The notes below the pieces were generated by a model. The model was not told where the DNA came from, did no database searches, and saw only the letters and a list, made by a program, of their open reading frames with translations. The position numbers and the translations under genes were made by a program. Positions 1 to 64,000 of a stretch of DNA of 64,000 bases are shown here, one piece after another; positions within the stretch are counted from its first letter, which is position 1, and the number at the start of each line of letters is the position of its first letter. This DNA comes from an uncultured Clostridia bacterium (GTDB lineage: Bacteria; Bacillota; Clostridia; Peptostreptococcales; Anaerovoracaceae). The stretch covers positions 988-64,987 of the forward strand of contig CAKQOW010000004.1 of the NCBI GenBank assembly GCA_934256595.1. Reading direction: 5' to 3'.

Positions 1-622
1 TGATTTCGGAAAAGATATGCGAGGAGTGAGGTTCGATGCATATGTAAAAACCGCAAATGAATGGATTGATATTGAAATGCAGACAACCAATAAGCATGAT
101 ATTGAAAAGAGGAGCAGATATTATCAGGTTCTTATGGATACCGACTGCCTTGAAAAAGGCAGTAAATTCAAGGATCTGAAAACCACATATGTCGTGTTTA
201 TATGCACATTTGACTATTTCAGTCTTGATGAGCCAATGTATGTTGTGGAAAGCTATATTCGCAAGAATGACTTGCATTTTAATGATGGGACAAGTAAAAT
301 ATTGTTGAACACAAAATGTTCTCCGGACAAGGTGCCGGAGAAGCTGAGGGCATTTTATGCATATATAAATGACCCGACCAAGGTAGACGGTAAACTGATT
401 GAAGGTATTAATGAACGTGTTGAAGAATACAATACAAAGGAATGGAGGGAGAAATTCGTGACATTGGAATATATGATTGCTGAAGCAAAAGAGGAAGGGC
501 TTGAGCAGGGCAGAGCGGAAGAGAAGATAGAGATGGCCAGGGCCATGAAAGAGGATAATAAGCCTGTTGATGAAATTTCAAAGTATACAGGTCTGTCTGC
601 AGAGGAGATAGGAAAGTTATAG
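1..622 (+). CDS. Rpn-family PD-(D/E)XK recombination-promoting nuclease / putative transposase, 5' end cut by the window edge
   Basis: The ORF is in frame from nt 2. It is about 90% identical to residues about 111-320 of the full-length copy at 63092..63979 (shared ...DFGKDMRGVRFDAYVKTANEWIDIEMQTTNKHDIEKRSRYY...). The C-terminal helical tail ...EEGL..GRAE..IEMARAMKE... is typical of this family. Confidence 0.7.
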   Translation, partial: DFGKDMRGVRFDAYVKTANEWIDIEMQTTNKHDIEKRSRYYQVLMDTDCLEKGSKFKDLKTTYVVFICTFDYFSLDEPMYVVESYIRKNDLHFNDGTSKILLNTKCSPDKVPEKLRAFYAYINDPTKVDGKLIEGINERVEEYNTKEWREKFVTLEYMIAEAKEEGLEQGRAEEKIEMARAMKEDNKPVDEISKYTGLSAEEIGKL

Positions 623-705
623 TGTTTTTGTACTCTGCACAATATGCAAATGGTTTCAATCTACAAAAAACATATAAAAAAATTGTGAAAATCAACAATA
701 ACGTG

Positions 706-734
706 TTGACAAAGTTCATTTTAAGTGCAATAAT
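706..734 (+). promoter_or_regulatory. Sigma-A-type promoter of the aromatic operon leader
   Basis: TTGACA (706-711), a 17-nt spacer, then AATAAT (729-734), with TG at 726-727 (extended -10). Confidence 0.5.
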
Positions 735-761
735 TAGGTATACTTAATTTTGAGGTGTATT

Positions 762-869
762 ATGAACATGGTTATTAAAGACAGTATGATGACAAAAGAA
801 TATTTCTTTTTCAGCTACCAGGGCTTTTACTTTAGCGCTGGGAATTTGTGCTGCTGTAAACAATCGTGA
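762..869 (+). CDS. 35-aa Phe/Tyr-rich leader peptide (MNMVIKDSMMTKEYFFFSYQGFYFSAGNLCCCKQS)
   Basis: GAGGTG SD at 752-757, 4 nt before the ATG. Eight of 11 residues (14-24) are Phe or Tyr. It lies between the promoter and an intrinsic terminator, directly upstream of pheA/tyrA/aro genes. It is below the 60-aa cutoff of the ORF track. Confidence 0.6.
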   Translation: MNMVIKDSMMTKEYFFFSYQGFYFSAGNLCCCKQS

Positions 870-900
870 TATAATGCATCATCTATATCAACAGATATTT

Positions 901-934
901 ACGGTATTTGCACATCGGCAGGTACCGTTTTTTT
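901..934 (+). terminator. Intrinsic terminator (attenuator) in the aro operon leader
   Basis: ACGGTATTTGC (901-911) pairs with GCAGGTACCGT (918-928): 11 bp including 2 G-U pairs, with a 6-nt loop. A T-tract follows at 929-934. It ends 20 nt before the SD of pheA. Confidence 0.65.
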
Positions 935-964
935 AATCTTTAAATGAGTATTGCGGAGGAAAAA

Positions 965-1954
965 ATGAAGAGCATATATGAACAGAAACAGGATATCGAC
1001 AGACAGATTGAGGAATTATACAGACAGAGAAACGAGCTTGACAGGAAGCTTTCGGCAAAGACTCTGGCGGATAAAACAGACGAGCTTAGAGAGGTAATCA
1101 GAAAAGCTTCCGAAAACGCGGAGCAGGTATTCCCGCAGCATGCCAGTGTAGCGTGTCAGGGCGTGGAGGGAGCCTATTCGCAGATAGCTGCGGAGAAATT
1201 ATTTAAATATCCGGGAATAATGTACTTCTCCAACTTCGAGGGAGTATTCAGAGCAATAGAAAAAGGACTTTGCGACTATGGTATACTGCCTGTCGAAAAC
1301 AGTACAGCCGGTTCTGTAAACAGAATATATGACCTGATGAAAGCCCATAAATTCTATATCGTAAAGAGCGTCAGAATAAAGATAGATCACAATCTGGTGG
1401 CAAAGGCAGGCACAGACATATCGGATATAAAGGAGATATTCTCACACGAGCAGGCAGTTGCCCAGTGCAGTGAATTTCTTGATCAGCTAAAAGGCGTCAA
1501 GGTTACGGTATGCAGTAATACAGCGGCTGCTGCCAAGATGGTTGCAGAGTCTGAGAGAAAGGACATAGCTGCAATATCATCATCAAAATGCGCAGCTCTT
1601 TATGGACTTAAGGAGCTTGAAACAGCAATACAAAACGTAGAAAATAACTATACAAGATTTATATGCATAAGCAAGTATCCGGAGATATATCCGGGAGCGG
1701 ACAGAACAAGTATATCGGCAATACTGCCTCATACACCGGGAAGCCTGTGCAACATACTTAATATATTATCAGATGCAGGCTACAACCTTGTAAAACTGGA
1801 GAGCAGACCGATACCTGACAAGGAATTCGAATTCAGATTCTATTTCGACTTCGAAATGTCGGTATACGCAAAGGATTTCATAGATATACTTGAAGAACTG
1901 GAAAAAGCCTGCGATGTATTTGAATATCTGGGCAGCTATTCGGAAACAGTGTAA
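965..1954 (+). CDS. pheA: Prephenate dehydratase (PDT plus C-terminal ACT domain) with about 60-aa N-terminal coiled region
   Basis: PDT motifs (VACQGVEGAYSQ, TRF) and an ACT region (ESRP..., FYFDF). The ATG at 965 is preferred because GGAGG (955-959) precedes it. The ATG at 944 of the ORF track abuts the terminator T-tract and has no SD. Confidence 0.9.
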   Translation: MKSIYEQKQDIDRQIEELYRQRNELDRKLSAKTLADKTDELREVIRKASENAEQVFPQHASVACQGVEGAYSQIAAEKLFKYPGIMYFSNFEGVFRAIEKGLCDYGILPVENSTAGSVNRIYDLMKAHKFYIVKSVRIKIDHNLVAKAGTDISDIKEIFSHEQAVAQCSEFLDQLKGVKVTVCSNTAAAAKMVAESERKDIAAISSSKCAALYGLKELETAIQNVENNYTRFICISKYPEIYPGADRTSISAILPHTPGSLCNILNILSDAGYNLVKLESRPIPDKEFEFRFYFDFEMSVYAKDFIDILEELEKACDVFEYLGSYSETV

Positions 1955-1990
1955 ACGGAATAAAAGATAAATTGATTACGGAGGAATAAA

Positions 1991-2992
1991 ATGATAACTG
2001 TATTAAAAGCGGAAACAACCAAAAAACAGCGTGATAAACTTATAGAGTGGTTTGAGTCACAGGGACTCAAAGTCCACATTTCAGAGGGAGAATTTCAGAC
2101 AGTACTGGGACTTGTGGGAGATACAACAAAAATAGACGAGGAACTTGTCGAGTCACTTGAAATGGTCGAAAGCGTCAAGAGAATAAGCGAGCCTTTCAAG
2201 AGCGCCAACCGTAAATTCCACCCTGAAAACTCGGTAATAGATATTTCAGGAGTTAAAATCGGCGGCGGCAATTTCGCAATCATAGCAGGCCCGTGCTCCG
2301 TAGAGTCAGAGGCGCAGATACTTGAAGTTGCGCGCAGCATCAAGGCATCGGGAGCATCACTTCTGAGAGGCGGAGCTTTCAAGCCGAGAACATCGCCTTA
2401 CGATTTCCAGGGAATGAAAGCAGAGGGTATAGAGCTGCTTTTAGAGGCCAAAAAAGACACAGGAATGCCTATAGTTACAGAGATAATGAACGAAAAGCAC
2501 CTGCCTCTGTTTGAAGGGGTCGATGTGATACAGGTAGGAGCCCGCAATATGCAGAACTTCGAGCTGCTCAAGGCGCTGGGCAAGACCAACAAGCCTATAC
2601 TTTTGAAGAGAGGCCTTGCAAATACATTAAAAGAATTGCTCATGAGCGCAGAATATATAATGTCAGAGGGCAACGAAAATGTTATACTATGTGAGAGAGG
2701 TATCAGAACCTTTGAAACCTACACCAGAAACACACTTGACCTTTCAGCGGTGCCTATGCTCAGAAAGCTTACACATCTTCCGATTGTAGTTGACCCAAGC
2801 CATGCAACAGGAATTGCAGGTCTTGTTGAGCCTATGGCCCTTGCAGCAGCGGCGGCAGGAGCAGACGGCCTTATGATTGAGGTTCACAACAACCCTGCAG
2901 AGGCTCTGTGCGACGGTCCGCAGTCACTTACACCTGAGCAGTTTGCAGCATTAGCCGCAAAAGTAAACAAAGTAAGAGAGGCGCTGAAATGA
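1991..2992 (+). CDS. aroF: 3-deoxy-7-phosphoheptulonate (DAHP) synthase, type I-beta with N-terminal ferredoxin-like domain
   Basis: KDO8P/DAHP I-beta signature ([28 protein letters not shown]). 333 aa. Confidence 0.9.
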
Positions 2993-3828
2993 AGACACTG
3001 GGAGTTGTAGGACTTGGACTCATAGGAGGCTCCTTTGTTAAAGCATACAGAGAAACAAAAGACTGGAGAGTCCTCGGAACAGATAAGAATGATAAAATAA
3101 CACAGCTTGCAATAATGGCAGAGGATATAGAGGCGGAGCTTACACACAGGAATCTGCATGAATGTGATCTCCTGCTCATTGCGGTGTACCCTGAGGCTGC
3201 AATAGAATATCTTGAAAAAAACGGAGAATATATAAATCCCGGCGCTATGGTTATAGACTGCTGCGGCGTCAAGCGGGCTGTATGTGACAAATGCTTCAGA
3301 ATTGCAGACAGATACGGATTTACATATGTAGGCGGACACCCTATGGCAGGCAGACATTTCTCCGGATACAAATACAGTACGGAAGCGCTCTACAGAGGCG
3401 CTCCAATGGTAATCGTGCCGGGCAGATTTGATGATATTGAGCTTCTGGACAGAGTCAAGGAACTTCTGGCGCCTGCAGAGTTTGGCAGCATATCCGTAAC
3501 CACAGCCGAAAAGCACGACAGGCTTATTGCATTTACATCACAGATGGCGCACATCGTTTCAAATGCATATATCAAAAGTCCAAATGCCGGATACCACAAG
3601 GGATTTTCGGCGGGAAGCTACAAGGATATGACAAGAGTGGCGTGGCTCAACGAGGATATGTGGACCGAGCTGTTTATGGATAACCGTGACAACCTCATAA
3701 ACGAGCTGGACTGCTTCATCGGCAATCTGCAGGAATACAGACAGGCGCTTTGCGATGAGGATTATGAGCTGATGCACAGACTCCTTGAAGACGGAAGAAA
3801 AAAGAAAGAAGAAACAGACGGGAAATGA
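2989..3828 (+). CDS. tyrA: Prephenate dehydrogenase
   Basis: N-terminal GxGxxG (VVGLGLIGGS), a GGHPMAG motif, and a 4-nt ATGA overlap with aroF. Confidence 0.9.
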   Translation: MKTLGVVGLGLIGGSFVKAYRETKDWRVLGTDKNDKITQLAIMAEDIEAELTHRNLHECDLLLIAVYPEAAIEYLEKNGEYINPGAMVIDCCGVKRAVCDKCFRIADRYGFTYVGGHPMAGRHFSGYKYSTEALYRGAPMVIVPGRFDDIELLDRVKELLAPAEFGSISVTTAEKHDRLIAFTSQMAHIVSNAYIKSPNAGYHKGFSAGSYKDMTRVAWLNEDMWTELFMDNRDNLINELDCFIGNLQEYRQALCDEDYELMHRLLEDGRKKKEETDGK

Positions 3829-4877
3829 GAAAAGTAACAGTAAACGCTTCAAAAAAATATGATATTCTTATAGGTAGCGGGCTGCTCCCGCAGTCCGGGG
3901 AGCTGATAAAACAGGCTGCAGGCGGAAACTGCGCGGCTGTAATAAGTGACAGCAATGTGGCCCCGTTATATATGCAGACCCTTAGAGCAAGCCTTGAGGC
4001 CGCAGGCTACAGAGTCGTAACTCATGTATTCGAAGCAGGAGAGGCAAACAAGAATATAGATACCTTTGCGGAAATACTGAATTTCCTTGCAGCAAACAGG
4101 CTTGACAGGACAGATGTGGTTGCAGCGCTGGGAGGCGGAGTTACAGGAGATATGGCAGGCTTCGCAGCGTCTGTATACCTTAGAGGCATCAGATTTGTTC
4201 AGCTTCCCACAACCGTACTTGCGGCTGTGGACTCATCTGTTGGCGGCAAGACAGCAATAGATCTGCCTGCAGGCAAGAACCTTGCAGGAGCCTTTTATCA
4301 GCCGGAACTTGTAATATGCGATACGGATACTTTAGCCAGCCTGCCGAAGAGAGAATACGGCAGCGGCTTTGCGGAGATAATCAAGTACGCCGTTATAGCG
4401 CAGCCGAAGCTGCTTGATATGATACAGGCGTCAGATAGGGATATAGCTGAGATTATAGAGCTCTGTGTTAAAATTAAAAGAGATGTAGTTGAGGCCGATG
4501 AATTTGAAGCGGGACAGAGGCAGCTTTTAAACTTCGGCCATACAATAGGACATGCTGTCGAAAAAGCTTCTGACTTTAAGCTGCTGCACGGTGAAGCTGT
4601 TGCAGTGGGTATGTCTATGATTGCAAAGGCTGCAGTCAGAAAAGGCATATGCACTAAAGAGTGTCTTGAGGATATTATCAGTGCGTGCGAGGCTGAGGGA
4701 CTTCCGGTTTCGGCAGACTACAGCCACGATGAACTGATGGATATGATATGCTCGGACAAAAAAGTAAGAGGAAACACTATAAACGTAATACTGCCGGAGC
4801 ATACCGGCAAATGCATCATAAATAATATAACTATTGAGGAAATGAGCAGTCTGCTTGATATGGCGCTGCAGGACTAG
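3825..4877 (+). CDS. aroB: 3-dehydroquinate synthase
   Basis: GGGVTGDMAGFAA, a metal-binding HGEAV motif, and a 4-nt overlap with tyrA. Confidence 0.92.
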   Translation: MRKVTVNASKKYDILIGSGLLPQSGELIKQAAGGNCAAVISDSNVAPLYMQTLRASLEAAGYRVVTHVFEAGEANKNIDTFAEILNFLAANRLDRTDVVAALGGGVTGDMAGFAASVYLRGIRFVQLPTTVLAAVDSSVGGKTAIDLPAGKNLAGAFYQPELVICDTDTLASLPKREYGSGFAEIIKYAVIAQPKLLDMIQASDRDIAEIIELCVKIKRDVVEADEFEAGQRQLLNFGHTIGHAVEKASDFKLLHGEAVAVGMSMIAKAAVRKGICTKECLEDIISACEAEGLPVSADYSHDELMDMICSDKKVRGNTINVILPEHTGKCIINNITIEEMSSLLDMALQD

Positions 4878-4880
4878 GGT

Positions 4881-6095
4881 ATGAAAGCAACTATTAAAAA
4901 ACCGGCAAAAACAGGAACAGTAAGAGCCATAGCATCAAAATCAATGGCTCACAGAATGATGATAGCGCAGGCTCTGTCAGAACCAGACAGCGCCGTTATA
5001 TGCAGTGATACATCTGAGGACATAGAGGCCACAAAGAGGTGCCTTGAGGCTCTGCTGTCAGAGGATAAGGTGAAGCAGCTTTACTGCGGGGAAAGCGGCT
5101 CTACCCTTAGATTTCTGCTTCCCATAGCGGCGGCGCTGGGGCTTGAGTGTGATTTTCATATGGAGGGCAGACTTCCAAAGAGACCTTTGTCACCGCTATA
5201 TGAGGAAATGCTGGCAAAGGGCTGCATTATGTCAAAGCAGGGAGAAAACCCGCTGCATTTAAGCGGACGGCTGACAGGCGGCTCATATACAATACCGGGA
5301 AATATTTCTTCCCAGTATATCACGGGACTTCTGTTTGCGCTTCCCCTTGCAGAGGAGGACAGCAGAATTAATATAACCGGCAGACTTGAATCCTCGCCGT
5401 ATATAGACCTGACGCTGCAGGCTCTTGCTGCGGCAGGCATTACGGTCGTTTCAGACGACCAGGGCTTTGATGTGCCGGGCGGGCAGAAATACAGGCTCGC
5501 AGGCGAGCATCATATTGAGGGTGACTGGTCAAATGCAGCGTTCTGGTTATGCATGAGCGCAATGACAGGCGGCAGTATATGCTGCAGCGGCCTTGATATG
5601 AACTCAAGGCAGGGTGACCGCAGGATACTTGATGTTTTAGAGAGTATGGGCGGCAAGGCTGTCTGCGAGGACAATGCGGTGCGCATAGAAGCGCCTAAAG
5701 GACTTAAAGGAGCAGTTATAGACGCTTCTGAAATTCCCGATCTTGTTCCGGTCATTGCAGCGACAGCCGTATCGGCAGAGGGGCAGACCGTAATAAAGAA
5801 TGCAGGCAGACTCAGGCTCAAAGAAAGCGACAGACTCAAATCCGTAAGTGCAGTGCTTGCAGAGCTTGGAGCAGATATTGCGGAGCTTTCGGACGGACTT
5901 GTCATAAACGGCAGCAGCATCAGAGGAGGCAGTATAGACTCCTTTGGCGATCACAGAATAGCTATGATGGCGGCGACTGCCGCGTGCATCAGCAGCGGAG
6001 AGATAACGATTTCAGGAGCAGAGGCCGTAAACAAGTCATATCCCGGATTTTACAGAGATTACTGCGCTCTTGGCGGAGAAATAGAGATAGATTAG
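4881..6095 (+). CDS. aroA: 3-phosphoshikimate 1-carboxyvinyltransferase (EPSP synthase)
   Basis: SKSMAHR, ESGSTLRFL, LKESDR and DHRIAMM motifs. Confidence 0.93.
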   Translation: MKATIKKPAKTGTVRAIASKSMAHRMMIAQALSEPDSAVICSDTSEDIEATKRCLEALLSEDKVKQLYCGESGSTLRFLLPIAAALGLECDFHMEGRLPKRPLSPLYEEMLAKGCIMSKQGENPLHLSGRLTGGSYTIPGNISSQYITGLLFALPLAEEDSRINITGRLESSPYIDLTLQALAAAGITVVSDDQGFDVPGGQKYRLAGEHHIEGDWSNAAFWLCMSAMTGGSICCSGLDMNSRQGDRRILDVLESMGGKAVCEDNAVRIEAPKGLKGAVIDASEIPDLVPVIAATAVSAEGQTVIKNAGRLRLKESDRLKSVSAVLAELGADIAELSDGLVINGSSIRGGSIDSFGDHRIAMMAATAACISSGEITISGAEAVNKSYPGFYRDYCALGGEIEID

Positions 6096-6125
6096 TATTA
6101 TGCTGATTTTGAAAGGAGTTTAAAG

Positions 6126-7217
6126 GTGGCTTCAGTATTTGGAGAGAACATAAAAATATCAATTTTCGGACAGTCCCATTCGAGAGGTATAGGCGTTTGC
6201 ATAGACGGCATACCTGCAGGTGAAAAAATAGATCCGGATCAGCTTCAGGAGTTTATGGACAGGAGAGCGCCGGGCAGAAACGAGTATTCAACACCGAGAA
6301 AAGAAGCGGACAGACCTGAAATACTGTCGGGACTTGCAGGTGATGTAACCTGCGGAGCTCCTTTTGCGGCAGTTATATACAACACCGATACGAGGTCCGG
6401 TGATTACAGCGAGATTAGAGATATACCAAGACCTGCCCATGCTGATTTTGCGGCAAGAGCTAAATTCCACGGTTACGAGGATACGGCAGGAGGCGGTCAT
6501 TTCAGCGCCAGACTTACAGCGCCTTTATGTATTGCGGGAGGAATATTCAAACAGCTTCTTTCCCGCAGAGGTATAGAGATAGGAGCGCACATCAGCAGCA
6601 TAGGCGGAATTGAGGACAAAAGATTTAACTCCTGCGGCGGCAGTGAAGAGCTGGAAAGGACAGGAAAGCCTTTCCCTGTTATAGATGAAGAGGCGGGAGC
6701 AAAAATGAGAGAGCTTATACAAAGGGTTAAGGCTGAGGGTGATTCCGTAGGCGGCAGGATTGAATGTATGATAACCGGACTTCCGGCAGGGATTGGCGAT
6801 CCTATGTTTGACGGTCTTGAAAACAGAATTTCACAGGCCGTTTTTGCAGTTCCGGCAGTTAAGGGCATAGAGTTCGGCTGCGGATTTGACGTGTGCTCCA
6901 TGAGAGGCTCCGAAAACAACGATCCGTTCTATGCAGAGGACGGAGTGATAAGAAGCAGGACAAACAATCACGGCGGTATACTGGGCGGTATATCCTCGGG
7001 AATGCCGGTGGTGTTTTCTGTAGCCATGAAGCCTACGCCGTCTATTGCAAAGGAGCAGGACAGCGTCAGTATGTCGGGACTTGAGAATACTAAGCTTAAA
7101 GTCAGAGGCAGACACGATCCGTGCATAGTGCCAAGAGCGGTGCCATGCATTGAAGCCGCTGCTGCCATAGCCATATATGACGCATTTCTTGGAGGACTGA
7201 AATATGAGATTAGATGA
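6126..7217 (+). CDS. aroC: Chorismate synthase (GTG start)
   Basis: GQSHS, RPAHAD, GGISSGMP and GRHDPC motifs. AGGAG SD upstream of the GTG. Confidence 0.92.
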   Translation: MASVFGENIKISIFGQSHSRGIGVCIDGIPAGEKIDPDQLQEFMDRRAPGRNEYSTPRKEADRPEILSGLAGDVTCGAPFAAVIYNTDTRSGDYSEIRDIPRPAHADFAARAKFHGYEDTAGGGHFSARLTAPLCIAGGIFKQLLSRRGIEIGAHISSIGGIEDKRFNSCGGSEELERTGKPFPVIDEEAGAKMRELIQRVKAEGDSVGGRIECMITGLPAGIGDPMFDGLENRISQAVFAVPAVKGIEFGCGFDVCSMRGSENNDPFYAEDGVIRSRTNNHGGILGGISSGMPVVFSVAMKPTPSIAKEQDSVSMSGLENTKLKVRGRHDPCIVPRAVPCIEAAAAIAIYDAFLGGLKYEIR

Positions 7218-8688
7218 TTACAGAGCAGAAATAGATACAATAGATAAACAGATAACGAAGCTGCTTGAGCAGAGAATGCAGACGGTGAGGAATATAGGGA
7301 TCTGCAAGCAGACCATGGGTAAACCGGTGCTTGATGCTTCAAGAGAAAACAGCAAGCTGGAAACGCTGAAGGCTCAGACTGACGAGGACTCCTACAGCTA
7401 TATTGCAGAAATTTTTAAGGAAATAATGGCGCAGAGCCGGAGATTTCAGGAGGATCACAAGGCTGATTACGGACTTCTCGGCAGGACTTTGGGATACAGC
7501 TTTTCTCCGCAGATACACAAAAGCCTCGGAGGCTACAGCTATGAGCTGTTTGAGGTTGAGCCCGAAAATCTCAAGGGATTTTTTGAAAACACAGCCCTTA
7601 AGGGCTTCAATGTTACGATTCCCTACAAAAAAGATGTAATAAAATACTGCAGCTCCCTGTCAGATGCGGCGCAAAAGACGGGCAGTGTAAATACAATAGT
7701 AAGAAATCCCGACGGAAGCTTTGCGGGACACAACACAGATTATTACGGTCTTGATTACCTCATCAGGTCGGCAGGCTTTGAGGTTTCGGGGGCCAAGATA
7801 ATTATACTGGGAAACGGCGGAGTTTCAGGAACTGTAAGACAGCTTATGAAGGATAGCGGAGCGGCGGAGGTCGTAACGATATCAAGAAAGGGCGAGGAAA
7901 ATTACGAAAATATTTCAAGGCATTATGATGCCGAATTCGTTATAAATACGACGCCGGTGGGTATGTATCCCGATAACGGCAGAGCAGTCATAGATATAAC
8001 AGAGTTCAAAAGCTGCAGAGGCGTTATAGACCTTATATACAATCCGATAAAAACAAGGCTTGTTATGGACGCGGAGAATATGGGAATACCCGCAGAGGGG
8101 GGACTTAAAATGCTTGTAGCGCAGGCCGCAGGAGCCTGCGAGCTGTTTCTCGGCAGTAAAATTTCCGATGAGATGATAGAGGCCGAATATATGAGGATTT
8201 TGAGACAGGTTGAAAACATAATTCTCATAGGTATGCCCGGCTGCGGCAAATCATCAATAGGCGAAAGGCTTGCGGAGATAACAGGCAAGAGCTTTGCAGA
8301 CAGCGACATCAAAATCATAGAGCAGACAGGAAGAAGCGCCGAGGATATAATATGCTCCGATGGTGAGGAGTATTTTCGCAGGGTGGAAACAGCCGTTGCA
8401 AAGGCAGAGGGCGCGCATACAGGCTGCGTAATCGCAACAGGCGGCGGAGTCGTAACCAGAGAAGAAAACCTCGATCTGCTGAGGCAAAACGGCAGAATAG
8501 TATATATCAAAAGAAGCCTTGAGGATTTAAGCTCGGACGGAAGACCCATATCTGCGGCAAACAGAATAGAGGATTTATTCAGGCAGAGAAAGACGGCCTA
8601 TGAGAGCTGGAGCGACTTTGAGGCTGAGAATACGGGAATAGAAGAAACTGCTGCCAAAATAGCGCAGCAGCTTGGATACGGGAGGTAA
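7204..8688 (+). CDS. aroE/aroK: Trifunctional fusion: AroQ-class chorismate mutase, shikimate dehydrogenase and shikimate kinase
   Basis: Residues 1-85 resemble CM_2 (YRAEIDTIDKQITKLLEQRMQ...). The middle has AroE motifs (SFSPQIH, NVTIPYK, GHNTDY, GNGGVSG). The C-terminus has a P-loop kinase (GMPGCGKSSIG, ATGGG). It overlaps aroC by 14 nt. Confidence 0.85.
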   Translation: MRLDDYRAEIDTIDKQITKLLEQRMQTVRNIGICKQTMGKPVLDASRENSKLETLKAQTDEDSYSYIAEIFKEIMAQSRRFQEDHKADYGLLGRTLGYSFSPQIHKSLGGYSYELFEVEPENLKGFFENTALKGFNVTIPYKKDVIKYCSSLSDAAQKTGSVNTIVRNPDGSFAGHNTDYYGLDYLIRSAGFEVSGAKIIILGNGGVSGTVRQLMKDSGAAEVVTISRKGEENYENISRHYDAEFVINTTPVGMYPDNGRAVIDITEFKSCRGVIDLIYNPIKTRLVMDAENMGIPAEGGLKMLVAQAAGACELFLGSKISDEMIEAEYMRILRQVENIILIGMPGCGKSSIGERLAEITGKSFADSDIKIIEQTGRSAEDIICSDGEEYFRRVETAVAKAEGAHTGCVIATGGGVVTREENLDLLRQNGRIVYIKRSLEDLSSDGRPISAANRIEDLFRQRKTAYESWSDFEAENTGIEETAAKIAQQLGYGR

Positions 8689-8693
8689 GGACA

Positions 8694-9116
8694 ATGAAGC
8701 TTCTTGTTATAAACGGACCTAATCTGAATATGCTGGGCATAAGAGAGCCCGATATTTACGGCAAAAACACCTATGAGGAGCTTGTGCACCTTATACAGAA
8801 AACCTGCGAGCAAAAAGGCATTGAGGTGGAGATTTACCAGTCAAACACCGAGGGCTTTATAGTTGATAAAATCCAGCAGGCCTACGGCAATACAGACGGC
8901 ATAATAATAAATCCTGCGGCCTATACTCATACCAGCATTGCAATACTTGATGCCCTCAAGGCGACAGATATCGAAACCGTAGAGGTGCATTTATCCGATA
9001 TAACCAGCAGAGAGGAATTCCGAAAGCATTCCTACGTTTCCCTTGCGGCAGCCAAGACCATCTGCGGCAAAGGCTTTGACGGTTATGTGGAGGCAATCGA
9101 ATATTTCTGCAGATAA
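8694..9116 (+). CDS. aroQ: Type II 3-dehydroquinate dehydratase
   Basis: INGPNLNMLGIREPDIYG, INPAAYTHTSIA and EVHLSD motifs. Confidence 0.93.
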   Translation: MKLLVINGPNLNMLGIREPDIYGKNTYEELVHLIQKTCEQKGIEVEIYQSNTEGFIVDKIQQAYGNTDGIIINPAAYTHTSIAILDALKATDIETVEVHLSDITSREEFRKHSYVSLAAAKTICGKGFDGYVEAIEYFCR

Positions 9117-9132
9117 ATTTTAATTGAAAATC

Positions 9133-9172
9133 CGGTTTGTGTTTGTAATGTGAACGCAGACCGTCTTTTTTT
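9133..9172 (+). terminator. Intrinsic terminator ending the aro operon
   Basis: CGGTTTGTG (9133-9141) pairs with CGCAGACCG (9155-9163), followed by TCTTTTTTT. Confidence 0.6.
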
Positions 9173-9292
9173 GTAAATAAAAAGTTTAAACAATTCATAA
9201 ACTGAACATTCATGTATCACTTTGGGCTGGTAATATTTAACCATAAGATAATTCCGCAGATGTAAAGGAGGCCGGTATGAAAAGAGGTTTAA

Positions 9293-10830
9293 CACGCCGT
9301 AAGCAAGAAATCCCCCTCCTCTACAGGTGGCGGGATGAATTGCGATAAACACGGCGCTTCTTGACCTTTGTATTGCATCGTAATATAATGATAGCAGGCT
9401 CAAAAGAAATATCGCAAGTCATATCGCAACGATATATAGTATAATATCAGTCTGATATTCGCTGGATATTGTATGTAGGGATTATGTAAAACACCTTTTG
9501 ATCCCAACTCCATATAATCTGATTATAAAGGCGGGCAAGATGGCAAACAAAGCAATTAAGTACAGACTGTATCCGACAACTGAACAGAAAACCATGTTTG
9601 CAAAGACTTTCGGATGCTGCCGCAAGGTCTATAATCTTATGCTTAATGACAAGGTTGAAAGCTACAAAAAAACCGGCAGATTTGCAGCTGTGACACCTGC
9701 CATGTATAAAAAGGATTATCCATTCCTGAAAGAAGTAGACAGTCTTGCCCTTGCCAATGTGCAGTTAAATCTGCAGAGCGCTTTCAGAAGCTGTTTCGAC
9801 AAATCCCGTAAAAGGCAGAATGGATTTCCTAAATTCAAGTCAGCCAAACACAGCAGAAAAGCCTATACCACCAATAATCAGAAGGGCACTGTTGCTATTA
9901 TTGATAATGCTGTAAAACTGCCTAAAATCGGTAAGGTTAAAGCTGTAATTCACCGCAAGCCTGATGCTGGATGGATTATTAAGTCTGCAACTGTATCTCA
10001 GGACAGCGATGGCAGATATTACGTATCTGTGCTTTTTGAATTTGCAAGTAATATTACGCCTGTTCCGATATCTGATAATGCTGTTGGTCTTGACTATGCC
10101 TCTGATGGTCTTTATGTTGATGATAAAGGTAATACAGGTACCAACCATAAATATTATCGTGAAAGCCATAAAAAACTTGCAAAGGAGCAGCGCAGGCTTT
10201 CCCGTATGAAAGGCTCTAAAAAAGGTGAGACTAAATCCAATAACTATATTAAGCAGCTCTGCAAAGTAAACAAAATCCATAGGCATATATCAAATCAGAG
10301 GCTGGATAATCTGCATAAAATATCTGCTGAGATAGCCAATCAGTATGATGTTGTATGTGTTGAAAGTCTGGATATGAAAGCTATGTCCAATAAGGGCTTT
10401 GGTAACGGTAAAGCTACTATGGATAACGGATATGGATTATTTCTGAATATGCTGGAGTACAAACTTTCTGACAGAGGTAAATATCTTGTTAAAGTAGATA
10501 AATGGTTTCCGTCAAGTCAGATATGTCATTCCTGCGGGGCGCTTCACCCTGAAATGAAAAACCTCGCAAACCGTACAATGGTATGTGACTGCGGTCTGAC
10601 AATCAGCCGCGACCAAAACGTTGCCATAAATATAAGGCGTGAAGGCTTGAGGATACTAAAATCAGAGTCTTCTATAGCGTAAATAATATATGGTAGGCCA
10701 GGAACTGGCCGAACCAAACGCCTGTGGACACTGCATCAGACCTGGCGATACCGTAAGGTATCAGCCGGGCAGTAGTGGCTGAAGCAGGAAGCCCCGACTT
10801 CTAAGCGAAGCTAAAGTCGGGGTAGTTCAC
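9293..10830 (+). mobile_element. TnpB-only IS200/IS605-family (IS1341-like) element; no tnpA
   Basis: The boundaries are inferred because joining 9292 to 10831 restores an in-frame NADAR ORF. The left end has an imperfect hairpin (9310-9336) and an internal promoter: TTGACC (9361-9366), 17 nt, TATAAT (9384-9389). The right end has a hairpin CCCCGACTT...AAGTCGGGG 8 nt from the end, which reads ...TAGTTCAC. The boundary is ambiguous by 3 nt because CAC occurs at both junctions. Confidence 0.7.
9540..10682 (+). CDS. tnpB: RNA-guided endonuclease TnpB (OrfB, RuvC-like plus zinc ribbon)
   Basis: N-terminus MANKAIKYRLYPT..Q. Candidate RuvC residues are in VGLDYASDG, VVCVESLD and SRDQNVAINI. The zinc ribbon is CHSCG...CDCG. 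The ATG at 9540 is preferred over the TTG at 9498. Confidence 0.88.
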   Translation: MANKAIKYRLYPTTEQKTMFAKTFGCCRKVYNLMLNDKVESYKKTGRFAAVTPAMYKKDYPFLKEVDSLALANVQLNLQSAFRSCFDKSRKRQNGFPKFKSAKHSRKAYTTNNQKGTVAIIDNAVKLPKIGKVKAVIHRKPDAGWIIKSATVSQDSDGRYYVSVLFEFASNITPVPISDNAVGLDYASDGLYVDDKGNTGTNHKYYRESHKKLAKEQRRLSRMKGSKKGETKSNNYIKQLCKVNKIHRHISNQRLDNLHKISAEIANQYDVVCVESLDMKAMSNKGFGNGKATMDNGYGLFLNMLEYKLSDRGKYLVKVDKWFPSSQICHSCGALHPEMKNLANRTMVCDCGLTISRDQNVAINIRREGLRILKSESSIA

Positions 10831-10846
10831 GCAACTGGTACAAGTC
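10600..10846 (+). ncRNA. Candidate omega (re)RNA of TnpB: scaffold overlapping the tnpB 3' end and right end, plus about 16-nt flank-derived guide (5' boundary uncertain)
   Basis: The 148-nt non-coding tail after the tnpB stop is highly structured: GGCCAG-gaa-CTGGCC, GATACC-gtaa-GGTATC, and CCCCGACTT...AAGTCGGGG. The position matches known TnpB omega-RNA architecture. The guide would be GCAACTGGTACAAGTC (10831-10846). Confidence 0.5.
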
Positions 10847-11258
10847 GGACTTTGTGGTGGAGAAAATTAAATTTTCATCGATGGAGCAGTTTATGATGTA
10901 TCAGAAAGCTGTGCATTTCAATGACCTTGCATCTGCTGAGCAGATACTTGAAACTGATGATGTTGCAGAGATAAAAGCACTTGGCAGAGGTGTAACAGGA
11001 TATGAAGAAAGCTGCTGGAACGGAATAAGGCAGATTATTGTCTATGAGGGGCTTATTGCAAAGTTCTCACAGAATGAAGAATTGAAAAAACTGCTTGTCG
11101 GAACCGGAAACGATATTCTGGCTGAGTGTGCGGTGAAAGACAGAATATGGGGAATAGGTATATCGATGAAAGACTCGGATAGATTTGATAAAACCAAGTG
11201 GAAAGGACAGAACCTGCTGGGATATGCTATTATGATGGTAAGGAGCAGATTAAGATGA
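10831..11258 (+). pseudogene. NADAR (YbiA/DUF1768) family gene interrupted by the TnpB element; the 5' piece is at 9277..9292
   Basis: The downstream part carries NADAR motifs (..SNWYKSDF.., SSMEQFMMYQKA, DRIWGIG, GQNLLGYAIM). The start fragment ATG AAA AGA GGT TTA A (9277-9292) has an AAGGAGG SD. The restored N-terminus reads MKRGLSNWYKSDFVVEK.... The ORF track starts at GTG 10854. Confidence 0.65.
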
Positions 11259-11335
11259 GCTTAAAGCTCTGAAAGTAAATTTGCGAGGCAGATAAACATA
11301 AAAGAGATAAAAAATACTTTTTTGAAAGGGAAACT

Positions 11336-12478
11336 ATGAAATCAGTAAAATATTTAAGAGCGCCCGTTATTGCTTTAATAATCATCTCCCTTATATTAGG
11401 GACAACTTCATTTGCGGCTGCTGCGGCCAAACCGAAACTGTCAGCGCAGAAGCTGAGTATTAGAGCAGGCAGTACAAGTGAGCTTAGAGTAAAAAATGCA
11501 GATAAAAAAATCATATGGTCAACATCTGACAAAAAAATTGCGACTGTGAAGTCTGCAGGTAAGACTAAGGCGAAGATAAGCGCCAAAAAGACCGGAAGCT
11601 GCGTTATTACGGCAAAGGTTTCAAAGAAATACACATTAAAATGCAGGGTCAAGGTTCTGGCAAAGAAGCAGAGTAATTCACAGCTTGCGCTTAAGACCAT
11701 AGAATACTCCAATCTGACAGATGAGTATTCACGCGGCATTTTGTCAGATTTGCTTGCTCAAAATGATATTGAAGCATCGCGCATTGATGCTTTAATGACC
11801 CGTATTGATCAGTTTAACGGCAGCGTCAGGAAAGAGTGGCTGACCGACGGATTTGAAATTATATCACCCACAAAAACAAAGTATGATGTTTACGATATGC
11901 AGGACGAATATACGGCAAAAAACGGCACTTTTCCGGGGTATAACTGTCGTATCACTGCCTTTGGTCTGATGAGCCCGAATATTGAAACTGTCAAAGAACT
12001 TCCTGAAAAACAGGGGGAAGATTTTCTATTTATGGATTTAGAGACAATTGCTTCTGATACAAAAGCCCTTTGCGGAGACAGCACTGACAGGTTTTGCGCC
12101 CTGTTTGCGCCTGTAGCCGCAGCACAAAGCACGAAAGTTGAGACACAGGTCAAGGCGCTGCAGAGAGAGTGGGCAGCACGCGGAATTACTTTTTCAGACA
12201 GCAAGGCGCGTTTGATTTCCGTAATTTTTCATGATAAATTTTCAGATGATGAGAATACGCTTTCTGTAGGTCATGCCGGGGTGCTGCTGACTTCTGACGA
12301 CGGCAAACTGTATTTTATTGAAAAGGTTGCTTTTCAGGAGCCTTACCGCCTTATTAAATTCAGCAGCAGAACAGAATTAAGCGGTTATCTGATGAAAAAA
12401 TATGATACATCGTGGGGGCAGGGTACTACACGTCCGTTTATTATGGAGAATGATGCCTTAATGAAAGGCTACAGATAA
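11336..12478 (+). CDS. Secreted protein: signal peptide, Big_2-like Ig domain, then uncharacterised about 270-aa domain (possibly DUF4300-like)
   Basis: An N-terminal hydrophobic signal ends in AAAAA. A Big_2-like segment follows (LSIRAGSTSELRV...ATVKSAGKT...ITAKV). The C-terminal domain was not recognised with certainty. Confidence 0.6.
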   Translation: MKSVKYLRAPVIALIIISLILGTTSFAAAAAKPKLSAQKLSIRAGSTSELRVKNADKKIIWSTSDKKIATVKSAGKTKAKISAKKTGSCVITAKVSKKYTLKCRVKVLAKKQSNSQLALKTIEYSNLTDEYSRGILSDLLAQNDIEASRIDALMTRIDQFNGSVRKEWLTDGFEIISPTKTKYDVYDMQDEYTAKNGTFPGYNCRITAFGLMSPNIETVKELPEKQGEDFLFMDLETIASDTKALCGDSTDRFCALFAPVAAAQSTKVETQVKALQREWAARGITFSDSKARLISVIFHDKFSDDENTLSVGHAGVLLTSDDGKLYFIEKVAFQEPYRLIKFSSRTELSGYLMKKYDTSWGQGTTRPFIMENDALMKGYR

Positions 12479-12584
12479 TAAAGGCTGGTTTTTTAAAATT
12501 TCCACAGTTTTAGGAGAGTCGGAGCAATTCGGCTCTTTTTGATTGCAGAATTTAAATTATAACAAAAATAAAGCAAACGGCATA

Positions 12585-12634
12585 TTGAAATTATGTTTAA
12601 CAGTAGTATAATAGTGTTGTGAATGATTGTTCAC
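12585..12634 (+). promoter_or_regulatory. Promoter plus inverted-repeat operator candidate upstream of the TetR gene
   Basis: TTGAAA (12585-12590), 16 nt, TATAAT (12607-12612). The inverted repeat GTGAA-N6-TTCAC lies at 12619-12634, between the -10 and the SD. Confidence 0.45.
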
Positions 12635-12645
12635 GAGAGGGAATT

Positions 12646-13263
12646 ATGTACAAGAAATTAGATGATGAAATTTTAAATAATATACTTGAGTCCGGCATTG
12701 ATGAATTTGTTGACAGAGGTATTAACGGCGCAAATATGAGAAGCATTGCGCAGCGGGCGGGCGTCAGTGTCGGAGTCATATACAAATACTACAGCGACAA
12801 GGACAGCTTTTTCAGAGCCTGCCTTGCCCACAGCCTGCAGCTTTTAGACAGCGTACTTGCGGAGGCTGTAAATGAAGAGGACGATTTTGACTCCTGCATC
12901 AGAAACGTAGTATATGCGCTAGTAAGACATTCTGAGCAGCATTCAAACTACAATGCCATGTATAACGAGATAACGGCAGGCGGTTGCAGAGCTTATGCCG
13001 CAGAGCTTGCAAGAGAAATAGAAACAAGGTCGGCGCAGGTATACCGCCGCATCATAGCTAAGGCGCAGGAACAGGGGAGAATTTCAAAAGACGCAGACAG
13101 CAAAGCTCTGGCATTTTTCTTTGATAACCTGCTGATGATGCTGCAGTTTTCGTTCAGCTGTGAATATTACAAAGAGCGAATGAAAATATTCTGTGGCGAC
13201 AGCGCAGACAAAAATGATATTGCCGAATATATGATTTCATTTATAGAAAAAGCACTTGCTTAG
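12646..13263 (+). CDS. TetR/AcrR family transcriptional regulator
   Basis: N-terminal HTH (MRSIAQRAGVSVGVIYKYYSDKDSFF). The ATG at 12646 follows GAGAGGG. The GTG at 12619 of the track lies inside the operator. Confidence 0.85.
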   Translation: MYKKLDDEILNNILESGIDEFVDRGINGANMRSIAQRAGVSVGVIYKYYSDKDSFFRACLAHSLQLLDSVLAEAVNEEDDFDSCIRNVVYALVRHSEQHSNYNAMYNEITAGGCRAYAAELAREIETRSAQVYRRIIAKAQEQGRISKDADSKALAFFFDNLLMMLQFSFSCEYYKERMKIFCGDSADKNDIAEYMISFIEKALA

Positions 13264-13273
13264 GAGGCGTAAT

Positions 13274-14866
13274 ATGTATGTAATAGCTTATGACATAGGT
13301 ACGACAGGACTCAAAACCTGCCTGTATTCCATAGAGGACAGAGTAAGTCTTGTGGCAGGTACATATCAGGGGTATGACCTGTATATCCTTGAGGGAGGCG
13401 GTGCAGAGCAGGACGCGGAGCAGTGGTGGGAGGCTATGTGCAGCACCACAAGGAAGCTGATTGAGCAGACGAAAATTGACCCGGCTGGGATAAAGGGGCT
13501 GTCTTTCTGCTCGCAGATGCAGGGACTTGTACTTGTAGACGATAAGGGAAACGCTCTGAGGCGGCCTATGAGCTATATGGATCAGAGAGCCTCAAAGATT
13601 ATGAAAGACGTTCAGGGGAGAGGTATTACAGTTTCAGGTGTAAACATTGTCAAGCTGATTAAATCCCTTGCGGCAACCCATGCGGCATCTACAAGCGTCA
13701 AGGATCCGCTGTGGAAATACAAATGGGTTGAGGCAAACGAGCCGGACATATTTAATAGAGTACATAAATGGCTTGATGTCAAGGAATACCTTATAGCAAG
13801 ATGTACCGGAAACTTTGTAATGACAAAAGACTCTGCATATTCGACTTTTCTCTATGATACGAGGAAAGGCAAAGAGGGCTGGAGCAGGTCGCTTTGCAAA
13901 GCCTACGGCGTTGATATGAAGCATCTCCCAAAGGTTATAACTTCAACAGATGTTGCAGGGACTCTGACGGAAAAGGCTGCGCAGCAGCTTGGACTTGCGG
14001 CAGGCACCGATGTATACGGCGGAGGCGGAGATGCCACTCTGATAGGACTTGGAGCAGGCTGCACGCAGACCGGGCAGACCCATATATACTGGGGCACGTC
14101 GGGCTGGGTGGAAACTGTGACGGACCGGCAGTATGTCGATATAGTTTCAATGATAGCAGCCATTATGAATGCCGAGGACGGCAAGTTCAGCTACTTTGCC
14201 GAAATGGAAACGGCGGGCAAATGCTTTGAGTGGGTCAAAAACCATCTGGCTCTTGACGAGATAGGAATATATTTAAGCAAAACAGATGTTGCAGATAACA
14301 TAGAGGGGATATATGAAAGTCTCTATGATTATCTGTCCGAGGTTATAGCAGAGGTTCCCGCAGGCGCGGGAGGCGTGATATTCACCCCTTGGCTTCACGG
14401 CAACAGATGTCCTTTCGAGGACCCGTCGGCGGCGGGTATGTTCTTTAACATAGGAATTGAAACAGGCAAAAGACAGATGATAAGAGCAGTCGTTGAGGGT
14501 GTGTGTTATCATCTCAGATGGATGCTGGAGTGTCAGGAAAAAAAGATAAAGACATCACAGACTATCAGATTTGCAGGCGGCGGCGCGCTGTCTGATGTCA
14601 CCTGTCAGATACTTGCCGATATTACAGGCAGGAAAATACAGACCGTAGCCGATTCCAAAGACGTAGGCTCTGCGGGAGCTGCAATACTTGCAGGAGTAGG
14701 CGCAGGGGCAATATCCGGATTTGACAAGGTGGCTGGCTACATACCGGCAGACAAAACCTTTGAGCCTGATGAAAGCAGCAGGGCTGTCTACGAAAGAAAT
14801 TATCAGGTGTTCAGGCAGCTTTACAGAGACAATAAAAAGAGTTTCAGTATTTTAAACAGGGAGTAG
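13274..14866 (+). CDS. FGGY-family carbohydrate kinase (xylulokinase-like)
   Basis: N-terminus YVIAYDIGTTGLK, a C-terminal FGGY_C region (IRFAGGGA), 530 aa. AGGAGG SD at 13263-13268. Confidence 0.85.
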   Translation: MYVIAYDIGTTGLKTCLYSIEDRVSLVAGTYQGYDLYILEGGGAEQDAEQWWEAMCSTTRKLIEQTKIDPAGIKGLSFCSQMQGLVLVDDKGNALRRPMSYMDQRASKIMKDVQGRGITVSGVNIVKLIKSLAATHAASTSVKDPLWKYKWVEANEPDIFNRVHKWLDVKEYLIARCTGNFVMTKDSAYSTFLYDTRKGKEGWSRSLCKAYGVDMKHLPKVITSTDVAGTLTEKAAQQLGLAAGTDVYGGGGDATLIGLGAGCTQTGQTHIYWGTSGWVETVTDRQYVDIVSMIAAIMNAEDGKFSYFAEMETAGKCFEWVKNHLALDEIGIYLSKTDVADNIEGIYESLYDYLSEVIAEVPAGAGGVIFTPWLHGNRCPFEDPSAAGMFFNIGIETGKRQMIRAVVEGVCYHLRWMLECQEKKIKTSQTIRFAGGGALSDVTCQILADITGRKIQTVADSKDVGSAGAAILAGVGAGAISGFDKVAGYIPADKTFEPDESSRAVYERNYQVFRQLYRDNKKSFSILNRE

Positions 14867-14869
14867 ATT

Positions 14870-15790
14870 ATGGATACAGTAAAAGCACAGGAGCTGGTTG
14901 CAGAAACCGGCAGACAGCTTCTTGATATGGGGCTTGTGGCAAGAACGTGGGGCAATATATCATGCAGAATAGATGGAACCCGCTGCGCCATAACGCCCAG
15001 CGGACTTGACTACAGACAAATGAAAGCGGAGGACATAGCTGTTCTTGATATTGAGTCGGGAAGCTGGCAGGGAACTCACAAGCCGTCAGGTGAAAAGGGC
15101 GTGCATATGGCCGCCTACAGGCAGTTTGGCGATACGGAGTTTGTAATACATACCCATCAGAATTATGCAACAGCAATAGGTATTTCAGGCTTTGACAGTC
15201 TTGATATTACAGAGGAGGAAACAAAGACTCTGGGCGGTATAGCCCTTGCAGCCTACGGACTTCCGGGAACAAAAAAACTTACAGAGGCCGTTGCAGCTAA
15301 GTTAAAAGAGGAAAACCACACGGTGCTTATGGCTCATCACGGAGCCCTTGTCTGCGGCAGGGACAGAGATGAAGCGATGAAAAGGGCGCAGCTTCTTGAA
15401 GAAATATGCAGGAGAAATATAAGGAATTTTGGCGGCGGTGACAGAGAGGCAGTATTAAAGACGGCGGAGCTTGGCGAGGCTGTATATGCGCAGGTTGATG
15501 ATATGGCGCAGATGATAGGAAGAAAAATTCCCGCAGCCAAAAGCCCGGAGGAAGCAGAAAGACTTCTGCAAAAGCATAATGCGGTGCTTGTAAAAGGAGA
15601 GGGCGTAAGAGTCAGAGCAGACAGTGAAGATGACAGAGAAGCTCTTGCCATGCTTGCCGAAAAGGCCTGCATATGTCACCTGCATACTCTGGGTGAAAGC
15701 TCACGAACAAGACTTGGCATATTTGATGTAATGCTGATGAATTATGTTTACAGGCATAAATACTCTAAACAGAAGAACGGAGATAAGTAA
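14870..15790 (+). CDS. Class II aldolase/adducin-family protein with an extra C-terminal half-domain
   Basis: Aldolase_II motifs (GNISCR, ITPSG, IHTHQ, MAHHGALVCG). Residues about 200-306 resemble a second partial aldolase_II C-terminal half. Confidence 0.8.
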   Translation: MDTVKAQELVAETGRQLLDMGLVARTWGNISCRIDGTRCAITPSGLDYRQMKAEDIAVLDIESGSWQGTHKPSGEKGVHMAAYRQFGDTEFVIHTHQNYATAIGISGFDSLDITEEETKTLGGIALAAYGLPGTKKLTEAVAAKLKEENHTVLMAHHGALVCGRDRDEAMKRAQLLEEICRRNIRNFGGGDREAVLKTAELGEAVYAQVDDMAQMIGRKIPAAKSPEEAERLLQKHNAVLVKGEGVRVRADSEDDREALAMLAEKACICHLHTLGESSRTRLGIFDVMLMNYVYRHKYSKQKNGDK

Positions 15791-15791
15791 A

Positions 15792-16250
15792 ATGGCGAGC
15801 AATAGACGAAAAGAAACTGCAAGGATAATTAAATTTGTTCTGTTTTCAGCCTCTGCGGGAATAATAGAGCTGGGCTCTTTCACTTTGTTAAACGAGCTGA
15901 CGAAATGGAGCTACTGGCCATGCTATCTGATAGCGCTGATACTGTCGGTTGTGTGGAACTTTACTCTAAACAGAAAATTCACATTCAAATCGGCAAGCAA
16001 TGTGCCGGTGGCAATGGCAAAAATATTTGCTTTTTACTGCGTATTTACTCCGGTGACAACTATACTGGGAAACTATCTGGCAGAGGAACTGCTGTGGAAT
16101 GAGTACATAGTTACAGGTATTAATATGGCTCTTAATATATCTACTGAATACCTGTATGACAGGTTTGTGGTATTCAGAAAAACTTTAGATACAAACAAGG
16201 CTGCGCTGAAACAGCAGCAGAAAGAAAACGGAGGTATTGAGAATGATTAA
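15792..16250 (+). CDS. GtrA family membrane protein
   Basis: Four predicted TM helices. GtrA-like motifs (KFVLFSASAGIIELG, NFTLNRKFTF, YDRFVVF). The ATG at 15792 comes directly after the aldolase stop. Confidence 0.8.
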   Translation: MASNRRKETARIIKFVLFSASAGIIELGSFTLLNELTKWSYWPCYLIALILSVVWNFTLNRKFTFKSASNVPVAMAKIFAFYCVFTPVTTILGNYLAEELLWNEYIVTGINMALNISTEYLYDRFVVFRKTLDTNKAALKQQQKENGGIEND

Positions 16251-17742
16251 GAACTGCGGAATTACAAGATGGGACAGTCCGGACGAGATAAACAGACAGC
16301 TAAAGAACCTGACAGATCAGGAAATCTGGGAGGTGGATGATGAATATTACAACGATGTTGTAATGAAATATTTTGATGAGAAATGCAAGGGCTCCAAGGC
16401 TATATATGAGGAGTCAAAGGAGTACATACCGGGAGGCGTGCAGCACAATCTGGCATTTAACAAGCCGTTTCCTATGTGTATGGCCAAAACAGACGGAGCA
16501 TATCTTTATGACTATGACGGCAACAGATATATAGACTTCCTGCAGGCAGGCGGCCCTACAATACTGGGCAGCAACTACCCTGAAATCAGAGAAAAGGTTA
16601 TAGAGCTGCTCAATACCTGCGGTCCTGTAACAGGACTGCTTCACGAGGCAGAGCTTCTGATTGCAAAGGAAATCAATAAGCATATGCCGAATGTAGAGAT
16701 GTTTCGTATGCTGGGCTCCGGTACGGAGTCTGTTATGGCTGCGCTTCGCATAGCGAGAATTGCAACAGGAAACAAGCGCATAATCAAAATAGGCGGAGCT
16801 TATCACGGCTGGTCGGATCAGATGGTATACGGACTCAAAATACCCGGAAGCAGAGCGCTGCTTGAGTCTCACGGCATACCAAAGGGCGCATATAAAACGA
16901 CTGATGAGGTAAGACCAAACGACCTTGATATGCTGGAAAAGATGCTGAAACGAAATAAAATGAAAGGCGGTACTGCAGCAGTTATAGTTGAGCCTGTAGG
17001 CCCTGAAAGCGGCACAAGACCTGTAGCTCGCGACTACAACAGGGGCGTAAGAGCTTTGTGTGACAAATACGGCGCGCTTATGATTTTTGACGAGGTTGTA
17101 ACAGGCTTCAGAGTGGCGCTGTCGGGAGCGCAGGGATATTTTGATGTAGTGCCTGACCTTACAATCTTCGGTAAAATCGTGGCGGGCGGCTATCCGTCGG
17201 CAGGCGGCGTAGGCGGCAAGAAAGAATATGCGCAGCTTATGGCGGCAGGACTTGCAACTGGCAAGCACAGAGCTTATGTAGGCGGAACTCTTGCGGCAAA
17301 TCCTCTTTCATGCCTTGCAGGCTATACTGCAATAAAGGAAATCGAAAGAACAAATGCCTGTGAGATAGCGGGTAAAATGGGCGACAGATTATGTGACGGT
17401 CTTAAAGAGCTTATTGACAGATACGGACTGCCTTATGTGGCATACAATCAGGGCTCTATAGTACATCTTGAATGTACGGGGGCTATGAGTTTTGATTTCT
17501 CCTCAATGTCATTTATAAAGTCGGCGCTTGGACTTCTCAAGCATAAGGATATGATGTATGTAAGAAAGGACTCAATGGAAAAAATGGGTGCAGCATATAT
17601 GGCAAACGGTATAGTTACACTGGCGGGAAGCAGACTGTATACTTCGCTGTCAGACACACCGGAAATAATAGACGAGGCGTTAAACAGGTTTGAAGAGGTA
17701 TTCAAACACGTCAAAAAGACAGACAAGGGCTTATTGAAATAG
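16243..17742 (+). CDS. Class III PLP aminotransferase, glutamate-1-semialdehyde 2,1-aminomutase-like, with about 60-aa N-terminal extension
   Basis: GSGTESVMAALRIAR, FDEVVTGFR and the lysine region IFGKIVAGG. The ATG at 16243 is preceded by ACGGAGG. Confidence 0.85.
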   Translation: MIKNCGITRWDSPDEINRQLKNLTDQEIWEVDDEYYNDVVMKYFDEKCKGSKAIYEESKEYIPGGVQHNLAFNKPFPMCMAKTDGAYLYDYDGNRYIDFLQAGGPTILGSNYPEIREKVIELLNTCGPVTGLLHEAELLIAKEINKHMPNVEMFRMLGSGTESVMAALRIARIATGNKRIIKIGGAYHGWSDQMVYGLKIPGSRALLESHGIPKGAYKTTDEVRPNDLDMLEKMLKRNKMKGGTAAVIVEPVGPESGTRPVARDYNRGVRALCDKYGALMIFDEVVTGFRVALSGAQGYFDVVPDLTIFGKIVAGGYPSAGGVGGKKEYAQLMAAGLATGKHRAYVGGTLAANPLSCLAGYTAIKEIERTNACEIAGKMGDRLCDGLKELIDRYGLPYVAYNQGSIVHLECTGAMSFDFSSMSFIKSALGLLKHKDMMYVRKDSMEKMGAAYMANGIVTLAGSRLYTSLSDTPEIIDEALNRFEEVFKHVKKTDKGLLK

Positions 17743-17810
17743 CAGCCCGAATTGATTTGATTATACGGCAGGCACCGCGAAAATACAGTTTCGAGGTGCC
17801 TGTTTGCAGG

Positions 17811-18206
17811 TTATATCTGATTTTTAATGTTGTTGCAAAGCCACAGTCCCTTTTCGTAGGAGCAGTATTTGCAGGTGTTGCAGTATGTCCGGGTACCGCA
17901 GGTTCTGCAGATCCAGGCTCCCATAGGCTTTATCTTTTCTTCACTGCCGTCATGTTTGCAGCACCAGTTGCTGCAGTCATGGGCTACTGTGACAACGGGC
18001 CGGCCGTCTTTGTAGCGGCAGGCGCCGCCTGCAACATTGTCAAGTTCCTCGTCGGCAAGTTCGCCGGTTTTACCGCCAAGTACGGCGAAGTTTGCTTCGG
18101 CTTCCTCAATAGTCATTTCAATGCCGTTTTCTTTTGCCAGTGTCAAAAGCTCCTCTGCGGACCTTGCACACTTGGCTTCTGCAAGCAGATTGTCTGTAAA
18201 TTTCAT
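17811..18206 (-). CDS. Nif11-like double-glycine leader peptide precursor (61-aa leader, 70-aa core with 10 Cys)
   Basis: AAGGAGG SD 7 nt upstream. The leader reads ...SAEELLTLAKENGIEMTIEEAE...GELADEELDNVAGG. The core reads ACRYKDGRPVVTVAHDCSNWCCKHDG...CRTCGTRTYCNTCKYC...LC.... Confidence 0.7.
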   Translation of the reverse strand: MKFTDNLLAEAKCARSAEELLTLAKENGIEMTIEEAEANFAVLGGKTGELADEELDNVAGGACRYKDGRPVVTVAHDCSNWCCKHDGSEEKIKPMGAWICRTCGTRTYCNTCKYCSYEKGLWLCNNIKNQI

Positions 18207-18267
18207 AGTTTACCTCCTTGTTTGTGTTCATTAGTCTGTCTGAAATATCAGCGCTGCTGCAGACAGT

Positions 18268-18564
18268 CTAACGCTCCTGTCTGGACAGTTCATATTCAGG
18301 GATATATCTGCTGAAGTGATCGGTAAGGTAGTAGTACTGACCGTATTCCCATTTTATATCTGTTATTGTTACACGCATATAGAGAAAGCCGGAGCCGTCA
18401 TGTCCCCAGCGATGGAAGACGGTTTCTCCAATATCAAATCTTGCTTTTCGTCTCTCAGCGCTGTCGCCTGTTCCTCCCGCTATGCTGTCAAGTGCATCGT
18501 CAGAGATTTCGCAAGCCTCCTTAACAGCCATTTTAATATCGTTTTCTTTTGTAAATTCTTTCAT
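18268..18564 (-). CDS. Double-glycine leader peptide precursor (31-aa leader, 67-aa Cys-free aromatic-rich core)
   Basis: GGAGGCGAGAGGA precedes the ATG. The leader is MKEFTKENDIKMAVKEACEISDDALDSIAGG. The core is TGDSAERRKARFDIGETVFHRWGHDGSGFLYMRVTITDIKWEYGQYYYLTDHF.... Confidence 0.6.
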   Translation of the reverse strand: MKEFTKENDIKMAVKEACEISDDALDSIAGGTGDSAERRKARFDIGETVFHRWGHDGSGFLYMRVTITDIKWEYGQYYYLTDHFSRYIPEYELSRQER

Positions 18565-18751
18565 AATCCTCTCGCCTCCAGTTACTTCTTTTTCTTTTAC
18601 CTGTTTATACAGACAGCCTTGGAAAAGGTATAACTCTTTTTACAAAAAATTAAATGTGAGCATCATCACACCTGTTGGTTTAGTCAAGTATAATATATGG
18701 TGGGTGAAAAAACAAGCATATCCGTCCGGTTATATAATTTGTGTTTGCATA

Positions 18752-18780
18752 TTGACAATCGGGAAATAAAGGTATATCAT
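18752..18780 (+). promoter_or_regulatory. htpG promoter
   Basis: TTGACA (18752-18757), 17 nt, TATCAT (18775-18780). Confidence 0.6.
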
Positions 18781-18784
18781 ATAC

Positions 18785-18811
18785 TTAGCACTCGATAAGA
18801 TAGAGTGCTAA
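18785..18811 (+). promoter_or_regulatory. CIRCE operator (HrcA binding site)
   Basis: TTAGCACTC-gataagata-GAGTGCTAA. This is a perfect match to the CIRCE consensus TTAGCACTC-N9-GAGTGCTAA, located between the -10 box and the htpG SD. Confidence 0.9.
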
Positions 18812-18844
18812 CAAACGAATGACGACCTAGGGGGTAAATATAAA

Positions 18845-20749
18845 ATGGCAAAGAAACAATTTAAAGCTGAATCCAAAAAACTGCTGGATATGATGATTAA
18901 TTCTATCTATACACATAAGGAGATTTTCTTAAGAGAACTGATATCAAACGCCAGCGACGCTATCGATAAGCTGTACTATCAGGGTCTCTCAGATGATAAG
19001 ATGGGACTTGCCAGAGAGGACTTTTTCATCAGAATAGACCTTGACCACGATGCGAGAACACTGACAATATCAGATAACGGTATCGGTATGACTGACAAGG
19101 AGCTTGAGTCAAACCTCGGAACCATAGCCAAGAGCGGCTCGCTTGATTTCAAAGAAAACAGTGAAGCTAAAGAGAACATAGACATTATAGGTCAGTTTGG
19201 TGTGGGTTTCTACTCGGCATTTATGGTCAGCGACAAGGCGGTTGTAACCTCCAGACCTTTTGGCTGTGACAAGGCGTGGAGATGGATCTCAGAGGGCGCA
19301 GACGGATACACAATTGAAGAGTGCGACAAGGCTGACAGGGGTACCGAAATCGTACTGTATATCAAGCAGGATACTGAGGACGACAAATATGAGGATTACC
19401 TCAATCAGTACACAATAGCAGGACTTGTAAGGAAATATTCGGACTATATTTCATATCCTATCAAGATGGACTTTGAAACAACCAGAATGAAAGCCGGTAC
19501 AGGTATTGAGGACGAAAACGGCAATCAGATAGAGCCTGAATATGAGACTATAACCGAAACAAGAACACTCAACAGTATGGTACCTATCTGGCGTAAGAAC
19601 AAGAGCGAGATAACATCTGAGGAATACAACCACTATTACAAAGAAAGATTTTTTGATTTCAATGACCCTGCCGCAGTAATTCACACAAAGGCAGAGGGGC
19701 AGATATCATATGATGCGCTGCTGTATATTCCTCAGAAAGCATCGTTTGACTACTATACCAGAGAATACGAAAAGGGACTTGCTCTTTATACTAACGGCGT
19801 GCTGATTATGGACAAGTGCGCAGACCTGCTTCCTGATTATTTCAGCTTTGTCAAGGGTGTTGTAGACAGCGCCGACCTGTCTCTTAATATTTCCAGAGAA
19901 ATGCTGCAGCATGACAGACAGCTCAAGCTTATAGAGAAGAACATCGAAAAGAAAATCAGAAACGAGCTTCTCAAAATGCAGAAAGACGACAGAGAAAAAT
20001 ACGAAAAGTTCTTTGAGGAATTCGGACCGCAGATTAAATTCGGCATCTATGACAAATACGGCATGAACAGCGATACCCTGCAGGATCTTGTGATGTACTA
20101 TTCATCAACAGAGAAGAAGCCGGTAACGCTCAAGGAATACGTTGAGAGAATGAAGCCTGAACAGGACAAGATCTATTATGCCTGCGGTCAGAGTATTGCG
20201 ATGATCGATGCGCTTCCTCAGACAGATGCAGTTAAGGACAAGGGCTTTGAGATACTGTATATGACAGATAATGTTGATGAATTTGCAGTAAAGGCTATAG
20301 TTGACTATGAGGGCAAGACATTTGTAAACATCTGCACAGACAATCTGGATATGGATAACGAAGAAGAAAAAGAGGCTCTCCAGAAGAAAAACGAGGAGTC
20401 AAAGGACGTCCTCGAAGTTATAAAGGAGGCTCTGGGCGATGATGTTGCAGAGGTAAGATTTACAAACAAGCTCAGAAACTATCCTGTATGCTTGACAAGT
20501 GAGGGTGAAATCTCAATAGAAATGGAAAAAACCCTTAATGCTATGCCTACAGGTGAAAAGGTAAAGGCAAAGGTTGCAATGGAAATCAATGCAGATCACC
20601 CTATTGCAGACAAGCTTAAATCCATTGCGGAGAACAAGGCAAAGCTTGCCGATTATGCAAAGCTTCTGTACGCTCAGGCAAGGTTGATATCGGGCCTGCA
20701 GATAGAAAATCCGGCAGAAATAAGTGAACTTATTTGTGAGCTTATGTAA
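18845..20749 (+). CDS. htpG: Molecular chaperone HtpG (Hsp90)
   Basis: ELISNASDAIDK, GQFGVGFYSAFMV. 634 aa. Confidence 0.95.
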   Translation: MAKKQFKAESKKLLDMMINSIYTHKEIFLRELISNASDAIDKLYYQGLSDDKMGLAREDFFIRIDLDHDARTLTISDNGIGMTDKELESNLGTIAKSGSLDFKENSEAKENIDIIGQFGVGFYSAFMVSDKAVVTSRPFGCDKAWRWISEGADGYTIEECDKADRGTEIVLYIKQDTEDDKYEDYLNQYTIAGLVRKYSDYISYPIKMDFETTRMKAGTGIEDENGNQIEPEYETITETRTLNSMVPIWRKNKSEITSEEYNHYYKERFFDFNDPAAVIHTKAEGQISYDALLYIPQKASFDYYTREYEKGLALYTNGVLIMDKCADLLPDYFSFVKGVVDSADLSLNISREMLQHDRQLKLIEKNIEKKIRNELLKMQKDDREKYEKFFEEFGPQIKFGIYDKYGMNSDTLQDLVMYYSSTEKKPVTLKEYVERMKPEQDKIYYACGQSIAMIDALPQTDAVKDKGFEILYMTDNVDEFAVKAIVDYEGKTFVNICTDNLDMDNEEEKEALQKKNEESKDVLEVIKEALGDDVAEVRFTNKLRNYPVCLTSEGEISIEMEKTLNAMPTGEKVKAKVAMEINADHPIADKLKSIAENKAKLADYAKLLYAQARLISGLQIENPAEISELICELM

Positions 20750-20918
20750 ATCAGATTACAAATCAATAAGGGTAATGCTTTAGAGGCTGTGCGGCGATAT
20801 GCTGCACAGCTTTTTCTATGTGATGCTTGAATGTCGAATAATGTGACAAAATGACATGGTGAAAGATGGTATAATAGAGCCTGTATTATGTTGAAAACCT
20901 GATTACAGGGGAAAGAAA

Positions 20919-21839
20919 ATGAAAAGAATAAGCAAAATCATATGTATCATTATAGCAGCAGTAATGATTGCGGCAGTTCCCGTATGCGGACATTCCGGCA
21001 GAACCGATTCATCGGGAGGTCACAGAGATAACCGGAATGTAAGCGGCCTTGGATATTATCATTATCACTGCGGAGGCTATCCGCCGCATCTTCACAATAA
21101 CGGAGTCTGCCCGTACCGTTCAGGCAGTAGCAGCAGCGCAGCTTCAAAGGTAAGCAAGCCACGCGTTACAAAGCCTGCAAAGGTTAAAAACGTCAGAACA
21201 TCTTCAACATACGCGCTCAGAACAACTGTCAAATGGAACAGGGTGTCAGGCGCTGCAGGCTACAAAGTGTACCGCTCAACAGGCAGCAGCTACAAGTGCG
21301 TTAAAACCATAAAATCAGGCAGTACATTAAAATATACCGACAAAAGCGTTTCGGCAGGAAAAACCTATTACTATAAGGTAAGAGCATATAAAAAGGTAAA
21401 CGGCAGCTATAAATACGGCAGTTATTCATCATCAAAAAAGGTAAAGACAAAAAGCAATAATCTGTATTTTGATTTTGACTGGGAGGATTATGAGGACAGC
21501 GGAGAGGTAGGCCTTGATTTTCAGAGACTCTGGTACAGCTCCGGCAGTCTTTGCGCAGAGGTTGCGGTGAAGAACTGCACAGATAATACAGTTGAAGTCA
21601 GAGGCATCGACTCAATTAAAATATACTGTGATGACAGCAGGATAGGAAGCGGCACATACTACAGCTTTGATGAGAACGTGGTACTGAAACCGGGGCAGAG
21701 AAGCAGTGTATACAAGCTGGTCCTTGACAGCAGCAGCAAAACAGATTTAATCAGAAAAGATAAAAGCGGCGCATATTTCAGCAGCGTAACTGATGTTGAT
21801 TATGAAATACAAAAAGCTGAACAGCAGCAGAATAATTAA
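20919..21839 (+). CDS. Secreted YHYH-domain protein with FN3-like module and unknown C-terminal domain
   Basis: Signal peptide. GHSGRTDSSGGH...GYYHYHCGGYPPHLH (YHYH motif). FN3-like WNRVSGAAGYKVYRS...YYYKVRAYK. Confidence 0.65.
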   Translation: MKRISKIICIIIAAVMIAAVPVCGHSGRTDSSGGHRDNRNVSGLGYYHYHCGGYPPHLHNNGVCPYRSGSSSSAASKVSKPRVTKPAKVKNVRTSSTYALRTTVKWNRVSGAAGYKVYRSTGSSYKCVKTIKSGSTLKYTDKSVSAGKTYYYKVRAYKKVNGSYKYGSYSSSKKVKTKSNNLYFDFDWEDYEDSGEVGLDFQRLWYSSGSLCAEVAVKNCTDNTVEVRGIDSIKIYCDDSRIGSGTYYSFDENVVLKPGQRSSVYKLVLDSSSKTDLIRKDKSGAYFSSVTDVDYEIQKAEQQQNN

Positions 21840-21949
21840 AGCATATATTTAAAGAGGGTATATACATCACAAAGAGTCTGTCCCATGGGCAGGCTTTTTG
21901 TAATTCTCTATATTTATGGTATACTGTAGTTGAAGGGAGAACATTTATT

Positions 21950-22165
21950 ATGAATGATGATTATGAATATATAACTGTGCAGCAGGCTCTTGAGCAGGAG
22001 GGGCTTGAGGATAGATTTGATGTTGAAACGACTGTTGAAATACTTGAGGAGAAAGGCATATCCGCCTTTGTATTCTGGGGAATGAACAGAGCTGCCATGA
22101 TAGAGCTGCTGGAGGAGCAGCCTGAAGATGAAATGTGGGGTTTCCCGACAGAGTGGGAGATATAG
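21950..22165 (+). CDS. Small acidic hypothetical protein (71 aa)
   Basis: The ORF has an upstream GAAGGGAGAA SD and a terminator hairpin downstream (22180-22199). No family was recognised. Confidence 0.4.
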   Translation: MNDDYEYITVQQALEQEGLEDRFDVETTVEILEEKGISAFVFWGMNRAAMIELLEEQPEDEMWGFPTEWEI

Positions 22166-22207
22166 CCTGAAAAAACTGCCGGCGTGGCTACGCCGGCTTT
22201 AAACTGT

Positions 22208-22876
22208 CTATTCTTGTGTTTCCTCGTATTCTTTCATTATAGCTACTGAGGCTGAGGCACCTATTCTGTCTGCGCCTGCTTTTATCATTTCCTGAACTGT
22301 TTTTAAATCGCGGATACCGCCGGAGGCCTTTACCTGCGCTCTGCCGGCTACGCGGTTTTTCATAAGCTTGACGTGAGCTGCCGAAGCGCCTCTGGTTGAG
22401 AAGCCGGTTGAGGTTTTGACAAATGCTGCTCCTGCATCTGCTGCTATCTTGCACGCCTTTGAAATCTCCTCATTTGTAAGGAGACAGGTTTCAAGTATAA
22501 CCTTGACGATAGCGCCGTATTTTGAAGCTGTTTCTACAACTCCTGCAATATCCGAGGCAACATATATATAGTCCTTTTCTTTCATTGCGCCGATATTCAT
22601 AACCATATCAATTTCTGATGCGCCATCCTCGCAGCATTTCATTGTTTCATATGCCTTAACTTCGGAGCTCATTGCGCCGAGAGGGAAGCCTATTACTGCG
22701 GCTACCTTTACATCGGTTCCCTTGAGTTCCTTGGCTGCAAGGGATACGTGACAGCCGTTTACACAGACTGAATAAAAATCATATTCTTTTGCCTCTGCGC
22801 AGAGCTTTTTGATCTGCTCCTTAGTTGCTTCAGGTTTTAAAAGCGTGTGGTCAAAATATTTGTTTAGTTCTTTCAT
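22208..22876 (-). CDS. deoC: Deoxyribose-phosphate aldolase
   Basis: IDHTLLKP-type start (FDHTLLKPEAT), the active-site region VKTSTGF, and KASGGIR. Confidence 0.92.
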   Translation of the reverse strand: MKELNKYFDHTLLKPEATKEQIKKLCAEAKEYDFYSVCVNGCHVSLAAKELKGTDVKVAAVIGFPLGAMSSEVKAYETMKCCEDGASEIDMVMNIGAMKEKDYIYVASDIAGVVETASKYGAIVKVILETCLLTNEEISKACKIAADAGAAFVKTSTGFSTRGASAAHVKLMKNRVAGRAQVKASGGIRDLKTVQEMIKAGADRIGASASVAIMKEYEETQE

Positions 22877-22888
22877 AATCTTCTCCTG

Positions 22889-24286
22889 TTAATAGAATAC
22901 TACTATAGTGCAGCCCGGTGAAATGTTGTTAAACAGTATCTCTGCCTTGCTGTAAGGCAGATTGATACAGCCGTGACTGCCGTTTGTCTTGTAGATTGTA
23001 CCGCCAAATTCATTGCGCCATGTGGCGTCATGAAGTCCGTAACCGTTAAAGAAAGGCATCCAGAATGAAACTTCGCTTTCGTAATCAGTGCCCTCATTTT
23101 CATTGCCGCCTCTGAGCATGGCATTGCGCTCCTTATACTGCAGAGTATAGGTTCCGACTATGGTGCCTGTTTTTTCTTTGATACAGCCGCTTACAAACGG
23201 CGCATCGACAACAAGGCTGCCGTTTTTGTAATACCACATATGCTGCATGGTAAGGTCAACCTCTACATAAGTGCCAACTACATCGTTGTTTCCGTCACGC
23301 CCGTTGCCTTTTTGCGCATATACAGGCTCTCTGGTGACATCTTTGTCAGACTTTAAATCCTTTATGAGCTGCTTGGTTTCGGCTTTCTGATTAATAAGAT
23401 AGCCGTAGGTGCCTCCATATACGGTTACAGGTCCTCTGGTAGTTGAGTTGAATACTCTTGTGCCGCTGCAGGTGTTATATTTGTATGCCAGCTCTGCAAC
23501 ATACTCCTGAACGGCTTCTTTATCTGTTGTTATATTGCCCTCGTCATCAAGATATATCATTCTGTTAATCTGCTCAGGCGTAAGGGTTTCGGTCTGACTT
23601 CCGAAAGTATATGTTATTTTTCTTGTCAGATAGGTATTGCAGTAATCAAGTATATGTGAGATTTCCTCACTGTCTGATTTGATATCAGGCTGCTCGTAAA
23701 AATCTGAAGCTGTAAACTCAAGCTGCATATTTCCTCTGGATATATGCTTTAGAACTGATTTTTTGAGTACCTTGCGGTCTATATTCTCGCCGTAAACTTC
23801 AGGCACCACATTGAAATCAGTGGTTGACAGATCCACATAGGCGTCTTTTGTCTCCGGCTTGCCGATATTCTGTGCTGCAACGAAATCTTTTAATATTCTT
23901 TTGAATTCCTTAGTGGTCTTTTCGACCCTCATAGGAAATTCAATATCATAGGAAGAACCGAAAATATGGGCTACTCCCTTAAGAAAGCCTGCATCTTTGA
24001 CAGCGCTGTCCAGCTTGCCGTCTATGTTATAGACAGTATCTGCCATAGGCAGTACGACAAGAGTGCCGCCGCCATCAACAATTTCAAAATCTTTGGAATT
24101 CCATTTATCTGTCAGTTTGCGAACTGCTTCGTCCTTGGAGATTCCGGAACAGTCCACCCCGTTTATAATTGTATTCCCGGGCAGAGTGTCCGAAACAGAG
24201 GCTCTGTGACAGGCATATTTCCATATGCCGAATACTGCTGCCGCAAAAAGTAATATGCTTAGAATAATAACCAGTGTTTTTTTCAT
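22889..24286 (-). CDS. L,D-transpeptidase (YkuD) family protein with N-terminal membrane anchor and PG-binding-like region
   Basis: C-terminal YkuD catalytic motif (GLHDATW...SHGCINL). N-terminal TM helix. Confidence 0.85.
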   Translation of the reverse strand: MKKTLVIILSILLFAAAVFGIWKYACHRASVSDTLPGNTIINGVDCSGISKDEAVRKLTDKWNSKDFEIVDGGGTLVVLPMADTVYNIDGKLDSAVKDAGFLKGVAHIFGSSYDIEFPMRVEKTTKEFKRILKDFVAAQNIGKPETKDAYVDLSTTDFNVVPEVYGENIDRKVLKKSVLKHISRGNMQLEFTASDFYEQPDIKSDSEEISHILDYCNTYLTRKITYTFGSQTETLTPEQINRMIYLDDEGNITTDKEAVQEYVAELAYKYNTCSGTRVFNSTTRGPVTVYGGTYGYLINQKAETKQLIKDLKSDKDVTREPVYAQKGNGRDGNNDVVGTYVEVDLTMQHMWYYKNGSLVVDAPFVSGCIKEKTGTIVGTYTLQYKERNAMLRGGNENEGTDYESEVSFWMPFFNGYGLHDATWRNEFGGTIYKTNGSHGCINLPYSKAEILFNNISPGCTIVVFY

Positions 24287-24375
24287 CGTATCCTCTCTAA
24301 AGTCAAAAGTAAGTATATTCTATAATATATCGGGCAACTTGAGAAGTGACTTGAGCAAAAAAATTCAAAATTGCC

Positions 24376-25077
24376 TTAGAGTCTGAACGCTACGGGATTT
24401 CCGGCAGTTATTGAGTCAGGGGTTACAGGGCAGTCCAGACACAATATGTGAACGCCGCATGCAGAAGCTTTCTTCAAAGCCTCGCCAAAGGCGGCATGGG
24501 TTATGTAATTAGGAGTGAACAGGCTTATACCCTGCATCTGAATTACAAATACTATATACGCGCAAAAGCCCTCGGATACAGCCCTGCAAAGCTCTTCTAT
24601 ATGTCTGACTCCTCTTTCGGTGGGAGCGTCGGGGAACATAGCAATGCCATCTTCTTCAAGGGTAACTCCCTTGACCTCAATAAACCCTTGCCTGCCGCAG
24701 GTATCCTCAACATAAAAATCAAGGCGTGAGCTGCCATAGGTCTTTTCTGACTTTACCTCTTTCAATTCGCTCATTTCAGGAAGCTGTATTACTCCGGAGT
24801 GAAGCGCTTCTGCAACAACTTTGTTGGGAGCCTGCGAGTCCATATTGATAAGCCGGTTACCTTTCCTGACAGTAATAAGGGAGTAGCGCAGCCTGCGGCT
24901 TCCCATTCTGCCGGCAAAGTCCTCAATATATACGTCTGCGCCGGGGAGCAGGAGCTCTTTGCAGCGTCCTGTGTTTTTGACATGACATCTTGCGGTTTCT
25001 CTGTTTATTTCAACCTCTGCGATGAACCTGTTGGGTCGTGATATGAATTTGCCTTTTACGATATTTTTGTACTTCAT
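24376..25077 (-). CDS. sfsA: Sugar fermentation stimulation protein SfsA
   Basis: RPNRFIAEV, HVKNTGR and IEVKGVTL motifs. Confidence 0.88.
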   Translation of the reverse strand: MKYKNIVKGKFISRPNRFIAEVEINRETARCHVKNTGRCKELLLPGADVYIEDFAGRMGSRRLRYSLITVRKGNRLINMDSQAPNKVVAEALHSGVIQLPEMSELKEVKSEKTYGSSRLDFYVEDTCGRQGFIEVKGVTLEEDGIAMFPDAPTERGVRHIEELCRAVSEGFCAYIVFVIQMQGISLFTPNYITHAAFGEALKKASACGVHILCLDCPVTPDSITAGNPVAFRL

Positions 25078-25192
25078 AGCCTGTAGTATACTATAGATAC
25101 AGCTTTTTTTTCAAGAAGAAGCTGTGTAATGTTTTCATATCGCTCAATTTGTAGTATACTCATATTAACTATTTTGTTTTAAGGAGTTATTT

Positions 25193-25939
25193 ATGTTTAC
25201 ATCACCGGGAGCTGTGGCTTTTGAACTGTTTGGAATGGATATAAGGTGGTACGGCATCTGTGTTGCCGCAGGTGTGCTTATCGGTACTGCGCTCAGCTAT
25301 TACAGAGCGCCGAATTTCGGAATATCAAGGGATAACCTCATAGATGTGCTGCTTGTTGCAATTCCGGCGGGAATTGTGGGAGCCAGACTGTACTATGTAA
25401 TATTCAACTGGCAGATGTATGCCGGTGACTTTGCGAAGATAATAAATTTCAGAGAGGGAGGCCTTGCAATACACGGAGGACTGATACTGGGAATAATAGC
25501 CGGAGCCTGTATGTGCAGACATCACAGAATTTCACTTCCAAATCTGCTGGACCTTCTGGCGCCGGGCTTTGCCATAGGGCAGGCCATAGGCAGATGGGGC
25601 AACTTCTTTAATTCAGAGGCTCACGGAGGACCGACAGATCTGCCATGGGCAGTAATCGTAAACGGACAGGGAGTTCACCCTACATTTCTGTATGAGTCCC
25701 TGTGGTGCCTGCTGCTGTTTGTATTTCTGATGCTTATGAGCAGAAATATTAAATTCAGCGGTCAGATTTTCTGTCTGTATGCAGTGCTGTATTCTGTGGA
25801 GAGATTTTTTGTGGAGGGTCTCAGAACCGACAGCCTGATGATAGGACCTTTCAGACAGGCTCAGGTGCTGTCGCTAAGCCTGATAGTGATATTTGCAGTC
25901 GTATATATACTGCTGCGCAGACGGAGCAAAAGGATATAG
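25193..25939 (+). CDS. lgt: Prolipoprotein diacylglyceryl transferase
   Basis: IRWYGI, GARLYYV, GGLAIHGG and GRWGNFFNSEAHG motifs. Confidence 0.92.
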   Translation: MFTSPGAVAFELFGMDIRWYGICVAAGVLIGTALSYYRAPNFGISRDNLIDVLLVAIPAGIVGARLYYVIFNWQMYAGDFAKIINFREGGLAIHGGLILGIIAGACMCRHHRISLPNLLDLLAPGFAIGQAIGRWGNFFNSEAHGGPTDLPWAVIVNGQGVHPTFLYESLWCLLLFVFLMLMSRNIKFSGQIFCLYAVLYSVERFFVEGLRTDSLMIGPFRQAQVLSLSLIVIFAVVYILLRRRSKRI

Positions 25940-26062
25940 AAGTTGAAAAATCATAAGAATTGTGGTAATATGAGGTGCTGTGCAGAGGGCTTGCAAAGAA
26001 AGTTCTGCCGGTATCAGAGAAGATAAAGCCTGAAGCAACGGGCATTAAGAAAGGAAATAGAT

Positions 26063-27154
26063 ATGAAACTTGGAATAGTGGGACTTCCCAACGTAGGTAA
26101 AAGCACATTGTTTAATGCAATAACAAAGGCAGGCGCAGAGGCTGCCAACTATCCGTTCTGTACGATAGAGCCAAATGTGGGCGTTGTTGCGGTTCCCGAT
26201 GAGAGACTAAAAGTGCTTACAGATATGTACAATGCCAAAAAAACAATACATACGACCATAGAGTTTTATGATATTGCAGGTCTTGTTAAAGGCGCATCAA
26301 GAGGCGAGGGACTTGGCAACAAGTTTCTGGGACATATCAGAGAGGTTGCTGCAATCGTTCACGTTGTAAGATGCTTTGATGATCCTAACGTGGTTCATGT
26401 TGACGGTAAAATAAATCCGGCATCGGATATTGACACTATAAATATGGAGCTTATCCTTTCGGATATGGAGCTTCTCGAAAGAAGAATAGCAAAGACCACC
26501 AAAAACCTTAAGGGTGACAAGAGCCTCCAGAAAGAACTCGATATTTTAAACAAAGTAAATGACTTTCTCGGTGAGGGCAAATCGGCGAGAGCTATGGAAC
26601 TTACCGATGAAGAGGCTGAATTTGTAAAGAGTCTTGATCTGCTTTCGTACAAGCCTGTTATATATGTGGCAAATGTATCAGAGGAAGATGCTGCGGCAGA
26701 GGACAATGAATATATTGCCCAGGTAAGAAAAATAGCCGACGAAGAGGGCTCGGACGTGGTTGTTGTATGCGCAGGCATAGAGGCTGAAATATCAGAGCTT
26801 GACGACGAAGAAAAAGCAATGTTCCTTGAGGAACTTGGAATTGCAGAGTCAGGTCTTGACAAGCTGGTTAAGGCTTCATATCATCTGCTTAACCTGATTT
26901 CATTCCTTACAGCAGGCGAGCCGGAGGTAAGAGCATGGACTGTAACCAAAGGCACCAAGGCGCCGCAGGCCGCAGGCAAAATACACACAGATTTCGAAAA
27001 GGGATTTATCAGAGCGGAAACCATCGCATATGACAAGCTGATAGAGTGCGGCGGCAATCTTGCAACAGCCAAAGAAAAGGGTCTTATCAGGTCAGAGGGC
27101 AAGGAGTATGTTGTCAAGGACGGAGACGTAATGCACTTCCTGTTCAATGTATAA
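26063..27154 (+). CDS. ychF: Redox-regulated ribosome-binding ATPase YchF
   Basis: GIVGLPNVGKSTLFNA, the DIAGLV G-domain, and a C-terminal TGS region (MHFLFNV). Confidence 0.95.
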   Translation: MKLGIVGLPNVGKSTLFNAITKAGAEAANYPFCTIEPNVGVVAVPDERLKVLTDMYNAKKTIHTTIEFYDIAGLVKGASRGEGLGNKFLGHIREVAAIVHVVRCFDDPNVVHVDGKINPASDIDTINMELILSDMELLERRIAKTTKNLKGDKSLQKELDILNKVNDFLGEGKSARAMELTDEEAEFVKSLDLLSYKPVIYVANVSEEDAAAEDNEYIAQVRKIADEEGSDVVVVCAGIEAEISELDDEEKAMFLEELGIAESGLDKLVKASYHLLNLISFLTAGEPEVRAWTVTKGTKAPQAAGKIHTDFEKGFIRAETIAYDKLIECGGNLATAKEKGLIRSEGKEYVVKDGDVMHFLFNV

Positions 27155-27544
27155 ATGAATATATGGCAGTTAAACGTCGGAGCTTTCCGGCGTTTTTTTC
27201 TGCAAGAAATTATTAATTTATTGATATACAGGTGAAACTGTTACGATGTTTTTACGTCTAATTGATAGGAACAAAAAGACCCTGTACTGACCACTTATCA
27301 CAAAAAACGACCACTTGGCACAAAGGTGTTGAAGCGTATCAGAATTTTGTGATAATATTTAGAAAACAGGGGAGAAACAAAAGGAGGAATTGTGGAATGA
27401 AAGGAATAATGGTGATGGTTTCTGTTTTAGCTGCAGTGCTTGTTATGAGTATGACGGCTTGCGGTAATTAAAGCTAAAGCTATAGATGAAATAAGGAAAA
27501 AAGACACAGAGCAGCAATAGATACATACAGACTGAGAGGAAAAT

Positions 27545-28087
27545 ATGCTTACAAATGATTATGTGCTGTTTGCAGCAGTATTTGCTGCAGCAGGAGGAAT
27601 ACATATAGGGCTTGCGATAAAGAAAAAACAGCTTGCTAAGGACAGAATTATTAATATGGTTTTCAGATGGGCCTTTGCGGGATATCTGTGCTTTATAGCA
27701 GCAGTTACGCTGTTTCCGATAACACTGCCGCCTTACAAAGAGACCTTTATAACTCCGTATATAAATCTGGATCCGGGTATGCTTTTCAGATATGGTGATG
27801 CCTATCATATGATTGTAAATATAGCGGGTAATCTGCTCCTGTTTGCTCCGGGTGTAATACTGGGCAGGCTTTGCAGAATTAAAGTGCTTGAAAGCTGGCA
27901 GAGCACGCTTGCGGCAGGAGCGGTTACCTCAGTTCTTATTGAGGTATTGCAGTATTGCGAAACTGTGTGGGGATTTAGTGATGTGCCGAGGATTTCGGAT
28001 ATCAATGATGTGGCGCTGAATATCGCAGGGGCGGTTATAGGCTGGTTTGTATTCAGGCTGTTTGACAAAAGGAAAAAATCTGCTTAG
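27545..28087 (+). CDS. VanZ family membrane protein
   Basis: VanZ-like motifs (FPITLPP, GNLLLFAPG, DINDVALNIAGAVIGW). Confidence 0.75.
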   Translation: MLTNDYVLFAAVFAAAGGIHIGLAIKKKQLAKDRIINMVFRWAFAGYLCFIAAVTLFPITLPPYKETFITPYINLDPGMLFRYGDAYHMIVNIAGNLLLFAPGVILGRLCRIKVLESWQSTLAAGAVTSVLIEVLQYCETVWGFSDVPRISDINDVALNIAGAVIGWFVFRLFDKRKKSA

Positions 28088-28125
28088 GTTTAAAAGGGAA
28101 AACACAAAGGGAAAGGAAAGCTGCT

Positions 28126-28635
28126 GTGACAAAGAAAAAAGCTGTGGTAATAGGTATTGCTGCTGTGTTTGCAGCAGCAGCGCTGGTGCTGTGTAATATC
28201 GGATATTCATCGTATGAATGTGACAGACTGACTCCCGCAGAAGTCTCTGAAATCAGCGAAGACTATAACGAGGAAGATGCGGTAACTGTAAGCTTTGCGC
28301 TCAAAAGACATATTTCACCGAAAGGCTGGGGATTTAAGAAACAGGTGGTATTTGAAGAAAAGACAGCATTTTATATGGACAGCAGAAGCTATGATGACTC
28401 CAGACTATATAATAAGGGGATAAAGTACGGCATATATAAAGATGCGCTGCTTACAGAGCCTGTTGCGGAAATTGATTTTGACCGCGCAGGAGATGAGGAA
28501 AATGGAGAATACTGCATGACGCATATTAATACCGTTTTGGAGTCGGGTGTCTATTACATTGGAATAACTGCAAAGATGATGAATGTAAGTCCGTTTTCAT
28601 TTGCTGCAAAATATTCATATATTTATGATGAATAG
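28126..28635 (+). CDS. Membrane-anchored hypothetical protein (GTG start)
   Basis: N-terminal TM segment KKAVVIGIAAVFAAAALVL. No family was recognised. Confidence 0.5.
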   Translation: MTKKKAVVIGIAAVFAAAALVLCNIGYSSYECDRLTPAEVSEISEDYNEEDAVTVSFALKRHISPKGWGFKKQVVFEEKTAFYMDSRSYDDSRLYNKGIKYGIYKDALLTEPVAEIDFDRAGDEENGEYCMTHINTVLESGVYYIGITAKMMNVSPFSFAAKYSYIYDE

Positions 28636-28666
28636 GGACAGAGAGCGAACATATTGCAATCAATGC

Positions 28667-28801
28667 AGAAGAAAACGGTTGAATAAGCTGTAGTGAAATG
28701 ATAAAATATACAGCAGGGAAACCGTTTAAAGCGGTTCGAAAATTTAAGGGTTAGTAAAACCGCCAAATCTTCGGCTTGGCGGTTTTACCTTTTGTGGTTA
28801 T
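28667..28801. repeat. Direct repeat copy 1 (about 135 bp), carries the small-RNA promoter and terminator
   Basis: About 85% identical to 29002..29140. Both start AGAAGAAAAC.GTTGAATAAGC.GTAG.GAAATGATAAAATATACAG.AGGGAAACCGTTTA.AGCGGTT. Confidence 0.85.
28714..28790 (+). ncRNA. Candidate antitoxin small RNA convergent with the toxin ORF
   Basis: Promoter TTGAAT (28679-28684), 17 nt, TATAAT-like TAAAAT (28702-28707). Terminator AAAACCGCCAA-atcttcggc-TTGGCGGTTTT (28756-28786). The 3' end overlaps the toxin stop codon (28785-28787). A second copy has its promoter at 29014-29042. Confidence 0.45.
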
Positions 28802-28862
28802 CCCTCTGAATGATTAATCCGATAACCATAAGTATGATAACCAGAATTTCATAATCATTCAT
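28785..28862 (-). CDS. 25-aa hydrophobic peptide MNDYEILVIILMVIGLIIQRDNHKR, candidate type I toxin (holin-like toxin type)
   Basis: AAAGGAGAA SD 6 nt upstream. The peptide is a single TM helix with a basic tail. Its 3' end overlaps a convergent small transcription unit. It is below the ORF-track size cutoff. Confidence 0.55.
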   Translation of the reverse strand: MNDYEILVIILMVIGLIIQRDNHKR

Positions 28863-29001
28863 AGGCGTTCTCCTTTCAAAAGTCTGAACCGCCTTAAGCT
28901 CCCTCGCTGTATAAACATATTATAGCGAACATACATTTCCAAAACAATGGTAATAGTATAAGTTTTAAAAATTAATTTGAAAGAGTAAGAAACAGCGACT
29001 T

Positions 29002-29140
29002 AGAAGAAAACAGTTGAATAAGCCGTAGCGAAATGATAAAATATACAGTAGGGAAACCGTTTAGAGCGGTTTGAAAATGTTAGATTGATAAAACCGTCAA
29101 GTCTTTGACTTGGCTGGAGGTTTTACTTTTTGTGGTTATT
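29002..29140. repeat. Direct repeat copy 2 (about 139 bp)
   Basis: See copy 1. On the minus strand only the last 6 codons of a toxin-like ORF remain (..NNHKK*). Confidence 0.85.
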
Positions 29141-29262
29141 AGGCATTAAAACCGTCAGGCGATTATACCTGGCGGTTTTAATATGCAAATTTTTTCAGAT
29201 TACCTCTTGACACATAATACTATGCGTTATATAGTATTATGTGAAAGGGGGTATTTATATAT

Positions 29263-29583
29263 ATGTTAAACCCACAGATGAAACGAGGACTTCTTGAGGT
29301 GTGCGTTCTGTCGGCGCTCAGCAGAGAGGGCTCCTACGGATACAAGATTATCAAGGATATATCAGGCTGCATTGAGATATCCGAGTCTACACTGTATCCT
29401 ATACTTAAACGACTTGAAGGTTCCGGAATGGTTACGGTCCATTCGGTGGAGCACAACGGCAGACTGCGAAAGATTTATGAAATCACAGACAAGGGACGAA
29501 GTCAGATTGATGATTTCATAGATGACTGGCACGAGATTGAAGCAGTATACGAATATATAAAGGAGGGAAAGGGACGTGAATAA
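29263..29583 (+). CDS. PadR family transcriptional regulator
   Basis: LEVCVLSAL....YGYKI, STLYPILKRLEGSGMV, R(K)IYEITDKG. Confidence 0.9.
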   Translation: MLNPQMKRGLLEVCVLSALSREGSYGYKIIKDISGCIEISESTLYPILKRLEGSGMVTVHSVEHNGRLRKIYEITDKGRSQIDDFIDDWHEIEAVYEYIKEGKGRE

Positions 29584-30172
29584 GGAGACGTTTTTAAAAG
29601 CGCTGGAGGACAGGCTCTTCCAGCTGCCTGATGAGGAGAAGAAACAGCAGGTGGATTATTACAGAGAGGTGCTTGAGGATAAGATAGAGGACGGTATGAG
29701 CGAAGATGAAGCCGTTGCAAGCTTTGGTGATATTGACAAGCTGGCAGATGACATACTTCAGGATACGCCCCTTGCCACACTGGTTAAAACAAAGGTAAAG
29801 CCCAAAAAAGGCTGGACGCCGGCGGCCATAGTTCTGGCCGTTGTCGGCTCACCCGTATGGGTGCCGATTGCAATTGCGGTGCTTGCGGTTGTGATTTCCA
29901 TGTTTGCAGTATGCTGGGCAGTTATAGTCAGCATATTTGCGGCGGTACTTTCCATAGGTGTCAGCGGAATATATCTGCTGGTTAAGGGATTTACGCTTGC
30001 AGGTATGGGATTTCCATATATACTGCTGACACTGGGCAGCGGCATCACACTGGCGGGACTGTGCCTGTTTGCATGGCTTGGCGCCAGAATACTGGTAATC
30101 TGGATGGTTCAGTTTACTAAATGGCTTGCAAAAGAAATCAAGGGAATATTCATCAAAAAGGGGGAACGCTAA
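29576..30172 (+). CDS. DUF1700 (HAAS-type) membrane protein (GTG start, 8-nt overlap with padR)
   Basis: N-terminus FLKALEDRL..LPDEEKKQQVDYYREVLEDKIEDGMSEDEAVASFGD, followed by 3-4 TM helices. Confidence 0.8.
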   Translation: MNKETFLKALEDRLFQLPDEEKKQQVDYYREVLEDKIEDGMSEDEAVASFGDIDKLADDILQDTPLATLVKTKVKPKKGWTPAAIVLAVVGSPVWVPIAIAVLAVVISMFAVCWAVIVSIFAAVLSIGVSGIYLLVKGFTLAGMGFPYILLTLGSGITLAGLCLFAWLGARILVIWMVQFTKWLAKEIKGIFIKKGER

Positions 30173-30173
30173 A

Positions 30174-31028
30174 ATGAAAAAAAGTACAAAAATAATTCTG
30201 CTTACAGCAACCGGCCTTGTGGCCTTTGGAATAGTACTTACCGTTGCAGGCGTTATAGCGGGAGCTTCATTCAAAGAAATATATCACGGCGGTCTGTGGA
30301 ACCATGTATATTATGAAGAGGAATACGACAACAGCTTCAAAAGCAGCGGGGTTTACGAGGTAGACAGTGAGAATATAGACAAAATCAGCATAGACTGGGT
30401 ATCGGGAGATATCGACATAGTGCCTTATGACGGTGACAATATCGTTATGAAAGAAACCGCCCGCAAAGAAATCACAGACGAAAACTGTCTGAGATACAGA
30501 GTAAAAGACGGAGAGCTTTCGATTAACTATACAACAGGCAAGGTTGCCGTAAAATTTGGCGACACAGGGGATGACATCAACAAGAGACTTCAGGTAAAGG
30601 TTCCTAAAGCGCTTGCAGACAGCCTTAACAGTCTCAGTATTGACAGCGTATCATCGGATATTACCGCAGACGGCTTTGCAATTGACAGTATGTATGTGGA
30701 CGTTACTTCGGGAAATACCAGGCTCTCGGATATGAAAGTAAAGCATTTTGAAATCGATATGATATCAGGAGATTTAGAAGCTGCATTTACAGAATGTCCT
30801 GAGGAGCTTGATGTAGACAGCACATCAGGAGACAGCACCGTATATCTGCCGGCAGGCAGCGGATTTACATTAGAATTTGACGGCGTATCGGGAGAATTTA
30901 TAACAGAATTTTCACCTCTGAAAAATTCAGATGACGATTATGTTGTGGGCGACGGCAAAAACAGCTTCAGTGTCGATACGACCGGCGGTGATTTCACAGT
31001 AAGGATAAGCAAGACAGCAAATATATAA
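30174..31028 (+). CDS. DUF4097 family beta-strand repeat protein with N-terminal TM anchor
   Basis: Repeated xSGDxxx units (VSGDIDIV, VSSDITA, TSGNTRL, ISGDLEA, TSGDSTV, VSGEFIT, TGGDFTV). The ATG at 30174 comes directly after the DUF1700 stop. Confidence 0.8.
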   Translation: MKKSTKIILLTATGLVAFGIVLTVAGVIAGASFKEIYHGGLWNHVYYEEEYDNSFKSSGVYEVDSENIDKISIDWVSGDIDIVPYDGDNIVMKETARKEITDENCLRYRVKDGELSINYTTGKVAVKFGDTGDDINKRLQVKVPKALADSLNSLSIDSVSSDITADGFAIDSMYVDVTSGNTRLSDMKVKHFEIDMISGDLEAAFTECPEELDVDSTSGDSTVYLPAGSGFTLEFDGVSGEFITEFSPLKNSDDDYVVGDGKNSFSVDTTGGDFTVRISKTANI

Positions 31029-31289
31029 AGTTTGTGTAGCAGTTGATATAAAACTGCTACATTTTTTATACGCACATTACAGCAAGTTTGTAAAAATATG
31101 CGACCTATGTATAAAATTTAGTGCAAAAACATCTAAAAAACTTTACTTTTCAACTGAAACTAGTATAATTAGTATGTGTCTTTTTTTGTATAATACTTTA
31201 GAATTAGAGCAGAAAAGACATATGGGTTTTATGCCGCTAATCAACAGGCGGCATTATTGACTTAAAACAAATTTTAGGAGGAGTAAAAA

Positions 31290-32513
31290 ATGAAAAAGAA
31301 AATCGCTCTTATTTTATCAGTAGTGATGATTCTTGCATTAGCATTCAGCGTTACAGGCTGCGGCGGCGGCAGTGATGCAGAAGGCGTTAATGTAGAAGGC
31401 GATACTATCAAAATCGGTGTGTTCGAACCTACTACAGGTGAAAACGGCGGCGGCGGAATGCAGGAAGTTCTCGGCGTACGTTATGCAAACCAGCTTAACC
31501 CTACAGTAGAGGTTGGCGGCAAGACTTACAACATCGAATTAGTAGAAGTGGACAACCAGTCAGACAAGACTGCGGCTGTAACAGCAGCTCAGCAGCTTAT
31601 CAGTGACGGAGTTGTAGGCGTTCTCGGATCATACGGTTCAGGCGTTGCTATCGCGGCAGGAGATACTTTCAAGACTGCAGCAGTTCCGGCAATCGGCTGT
31701 TCATGCACAAACCCTCAGGTTACATCAGACAACGAATTCTATTTCAGAGTCTGCTTCCTTGATCCGTTCCAGGGTACTGTAATGGCTAACTACGCAGCAG
31801 ATCAGGGATACACTAAGGCAGCAGTTATCGCTCAGAACGGTGACGACTACTCAACAGGTCTTGCAGGATACTTCAAGACTGCATTTGCAGACCTTGGCGG
31901 TGAAATCGTAGCTGACGAAACTTACAACACAAACGAATCAGACTTCAACGCTATCTTAACCAAGGTTAAATCAGCAGACCCTGATTGCATATTCATCCCT
32001 TCATCAATAGCAACTGCTACATTAATTCTTCCGCAGATTACTGCAAACGGAATTGATGCGCAGGTACTTGCAGGCGATACATGGGAAAACGCAGCAATCA
32101 TCTCAAAGGATATGGTTGGCGCTGCATTCTCAACTTTCTTCGATGAAAACGACGAATCAAACCCTGTAGCTGTTGAATTCGTAAAAGGCTTCAAGGAATA
32201 CTTAAACAGCAGCAAGCAGAACCTTACATGGAACAGCGGAACTGATACAGTAGCTGCAGTTTCAGCATTAGGTTATGATGCTTACATGGCTATGTACAAT
32301 GCAATCGCTGCATTAGATGGTGATACAGTTAACTCAGTTGCAATCAGAGATGCTCTTTACAATGTAAACTTTGACGGCGTAACAGGAAACATCACTTTCA
32401 ACGATACAGGCGATGCAAACAAGGATACAGCTTACATCAAGACTTGCACAGACAAGTCATTAAAGAGTAAGAGCTTTGAATTCTTAAAGACTCAGACTGT
32501 AGAAGCTAAATAG
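31290..32513 (+). CDS. Branched-chain amino acid ABC transporter substrate-binding lipoprotein (LivJ/K family)
   Basis: Lipobox LAFSVTGC. Peripla_BP_6-like sequence. It precedes livHMGF. Confidence 0.85.
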   Translation: MKKKIALILSVVMILALAFSVTGCGGGSDAEGVNVEGDTIKIGVFEPTTGENGGGGMQEVLGVRYANQLNPTVEVGGKTYNIELVEVDNQSDKTAAVTAAQQLISDGVVGVLGSYGSGVAIAAGDTFKTAAVPAIGCSCTNPQVTSDNEFYFRVCFLDPFQGTVMANYAADQGYTKAAVIAQNGDDYSTGLAGYFKTAFADLGGEIVADETYNTNESDFNAILTKVKSADPDCIFIPSSIATATLILPQITANGIDAQVLAGDTWENAAIISKDMVGAAFSTFFDENDESNPVAVEFVKGFKEYLNSSKQNLTWNSGTDTVAAVSALGYDAYMAMYNAIAALDGDTVNSVAIRDALYNVNFDGVTGNITFNDTGDANKDTAYIKTCTDKSLKSKSFEFLKTQTVEAK

Positions 32514-32696
32514 TTTAACTTATACAATCTTTGATTATCAGAGCGTGGAGGCTTCTGCCTCCTCGCTTTACGTCTTATTAGCTTGCTAAGATTTGCGAAT
32601 CAGCAGTATTGCAGGTTAATAAATCTTAGCAGGCACATGAACTGACCTTGTGACCTGCAGGTAATTATATGTTTTTTTTAAGGAGGCTTACAAACA

Positions 32697-33584
32697 ATGA
32701 CATTAACAGTATTTTTACAGTATTGTTTGGCAGGCATTTCAATAGGGGGTATATATGCCCTTATAGCTATCGGATATACAATGGTCTACGGTATACTTCG
32801 CTTAATCAACTTTGCTCACGGCGATATCTTTATGATGGCCGCATATTTTATGATATTTGCAATGGTTGATTTTGCAATTCCGTGGTATATATCAATGATA
32901 ATAATGATTATAGCTACAGTAGTGCTGGGTGTTATCATCGAGAAGGTCGCATATGCGCCTCTTCGCAGCGCACCCCGCATGTCGGTTATGATTTCAGCTA
33001 TAGGTGTGTCATACCTGCTGCAGAATGTGGCTACATACCTGTTTTCAGCGCTGCCGAAATCATATCCGTCAATTCCTGTTTTAAACAAGACTATTCATCT
33101 TGGCGATGTATCAACATCATTAGTAACATTCATAACTCCTATCATTACCATAGGATTTGTACTGCTTCTGATGGCTATGATTAAATATACCAAGGTGGGT
33201 ATGGCAATGAGAGCTGTTTCCAAGGACTTTGAAACAGCGCAGCTTATGGGTATCAAAATCAACAGCGTAATATCACTTACATTTGTAATAGGCTGTTTCC
33301 TTGCGGCTGTAGGCTCAATGCTTTACTTTACGCCAAGACCGTCAGTTTATCCTCTCGTGGGCTCACTTCCGGGACTCAAATGCTTCATAGCTGCAGTATT
33401 CGGAGGAATAGGCAGCATACCGGGAGCCCTTGTGGGCGGCTTTGTAATCGGACTTTCCGAAACATTTATCAAAGCAGCGGGATATTCTGAATTCAGTGAT
33501 GTATTCACATTTATATTATTAATCGTTATCTTAATGGTAAAGCCGACAGGACTGTTTGGCGAAAAATTGGCGGAGAAGGTGTAG
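32697..33584 (+). CDS. livH: Branched-chain amino acid ABC transporter permease
   Basis: YALIAIGYTMVYGILRLINFAHGD motif. About 8 TM helices. Confidence 0.9.
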   Translation: MTLTVFLQYCLAGISIGGIYALIAIGYTMVYGILRLINFAHGDIFMMAAYFMIFAMVDFAIPWYISMIIMIIATVVLGVIIEKVAYAPLRSAPRMSVMISAIGVSYLLQNVATYLFSALPKSYPSIPVLNKTIHLGDVSTSLVTFITPIITIGFVLLLMAMIKYTKVGMAMRAVSKDFETAQLMGIKINSVISLTFVIGCFLAAVGSMLYFTPRPSVYPLVGSLPGLKCFIAAVFGGIGSIPGALVGGFVIGLSETFIKAAGYSEFSDVFTFILLIVILMVKPTGLFGEKLAEKV

Positions 33585-33587
33585 ATT

Positions 33588-34670
33588 ATGTCAAAGAAAA
33601 CAAAAACAATCTGTACTGCAGCTGCACTTGTAGTTCTGGCTTTACTCATAGTGATGTCCGAAAACTCCGGCTCAATGCTTCGTTCGGTACTGCAGTATGC
33701 GGCAATCTATGCTCTTGCGGCAGTATCCATGAACCTGCTTAACGGATTTACGGGACTGTTTTCACTCGGTACGGCAGGATTTATGGCGCTGGGCGCATAT
33801 GCCTATGCGGTAGTTACAATTCCTGTATCCAAAAAAGCTACGGTATATTATCTTTACGGTGTTGCAGACTGGCTCAAAAACGTAGAGCTGACACCTATGA
33901 TAGGCCTTATAATCGGCGGACTTGTTGCAGCGCTGTGCGCATTTCTCATAGGTCTTCCGGTATTAAGATTAAAGAGTGACTACTTTGCAATAGCAACACT
34001 GGGCTTTGCGGAAATCGTTCGTATAGTAGTGGGAAGCTCACCTCTCAACAAGGTTACAAACGGTTCTCTGGGTATGAACAACATTCCTAAGTTTGAGTCC
34101 TATTACACTACATTTATTGTTGTAATTGTATGTATCGCAGTATGCGTGCTCCTTATAAACAGCTCCTACGGACGGGCTTTCAAGGCAATCAGAGAAGATG
34201 AGATAGCAGCCGAAACAATGGGAATAAACCTTGCAAAGCACAAGAGAATGTCATTTGTGGCAAGCTCGTTCTTTGCAGGCATTTCAGGCGGACTTCTCGC
34301 AATGTATCTGGGAGCAATAACTTCAACAACATTTAATATCAATATTACATATTTCGTTCTTCTTATCATCGTAATCGGAGGACTGGGCAGCATCACAGGC
34401 AGCATCATATCCTCAGTAATCGTTGTATTTGCAAGAGAATGGTGGCTGAGATTCTTAGACTCGGCTACATATATAGGCGACTGGCAGATACCGTTCATCA
34501 GAACAGGCTTCAGAATGGTAGTGTTCTCTGTTCTGCTTATGGTTGTAGTACTGTTCTGGAGACAGGGCATTATGGGCCAGAAAGAATTCTCATGGGACGG
34601 AATATATAACTTCTTCAAGAGACTGGGCAGGAAAAAATCCAGGGGAAAGGGGGAAGCGGCAAATGACTAA
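33588..34670 (+). CDS. livM: Branched-chain amino acid ABC transporter permease
   Basis: [33 protein letters not shown]. Confidence 0.9.
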
Positions 34671-35502
34671 GGAAAACATACTTCGCATTAACGATGCGAC
34701 TATGCAGTTTGGCGGTGTTGTTGCCGTAAACAACCTTAACCTTGAGGTAAACAAAGGTGAGATTATAGGGCTTATAGGACCAAACGGAGCAGGCAAGACT
34801 ACAGTATTCAACGTAATAACAGGTGTCTATGCTCCGACCAACGGCGCCGTTGACTTTGCGGGCAGGAGAATTATCGAAAACCACCCGCGCGGCAAAATGA
34901 AAGAACTTTACAAAGGTGAAAACAAAGGAGTCTACAAAGAAAGAACAGAGCTTACACCGGATAAAATAACAAGACTGGGTATGGCAAGAACTTTCCAGAA
35001 CATCAGACTTTTCAAGGCGCTTACGGTATTTGACAATGTACTCATAGCAATGCATATGAGATCCAAAGCGAATATATTTTCGGCAACTTTCAGATTAAAT
35101 CACAAGGAAGAAGCTGAAATGCGAAAGGAAACAATGGAGCTTCTCAGGATATTCGGACTTGAAAGAAACAAGGACGATGTTGCAAGCTCACTGCCATACG
35201 GCAAACAGCGTCATCTTGAGATAGCAAGAGCCCTTGCCACAGAGCCGAAGCTTCTGCTGCTTGACGAGCCTGCGGCAGGCATGAACCCTCAGGAGTCAGA
35301 TGAGCTGATGCACCTGATCAAAAAAATCAGAGATGAATTTGATCTGTCAGTTCTTATGATTGAGCATCATATGCAGGTGGTAATGGGTATATGCGAAAGA
35401 ATTTATGTACTCGACTACGGCAGGCTGATTGCAGAGGGAACTCCTTCAGAAATACAGAATAACCCTAAGGTTATAGAAGCATATTTGGGGGTGGACGACT
35501 AA
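34663..35502 (+). CDS. livG: Branched-chain amino acid ABC transporter ATP-binding protein
   Basis: Walker [10 protein letters not shown]. The LivG-specific insertion. [13 protein letters not shown]-terminal VIEAYLG. Confidence 0.9.
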
Positions 35503-36212
35503 TGTTAAAAATAGAAAATCTACACGTATATTACGGCGGTATACACGCGCTGCAGGGAATCAACCTTGAAGTTCCCGACAGACAGATAATATCGCTTATA
35601 GGGGCCAACGGAGCCGGCAAGAGCACAACTCTCAAGGCTATAATGAGCCTTGTGTCAAAGCCTGAGGGCCACATAGAATTTGACGGTGTCGACATCACCA
35701 AGATGGAAACCAGAAACGTAGTAAAGCAGGGCGTTGTACTCTGCCCTGAGGGAAGACGTGTGTTCCCTGACCTTACAGTTGAAGAAAACCTTGTAATGGG
35801 ATCATATCTTCGTAAGGACAAAGACGGCATCAAAAAGGACAAGGAATGGGTATACGAGCTGTTCCCTAGAATGAAAGAAAGAGAATGGCAGATGGCAGGT
35901 ACGCTTTCAGGCGGTGAGCAGCAAATGCTTGCAGTAGGACGCGCACTTATGACAAAGCCTAAGCTTCTGATGCTTGACGAGCCGTCACTGGGTCTTGCGC
36001 CGCTGATTATCAGGGATATATTCTCAATTATAACTGAAATCAAGGAAGCGGGCGTAAATGTGCTTCTGATAGAGCAGAACGCAAAAGCGGCTCTTGAAAT
36101 TTCAGACCACGCATATGTAATGGAAACAGGAAGAATAACCCTTGAGGGCACAGGACAGGAGCTTTTGAATGACCCTAGAGTGCAGCAGGCATATCTGGGC
36201 GAAGCAAAATAA
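35502..36212 (+). CDS. livF: Branched-chain amino acid ABC transporter ATP-binding protein
   Basis: GANGAGKST, LSGGEQQMLAVGRAL, LMLDEPSLGLAP, VQQAYLG. Confidence 0.9.
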   Translation: MLKIENLHVYYGGIHALQGINLEVPDRQIISLIGANGAGKSTTLKAIMSLVSKPEGHIEFDGVDITKMETRNVVKQGVVLCPEGRRVFPDLTVEENLVMGSYLRKDKDGIKKDKEWVYELFPRMKEREWQMAGTLSGGEQQMLAVGRALMTKPKLLMLDEPSLGLAPLIIRDIFSIITEIKEAGVNVLLIEQNAKAALEISDHAYVMETGRITLEGTGQELLNDPRVQQAYLGEAK

Positions 36213-36437
36213 ATATACGGATACGGCCGGAGTTTTAAAGCTCCGGTTTTTTCTTTGCTCTCAAGGGTTAAAAAAAATATAAGAATTAATAACGGGACAT
36301 AGTAATATCGCTGTGTCCTTTTTCATATGGTATATAAGGACAACAGGAGGCCACAACACATTAGTTCTGTTTTTTCGACAATAAAAGCATATTAATAATA
36401 GTTAAAATTATCACAAATGCAAATTTTCAGAGAATTA

Positions 36438-36467
36438 TTGACAATTGTCTACAACTCAAAATATAAT
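36438..36467 (+). promoter_or_regulatory. Promoter of the permease gene, with a 10-bp perfect palindrome over the -35
   Basis: TTGACA (36438-36443), 18 nt, TATAAT (36462-36467). The palindrome GACAATTGTC lies at 36440-36449. AATTGTCT is repeated at 36469-36476. Confidence 0.5.
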
Positions 36468-36532
36468 TAATTGTCTGAACTCACCGGTTCAGGCAATGGA
36501 ATATTTTTTTATTTTATTAAGGAGGTTGTGCT

Positions 36533-38083
36533 ATGACTAAAGAAAAGAATGTAGCGGCATCTGAGCCTCAAGAACTAAAAAGAGGTATTAAAGGCTGGCA
36601 GGTGGCATTCATAGGCTTAGGCGGAGTAATCGGCTCGTGTTACTTCCTGGGAGTAGGCTGGACCATTCAGGTAATGGGTCCTTCAGTATTCTTCGCGTTT
36701 GCAGTAGTAGGCGTAATTGTATTCGGTCTTATGATTTCATACGCTGAGCTGCTTGTAAATCTGCCGCGAAAAGGCACCTTTGTAGCTTACACCAATGAGT
36801 TTTTGGGACCTACGCTTTCGGTCGGGATGGGATGGTCGTTCTGGTTTAACTGGGTATGTTACTGTCCATCGGAGGCTATTGCAGTTTCGTATGTATTGCA
36901 GGAGCTGACAGGAAACAACAGTCCGGTCGCATATGTGGCGTTTGCGCTTGGTACAATGGCAGCTCTGACAATAATCAATCTTTGCTCAGTAGATATATTT
37001 GCTAAGATTGAATCCGGTCTGGCTATCACAAAAGTTATCATCATTATATTATTTATCTTAATAGCATTCGGTATTTGGATCGGTATCTGGGGCAACCCTA
37101 ACGGCGAGCTTGTAGGTAAGGTTGAAGAAGGCTTCAAGGGTATGGGCGTTAACTTCGGAAGCGGAGACTTATATCACGATCTGTTCCCTAACGGCTTTGG
37201 CGTAGTGCTTGTACTGATGACTGTAGTACTGGTAACTTTCCAGGGTACAGAAATCGTAGGTCTGTCGGCAGCAGAGTCACAGAACCCTGATGTTGCGGTT
37301 CCAAGAGCTTGCAGAAGCGTTACATATCGTATTGTAGGACTTTACCTTGTTCCTATTCTTCTCGTACTGCTTGTATTCCCTACAGCTTGGGCAACAGACG
37401 AAAGACCTGTATTTGCAGATGTAATGAGTGCATACGGATTTGACGGATTTGCATATGTATTCCTTGCAGTAGTACTGGTAGCAGCATTCAGCTGTGCTAA
37501 CACAGGTTTCTACGGAACAGTAAGATGTATGTACGGACTTTCAGTTGAAGGTCTTGCACCTAAGTTTTTATCAAAGCTTTCAAAGAACGCAGCTCCTCAG
37601 AGAGCAGTATTATTCACACTTGCATTTATGTGGGTTGTACTTGTTATAGGTCTTATCTCAGAACTTACAGGTTTCTTATCAAATCTGTATGGCAGCCTGT
37701 TATCAATGTCAGGCTTCACAGGTACGCTTGCTTGGGTAGGAATTATCTGGTCACAGAAGAGAATGCGTGTTAGACTTAAGGCAAACGGATATGATCCTGA
37801 AACTTGCCTGAGAGCAAAAGTAAGCAAAGGAATGGGCTGGGTGCCATGGTTTGCAATGTTTGCACAGTTAATCTGTCTGATTATGCTGGCATTCGGTGAT
37901 ATCATTGACCCTGAAGGCAATGCAGGCGGCGGAATTGTTATATTCTCTATAGCAACATCAGCAGTAGTAGTTCCTATGATAGTTTACAGAATACTTAAAT
38001 CAAAAGGTAAGGTTAGAGAAATCGATGCTCTTGGAAAAGGCGAGAAGTCATTCGATGAAACTTTCCCACCACTTAACAAATAG
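36533..38083 (+). CDS. APC-superfamily amino acid permease
   Basis: 516 aa with about 12 TM helices. N-terminal LKRGIKGWQVAFIGLGGVIGSCYF, typical of AA_permease. Confidence 0.85.
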   Translation: MTKEKNVAASEPQELKRGIKGWQVAFIGLGGVIGSCYFLGVGWTIQVMGPSVFFAFAVVGVIVFGLMISYAELLVNLPRKGTFVAYTNEFLGPTLSVGMGWSFWFNWVCYCPSEAIAVSYVLQELTGNNSPVAYVAFALGTMAALTIINLCSVDIFAKIESGLAITKVIIIILFILIAFGIWIGIWGNPNGELVGKVEEGFKGMGVNFGSGDLYHDLFPNGFGVVLVLMTVVLVTFQGTEIVGLSAAESQNPDVAVPRACRSVTYRIVGLYLVPILLVLLVFPTAWATDERPVFADVMSAYGFDGFAYVFLAVVLVAAFSCANTGFYGTVRCMYGLSVEGLAPKFLSKLSKNAAPQRAVLFTLAFMWVVLVIGLISELTGFLSNLYGSLLSMSGFTGTLAWVGIIWSQKRMRVRLKANGYDPETCLRAKVSKGMGWVPWFAMFAQLICLIMLAFGDIIDPEGNAGGGIVIFSIATSAVVVPMIVYRILKSKGKVREIDALGKGEKSFDETFPPLNK

Positions 38084-38233
38084 TATTTGATTATCTAAAC
38101 TCATATGATAACATCGGGCGGGGCAATCGCATCTATGGCGGTTGCCCTGCCTGCGTGTGTAAAAAGAAGTTGCAATAAACGGGTAAATATGGTACTATGC
38201 GAATATATTACAACAAGATTGAGGGTGAATTTT

Positions 38234-38929
38234 TTGGCTAAGAGAGGTAAACAGCCAAGCGGCATATTGACAAGAAAGAAGATGATGAATTCTGCAGTGA
38301 CCCTGTTTCTCGAAAAGGGTTATCATAATACGACTACAGCATCTATATCGAGAAAAGCAGGAATGACCGGCAGTTCATTTTTCAGAGCATTTGAAAACAA
38401 AGAAGCAGTACTCCTGGCGCTGGTTGAGGACATGTTTGACAGCCAGTTTGAAATGGCCAGGTTTGATGATCCGCTGATGGTATATGCGGTGGAGACTTCA
38501 ATTCAGATGAACATTGCTGAGCTTAATGAGTCCCTTAGGGATTTGTATGTAACAGCTTATTCACTGCCTGCAACCTCTGAGTATATATATCGCAGAACCG
38601 CAGACAAGCTCAAACAGCTTTTTAATGAATATATGCCGGAGGCAGATGACAGAGAGTTCTATGAAATGGAGATAGCGTCTGCCGGTATAACCAGAGGCTA
38701 TATGGCTAAAGCCTGCAGCGATGACTTTACCATGGAGATGAAGCTGAGTCGATATATCAGATGCTGTATGAGGCTTTACAGAGTGCCTGAGGATAAAATA
38801 GATCAGGCGATAGAAAAAACTCTTGCCATGGATTTAAAACCTGTGGCAGAGAAGCTCGTAAACGCTGCAATAAGCAGATACAGAGATGCATTTGAAAAAG
38901 TAATCTCAGCCAGACCGGCAAATAAATAG
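38234..38929 (+). CDS. TetR/AcrR family transcriptional regulator (start uncertain; TTG 38234 preferred)
   Basis: HTH ...AVTLFLEKGYHNTTTASISRKAGMTGSSFFRAFENKEA. GAGGGTGA lies 5 nt upstream of the TTG. The track start at 38105 adds an implausible non-homologous 43 aa. Confidence 0.75.
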   Translation: MAKRGKQPSGILTRKKMMNSAVTLFLEKGYHNTTTASISRKAGMTGSSFFRAFENKEAVLLALVEDMFDSQFEMARFDDPLMVYAVETSIQMNIAELNESLRDLYVTAYSLPATSEYIYRRTADKLKQLFNEYMPEADDREFYEMEIASAGITRGYMAKACSDDFTMEMKLSRYIRCCMRLYRVPEDKIDQAIEKTLAMDLKPVAEKLVNAAISRYRDAFEKVISARPANK

Positions 38930-39026
38930 GATATTTACTTGAAGTTCATTTTTTCTCAGGGGCTGCTGCGCTGTAATGGCGCAGTGGTCTTTTGCAATTA
39001 CGACGTTATTGTGATATATTGATTAT

Positions 39027-39143
39027 TACCGCAGAGATAAAAACACAGCTCCGGTTGGTAGTCCGGACGCACCGAATGGTGTCAGTAACCTGCCTCCTTG
39101 GTTGTCCGTTCTCTGCAATCACATAATTAAGGAGGATTTTCTG
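39027..39143 (+). promoter_or_regulatory. Structured 5' leader, candidate yjdF-type riboswitch with an SD-sequestering helix
   Basis: Promoter TTGCAA (38992-38997), 17 nt, TATATT (39015-39020). Hairpins CCGG-ttggtagt-CCGG and CACC-gaat-GGTG. CCTCCTT (39093-39099) is complementary to the SD AAGGAGG (39129-39135). It sits upstream of a YjdF-family gene. Confidence 0.4.
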
Positions 39144-39623
39144 ATGGAAAAGACGACAAGCAGGCTTACAGTTATTTTCGAGGACCCTTTCTGGATAGGG
39201 CTTTATGAACGGCAGACAGGTGCCCGGTATGAAGTTTGCAGAATTGTATTCGGAGCCGAGCCCAGGAACTATGACATTGAGGCGTTTATGAGAAAAAACT
39301 GGCGGAAGCTGAAATTCAGTCCGGCTGTATCCGGCGAAGCTCTAAATGAGCGCAGAGTAAATCCCAAGCGAATGCAGAGGGAGATAAACAGGGCTATGAA
39401 GCAAAAAAGCATCAGCACTAAGGCGCAGCAGGCGATAAACCTTGCAAGAGAGCAAAACAAGCTGGAAAAGAAAAAACGCTCCAGAGAGCAGAAAGAAGCC
39501 GAAAAACAAAAGAAACTTCTGATACATCAGGAAAAGAAAAGACAAAAGCACAGGGGGCCATTAACCTCTGTGCTTGATTCGTTTATATGTTCTGCGCTAT
39601 CAGGCTTCCTATCTGCTCTGTAG
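39144..39623 (+). CDS. yjdF: YjdF / DUF2992 family protein
   Basis: [16 protein letters not shown]..., a basic C-terminal half ([14 protein letters not shown]...[16 protein letters not shown]...KHRG). The ATG at 39144 follows AAGGAGG. The 3' end overlaps convergent leuB by 41 nt. Confidence 0.7.
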
Positions 39624-40653
39624 TGGCAGGAAGTTTGCCCTCAGACATTATATCAGGAGTTCTGTAGCCTGCGGCAAGTGTTTTCTTGACAGCGTTTTCG
39701 ATAGCATCAGCCTCGTCTGACAGACCGAATGTGTATTTGAGCATCATAGCCGCCGACAGGATTGTAGCCATAGGGTTTGCCTTGCCGGTGCCTGCAATAT
39801 CAGGCGCAGAGCCGTGAACAGGCTCATACATGCCGAAATTACCCTCTGCAAGAGAAGCCGACGGAAGCATTCCGAGAGATCCTGTAATCATACTTGCCTC
39901 ATCAGAGAGGATATCTCCGAAAATATTGCTTGTAACAATTACGTCAAACTGCTTCGGGTTATATACAAGCTGCATTGCTGTATTATCCACATAGAAATTC
40001 TCAAGCTCAACTTCAGGATATTCTTTTGCAACCTCTGCTACTGTTTTTCTCCAGAGTCTGCTGCTTTCAAGCACATTGGCCTTGTCAACGCTTGTAACTT
40101 TTTTGTTTCTCTTCATTGCCATATCAAAGGCAACCTTTGCTATTCTTCTTACTTCACCCTCTGAATACTGCTCTATGTCATAGGCTGCCCTGCCCATATC
40201 TGTATCTTTATAGCCCCTTTCGCCAAAGTATATACCACCTGTAAGCTCTCTGACTACCAGCAGATCAAGACCGCCTTCGACCTTTTCAGGTCTGATAGGG
40301 CAGGCGTCCTTGAGCTCATCAAACATTATTGCAGGGCGCAGATTTGCAAACAGTCCCAGCTCTTTTCTGATTCCGAGAAGCGCTCTTTCGGGCCTTTTGT
40401 CGCCGGGCAGGGAATCCCATTTGGGACCGCCGACAGCGCCCAGCAGCACTGCATCGCTTTTTTTGGCAATATCTATTGTTTCCTGCGGCAGACATTCGCC
40501 TGCAGCATCTATTGCAGCGCCGCCTGCAAGAACCTGTGTATAATTAAATTCGTGACCGTATTTGCTGCCTACGGCATCGAGAACCTTAATCGCCTCGTTT
40601 ATAACCTCGGGGCCTATGCCGTCGCCGGGTATTACAGCTATATTGTATTTCAT
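39583..40653 (-). CDS. leuB: 3-isopropylmalate dehydrogenase
   Basis: [22 protein letters not shown]-type ([12 protein letters not shown]), GSAPDIAG. Confidence 0.95.
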
Positions 40654-40662
40654 AATATCCTC

Positions 40663-41142
40663 CTACTTGATGGAATTAAGCAGTCCGCCTGATTTAATAA
40701 TATTATTTATAAATTCAGGGAACGGCATTGCCTTGTATTCAGTGCCTTTAGTTATATCCTTTATGGTTCCTGTTTCAAAATCCACCGAAACCTCATCGCC
40801 TGCTTCGATAGCTTCTGCTGCTTCAGGACATTCTAAAATGGCAAGTCCGATATTGATGGAGTTCCTGTAAAAAATTCTCGCAAAGGATTTAGCTATAACG
40901 CAGGAAATGCCTGACTCTTTAATAGCGATAGGGGCGTGCTCTCTTGATGAGCCGCAGCCGAAGTTCCAGCCTGCAACCATAATATCGCCTGATTTAACCT
41001 TGTTTACAAACTCACTGTCTATATCCTCCATACAGTGGGATGCAAGCTCCCTGTGGTCTGCTGTATTTAAATGTCTTGCAGGGATTATTACATCTGTATC
41101 CACATTATCTCCGTATTTATGAACAAAACCTTGTGCTTTCAT
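40663..41142 (-). CDS. leuD: 3-isopropylmalate dehydratase small subunit
   Basis: [31 protein letters not shown]. The ATG at 41142 is preceded by AAGGAGG. The longer track ORF overlaps leuC. Confidence 0.92.
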
Positions 41143-41144
41143 TG

Positions 41145-42407
41145 CTACATTACCTCCTTGGGATCTGAGATTTTTCCTGTTACTGCTGATGCAGCGGCTA
41201 CTGCGGGACTTGCAAGATATACCTCTGACTCGGTATGTCCCATTCTGCCTACAAAGTTTCTGTTGGTGGTTGCAACGCAGCGTTCGCCCTCTGCCAGAAT
41301 ACCCATATGTCCGCCAAGACATGGTCCGCATGTAGGAGTCGATACAACGCAGCCTGCATCAATGAATATGTCAAGATAGCCCTTTGCTATACATTCCTTG
41401 TATATCTTCTGTGTTGCAGGAATTATGATACATCTCACATCTCTTGCAACTGTTTTGCCTTTAAGGATTTCGGCTGCCGTAGCCATATCTTCAATTCTGC
41501 CGTTGGTGCAGGAGCCGATTACAACCTGATCTATTTTAACATCGCCCACATTGTCTATTGTCTTTGTGTTTTCCGGCAGGTGAGGGAATGAAACTGTTGA
41601 CTTAAGCGCGGATAAATCAATTGTTACAGTCTGCTCATACTCTGCGTCATCATCGGGAGCATAGACCTTGTATTCTCCGTTTACTCTGCCTTTCATATAG
41701 TTTTCGGTGACCTCATCAACCATGAATATACCGTTTTTGGCGCCGGCCTCTATAGCCATATTTGCGATGCAGAGTCTGTCGTCCATTGAAAGTGAGGACA
41801 GACCCTCGCCCATAAATTCTAGGGATTTGTAAAGCGCGCCGTCAACGCCGATAGTTCCGATAAGGTGCAGGATTACGTCCTTGCCCGAAACATATTTATT
41901 GAGTTTGCCTTTGAGCTCTACTTTGATTGCGGACGGAACCTTAAACCATGCGGTGCCTCTGGCCATGCCTGCTGCCATATCTGTAGAGCCTACGCCTGTT
42001 GAGAATGCTCCGAGAGCCCCGTATGTACAGGTATGGGAGTCTGCTCCGATAATGCAGTCGCCTGCCTTGACAAGACCAAGCTCGGGAAGCAGGGCATGCT
42101 CAATACCCATATTGCCTACATCATAGAAATTAACTATTTCGTGTTTCCTTGCAAATATTCTTGTCTGCATACACTGCTGCGCAGCCTTGATGTCCTTGTT
42201 AGGTGTGAAATGGTCCATTACAAGAGATATCTTTGATTTGTCGAAAACCTCGGTAAAGCCTGCTTTTTCAAATTCGTTTATTGCAACGGGAGCAGTAATG
42301 TCGTTTGCCAGAACCATATCAAGCTTTGCATCAATAAGCTGTCCGGCCTTGACCTGATCAAGCCCTGCGTGTGCAGCAAGAATTTTTTGTGTCATTGTCA
42401 TTCCCAT
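41145..42407 (-). CDS. leuC: 3-isopropylmalate dehydratase large subunit
   Basis: [33 protein letters not shown]. The ATG at 42407 is preceded by AAGGAGGAA. Confidence 0.93.
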
Positions 42408-42423
42408 AATAATTTCCTCCTTG

Positions 42424-44115
42424 TTAGAATGCCCTGTTGATAGCGCTGATAAGAGCATTTATAGATGCATAGATAATATCGTTGTGTATGCCTACGCCCC
42501 AGAATGTTTCTCCGTTTCTGGAGATTGCAACATATGATGCGGCTCTTGAGTTTGATTCTGATTCAAGGGCATGCTCGTGATATGTTATGAATTCGTATTC
42601 CAGACTGTAGTGGCTGCTTCTGAGAGCTGTAGTAACGGCGTCGAGTCTGCCGTTTCCCTCGCCCTTGAGTGAGTGATGCTCTCCGTAGATGGTAGCCTCT
42701 ATGCTTACCTTCATTATATCATTTTCTCCTCTGGAGAAGGTAGCATCTTCTATGCTGATTTTGTCTTTTCTGTTGACGTACTGCTGCTGGAATATCCTGT
42801 GAATTTCAGCAGGGGACAGCTCCTTGTGAGCTTCGTCTGATATATGCTTCATCAGATAGCCGATTTCCTCTCTCATCTTCTTAGGAATATCGTATCCGTA
42901 GTTTGTTTCAAGTACATAGGCCACGCCGCCCTTGCCGGACTGGCTGTTTATTCTGATTACATCGGCCTCGTATTCTCTGCCTACATCATGCGGATCTATC
43001 AGCAGATATGGACACGACCACTTGTCAGGGTGATTTGCTTCGATGTGGTGCATTCCCTTGGCAATAGCGTCCTGATGTGAGCCGGAGAATGCGGCGAATA
43101 CCAGGCTGCCGCCGTAAGGCTGACGAGGGCTGACCTTGAGGTCTGTGAATTTTTCATACATTTCAACTACCTTAGGCATATCAGAAAAGTCAAGCTGCGG
43201 GTCTACTCCGTGTGAAAACAGGTTCATAGCTACTGTAAGTATATCGGCGTTGCCTGTACGTTCGCCGTTTCCAAACAGTGTGCCCTCAACTCTGTCGCCG
43301 CCTGCCAGCATGCCAAGCTCGCAGTCTGCAACTGCAGTGCCTCTGTCGTTGTGAGGGTGCAGTGATACGATTACGTTTTCTCTGCAGTGGAGGTTCTTGC
43401 TCATATATTCAACCTGTGAGGCATATACATGCGGCATTGACATCTCAACTGTTGCCGGAAGATTGATTATTGTTTTTCTTGCGGGACTCGGCTGCCAGAT
43501 GTCGATAACGGCATTGCATACCTCAAGTGCGTAATCAACTTCTGTGCCTGTGAAGCTTTCAGGGGAATACTCGAATGTGAAGTGTGTGTCTCCCGGGAAG
43601 CTGTCGGCATATTTTTTGACAAGCTCTGCTCCGTCTGTCGCTATTTTTTTGATTTCGTCCTTTGACTTTCTGAAAACCTGCTCTCTCTGCGCCACAGAGG
43701 TGGAGTTGTACAGGTGAACTATTGCGTTTTTGACACCCTCAAGGGATTTGAAAGTCTTGTCGATTATGTGCTCTCTGGACTGTGTCAGCACCTGTATGGT
43801 TACATCATCGGGTATCAGGTCTTTTTCTATTAAAGTACGAAGAAATTCATATTCTGTTTCAGAGGCTGCAGGGAAGCCCACTTCTATTTCCTTGAAGCCG
43901 AGCTGGCACAGATATTCAAAGAATTCCAGCTTCTCTTCAAGACTCATGGGAACTATCAGTGCCTGGTTGCCGTCACGCAGATCTACGCTGCACCAGATAG
44001 GCGGCTTGTCCGCATGGTCCTTTGTGACCCAGTCATATGACGGGACGGGAGGCATAAAATAGCCAACCTCGTATTTAGTATGATTTTTCATTCCTTTGAT
44101 GTTTTCGCTTGCCAT
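42424..44115 (-). CDS. leuA: 2-isopropylmalate synthase (long form with C-terminal regulatory domain)
   Basis: [22 protein letters not shown]. 563 aa. Confidence 0.93.
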
Positions 44116-44134
44116 AGTAAAAAGTCCTTTCGTA

Positions 44135-44179
44135 TAAAAACAAAAGCCCTGTTCCCAACATTAAATCAGAAACAAGGCT
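44135..44179 (-). terminator. Intrinsic terminator (attenuator) in the leu operon leader
   Basis: On the minus strand AGCCTTGTTTC pairs with GGAACAGGGCT (11 bp, 2 G-U pairs), followed by TTTGTTTTT. It ends 20 nt upstream of the leuA ATG. Confidence 0.6.
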
Positions 44180-44241
44180 GAATGTATAATAAAATATAAA
44201 GAGAATCTTAAAAAGTGTTGAGAATATCTAATGCTATATAA

Positions 44242-44280
44242 TTATGAATCACAAGTGAGGCATAAGAGTAGTAATAACAT
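44242..44280 (-). CDS. 12-aa Leu-rich leader peptide MLLLLLCLTCDS
   Basis: AAAGGAGAA SD 7 nt upstream. Six Leu codons (TTA TTA CTA CTC TTA ... CTC). It lies between the promoter and the terminator upstream of leuA. Confidence 0.55.
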   Translation of the reverse strand: MLLLLLCLTCDS

Positions 44281-44313
44281 TAAATTTCTCCTTTCTTCTT
44301 AACTGATACGACT

Positions 44314-44342
44314 ATTCTATACCGTTTTGTCCGGTAAGTCAA
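44314..44342 (-). promoter_or_regulatory. leu operon promoter
   Basis: On the minus strand TTGACT (44342-44337), 17 nt, TAGAAT (44319-44314). Confidence 0.6.
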
Positions 44343-44400
44343 TAAGTTTTTGTGAAAAAACACAATATTTTTTGTGCTGATATATTATACGGCAACAAAA

Positions 44401-44832
44401 TTACATATTGTCAATGTCCGCCGGAGTCAGAATTCGTATTTTTTCAGATTCAAGCAGGTTTTCCACTTCCGAAGCGTCATCAACTCTGACAACAAGATAA
44501 GCCTTGTTTTCTGTGCGGGTGAGAAAAGCGTACATGTATTCCATATTTATACCTCTTTCGGCAAACAGCCTGACTATCTCGGCAAGACCGCCGGGCCTGT
44601 CGTTTATCTCAACGCCTACAACATCGTTGATGGTTGCGACAAATCCGTTTTTTTCAAGCAGCGCCTTTGCTTTATGGGGATCTCTGACGATCAGGCGCAG
44701 TATTCCGAATTCGCTTGTGTCAGCAATAGACAGCGCCCTTATATCTATACCCGCTTTTGCAAGTATATCTGTTATTTCTCTTAATTTTCCTTCTTTGTTT
44801 TCGACGAAAACCGATAACTGTTTAATAGCCAT
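44401..44832 (-). CDS. ACT domain-containing protein (two ACT repeats)
   Basis: LSVFVENKEGKLREITDILAKAGIDIRALSIADT... and a second repeat VGVEINDRPGGLAEIVRLFAERGINMEYMYAF. Confidence 0.85.
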   Translation of the reverse strand: MAIKQLSVFVENKEGKLREITDILAKAGIDIRALSIADTSEFGILRLIVRDPHKAKALLEKNGFVATINDVVGVEINDRPGGLAEIVRLFAERGINMEYMYAFLTRTENKAYLVVRVDDASEVENLLESEKIRILTPADIDNM

Positions 44833-44843
44833 TGCTTTACCTC

Positions 44844-46148
44844 CTAATCGTGAAGTTTTCTTTTATCAATTACTCTGACAGCCTTGCCCTCGCTTCTTGC
44901 GATTGTTTTAGGCGTAACAAGATGCACATCGGGGCTGATACCCAGGATGCCTTTGATTGCAGATGCAAGTTTTTTCTCGCGGGCTGTTATTTCTCTGACT
45001 GTATCCGAGAACTGTCCGGCACTGAGCTCTACATTGATATCAAAGGTGTCGGTGTTTTTAACTCTGTCAAGCACGATCTGATAGTTAGGAGTGTAACCTT
45101 CGTTCAGCAGAACAGTTTCGATCTGTGAAGGGAAGACGTTTACCCCCCTTATAATCATCATATCGTCGCTCCTGCCAAGCGGTTTGGACATTTTGATGAA
45201 AGTTCTGCCGCAGGAGCATTTTTTCCTGCTCAATACGCACAGGTCTCTTGTACGGTATCTGAGCAGAGGGAAAGCCTCCTTGTCAAGTGATGTGAAGACA
45301 AGCTCGCCGACACTGCCTTCGGGAAGCACTTCGCCTGTATCGGGATCTATAATTTCGGCAAGGAAGTGGTCCTCGTTTATATGCATGCCGTTTTGCTCGC
45401 AGCACTCAAATGCAACGCCGGGACCGCTTGTTTCTGTAAGTCCGTATATATCATAAGCTTTGATTCCGAGGCTTTTTTCTATGGAATGTCTCATTTCCTC
45501 AGTCCATGGCTCAGCTCCGAAAATACCTGCCTTGAGAGTGTTGTTTTTAATACCCTTTTCCTCCATGCTTTCAGCTATATATGCGGCATATGAAGGGGTG
45601 CAGCACAGAATTGTTGACTGCATATCATTCATGAACTGTATCTGCCTGTCTGTATTGCCTGATGACATGGGGAGTGTCAGACAGCCTACTTTATGTGAGC
45701 CTCCGTCAAGTCCGGCGCCGCCTGTAAACAGACCGTAGCCGTAGCATACATGGCATACGTCATCTCCGGAGCCGCCTGCTGCCACAATAGCCCTTGCGCA
45801 GCAGTCCTCCCATAAATCTATATCATGCTGTGTATAGAATGCGACCACACGTCTGCCTGTTGTGCCTGAGGTTGAGTGAATTCTGACGCAGTCTGATTTT
45901 GGTACTGCCAGCATTCCGTCAGGGTAGCTATCCCTGAGATCGGCTTTGGAAATGAAAGGCAGCTTGTGAAGATCCTCAATCCCTCTTATATCTTCAGGTC
46001 TGACGCCTTTTTCGTCCATAAGGTTTCTGTAATACGGAACATTGCTGTATACATGCTGCACCTGTTTTACGAGTTTCTGTGACTGAAGCTTTCTGATTTC
46101 CTCTACAGGCATTGTTTCAGCCTGCTTCTGATAGTAATTGTTGGTCAT
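44844..46148 (-). CDS. paaK: Phenylacetate--CoA ligase family protein
   Basis: HSTSGTTGRRVV (AMP-binding). 434 aa. PaaK-type C-terminal domain. Followed by the ACT protein, as is common for this family. Confidence 0.88.
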   Translation of the reverse strand: MTNNYYQKQAETMPVEEIRKLQSQKLVKQVQHVYSNVPYYRNLMDEKGVRPEDIRGIEDLHKLPFISKADLRDSYPDGMLAVPKSDCVRIHSTSGTTGRRVVAFYTQHDIDLWEDCCARAIVAAGGSGDDVCHVCYGYGLFTGGAGLDGGSHKVGCLTLPMSSGNTDRQIQFMNDMQSTILCCTPSYAAYIAESMEEKGIKNNTLKAGIFGAEPWTEEMRHSIEKSLGIKAYDIYGLTETSGPGVAFECCEQNGMHINEDHFLAEIIDPDTGEVLPEGSVGELVFTSLDKEAFPLLRYRTRDLCVLSRKKCSCGRTFIKMSKPLGRSDDMMIIRGVNVFPSQIETVLLNEGYTPNYQIVLDRVKNTDTFDINVELSAGQFSDTVREITAREKKLASAIKGILGISPDVHLVTPKTIARSEGKAVRVIDKRKLHD

Positions 46149-46452
46149 ATTTAGTCTCCTTTTTTGAATTTGAGGGCGAAAACATAAAAACCCTCTGCTG
46201 TTGATTGCAGAGGGTGAAATATTTCACGGTACCACCTCAGTTCATCATTGCCTCACGACAATGACCTTTGCGGGCACTATCATGCCCTGACAGGTAACGG
46301 CTGTCTGCCGGCGGCGCCTACAAGCGTTTGCCTTCAGCGTGCATCTGTTCGGAAGGAATTCGGTTAATGTCCGCCTGCTGCCTCTCACCTGCCGCAGCTC
46401 TCTGTAAGGTTTGTCCTAACTTACTGGTTTCCGGTCATCGATTTTGAATTAC
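46149..46452 (-). promoter_or_regulatory. T-box leader (candidate Phe UUC specifier)
   Basis: Features on the minus strand are as follows. Promoter TTGACT (46487-46482), 17 nt, TATAAT (46464-46459). Stem I elements GATGA...AGTA, AGAGAG and GGTGAGA. A specifier-loop-like GAA-UUC-C (UUC at 46358-46356). T-box sequence GAGGTGGTACCGTG (46238-46225). Terminator CCCTCTGC-aatcaaca-GCAGAGGG-TTTTT (46214-46186). Confidence 0.8.
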
Positions 46453-46555
46453 AGTTAGATTATACACAGAGGGTATATTAAAGTCAAGAAAAATTATTGA
46501 TTTATAACAAAAAATCTGATATAACATAGGTATACAACACAAAAAGAAAGAAGAG

Positions 46556-47863
46556 ATGTTTATGTACAGATACTTATCCCACCTTATACTCTATTCAGAC
46601 AGAAGCGAAAGCTCCATATTGTATGAAACAGGGGAGCTTTTCAGAAATTACGACAACGGCGCCAAAGAAAAATCAGAGCTTGTAAAAGACGCATATAATA
46701 TAGTAAGAAAAATTCTCGATATATCAACCGCATATGCTTTTGATGAGAATTTGTGGACAAGCTATCTGACCTACTATCTCATAAACTCGGAGAACTCTTT
46801 CAGCGCTTCGTGCGAGAGGAGAGGGGCAATAGAGGGCAGTGTCAATTCATTTGCAAAGCATGACTTTGAGATTTTTATGAAGCTTTTCAGATTTGATTTC
46901 AGCGAGATAGAGCGAGAGCTTGGCATAGACTGCTTCTCGGTTCTGTGCGACTATACTGCGGTTGAGAAGCCGTCGCTTATGTATAATCCAAATGTCATGA
47001 AAAGAGTCAGAGAGCTTAGAGCCCAGCTTGAAACCGCAAAGGACAAAGATGAATTTTTCGAGGCGGTGTCGGAGTTTTACAAGGCCTACGGCGCGGGAAT
47101 ATTCGGAGTAAACAGGGCGTTTAGGATTTCAGACAGAGAGGATATACTGGAGTTTGAGCCTGTTAAGAATATGGACGATGTGGTTTTAGAGGATCTTGTG
47201 GGCTATGAGGTTCAGAAGCAGAAGCTTCTTGAAAACACCAAAGCCTTTGTGGACGGCAAACCTGCCAACAACGTACTGCTGTACGGTGACAGGGGGACGG
47301 GCAAATCCACCAGCATCAAGGCTGTTGCCAACAGGTTCTGGCCGGACGGACTTAGAGTTATTCAGGTATACAGGCATCAGATGAAGATGCTTTCGAGGAT
47401 AATCTCTGCAATCAGAACAAGAAACTACCGGTTTATAATATATATGGACGATCTGTCATTTGAGGATTTTGAAACAGAATACAAATACCTCAAGGCTGTA
47501 ATAGAGGGAGGGCTTGAGTCAAAGGCCGAAAATATCCTTATATATGCAACCTCAAACAGAAGACACCTTATCAAAGAAACATGGGACGACAGAAACGATA
47601 TGGAGCATACGGGAGAGCTCCACAGAGGCGACAGCATGGAGGAGAAGCTGAGTCTTGCGGACAGATTTGGAGTTCAGATTTACTACGGCAAGCCGTCTAA
47701 GGACGAGTTCTACAAAATCATAGACGAGCTGTCCGAAACTGAGGGAGTTGCCATGGATAAGGAGCAGCTTCACAAAGAAGCCAATGCATGGCAGATACGT
47801 CACGGCGATGTGTCCGGCAGATGCGCAAGGCAGTTTGTGGACTACATCAAGGGTAAGGCATAA
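46556..47863 (+). CDS. DUF815-type AAA/P-loop ATPase
   Basis: Walker A LLYGDRGTGKSTSIKA and Walker B IIYMDDLSF, with an N-terminal about 200-aa uncharacterised region. Confidence 0.75.
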   Translation: MFMYRYLSHLILYSDRSESSILYETGELFRNYDNGAKEKSELVKDAYNIVRKILDISTAYAFDENLWTSYLTYYLINSENSFSASCERRGAIEGSVNSFAKHDFEIFMKLFRFDFSEIERELGIDCFSVLCDYTAVEKPSLMYNPNVMKRVRELRAQLETAKDKDEFFEAVSEFYKAYGAGIFGVNRAFRISDREDILEFEPVKNMDDVVLEDLVGYEVQKQKLLENTKAFVDGKPANNVLLYGDRGTGKSTSIKAVANRFWPDGLRVIQVYRHQMKMLSRIISAIRTRNYRFIIYMDDLSFEDFETEYKYLKAVIEGGLESKAENILIYATSNRRHLIKETWDDRNDMEHTGELHRGDSMEEKLSLADRFGVQIYYGKPSKDEFYKIIDELSETEGVAMDKEQLHKEANAWQIRHGDVSGRCARQFVDYIKGKA

Positions 47864-47876
47864 TATTATATTTGTT

Positions 47877-47968
47877 AAAAATGTGCGGCATATTGCATTT
47901 TTCGCTGTAAAAAATGTAATAGGTCGCATTTTTTTGTTGCAAAAAATGTGAGGGGGGGGGGGTATAAT
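47877..47968 (+). promoter_or_regulatory. Promoter region with phased AAAAATG...CATTTTT palindromes and a poly-G spacer
   Basis: Units start at 47877, 47909 and 47941 (32-bp phase). The first is AAAAATG-N12-CATTTTT and the second AAAAAATG-N10-CATTTTTT. The promoter is TTGCAA (47937-47942), a 20-nt spacer, then TATAAT (47963-47968). Confidence 0.5.
47952..47962. repeat. G11 homopolymer tract immediately upstream of the -10 box
   Basis: Eleven consecutive G read directly (a-ggggggggg-gg-tataat). This is very unusual in an AT-rich intergenic region. Confidence 0.95.
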
Positions 47969-48057
47969 ATTTGAAATATCTGACTTCAGATGAAACTATT
48001 CTGCAGACCCTGCATCTAATTTACAGGAAACGCTTAAATATCAGGGAAACTGAAATT

Positions 48058-49722
48058 ATGAAATTGTACATTGAAGAACTAAAACGACTAAAAAAGAACA
48101 AACTGCTGTGGATTGTGATCCTCATATATACGCTGTATAACCTTATCAGCATTTTCAGATACCAATACTCTGCACTTGAGGTCAGTGACGGGCTTGACCC
48201 TACAAGACAGATACTGTTTCTGTGTCCGCAGATATTCATACTGTATCTGGTGACGGGATATGAGTTTCTGTCGGAACAGTACAGAGCGGGAATTAATGAG
48301 AGCATTGCGGCTACGGCGGGAGGCTGTACCGGCAGGAATGTATTGGCGGGCTTTATGGTAATGGCAAGCGTGCTGTTTGTAAATTACGCTGTGTTTGCGG
48401 GCTTTGACATTGCGGTTACAAATGCAATATTTGATGCAAAGAATATTATCGGAGCAAACAGAGTGGCGGATTTGTATATAACAAGGAGCCTTTTTATCAA
48501 CATATTTCTGATAGGACTTATCGGTATATCAGCGGCTCTTGTTATCTCAAAGATACAAAAGAGAATAGCGGCATATGCGGTAATAATGGCAGTGATATTT
48601 GCATCATCATATATGATGAGTGAAATAGCTACTATGGTTATGATAATTACCGATTATGCCGTAAATCTGTTTGACATACTTGATATGTTTAATGTTATGG
48701 TGCCGGGGCTCAAGTTTATTCCTAATTATGCCATTGGTTTTCCTGAGATGACCTATAGGATATGTCTGATACTGTTCTGGAGTGCGCTTCTGATTACAGT
48801 TTATCTGATAGCAGGAAGCCGCAGAAAGTGTACATTAAGAAATGCCATATGCGTGATTGTGTGCATATGCTGCTTCATAGGATATGTGCTTCCGTCATCA
48901 AGGGTTGATATGGGGCTGAGCAGTACAGGCTCTGCTATGGCAGACCAGCACTACTATAATATTGCGGGATACAAGCTCGAAAATGAAGCCGGCGGATTTG
49001 ACGTTGACCGCTACACCATGGAGCTTGATACAAGGAGGCTTCTCAAGGCAAAGGTTACAATGGAGGTGTCAGAGCCTCTTGAAGAATACAAATTTACTCT
49101 GGCTCACAGTTATGAAATCAGGGCTGTGTATGATGAGAATGGCAGAAGTATGAAATATGACCGGGATAAAGATGCTCTCACTGTTTACAGCAATGACAGT
49201 AATACGAAGCAGATAACGGTTGAATACAGGGGAGCAAACGAGGCATATTATTCGTGCTCGCAGGGAGTTAATCTGAGAGGAAGCTTCCCTTACTATCCTG
49301 TTGCGGGCTTCAGAAGCATTACAAGAGACGGAATGATTATGAATGCGCTGTTTCTTGAAAAAAATGCGGATTTTGATGTATATATAAAGAGCTTCAAAAA
49401 GGTATATTCAAACCTTGAGGAAATAGAAAAGGGTCACTTTACAGGCAAAAGCAACGGTGCTACACTTGTCAGCGGCCTGTATACTTCAACCGAAAGGTAC
49501 GGCGTCAGAATAGTGTATCCGCCGCTTTCCGCGTTACGCGATGAAAGCCTTGATGCAGCGGCAAAGGCGGCGGTCAAAGACGGATATGGAGAGAGTCAGA
49601 TTTTCATAACACCGAATATGAACCGTCAGGACGATGCGGTAAGCAAGGAACAGATAATTACAAGGAACTGCTTTGAAACAGTAAAAGACCTGGCTTACTA
49701 TAGAAATCAGGGCGGATACTAG
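48058..49722 (+). CDS. Polytopic membrane protein (ABC-2-permease-like N-terminal half plus about 250-aa extracytoplasmic C-terminal domain), paralogue A
   Basis: The ATG at 48058 aligns with the start of paralogue B (MKLYIEELKRLKKNKLLW...). There are 6 or more TM segments. Roughly 85-90% aa identity to 51318..52994 by eye. Confidence 0.75.
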   Translation: MKLYIEELKRLKKNKLLWIVILIYTLYNLISIFRYQYSALEVSDGLDPTRQILFLCPQIFILYLVTGYEFLSEQYRAGINESIAATAGGCTGRNVLAGFMVMASVLFVNYAVFAGFDIAVTNAIFDAKNIIGANRVADLYITRSLFINIFLIGLIGISAALVISKIQKRIAAYAVIMAVIFASSYMMSEIATMVMIITDYAVNLFDILDMFNVMVPGLKFIPNYAIGFPEMTYRICLILFWSALLITVYLIAGSRRKCTLRNAICVIVCICCFIGYVLPSSRVDMGLSSTGSAMADQHYYNIAGYKLENEAGGFDVDRYTMELDTRRLLKAKVTMEVSEPLEEYKFTLAHSYEIRAVYDENGRSMKYDRDKDALTVYSNDSNTKQITVEYRGANEAYYSCSQGVNLRGSFPYYPVAGFRSITRDGMIMNALFLEKNADFDVYIKSFKKVYSNLEEIEKGHFTGKSNGATLVSGLYTSTERYGVRIVYPPLSALRDESLDAAAKAAVKDGYGESQIFITPNMNRQDDAVSKEQIITRNCFETVKDLAYYRNQGGY

Positions 49723-49757
49723 GGAAAGGAATAACGGATAATACGAAAGGAAAGATT

Positions 49758-50600
49758 ATGCTTGAGATAAGAAATTTAAACAAAAGCTTCAGAAAGAAAA
49801 ACGCTGTGGATGACCTCAGCCTGTCTCTCGGCAGCGGAGTATACGGCCTGCTGGGACCAAACGGAGCAGGCAAGACAACCCTGATACGCTGTCTTACCAA
49901 TCTGTATAAATTTGACGGTGAGATAGAATACAGGGGAGAGAATATACGGGGAAACAAAACATATATGTCTGAGATAGGGTATCTTCCGCAGAAATTCGGA
50001 GCATACAGAGAGCTGACGGCAGAAGAAAATCTGTATCATTTCTGCGTACTAAAGGATATCCCAAAGGATTTGCGCAAAAAAGAGATAGACAGGGTGCTTG
50101 AAATGGTTAATCTGTCAGATGAGAGAAGCAAAAAAGCCAAAGCTCTGTCAGGCGGAATGACCAGAAGACTTGGGATAGCGCAGGTGCTTTTGGGAAGCCC
50201 TGATATTATGATATTTGACGAGCCTACCGCAGGTCTTGACCCTGAGGAAAGATTAAGATTTAAAATGATAATATCCTCGCTTCCAAAGGACAGACTCATA
50301 CTTATTTCCACTCATATAGTTGAGGACGTTGATGCGCTTTGCAGCGGCATAGTTATTATGAAAGACGGCAGAGTCAGATTTAACGGAAGTACCGGGGAAC
50401 TGAAATCACTTGCAAAAGGCAGGGTGTTTGAGTGCGACAGCACGCAGCTTGAAGAAATAGAGGGAAGATACTATATAGAGAGGCAGTTTGAGCAGGAGGG
50501 CAGAGTAAGATACCGTCTGCTTTCGGACACAGTTCAGAACTGTGATACTGCATCAGCAAGAATAGAGGATGGATACATATGCGTACTGGAAGAAATCTAA
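49758..50600 (+). CDS. ABC transporter ATP-binding protein (ABC-2 exporter type)
   Basis: Walker [10 protein letters not shown], signature LSGGMTRRL, Walker B IMIFDEPTAGLD. Confidence 0.9.
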   Translation: MLEIRNLNKSFRKKNAVDDLSLSLGSGVYGLLGPNGAGKTTLIRCLTNLYKFDGEIEYRGENIRGNKTYMSEIGYLPQKFGAYRELTAEENLYHFCVLKDIPKDLRKKEIDRVLEMVNLSDERSKKAKALSGGMTRRLGIAQVLLGSPDIMIFDEPTAGLDPEERLRFKMIISSLPKDRLILISTHIVEDVDALCSGIVIMKDGRVRFNGSTGELKSLAKGRVFECDSTQLEEIEGRYYIERQFEQEGRVRYRLLSDTVQNCDTASARIEDGYICVLEEI

Positions 50601-51241
50601 AAAAAGAATACAGCCTGTTTCTGTTTCAGCTTAAAGGTATCAGGGGGCTGTTTGCAGTGCCTCTGATTGTGATGTTTATTCTTATTCCTCTGATACTTAT
50701 ATTAACAATGAAAAAATATGATGAAATCGCATATGTGGAGGAGCGCTTTATAATACTCAGCCAGTATTTTGTGCCGATATTTTCAATATGGTGGATAGGC
50801 TTTTCATTTATAGACCTCATAGAGGGTGACGGAAATGAAGTCTATTATATAAATCACAGAATGAAGAACAAGCTGGTAATTATGTGGCTGGCGCTTTATC
50901 TGGCGATAATCGGAGCAGGCTATCTGATTGCCTCAATCTGGATTGAGAATATGGCGCTTGAATATGTAAGGATAGCCGTAAGCTGCTGCTTCTATGTCGG
51001 TATTATGTACTCATTTATGTATATATTCAGCTCTATGACCGCGGCATTCTTAGGCGTTGCCATATACTGGACGGAGTCTCTGTTTGGCAGCGGGATAAAT
51101 ATGGGAGTGCTGAATTGTCAGGTGGGTCTATCGGCTACTAGGGAACTGATTCTTCAGCATTATTCATGGATTATGCTTGCAGCAGTTATTTTGTATATTG
51201 CAGGCTATATATGTAATATGAAGAAACAGAAATTTGTCTAG
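50579..51241 (+). CDS. Small polytopic membrane protein (putative permease partner)
   Basis: About 6 TM segments and a 22-nt overlap with the ATPase gene. No family was recognised. Confidence 0.6.
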   Translation: MRTGRNLKKEYSLFLFQLKGIRGLFAVPLIVMFILIPLILILTMKKYDEIAYVEERFIILSQYFVPIFSIWWIGFSFIDLIEGDGNEVYYINHRMKNKLVIMWLALYLAIIGAGYLIASIWIENMALEYVRIAVSCCFYVGIMYSFMYIFSSMTAAFLGVAIYWTESLFGSGINMGVLNCQVGLSATRELILQHYSWIMLAAVILYIAGYICNMKKQKFV

Positions 51242-51317
51242 GCATTACATATGAAGCTGTTTTGCAGGCGCTGCATCACGTTAATATAAAATGCTTTAAT
51301 ATCAGGGAAATTGAACT

Positions 51318-52994
51318 ATGAAATTATACATTGAAGAACTTAAACGACTTAAAAAGAATAAACTGCTGTGGCTTGCGATACTCATATATACGCTGTATAA
51401 TCTTATCAGTATTTACAGGTATGAGTGCTCTGTAATTGAGAACACTAATGGACTTGGTCCTACAAATCAGATACTGTTTCTGTGTCCGCAGATATTCATA
51501 CTGTATCTGGTGACAGGCTATGAGTTTCTGTCGGAGCAGTACAGAGCGGGAATTAATGAGAGCATTACTGCTACGGCGCGAGGCTGTACCGGCAGGAATG
51601 TATTTGCGGGTTTTATGGTAATGGTAAGCGTGCTTTTTGTAAATTACGCTTTGTTTGCAGGCCTTGACATTATTGTTACCAATGCGGGATTTGCCATAGA
51701 TGATATTGCCGGAGTAAACAGAGTGGCGGATTTATATATAGTCAAGAGTCTTTTTATCAACGTCTTTTTGATAGGATTTATAGGAATATCTGCAGCTCTT
51801 GCTATTTCAAGGATACAAAAGAGAATAGCGGCATATGCGGTAATAATGGCGGTGATATTTGCATCGTCATACATGGTAAACGAAATAGCTACTATGGTTA
51901 TGATAATTACCGATTATGCTGTGAACCTGTTTGACCTGCTTGATATGTTTAATATTATGGTGCCGGGGCTAAGGCATATTCCTAATTGTGCCTTGGGTTT
52001 TTCTGAGATGACTTATCGGGTTTGTCTGATACTGTTCTGGAGCGCGCTGCTGATTACCATTTATCTGATAGCAGGAAGCATCAGAAAGCTTACATTAAGA
52101 AATGCAGTATGCGTGATTGTGTGCATATGCTGCTTCATAGGATATGCGCTTCCGTCCTCAAGGGTTGATATGGGACTGAGCAGTACAGGCTCTGCTATGG
52201 CAGACCAGCACTACTATAATATTGCGGGATACAGGCTCAAAAATGAAGCCGGCGGGTTTGATGTTGACAGCTATACTATGGAGCTTGACACAAGGAGGCT
52301 TCTCAAGGCAAAGGTTACAATGAAAGTGTCAGAGTCACTTGAAGAATACAAATTTACACTGTCCCACAGCTATGACATCAGGGCTGTGTATGACGAAAGC
52401 GGCAGAAGTATGAAATATGACCGGGACAAAGATGCTCTCACTGTTTACAGCAATGACGGCAATACGAAGCAGATAACGGTTGAATACCGGGGAGCAAATG
52501 AGGCATATTATTCGTGCTCGCAGGGAGTTAATTTAAGAGGGAGCTTCCCTTACTACCCTGTTGCGGGCTTCAGAAGCATTACAAGGGACGGACAGATTAT
52601 GAATGCGCTGTTTCTCGAGAAAGATGCGGATTTTGATGTATATATAAAGAGCTTCAAAAAGGTATATTCAAACCTTGAGGAAATAGAGAAAGGTCACTTT
52701 GCAGGCAAAAGCAACGGAGCCACACTTGTCAGCGGACTGTATACTTCAACTGAAAGGTATGGTGTCAGGATAGTTTATCCGCCTCTTTCCAGATGGAACG
52801 ATGAAAATCTTGATACAGTTGCAAAGGCTGCAGTCAAAGACGGATATGGAGAGAGTCAGATTTTCATAACACCGAATATGAACCGTCAGGACGATGCGGT
52901 AAGCAAGGAACAGATAATTACAAGAAACTACTTTGAAACAGTAAAAAGCCTTGCTTTCTATAGAAATCAGGGCGGATACTGGGGAAAGGAATAA
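51318..52994 (+). CDS. Polytopic membrane protein, paralogue B of 48058..49722
   Basis: Collinear with paralogue A over its full length. The stop codon TAG of A is replaced by TGG, which adds WGKE. Confidence 0.75.
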   Translation: MKLYIEELKRLKKNKLLWLAILIYTLYNLISIYRYECSVIENTNGLGPTNQILFLCPQIFILYLVTGYEFLSEQYRAGINESITATARGCTGRNVFAGFMVMVSVLFVNYALFAGLDIIVTNAGFAIDDIAGVNRVADLYIVKSLFINVFLIGFIGISAALAISRIQKRIAAYAVIMAVIFASSYMVNEIATMVMIITDYAVNLFDLLDMFNIMVPGLRHIPNCALGFSEMTYRVCLILFWSALLITIYLIAGSIRKLTLRNAVCVIVCICCFIGYALPSSRVDMGLSSTGSAMADQHYYNIAGYRLKNEAGGFDVDSYTMELDTRRLLKAKVTMKVSESLEEYKFTLSHSYDIRAVYDESGRSMKYDRDKDALTVYSNDGNTKQITVEYRGANEAYYSCSQGVNLRGSFPYYPVAGFRSITRDGQIMNALFLEKDADFDVYIKSFKKVYSNLEEIEKGHFAGKSNGATLVSGLYTSTERYGVRIVYPPLSRWNDENLDTVAKAAVKDGYGESQIFITPNMNRQDDAVSKEQIITRNYFETVKSLAFYRNQGGYWGKE

Positions 52995-53017
52995 TGGATA
53001 ATACGAAAGGAAAGATT

Positions 53018-53086
53018 ATGCCTGCAGCCGCAGTGATTTTTGTCATAGGCTATATATGCAGCAGGCAAAAGCAGAGATTTGTCTGA
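53018..53086 (+). pseudogene. Deletion scar: start codon and SD of a second ABC ATPase gene fused to the last about 20 codons of a second small-permease gene
   Basis: 52981-53021 matches 49721-49761 (GGAAAGGAATAA.GGATAATACGAAAGGAAAGATTATGC). The remainder (..AAVIFVIGYICSRQKQRFV*) parallels the C-terminus ..AAVILYIAGYICNMKKQKFV* of 50579..51241. Confidence 0.7.
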
Positions 53087-53165
53087 ACGAAAAATATATA
53101 TGAGATAAGCTATAGAAAGACCTTGCCCGCAAATGAGCAAGGTCTGCTGGGTATTTATTATAAAT

Positions 53166-54095
53166 TTATCTGCATTTGTTAAGCAGCTGCTCCCACTTTC
53201 TGTCTATATAGCTCTGGGCCTCTTCTATCATCCATTCGCTGCCTTTTTTGAACATATGGCTGAATCGTCCCTGCAGCTTCAGAAACTCCTCAACCGGCAG
53301 CTTCTTTTTCGGCTCATAGGTCAGGCGGTATACGCCGTCCTCAATTTCAAACAGAGGCCATACGCAGGTATCAACAGCCATTCTGCTGATATGCGCTATG
53401 TCGGAAGCATTGTATCTCCAGCCTCTCGGACATGGTGACAGTACGTTGAGGAAATTTGCTCCCTCTGTATATATGGCCTTTCTGGCTTTTTCGTGCAGAT
53501 CGCTCATATTGCCGATAAATGCAGTCTGCGCAACATAAGGCGAGCCGTGGGCGGCAATAATTGCCGTCAGATCCTTTTTGTTCTGCTGCTTGCCCGGCAG
53601 CTTGCTTCCTGCAGGAGATGTCGTGGCATTGGCAAATCTCGGAGTGGAGGAGGAGCGCTGTATGCCCGTATTCATATATGCCTCGTTGTCATAGCATACA
53701 TACACGAAATCGTGATTTCGCTCTATGGCTCCCGAAAGGGACTGCAGCCCTATATCGTAGGTACCGCCGTCACCGCCAAAAGCTATAACCTTGAAGTTCT
53801 CCTTTACCTTGCCTTTCTGCTGCAGCACCTTGTAGGCTGTTTCAACACCTGCGGCAGTTGCAGCGGCGTTTTCAAAGGCGCTGTGAATGAAGCTGTCCTC
53901 ATAGGCGGTATACGGATACATAAAGGTTGATACCTCAAGACAGCTTGTAGCGTTTACAACAACGGCTTTATCTTCAGGCTCCAGCGCTCTCAGCACGCCT
54001 CTTACGGTTATACCTGCTCCGCAGCCGGCGCACAGCCTGTGACCGCCTGCGAGTCTTTCTTTTTTTTCTGATTCTTTTTTTAAGTTGTACGTCAT
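53166..54095 (-). CDS. 2-oxoacid:ferredoxin oxidoreductase, beta (TPP-binding) subunit
   Basis: CAGCGAG, GDGG.YDIG. The ATG at 54095 is preceded by GAGGTG and follows the alpha stop by 4 nt. Confidence 0.88.
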   Translation of the reverse strand: MTYNLKKESEKKERLAGGHRLCAGCGAGITVRGVLRALEPEDKAVVVNATSCLEVSTFMYPYTAYEDSFIHSAFENAAATAAGVETAYKVLQQKGKVKENFKVIAFGGDGGTYDIGLQSLSGAIERNHDFVYVCYDNEAYMNTGIQRSSSTPRFANATTSPAGSKLPGKQQNKKDLTAIIAAHGSPYVAQTAFIGNMSDLHEKARKAIYTEGANFLNVLSPCPRGWRYNASDIAHISRMAVDTCVWPLFEIEDGVYRLTYEPKKKLPVEEFLKLQGRFSHMFKKGSEWMIEEAQSYIDRKWEQLLNKCR

Positions 54096-54099
54096 AACC

Positions 54100-55371
54100 T
54101 TACACCTCATATTTCTCTTTGTCTTTGCCGTATGTTCTGGCGGCGCCTCTGTGGTATTCCTCTTTCATCATGCGCTGGTCGGCATCTATGTATCTGGAGT
54201 CCCTTACTCCGACATATCTGTATACATCGCCCGGATCATCCTCATCTATAATGTCGTAAAGATCCTGATATATATCATAATAATCCTCAACCCGTATATC
54301 TCTGCCGCCAAGACCGTAGATATAGTTTACGGCATAAGGTCTGTCAGGCAGATCGTAAAGGGAGCTTCTTGCCTCATTGAACAGCGGCCCGCCGCTGTTT
54401 GAAAAGCTCTCGGCCTTGTCCATTATGGCGACTGCCTTTACCTTGCACATTGCAGCGGCAAGAGGTCTTCTCGGAAACGGTCTGAACACGCGCAGCTTGA
54501 TAAGCCCTACCTTGCGGCCCTCTGCGCGGAGCCTGTCAACAGCCTCCTTGCCTGTGCCTGCGCTTGAGCCCATAACAACGAGGGCAACATCGGCATCGTC
54601 CATCATATATTCCTCAAAAAATCTGTATTTGCGTCCTGTAAGCTTTTCGTAGGCTTTGCCTATCTCAAGTATCACGGGCATTGAGTCTTTCATAGCCTGC
54701 GCCTGCGCTCTTTTTACTTCCATATAATACGGGGAGGTTCCGTAAGGACCGACCGCCAGAGGATTTTCACTGTTTAACAGGAAGTTGTCAGGCTCGTATT
54801 CCCCGACAAAGGCTTTGACCTTTTCGTCCTCAAGCAGCTCTATATTTGACACGCCGTGACTTGTAATAAAGCCGTCCTGACAGGCCATAACCGGAAGTCT
54901 GCATTTTTCGGCAATCAGAACCGCCTGTATGAAATTATCATAGGCCTCCTGATTTGTTTCGGCATACATCTGTATCCAGCCCGAATCTCTTGCACCCATT
55001 GAGTCGGAATGGTCGTTGTTTATATTGATAGGCCCCGACAGCGCTCTGTTTACTACAGACATAACTATAGGAAGCCTCATGGAAGCCGATACATAAAGCA
55101 GCTCCCACATATATGCAAGTCCGCAGGAGGAGGTTGCCGTCATCGCTCTTGCCCCTGCGGCGGAAGCGCCTATGCAGGTTGACATTGCGCTGTGCTCTGA
55201 CTCGACGGGGATAAAGCCTGTATCCACAAGACCGTCAGCCACATAGCCTGAAAAATATTCGGGAATTTCTGTTGACGGTGTAATAGGGAAAGCACCCACA
55301 ACATCGGGATTTATCTGCCTCATAGCTATAGCTACTGCTTCATTTCCTGATTTTCTCTCTCTTACAGCCAT
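54100..55371 (-). CDS. 2-oxoacid:ferredoxin oxidoreductase, alpha subunit
   Basis: GNEAVAIAMRQINPDVVGAFPITPSTEI, ESEHSAMS. Confidence 0.88.
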   Translation of the reverse strand: MAVRERKSGNEAVAIAMRQINPDVVGAFPITPSTEIPEYFSGYVADGLVDTGFIPVESEHSAMSTCIGASAAGARAMTATSSCGLAYMWELLYVSASMRLPIVMSVVNRALSGPININNDHSDSMGARDSGWIQMYAETNQEAYDNFIQAVLIAEKCRLPVMACQDGFITSHGVSNIELLEDEKVKAFVGEYEPDNFLLNSENPLAVGPYGTSPYYMEVKRAQAQAMKDSMPVILEIGKAYEKLTGRKYRFFEEYMMDDADVALVVMGSSAGTGKEAVDRLRAEGRKVGLIKLRVFRPFPRRPLAAAMCKVKAVAIMDKAESFSNSGGPLFNEARSSLYDLPDRPYAVNYIYGLGGRDIRVEDYYDIYQDLYDIIDEDDPGDVYRYVGVRDSRYIDADQRMMKEEYHRGAARTYGKDKEKYEV

Positions 55372-55680
55372 TTATTCTCCCTCCTTAACCATAATGATTG
55401 CGCCGAAAGGACATACCTTCGCGCATATGCCGCAGCCCTTGCAGTGCATAAAATCAAAGTCAAGCCTTTTGCCGTCCTTAACAGGAATCGAGCTGTCGGG
55501 ACAGTAAGGGAAGCACAGCATACAGTGTCTGCATTTGGCCTCATCGAATACAGGGCGGTCCACACGCCATTCGCCGGTGTTGACAAGTTTTGAGGTTGCG
55601 CCCTCATATATCTCGGCGCCTGTGGTAAGCTCCTGCCATGTTGATTTTTCATTTATATCTACAGCTTTTGTTTTTATCAT
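55372..55680 (-). CDS. 2-oxoacid:ferredoxin oxidoreductase, delta (2x[4Fe-4S]) subunit
   Basis: CRHCMLCFPYCP and CKGCGICAKVCP motifs. Confidence 0.88.
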   Translation of the reverse strand: MIKTKAVDINEKSTWQELTTGAEIYEGATSKLVNTGEWRVDRPVFDEAKCRHCMLCFPYCPDSSIPVKDGKRLDFDFMHCKGCGICAKVCPFGAIIMVKEGE

Positions 55681-55681
55681 T

Positions 55682-56260
55682 TTAAACTACCTCCGCAAGT
55701 GTGGCCTTGAGAGCCCTCATATTACCCTCGACTATTTCGGGTTTGCCCGGAAACTTGTGTCTGAAAGACTCCTCCATATCTCTGATGAACTGCTCCTGTC
55801 TGATTACTCCGCTGACCTTTACAGCGGCTGCAAGCATCGGAGTGTTTGGAAAATATCTGCCAAGAGCCTCCTCCGAAATCCTTTTTGCGTCTACCGTATA
55901 TATAGGGCCTTTGTATTCCTCAAGCAGCTCGCCTCTTATCTCCTCTGAGGATTTGTTGGTGTTTATGATAAGAGCGCCGTCCCTGCTCAGTCCCTTTGTA
56001 ACATTTACAGAGCCCAGCAGGGTTTCGTCCACCACTACCACATAGTCCGGAAAATATATATTTGAATGTACCTTGCAGTGTGAATCGGCTATTCTGTTGT
56101 AGGCCGTAATCGGCGCGCCCATTCGCTCAGGACCGTATTCGGGAAATCCCTGAACGTCCTTGCCCGAGTTAAAGGCTGCCTCTGCAAGAAACAGGCAGGC
56201 TGTCTTGGCTCCCTGTCCGCCTCTGCCGTGCCATCTGAATTCAACCATATTATCTGCCAT
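55682..56260 (-). CDS. 2-oxoacid:ferredoxin oxidoreductase, gamma subunit
   Basis: RWHGRGGQGAKTA, typical of POR/VOR gamma subunits. Confidence 0.88.
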   Translation of the reverse strand: MADNMVEFRWHGRGGQGAKTACLFLAEAAFNSGKDVQGFPEYGPERMGAPITAYNRIADSHCKVHSNIYFPDYVVVVDETLLGSVNVTKGLSRDGALIINTNKSSEEIRGELLEEYKGPIYTVDAKRISEEALGRYFPNTPMLAAAVKVSGVIRQEQFIRDMEESFRHKFPGKPEIVEGNMRALKATLAEVV

Positions 56261-56545
56261 ATCAATTACCTCCTAAATAAAAACTCTCTGCCCCGTAATG
56301 GGACAGAGAGGTAAATCTCTGCTATACCACCCAATACAAGTGCAGCATACAAACATATGCCTTCTCTGTTACGGGAGAACCCGTCAGAGCCTACTTTAAA
56401 AACAATTTCGGTCTGCAACTCAGGAGTGATTTTCGTATTCCGGCTTTCTTGTACCGGGCTCTCACTGTCTCCGGCTCGCTGTGAGCTCTGTCTGGAATAT
56501 TACTCTCTCCGTCAAAGTCTTTGGTATTGAATTATTGATTTACAT
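56261..56545 (-). promoter_or_regulatory. T-box leader (candidate Ile AUC specifier)
   Basis: Features on the minus strand are as follows. -35 TTGACA (56576-56571). K-turn-like TGACGGAGAGAGTA. Stem TATTCC/GGAATA followed by CGAAA-AUC-A (AUC at 56430-56428), then CTCC pairing back to GGAG. T-box TGGGTGGTATAGC (56333-56321). Terminator CTCTCTGTCCC-attac-GGGGCAGAGAG-TTTTT (56310-56279). The CAGAG/CTCTG alternative pairing fits an antiterminator. Confidence 0.7.
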
Positions 56546-56828
56546 ATACCTTAAACCATACAGAGTGGCTTGTCAAGAATAAATTGTGACAAAACAACAA
56601 AAAAATCTAAAAAAGTTTGTGCGTATGGATTAATGAAAAAGGCAAGTCGTGTGAGAATTTTCAGATAAAATTTTCTGCTATATATAAATTGTAGAAAAAA
56701 AGACGAAAGTGCGGCAGAAGTGAAAAAAATGCAAAAAACTATAATTAAAACACAAAAAAACGGTTGACTTTTTGTTGCGAGTAAATAATAATTATAGATG
56801 TCAAATGAAATTATGAGGAGGAAAAGGC

Positions 56829-58496
56829 ATGAAGATGACGGGTGCGGAAATGGCAGTAGAGATATTGCTTGAGCATAATGTAGACACTATATTCGGCTAT
56901 CCCGGCGGTGCGGCACTGTTCATATATGATGCGCTGTACAAATACAAAGACAGAATAAAACACGTACTTACAGCTCACGAACAGGGTGCTTCACACGCTG
57001 CTGACGGATATGCAAGATCAACGGGGAAAACAGGCGTCGTCCTAGCTACAAGCGGACCGGGAGCAACCAATCTGGTCACAGGAATAGCGACGGCGTATAT
57101 GGACAGCATTCCTATGGTCATTATTACTGCAAATGTTGCAAACAGCCTGATAGGCCGAGACGCATTTCAGGAAACCTGTATAACAGGCATTACATTCCCT
57201 GTTACCAAACACAGTTACTTTGTAAACAGGACAGACGAGCTGGCAGACGCCCTCAGAAATGCCTTCAGAATAGCAAATGAGGGAAGAAAGGGCCCTGTTC
57301 TTGTAGACATCACCAAGGACGTTACGGGAGCAATGGTTGATTACCAGCCGGCGCCTAACTGCGAACTCAAAAAAGTGCGGCCGGAGGAGCTTGACAAAAA
57401 AATAGCCTCGTTTGCAAAATATATAAACAAGGCGGAGAAGCCGGTGCTTTACTTAGGCGGCGGCGTTATTGCCTCAGAGGCTTCCGAAGAGGTTATGCGT
57501 CTTATGGAAAAGGCCGATATTCCGGCAGTAAATTCCATGATGGCGGCGGGAGCGGTTCCGGTTACAGACCACAGATCATTCGGAATGCTGGGAATGCACG
57601 GTTCCTATGCAGCCAACAAATGCATTGCAGAGGCGGATCTGGTGCTTGCGGTAGGCACAAGGTTCAGCGACAGAGTTGCGCTTAACCCTAAGAAATTCGC
57701 ATCAAAGGCAAAAATACTTCAGATTGATATAGATAAGAGTGAGGTAAGCAAAAACGTTACAGTAAATGATGCCATAGTAGGCGACTGCAGGGAGGTCTTA
57801 GAGGAGCTCATTCCTGAAATACAGTCTGCGGACCATTCAGAATGGATAGCGCAGATTAACAGATGGAATCAAGAGCATCCGCTTAAGATTACAGGCTATG
57901 ACGATGTGCTTAATCCTCAGCAGATAATCCGGACCGTATGTGACAGGGCCGGAGAGGATGCAATATATGTTACAGACGTGGGACAGCATCAGATGTGGTC
58001 GGCGCAGTACATAAACCACCAGAAGCCAAGACACTTCCTTACAAGCGGAGGCCTTGGAACCATGGGCTTCGGATACGGAGCTGCCATAGGCGCTCAGTTT
58101 GGAAATCAGGACAAGAGAGTTATTCACTTCACAGGCGACGGCTCTTTCCATATGAATTTAAACGAGGCGTGTACGGCGGTATCAAACAGCCTGCCGATTA
58201 TAACCGTTATAATGAACAACAGCGTGCTGGGTATGGTATACCAGTGGCAGACAGACTTCTACGGCGGCAGATACTCTCAGACAACTCCTGAGAGAAAAAC
58301 AGACTTCGTGAAGCTGATTGAAGCTTTCGGAGGCACAGGCTACAGAGCTGAAACCTACGATGAATTCTGTCAGGTTCTCGACAAAGCATTTAAAGCAGAG
58401 GGTCCTGTATGGATTGACTGCCGTATTGTACAGAACGAAAAGGTTCTTCCGATGATACCTAACGGAATGACCGTTGAAGATTCTATATTTGAATAG
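56829..58496 (+). CDS. ilvB: Acetolactate synthase large subunit
   Basis: GYPGGA, GPGATN, and the TPP motif GDGSFHMNLNE. Confidence 0.93.
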   Translation: MKMTGAEMAVEILLEHNVDTIFGYPGGAALFIYDALYKYKDRIKHVLTAHEQGASHAADGYARSTGKTGVVLATSGPGATNLVTGIATAYMDSIPMVIITANVANSLIGRDAFQETCITGITFPVTKHSYFVNRTDELADALRNAFRIANEGRKGPVLVDITKDVTGAMVDYQPAPNCELKKVRPEELDKKIASFAKYINKAEKPVLYLGGGVIASEASEEVMRLMEKADIPAVNSMMAAGAVPVTDHRSFGMLGMHGSYAANKCIAEADLVLAVGTRFSDRVALNPKKFASKAKILQIDIDKSEVSKNVTVNDAIVGDCREVLEELIPEIQSADHSEWIAQINRWNQEHPLKITGYDDVLNPQQIIRTVCDRAGEDAIYVTDVGQHQMWSAQYINHQKPRHFLTSGGLGTMGFGYGAAIGAQFGNQDKRVIHFTGDGSFHMNLNEACTAVSNSLPIITVIMNNSVLGMVYQWQTDFYGGRYSQTTPERKTDFVKLIEAFGGTGYRAETYDEFCQVLDKAFKAEGPVWIDCRIVQNEKVLPMIPNGMTVEDSIFE

Positions 58497-58507
58497 AAAG
58501 AGAGGAG

Positions 58508-58987
58508 ATGTCTATGAAAAGAGAAGTAGTCAGCATATATGTTGATAACAAGGCAAATGTCCTTTCAAGAGTTGTAAGTCTTTACGGCAGAAGAGGATTT
58601 AACATTGATTCGCTTACGGTATCTGCAACCAACAACCCTGATGTATCACGAATAACCATTGTGTTTACGGGAGATACGATTACGGTTCAGCAGATAGTGT
58701 CGCAGACCGAGAAGCTGGAGGTTGTCAGAGGCATCAAGCTCCTTGACAAAAAAGAAAGCTTTTTCAGAGAACTTCTGATGATCAAGATAAACGCCGGCAA
58801 GGAGCAGCGCAGCGAGATTAAGGAAATCGTCGATATCTACAGAGCAAAGATTATAAATCTCACAAAGGAAACAATAGTTTTAGAGATAACAGGAAGCCCC
58901 GACAAGCTGGACGGATTCCTGGATATGCTCTCGGATTATGAAATAGTTGATATATGCAGAACCGGTATTACCGGTATCGAAAAATAA
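58508..58987 (+). CDS. ilvN: Acetolactate synthase small (regulatory) subunit
   Basis: ACT-type N-terminus VDNKANVLSRVVSLYGRRGFNIDSLTV. Confidence 0.9.
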   Translation: MSMKREVVSIYVDNKANVLSRVVSLYGRRGFNIDSLTVSATNNPDVSRITIVFTGDTITVQQIVSQTEKLEVVRGIKLLDKKESFFRELLMIKINAGKEQRSEIKEIVDIYRAKIINLTKETIVLEITGSPDKLDGFLDMLSDYEIVDICRTGITGIEK

Positions 58988-58994
58988 AGTATAA

Positions 58995-60011
<1,017 letters not shown>

Positions 60012-60022
60012 AGGAGAAAACA

Positions 60023-61687
60023 ATGACTTTAAGAAGCAGACAGGTCACAGAGGGCGTTGAAAAAGCCCCTATGAGAAGCTTATTCTATGCAATGGGATAT
60101 ACAAAAGAGGAGCTGGAAAAACCACTGGTTGCAGTGGTTTCAGCTCACAGTGAAATAGTGCCGGGACATATGCACCTTGACAAGATTACAGAGGCAGTCA
60201 AGGCAGGCGTGCGCATGGCGGGAGGAACTCCGATAATGGTTCCTGCCATCGGCGTATGCGACGGTATTGCCATGGGACATATCGGTATGAAATATTCGCT
60301 TGCAAGCCGCGAGCTTATAGCAGACAGCGTGGAAACTATGATTATGGCTCACGCCTTTGACGGAGCCGTGCTTGTTCCAAACTGCGACAAAATCGTTCCA
60401 GGTATGGTTATGGCGGCTGTCAGAATGAACATTCCCGCAGTTGTATGCTCAGGCGGCCCTATGATGTCAGGACTTGTAGACGGCGTTGAAACTAGCCTTT
60501 CCAAGATGTTTGAGGCGGTAGGCGCCAGAAAGGCGGGCATTATAGATGACGAGGGACTTCTGGAATACGAACAGAATGTATGTCCGGGCTGCGGTTCCTG
60601 CTCGGGAATGTATACCGCAAACAGTATGAACTGTCTGTGCGAGGCTATCGGAATTGCGCTTCCGGGAAACGGCAGCATACCGGCTGTTACAAGCAAGAGA
60701 ATTATGCTTGCAAAGCATGCGGGTATGGCAGTTATGAACCTTATCGAAAACGACATCAGGGCAAGAGATATAATCACTGAGAAATCAGTAAGAAACGCTA
60801 TAGCCTGCGATATGGCGCTGGGCTGCTCGTCAAACAGCGTGCTGCATCTTCTGGCTATTGCCAATGAGGCGGGACTTGATATCGACCTTAACGTATTCAA
60901 CGAGATAAGCAGTGTTACTCCTAACCTGTGCCATCTGGCGCCGGCAGGCGGAACTCATATGCATGATCTTAACAATGGCGGCGGAGTTCCTGCGGTAATG
61001 GCTCAGCTTGCCTCAAAGGGACTGATAGATACAGAGCTTCCTACGGTAACAGGCAAAACTGTGGGAGAGAACATTGCAGATGCCAGAATATTAAATAACG
61101 AAGCAATCAGACCTATAGACAATCCGTACAGTGAAACCGGCGGAATAGCAATTCTGTGGGGCAACATCGCAAAGGACGGCTGCGTTGTCAAGAGAAGCGC
61201 GGTGGCGCCTGAAATGCTGGTACATTCAGGACCTGCCAGAGTATTTGACAGTGAAGAGGACGCAATAGCTGCAATATATGCAGGCGATATCAGGGACGGA
61301 CAGGTGGTCGTAATCAGATACGAGGGTCCGAAAGGCGGTCCGGGAATGAGAGAAATGCTCAACCCTACAAGCGCACTTGCAGGCATGGGTCTTGACAGGA
61401 CAGTAGCTCTCATAACCGACGGCAGGTTCAGCGGCGCCAGCAGAGGCGCGTCAATAGGACACGTAAGTCCTGAGGCGGCAGACGGCGGTCTGATCGGGCT
61501 TGTTCAGGAGGGAGATATCATAGATATAGATATTCCTTCATATTCAATAAATGTCAGAGTTTCAGATGAAGAATTTGAAAACAGAAAGAAAACTTATGTA
61601 AAACCTGAGCCTAAAGTAAAGGGCGGGTGGCTTGAGAGATATTCAAGACTTGTATCATCTGCCAATACAGGCGCAGTTCTTAAATAG
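60023..61687 (+). CDS. ilvD: Dihydroxy-acid dehydratase
   Basis: [32 protein letters not shown]. Confidence 0.95.
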
Positions 61688-61707
61688 ACGGAAAAGAGGA
61701 CAAAGAG

Positions 61708-62778
61708 ATGAGTAATAGATTTAGTGTAGAGTTAACCAAAAATCCAAAGCAGAAGCCGGATCCGGACAGCCTCAGATTCGGTACAGTTTTTACAGATCAT
61801 ATGTTTGTTATGGATTATGATCCCGAAAACGGCTGGCATGACGGCAAAATAGTTCCTTACGGTCCTTTAGCTCTTGATCCTGCAACAGTGGTTTTCCATT
61901 ACGGACAGGAAATGTTCGAGGGTCTTAAGGCTTACAAGACCAAAGAGGGCAAGGTTCAGCTTTTCAGACCTGATATGAATGCAAAGAGAACCAACAGCAC
62001 CAACAAGAGAATGTGCATACCGCAGATTGATGAGCAGGTTTATATTGATGCAATCAAAGAGCTTGTTGCGGTAGATAAGGACTGGATACCTCAGAAACCG
62101 GATACAGCGCTGTATATCAGACCGTTTATCATCGGTACGGACAAATTCTTAGGTGTTGCGGCTTCAAATACATACAAATTTATTATAATACTCAGTCCTG
62201 TAGGACCGTACTATGAAAGCGGACTTGCCCCTACCAGAATTTATGTTGAAAACGAGTTCGTAAGATCAGCTCCGGGCGGTACAGGCTATGCAAAAATCGG
62301 AGGCAACTATGCGGCTGCAATGATAGCCGAGCAGAAGGCTCACGATATGGGATACGATCAGGTACTGTGGCTTGATGCCAAAGAGGGCAAATACGTAGAA
62401 GAAATCGGTACATCAAATGCATTCTTCAAGATTGACGGAGAGCTTTATACAGCTCCGCTTGAGGGCACAATCCTTCCGGGTATCACAAGAGACTCTATGA
62501 TAACCGTAATGAAGGACTGGGGCTACAAGGTAAATGAAGTGAGGTTTACTATAGAAGATGTATTCAAGGCATCAGAGGAAGGCAGACTTGAAGAGATATT
62601 TGCAACAGGTACGGCTGCTGTAATATCACCGGTAGGAGAGCTTTACTGGAACGACAGGCATATTGTTATAAACAACAATGAAATCGGAGAGCTGTCACAG
62701 AAGCTTTACGATGAGCTTTACGGAATTCAGACAGGAGAGAAAGCCGATACAAGAGGCTGGATCGTCCCTGTAGAATAA
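61708..62778 (+). CDS. ilvE: Branched-chain amino acid aminotransferase (class IV)
   Basis: FEGLKAY, a YIRP-type motif (LYIRPF), GTGYAKIGGNYA. 356 aa. Confidence 0.93.
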   Translation: MSNRFSVELTKNPKQKPDPDSLRFGTVFTDHMFVMDYDPENGWHDGKIVPYGPLALDPATVVFHYGQEMFEGLKAYKTKEGKVQLFRPDMNAKRTNSTNKRMCIPQIDEQVYIDAIKELVAVDKDWIPQKPDTALYIRPFIIGTDKFLGVAASNTYKFIIILSPVGPYYESGLAPTRIYVENEFVRSAPGGTGYAKIGGNYAAAMIAEQKAHDMGYDQVLWLDAKEGKYVEEIGTSNAFFKIDGELYTAPLEGTILPGITRDSMITVMKDWGYKVNEVRFTIEDVFKASEEGRLEEIFATGTAAVISPVGELYWNDRHIVINNNEIGELSQKLYDELYGIQTGEKADTRGWIVPVE

Positions 62779-62795
62779 AAGAATATATATACTGA

Positions 62796-62830
62796 CAGAC
62801 AGGCAGAACCGAAAGGTTCTGTCTGTTTTT
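62796..62830 (+). terminator. Intrinsic terminator after ilvE
   Basis: CAGAACC-gaaa-GGTTCTG, extended by ACAG/CTGT, followed by TTTTT. Confidence 0.7.
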
Positions 62831-62937
62831 GGAGAAAAACTTTTGCCGGTCTGAAATCTCATTTTTGTCAAGTGGGACGCTGCAAATGTTTAAATATCAA
62901 CGGATTGAGGAGATTACAGAAAAAAATAAAAAAGGAA

Positions 62938-63056
62938 TTGACTGTAAAAACGGGGTGTAGTAAAATGGTAGCATAGAAAAATTGTAAAGACGCACAGATA
63001 AGCCGTTTAGGCTGAATTGATTTTCAGCTTAAGCGGTTTTTTGCTGTGCGTTTTTT
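62938..63056 (+). promoter_or_regulatory. Promoter and long terminator-like hairpin in the 5' leader of the Rpn gene
   Basis: TTGACT (62938-62943), 17 nt, TAAAAT (62961-62966). CCGTTTAGGCTGAA (63003-63016) pairs with TTCAGCTTAAGCGG (63023-63036) and is followed by TTTTTT. An outer GCACAG/CTGTGC pair is followed by GTTTTTT. Confidence 0.5.
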
Positions 63057-63091
63057 GCTTTCTGAAAACAAAAAGAAAAGGAGAAATAAAA

Positions 63092-63979
63092 ATGAACAAG
63101 AGAAAACGAAAAAAGAAGAAACAAACTAAGAAAAAACAAAATGAAAGCACACAGAACAAGGAAGATTTCAGACCGTTTACAAATGACTTTGTATTCGCTC
63201 TGGTAATGAGGGACCCCGGTATCTGCAAAGGAATTGTAGAGCTTATACTTCCCGATGAGGAAATAGGAGAAGTGAAAATAGCAACGGCAGATAATTCCCT
63301 GCTTGACAATGCAAAGGAGCCGGAGGTAGTACCGCAGGCAAGCCTTGATTTCGGAAAAGATATGCGCGGAGTGAGATTTGACGCATATGTAAAAACCGCA
63401 AATGAATGGATTGATATTGAAATGCAGACAACCAATAAGCATGATATTGAGAAGAGGAGCAGATATTATCAGGTTCTCATGGACACTGACTGCCTTGAAA
63501 AAGGCAGTAAATTCAAGGATCTGAAAACCACCTATGTCGTGTTTATATGCACATTTGACTACTTCAGCCTTGATGAGCCGATATATGTTGTGGAAAGCTA
63601 TATTCGCAAGAACAACTTGCATTTTGATGACGGGACAAGTAAAATATTATTGAATACAAAATGCTCTCCGGCTAAGGTGCCGGAGAAGCTGAGGGCATTT
63701 TATGCATATATAAATGACCCGGCTAAGGTAGGGAGTAAACTGATTGAAGATATTAATGAACGTGTTGAAGAATACAATACAAAGGAATGGAGGGAGAAAT
63801 TCGTGACATTAGAATATATGATTGCTGAAGCAAAAGAGGAAGGTCTTGCAGAGGGTGAGGCTTCCGGCAGAGCAGAGCGTGAGATTGAGATGGCTAGGGC
63901 AATGAAAGAGAAGAAGTATTCTATTGATGAAATATCAGAACTGACAGGACTGTCTGCAGAGGAGATAGAGAAGCTATAG
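63092..63979 (+). CDS. Rpn-family PD-(D/E)XK recombination-promoting nuclease / putative transposase (full length)
   Basis: The ATG at 63092 is preceded by AAAGGAGAA. It has a Lys-rich N-terminal tail. The core reads ...FDAYVKT...IDIEMQT...KRSRYY.... It is a paralogue of the truncated copy at 1..622. Confidence 0.75.
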   Translation: MNKRKRKKKKQTKKKQNESTQNKEDFRPFTNDFVFALVMRDPGICKGIVELILPDEEIGEVKIATADNSLLDNAKEPEVVPQASLDFGKDMRGVRFDAYVKTANEWIDIEMQTTNKHDIEKRSRYYQVLMDTDCLEKGSKFKDLKTTYVVFICTFDYFSLDEPIYVVESYIRKNNLHFDDGTSKILLNTKCSPAKVPEKLRAFYAYINDPAKVGSKLIEDINERVEEYNTKEWREKFVTLEYMIAEAKEEGLAEGEASGRAEREIEMARAMKEKKYSIDEISELTGLSAEEIEKL

Positions 63980-64000
63980 TAAAGTACATTGATTAAGGTA

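Follow-up and report, generated by a model that had tools for sequence, protein, structure and literature searches.

Does a run of 11 G residues lodged between the -35 and -10 hexamers of a promoter govern transcription of the membrane-protein genes behind it, or is it the remnant of an older gene arrangement? The question is raised by a 64-kb stretch of DNA (the window) from an uncultured gut Clostridia bacterium of the Anaerovoracaceae (GCA_934256595.1, contig CAKQOW010000004.1). A sequence-only reading of the window had placed the G run directly against a perfect TATAAT box, had counted a spacer of 20 nt from TTGCAA as too long for a working promoter, and had proposed that slipped-strand loss of 2-3 G turns on an ABC-type membrane module. 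Both the run and the box are where that reading had them, and the coordinates of the hexamers agree with the 20-nt count (Table 1). The run does precede the first large membrane-protein gene, although the start codon of that gene is the ATG at 48058 and not 48059, and the gene on the other side is a DUF815 gene, as its Pfam match confirms. Within the window the run is an extreme outlier: the second-longest G or C run has a length of 6, and from composition only 0.007-0.01 runs of at least 11 are expected per window. Neither the window nor ~60 kb of DNA from sister species contains another long G/C tract, and the locus therefore gives no sign of a genome-wide contingency-locus strategy.

Table 1. 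Features between the DUF815 gene and the end of the ABC array, in window coordinates
Feature	Position	Strand	Details
DUF815 P-loop ATPase gene	46556-47863	+	435 aa (elsewhere called from 46562, 433 aa); PF05673, E 1.9e-94
Long imperfect inverted repeat, then T7 (47929-47935)	47878-47934	+	Holds both A/T palindromes; candidate DUF815 terminator
-35 hexamer TTGCAA, ancestral sigma-A-type promoter	47937-47942	+	TTGTAA at the homologous site in L036, L037 and L038
G11 homopolymer	47952-47962	+	Inside promoter spacer 47943-47962 (20 nt); read directly
-10 hexamer TATAAT	47963-47968	+	Abuts G11; kept in L036 and L037 (TATAAT) and in L038 (TATAGT)
5.2-kb cargo (ABC module array)	47970-53165	+	Replaces the 1.4-kb cargo of the closest sister species, L036
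Perfect 6-bp palindrome ATCTGA-CT-TCAGAT	47977-47990	+	At the cargo junction, before the repeat unit; not upstream of the module in L025 and L035
ECF-sigma-type promoter TGAAAC-N15-GCATCTA	47991-48018	+	No second exact match in the window; 3' of the G-tract promoter and 5' of the start codon
Large membrane protein A, 554 aa	48058-49722	+	~8 TM helices and a 250-aa beta-rich C-terminal domain
ABC transporter ATPase, 280 aa, DrrA / lantibiotic-protection type	49758-50600	+	PF00005, E 2e-28
Small polytopic membrane protein, 220 aa	50579-51241	+	Always after the ATPase in relatives
Degenerate second copy of the ECF-type motif, TGAAGC-N15-GCATCAC	51252-51279	+	Ahead of paralogue B
Large membrane protein B, 558 aa	51318-52994	+	88% identical to A
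3' remnant of a second small-membrane-protein gene	52997-53086	+	Translation ends …MPAAAVIFVIGYICSRQKQRFV and stop, set against the C-terminus of the 220-aa protein

An Ancestral Promoter with a Variable G-Tract

Evidence on the origin of the two hexamers comes from five sister species recovered via the DUF815 protein, in all of which the DUF815 gene is syntenic (91-95% amino acid identity). Across the flanks, DNA identity to the window is 94% in L036 and ~85% in the other sisters. Three of these species (L036, L037 and L038) carry the equivalent -35/-10 pair with a spacer of exactly 17 nt and no homopolymer. The L036 promoter reads TTGTAA-AAAGTGTAGCGGGTGGG-TATAAT, and those of L037 and L038 follow it except that their spacers end in …GCGGGCGGG before TATAAT and in …GCGAGCGGG before TATAGT, respectively. 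A simple promoter scanner, which demands consensus hexamers with 16-18-nt spacing, scores the L036 promoter at 10/12. The sister -10 box is followed after ~30 nt by an RBS and an ATG, which open a 426-aa AAA_14/DUF4143 gene that matches the PADLOC candidate defence family PDC-S01 (E 2.6e-190). Because the same hexamer pair, 17 nt apart, precedes a gene start in the sisters, the window hexamers are validated as a promoter, and to judge from this conservation the pair is a genuine ancestral promoter of the sigma-A type that looks functional. The proposal that the homopolymer sits within the spacer of a sigma-70-type promoter is credible on the same grounds.

At the position of the G-tract the sister species have CGGGTGGG, CGGGCGGG or CGAGCGGG. 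Read from this alignment, the tract is a derived state of a G-rich spacer 3' end, in which CGGGTGGG turned into pure G and then gained 1-4 nt. The comparative series, from a 17-nt G-rich spacer in the sisters to G9-G12, shows a possible origin of such a switch. The G12 end of the series belongs to a more distant species, L039, which has TTGCAA-AAATGTGA-G12 and a destroyed -10 (ATAACA), and whose contig continues after the tract with a convergent gene and no + strand gene downstream. The G-tract allele (TTGCAA…TGTGA-Gn) is common to the window species and L039 (8160-8215) and is missing from the closest species, L036. This distribution suggests either recombination of the promoter region between lineages or an old polymorphism.

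In the G11 allele the scanner calls no 16-18-nt-spaced promoter at the site, as expected if 20 nt is too long, and an extended -10 (TG) is absent. The hexamers that do lie 16-18 nt from TATAAT with G10 or G11 (CAAAAA, AAAAAA and GCAAAA) match the -35 consensus at no more than 2 of 6 positions and were rejected. So was a CRP-like site, TGTGA-N6-TCACA, at 47947, since its right half is all G and its centre would fall at about -20, within the spacer. As a single run, G11 could form at most a marginal two-tetrad G-quadruplex.

Exact-protein look-ups of the window genes recovered 18 further independent assemblies of the same species, all from human-gut metagenomes of several studies and built with MEGAHIT, SPAdes or a third pipeline, so that tract lengths could be compared in 19 assemblies with the window included. 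The lengths differ: one assembly (L049) has G9 and a spacer of 18 nt, ten have G10 and 19 nt, and eight, among them the window, have G11 and 20 nt. The census was made on consensus assemblies (ENA and Logan), in which homopolymer lengths from short-read metagenomes may be off by one, and one G10 contig (L007) is to be discounted for its many indel errors elsewhere. A spacer of 19-20 nt is thus found in 18 of the 19 assemblies and one of 17 nt (G8) in none, whereas the -35 and a perfect TATAAT are intact in every one of them. The scanner accepts the G9 allele as TTGCAA-18-TATAAT. Of the two lengths predicted to be optimal by the proposal of a loss of 2-3 G, G9 occurs in a single assembly and G8 in none.

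Outside the tract, the remaining 186 nt of the intergenic region are the same in ten of the assemblies (window counted), which nonetheless have 9, 10 or 11 G; the tract is the sole variable site among them. Tract length is independent of the single common flanking SNP (T/C at 47935), and each of the three assembler types gives more than one length. The only other intergenic indel was seen in strain L053 (~3860-3921, homologous to window 47903-47933), where a 31-bp segment is directly duplicated between short GCATTTTTCG repeats. Three further searches returned nothing to add to the census: an exact-flank DNA pattern scan of JGI metagenomes gave no match, the look-up with the paralogue B protein no further assemblies, and that with a 583-aa TTG-start version of protein A no record. 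Across strains the tract is thus G9, G10 or G11 within the species, and it is G12 in L039. The tract is hypermutable relative to its surroundings, and the observed spacers exceed the optimum by 1-3 nt.

Cargo Exchange and a Second Promoter

The genes downstream of the tract are not those that the promoter precedes in the sister species. In a blastn comparison with L036, window positions 39558-47969 and 53166-58680 align at 94% and nothing aligns between them; homology breaks off just past TATAATA (47969) and returns at 53166, where an oxidoreductase beta-subunit gene has its stop codon. The slot between the DUF815 and 2-oxoacid:ferredoxin oxidoreductase beta-subunit genes is a cargo-swap site, with its left breakpoint exactly after the -10 box. 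In L036 the slot (8412-9789) is filled by the PDC-S01-type AAA_14/DUF4143 gene, a candidate phage-defence gene, and in the window species by the ABC array; L039 and L040 have other content or debris there. The palindrome at the cargo junction sits in 17-21 nt that belong to neither the ancestral promoter nor the repeat unit of the module. On the far side of the DUF815 gene and on the - strand, a T-box leader (RF00230, 46207-46447; 89.7 bits with a gathering score of 93, E 4e-19) lies upstream of an AMP-binding (phenylacetate-CoA ligase-like) gene at 44844-46148 and its ACT-domain neighbour; among the Rfam matches near the leader it is the single credible one.

The array contains an internal duplication, in which 47987-49764 corresponds to 51248-53024 at 88.8% identity, with the start of the repeat unit at 47987 aligned to 51248. 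Strain L062 goes further, with a tandem amplification of the entire unit to at least 2.5 copies. The duplication of A and B together with the promoter, the amplification in L062 and the 3' remnant suggest copy-number variation by unequal recombination. The module ORFs are intact in every spanning assembly except two indel-ridden contigs.

Protein A has no Pfam or NCBIfam match, a PDB sequence search with the membrane protein found no match, and a scan of GTDB genomes with the large membrane protein found no relative. The family is narrow and unannotated, with 57 proteins in 5.8 billion. The AF2 model of protein A (pLDDT 80.6) combines an N-terminal helical membrane domain with a beta-rich C-terminal domain, and the latter (residues ~300-554) shows a structural resemblance to N-terminal domains of M1 aminopeptidases and of LTA4 hydrolase (Foldseek E ~3e-9, TM 0.25-0.3). 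Protein A contains no HExxH zinc motif, and so its extracytoplasmic domain, joined to an ABC-type permease, may bind peptides without catalytic activity. The ATPase matches TIGR01188 (6e-53) and TIGR03740 (8e-46) in NCBIfam, both under the cut-off, and PADLOC marks it alone in the module, with generic matches.

The module also has a promoter motif of its own. The exact ECF-sigma-type motif of the window recurs in the relative L025 at 5278 (before a secreted-protein gene), 9247 (before a p156-sigma-anti-sigma operon) and 11890 (before a third operon), and in L035 at 1174 (before the module). Among these copies the hexamers are conserved and the spacer sequence is variable. Such recurrence, which includes a copy before the sigma operon itself, is characteristic of an autoregulated ECF regulon. 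The three module genes are accompanied in relatives by a ~140-aa Sec-signal protein together with an ECF sigma and its DUF4367 anti-sigma, and in one lineage (89% identity) the module is carried on a conjugative element beside VirB4, CHAP and RHS-toxin genes. The L025/L035 regulon on the conjugative element, itself uncharacterised, consists of the ~140-aa secreted protein, the membrane protein with the M1-like domain, the ABC ATPase, the 220-aa membrane protein, a 156-aa secreted protein, the ECF sigma and the DUF4367 anti-sigma. All are preceded by exact TGAAAC-N15-GCATCTA, and the regulon adjoins a very large RHS/YD-repeat toxin gene.

In the 64-kb window, tblastn with the ECF sigma and anti-sigma proteins of L025, L035 and L012 found no match, nor was there a homologue of the ~140-aa secreted protein (p143 family). 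The ECF-type promoter of the window is orphaned, in that its cognate sigma/anti-sigma pair has no copy within 64 kb. An entry point for sigma-A would therefore be of consequence for the expression of the array. Ownership of the G-tract promoter must be revised accordingly: it had been assigned to the ABC module, and a sigma-70-type promoter does lie upstream of it, but this promoter is older than the module, which brings its own of the ECF type.

Candidate Roles of the Tract and the Upstream Hairpin

We give roughly even chances to the reading in which the slippage-prone spacer tunes or switches sigma-A read-in transcription of the acquired ABC array. The promoter belongs to the chromosomal slot 3' of DUF815 and drives the PDC-S01-type AAA_14/DUF4143 gene in sister species. 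In the window lineage the G-rich end of its spacer turned into a pure G-tract that grew, lengthening the spacer to the present 18-20 nt (G9-G11), and the original cargo gave way to an ABC array from an ECF-sigma regulon borne on a conjugative element. Each one-base slip would shift the distance between -35 and -10 as well as their rotational phase, so that sigma-A transcription into the array would be heritable but unstable. By the spacer-length rule, read-in should be near-optimal at G8-G9 and weak at G10-G11, and it would bypass the array's own ECF-type promoter, whose sigma is not encoded nearby. The sequences establish the tract and its position, the ancestral 17-nt promoter, the length polymorphism, the cargo swap and the ECF motif; from these we infer that the promoter is still used, that tract length controls expression and that the variation is adaptive. 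Several observations speak against a switch, namely the lack of any G8 allele, the single 18-nt spacer among 19 assemblies, and an ECF-type promoter that could make the one upstream dispensable. What survives of the original claim of ON/OFF phase variation is a tract in the spacer whose length differs between strains; the optimal lengths are rare, and switching would be the predicted consequence.

A serious contender, though one that we lean against, is that the promoter is a relic. It would have lost its function once the cargo was exchanged, and its G-rich spacer would have drifted into a homopolymer whose slippage is neutral. Transcription of the module would then start at the ECF-type promoter alone and depend on a sigma from another locus, such as a conjugative element in the same cell. 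Every observed spacer measures 18-20 nt, with modes at 19 and 20. Because L039 keeps G12 beside a dead -10 and has no + strand gene downstream, a tract of this kind can persist without being a switch. With ~9% flank divergence, it would not be improbable for chance to leave the G-tract uninterrupted in two lineages (our own estimate is ~0.35). The exact ECF motif between tract and gene, which is found also before the sigma operon in relatives, offers the module another route to expression. A relic promoter is harder to reconcile with a -35 and a perfect TATAAT that are intact in all 19 assemblies, with the lack of a cognate sigma within 64 kb, and with module genes whose intactness and amplification imply expression. 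Moreover, proven poly-G switches likewise show a majority at a weakly active length (PMC7864442). Should the promoter be a relic, the tract would be no more than a common hypermutable homopolymer, and it would caution against taking a promoter tract for a switch because of its textbook looks.

The preferred reading, that spacer length tunes or switches sigma-A read-in, also has a far-reaching form that we regard as unlikely, a true contingency switch. Slips between G8/9 and G10/11 would stochastically allow sigma-A to express, independently of ECF control, an orphan ABC array that resembles toxin-immunity systems and was captured from a conjugative element, and a subpopulation would stand pre-armed against a secreted factor of competitors that carry the full element. 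Such a switch would have been built from the spacer of a host promoter at a cargo-swap hotspot. If the tract is functional, repeat-mediated phase variation of a promoter spacer would have a clear example in an uncultured commensal gut Firmicute.

Upstream of the promoter, AAAAATGT, AAAAAATGT and again AAAAAATGT begin at 47877, 47909 and 47941 in an exact 32-bp phase, and the palindromes AAAAATG-N12-CATTTTT and AAAAAATG-N10-CATTTTTT are both present. These had been taken for repeated sites of a dimeric regulator. The phase and the palindromes stand, but a better explanation is that they form parts of a single conserved hairpin with a T7 run behind it. In the MFE structure predicted for 47864-47970, which is one long hairpin (z = -4.3), palindrome 2 pairs through its 5' arm with the 3' arm of palindrome 1, and the N12 interior pairs with the N10 interior. 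RNAalifold, applied to six sequences from five species, gives a 23-pair stem at 47878-47934 (-20.7 kcal/mol), with one compensatory pair, five pairs kept via one-sided changes and two broken in some sequences. Unit 1 is AAAACGG…CATTTTT in both L036 and L038, and unit 2 is AAAAAATG…CACTTTTT. These substitutions leave each palindrome imperfect when taken singly and fit the long hairpin, so that conservation does not extend to the palindromes as separate elements.

The hairpin lies 15-72 nt past the DUF815 stop codon. Its A/T-rich, 23-pair stem is not called by a terminator scanner that wants a short G+C-rich one, and yet the fold and its conservation indicate that the hairpin with T7 is probably the intrinsic terminator of the DUF815 gene. 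The third unit is the -35 region of the promoter, starting 2 nt past the T-run, and the 32-bp phase, though real, is a consequence of the nested symmetry of the hairpin. Tandem Repeats Finder reports no tandem repeat for the 32-bp units. Rfam finds nothing relevant on the leader, and its MIR7504 match on the palindromes was set aside as noise.

That the A/T palindromes are operators for a dimeric regulator of the module, with their 32-bp phase as the arrangement of its sites, is very doubtful. The spacing equals three helical turns, and a 12-mer, TGTAAAAAATGT, is found at 47873, 47906 and 47938 with at most one mismatch and at only two other such sites in the 64-kb window. A single hairpin accounts for the complementary interiors, the compensatory change kept in five species and the T7 that follows. 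The imperfect palindromes of L036 and L038 and the L053 strain, with its 31-bp duplication of unit 2, point the same way, as does the location of a region older than the module at the 3' end of the DUF815 gene. The weakest alternative, a sequencing or assembly artefact of two-colour-chemistry poly-G or homopolymer miscalls, can hardly be credited even though homopolymers of 10-11 G are error-prone and L007 has obvious indel errors elsewhere: the tract is internal, unique sequence borders it to left and right in 19 assemblies that stem from several studies and three assemblers, G9-G11 recur with both flanks in the 18 assemblies other than the window, and the sister species are G-rich at the same site.

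Comparison with Known Systems

Variation of a homopolymer in a promoter spacer is a known kind of regulation. What is new here is its setting in an uncultured gut Clostridia lineage, the clear evolutionary series and the dual-promoter context. The known cases of phase variation in commensal gut Firmicutes are mostly invertible promoters, and our literature search for Clostridia promoter homopolymer switches found no specific example.

The closest parallels come from pathogens. In porA of Neisseria meningitidis, a poly-G tract between the -35 and -10 varies the spacing around a 17-nt optimum through slipped-strand mispairing. The tp0126 gene of Treponema pallidum likewise has poly-G between its -35 and -10 hexamers, with an optimum of 17 nt (PMC7864442). 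The window promoter resembles both in that poly-G occupies a sigma-70-type spacer, single-base changes alter the spacing, and envelope-protein genes lie downstream. It differs from them in its host, an uncultured gut Clostridia bacterium, and in natural lengths that lie 1-3 nt above the optimum. Moreover, in contrast to porA and tp0126, an older chromosomal promoter here feeds a swapped-in cargo that has its own ECF promoter, and the effect on expression is predicted.

The tprE/G/J/L genes of T. pallidum carry tracts of G7-G12, of which those with 8 G or fewer are permissive and those with 9 G or more are weak (PMC7864442). At tprL the predominant length, 9 G, is poorly expressed, whereas 8 G gives activity and 10 G a level close to background (PMC7864442). 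A majority at a weakly active length is thus common to these genes and, if the predicted activities hold, to the G10 and G11 modes of the window species. Unlike the window tract, that of the tpr genes lies just upstream of the transcription start site and not clearly between hexamers, and a CRP-like factor co-regulates them.

Homopolymers also set the distance from an upstream element to the -10 box in fim2/fim3 of Bordetella pertussis (poly-C) and in the vlp genes of Mycoplasma hyorhinis (poly-A). The window tract shares this feature of a promoter homopolymer that sets the spacing to the -10 box. The fim promoters differ in their dependence on the activator BvgA, and the vlp genes encode surface lipoproteins in a minimal genome.

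For the second promoter, the relevant models are the sigma/anti-sigma operons of the SigW/SigM/SigV type in Bacillus subtilis, which are autoregulated and have a -35 with 'GAAAC'. The window motif is like these in recurring, among relatives, before a sigma operon and its associated operons. It departs from the Bacillus ECF examples in its -10, CATCTA as opposed to the CGTC/CGTA type, and in being orphaned within 64 kb.

Finally, the module itself invites comparison with lactococcin 972-type loci, in which a Sec-secreted bacteriocin is encoded with a large polytopic membrane protein (TIGR01654) and an ABC ATPase (TIGR03608). A large membrane protein and an ABC ATPase are present here as well, and in relatives (L012, L023/24 and L025) the module follows a ~140-aa Sec-signal protein. 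In contrast to those loci, the membrane proteins have no NCBIfam match and the secreted partner is missing from the window. The ATPase scores 106 bits against TIGR03608, where the cut-off is 255. By analogy with such systems, a role of the ABC module in immunity or export is plausible.
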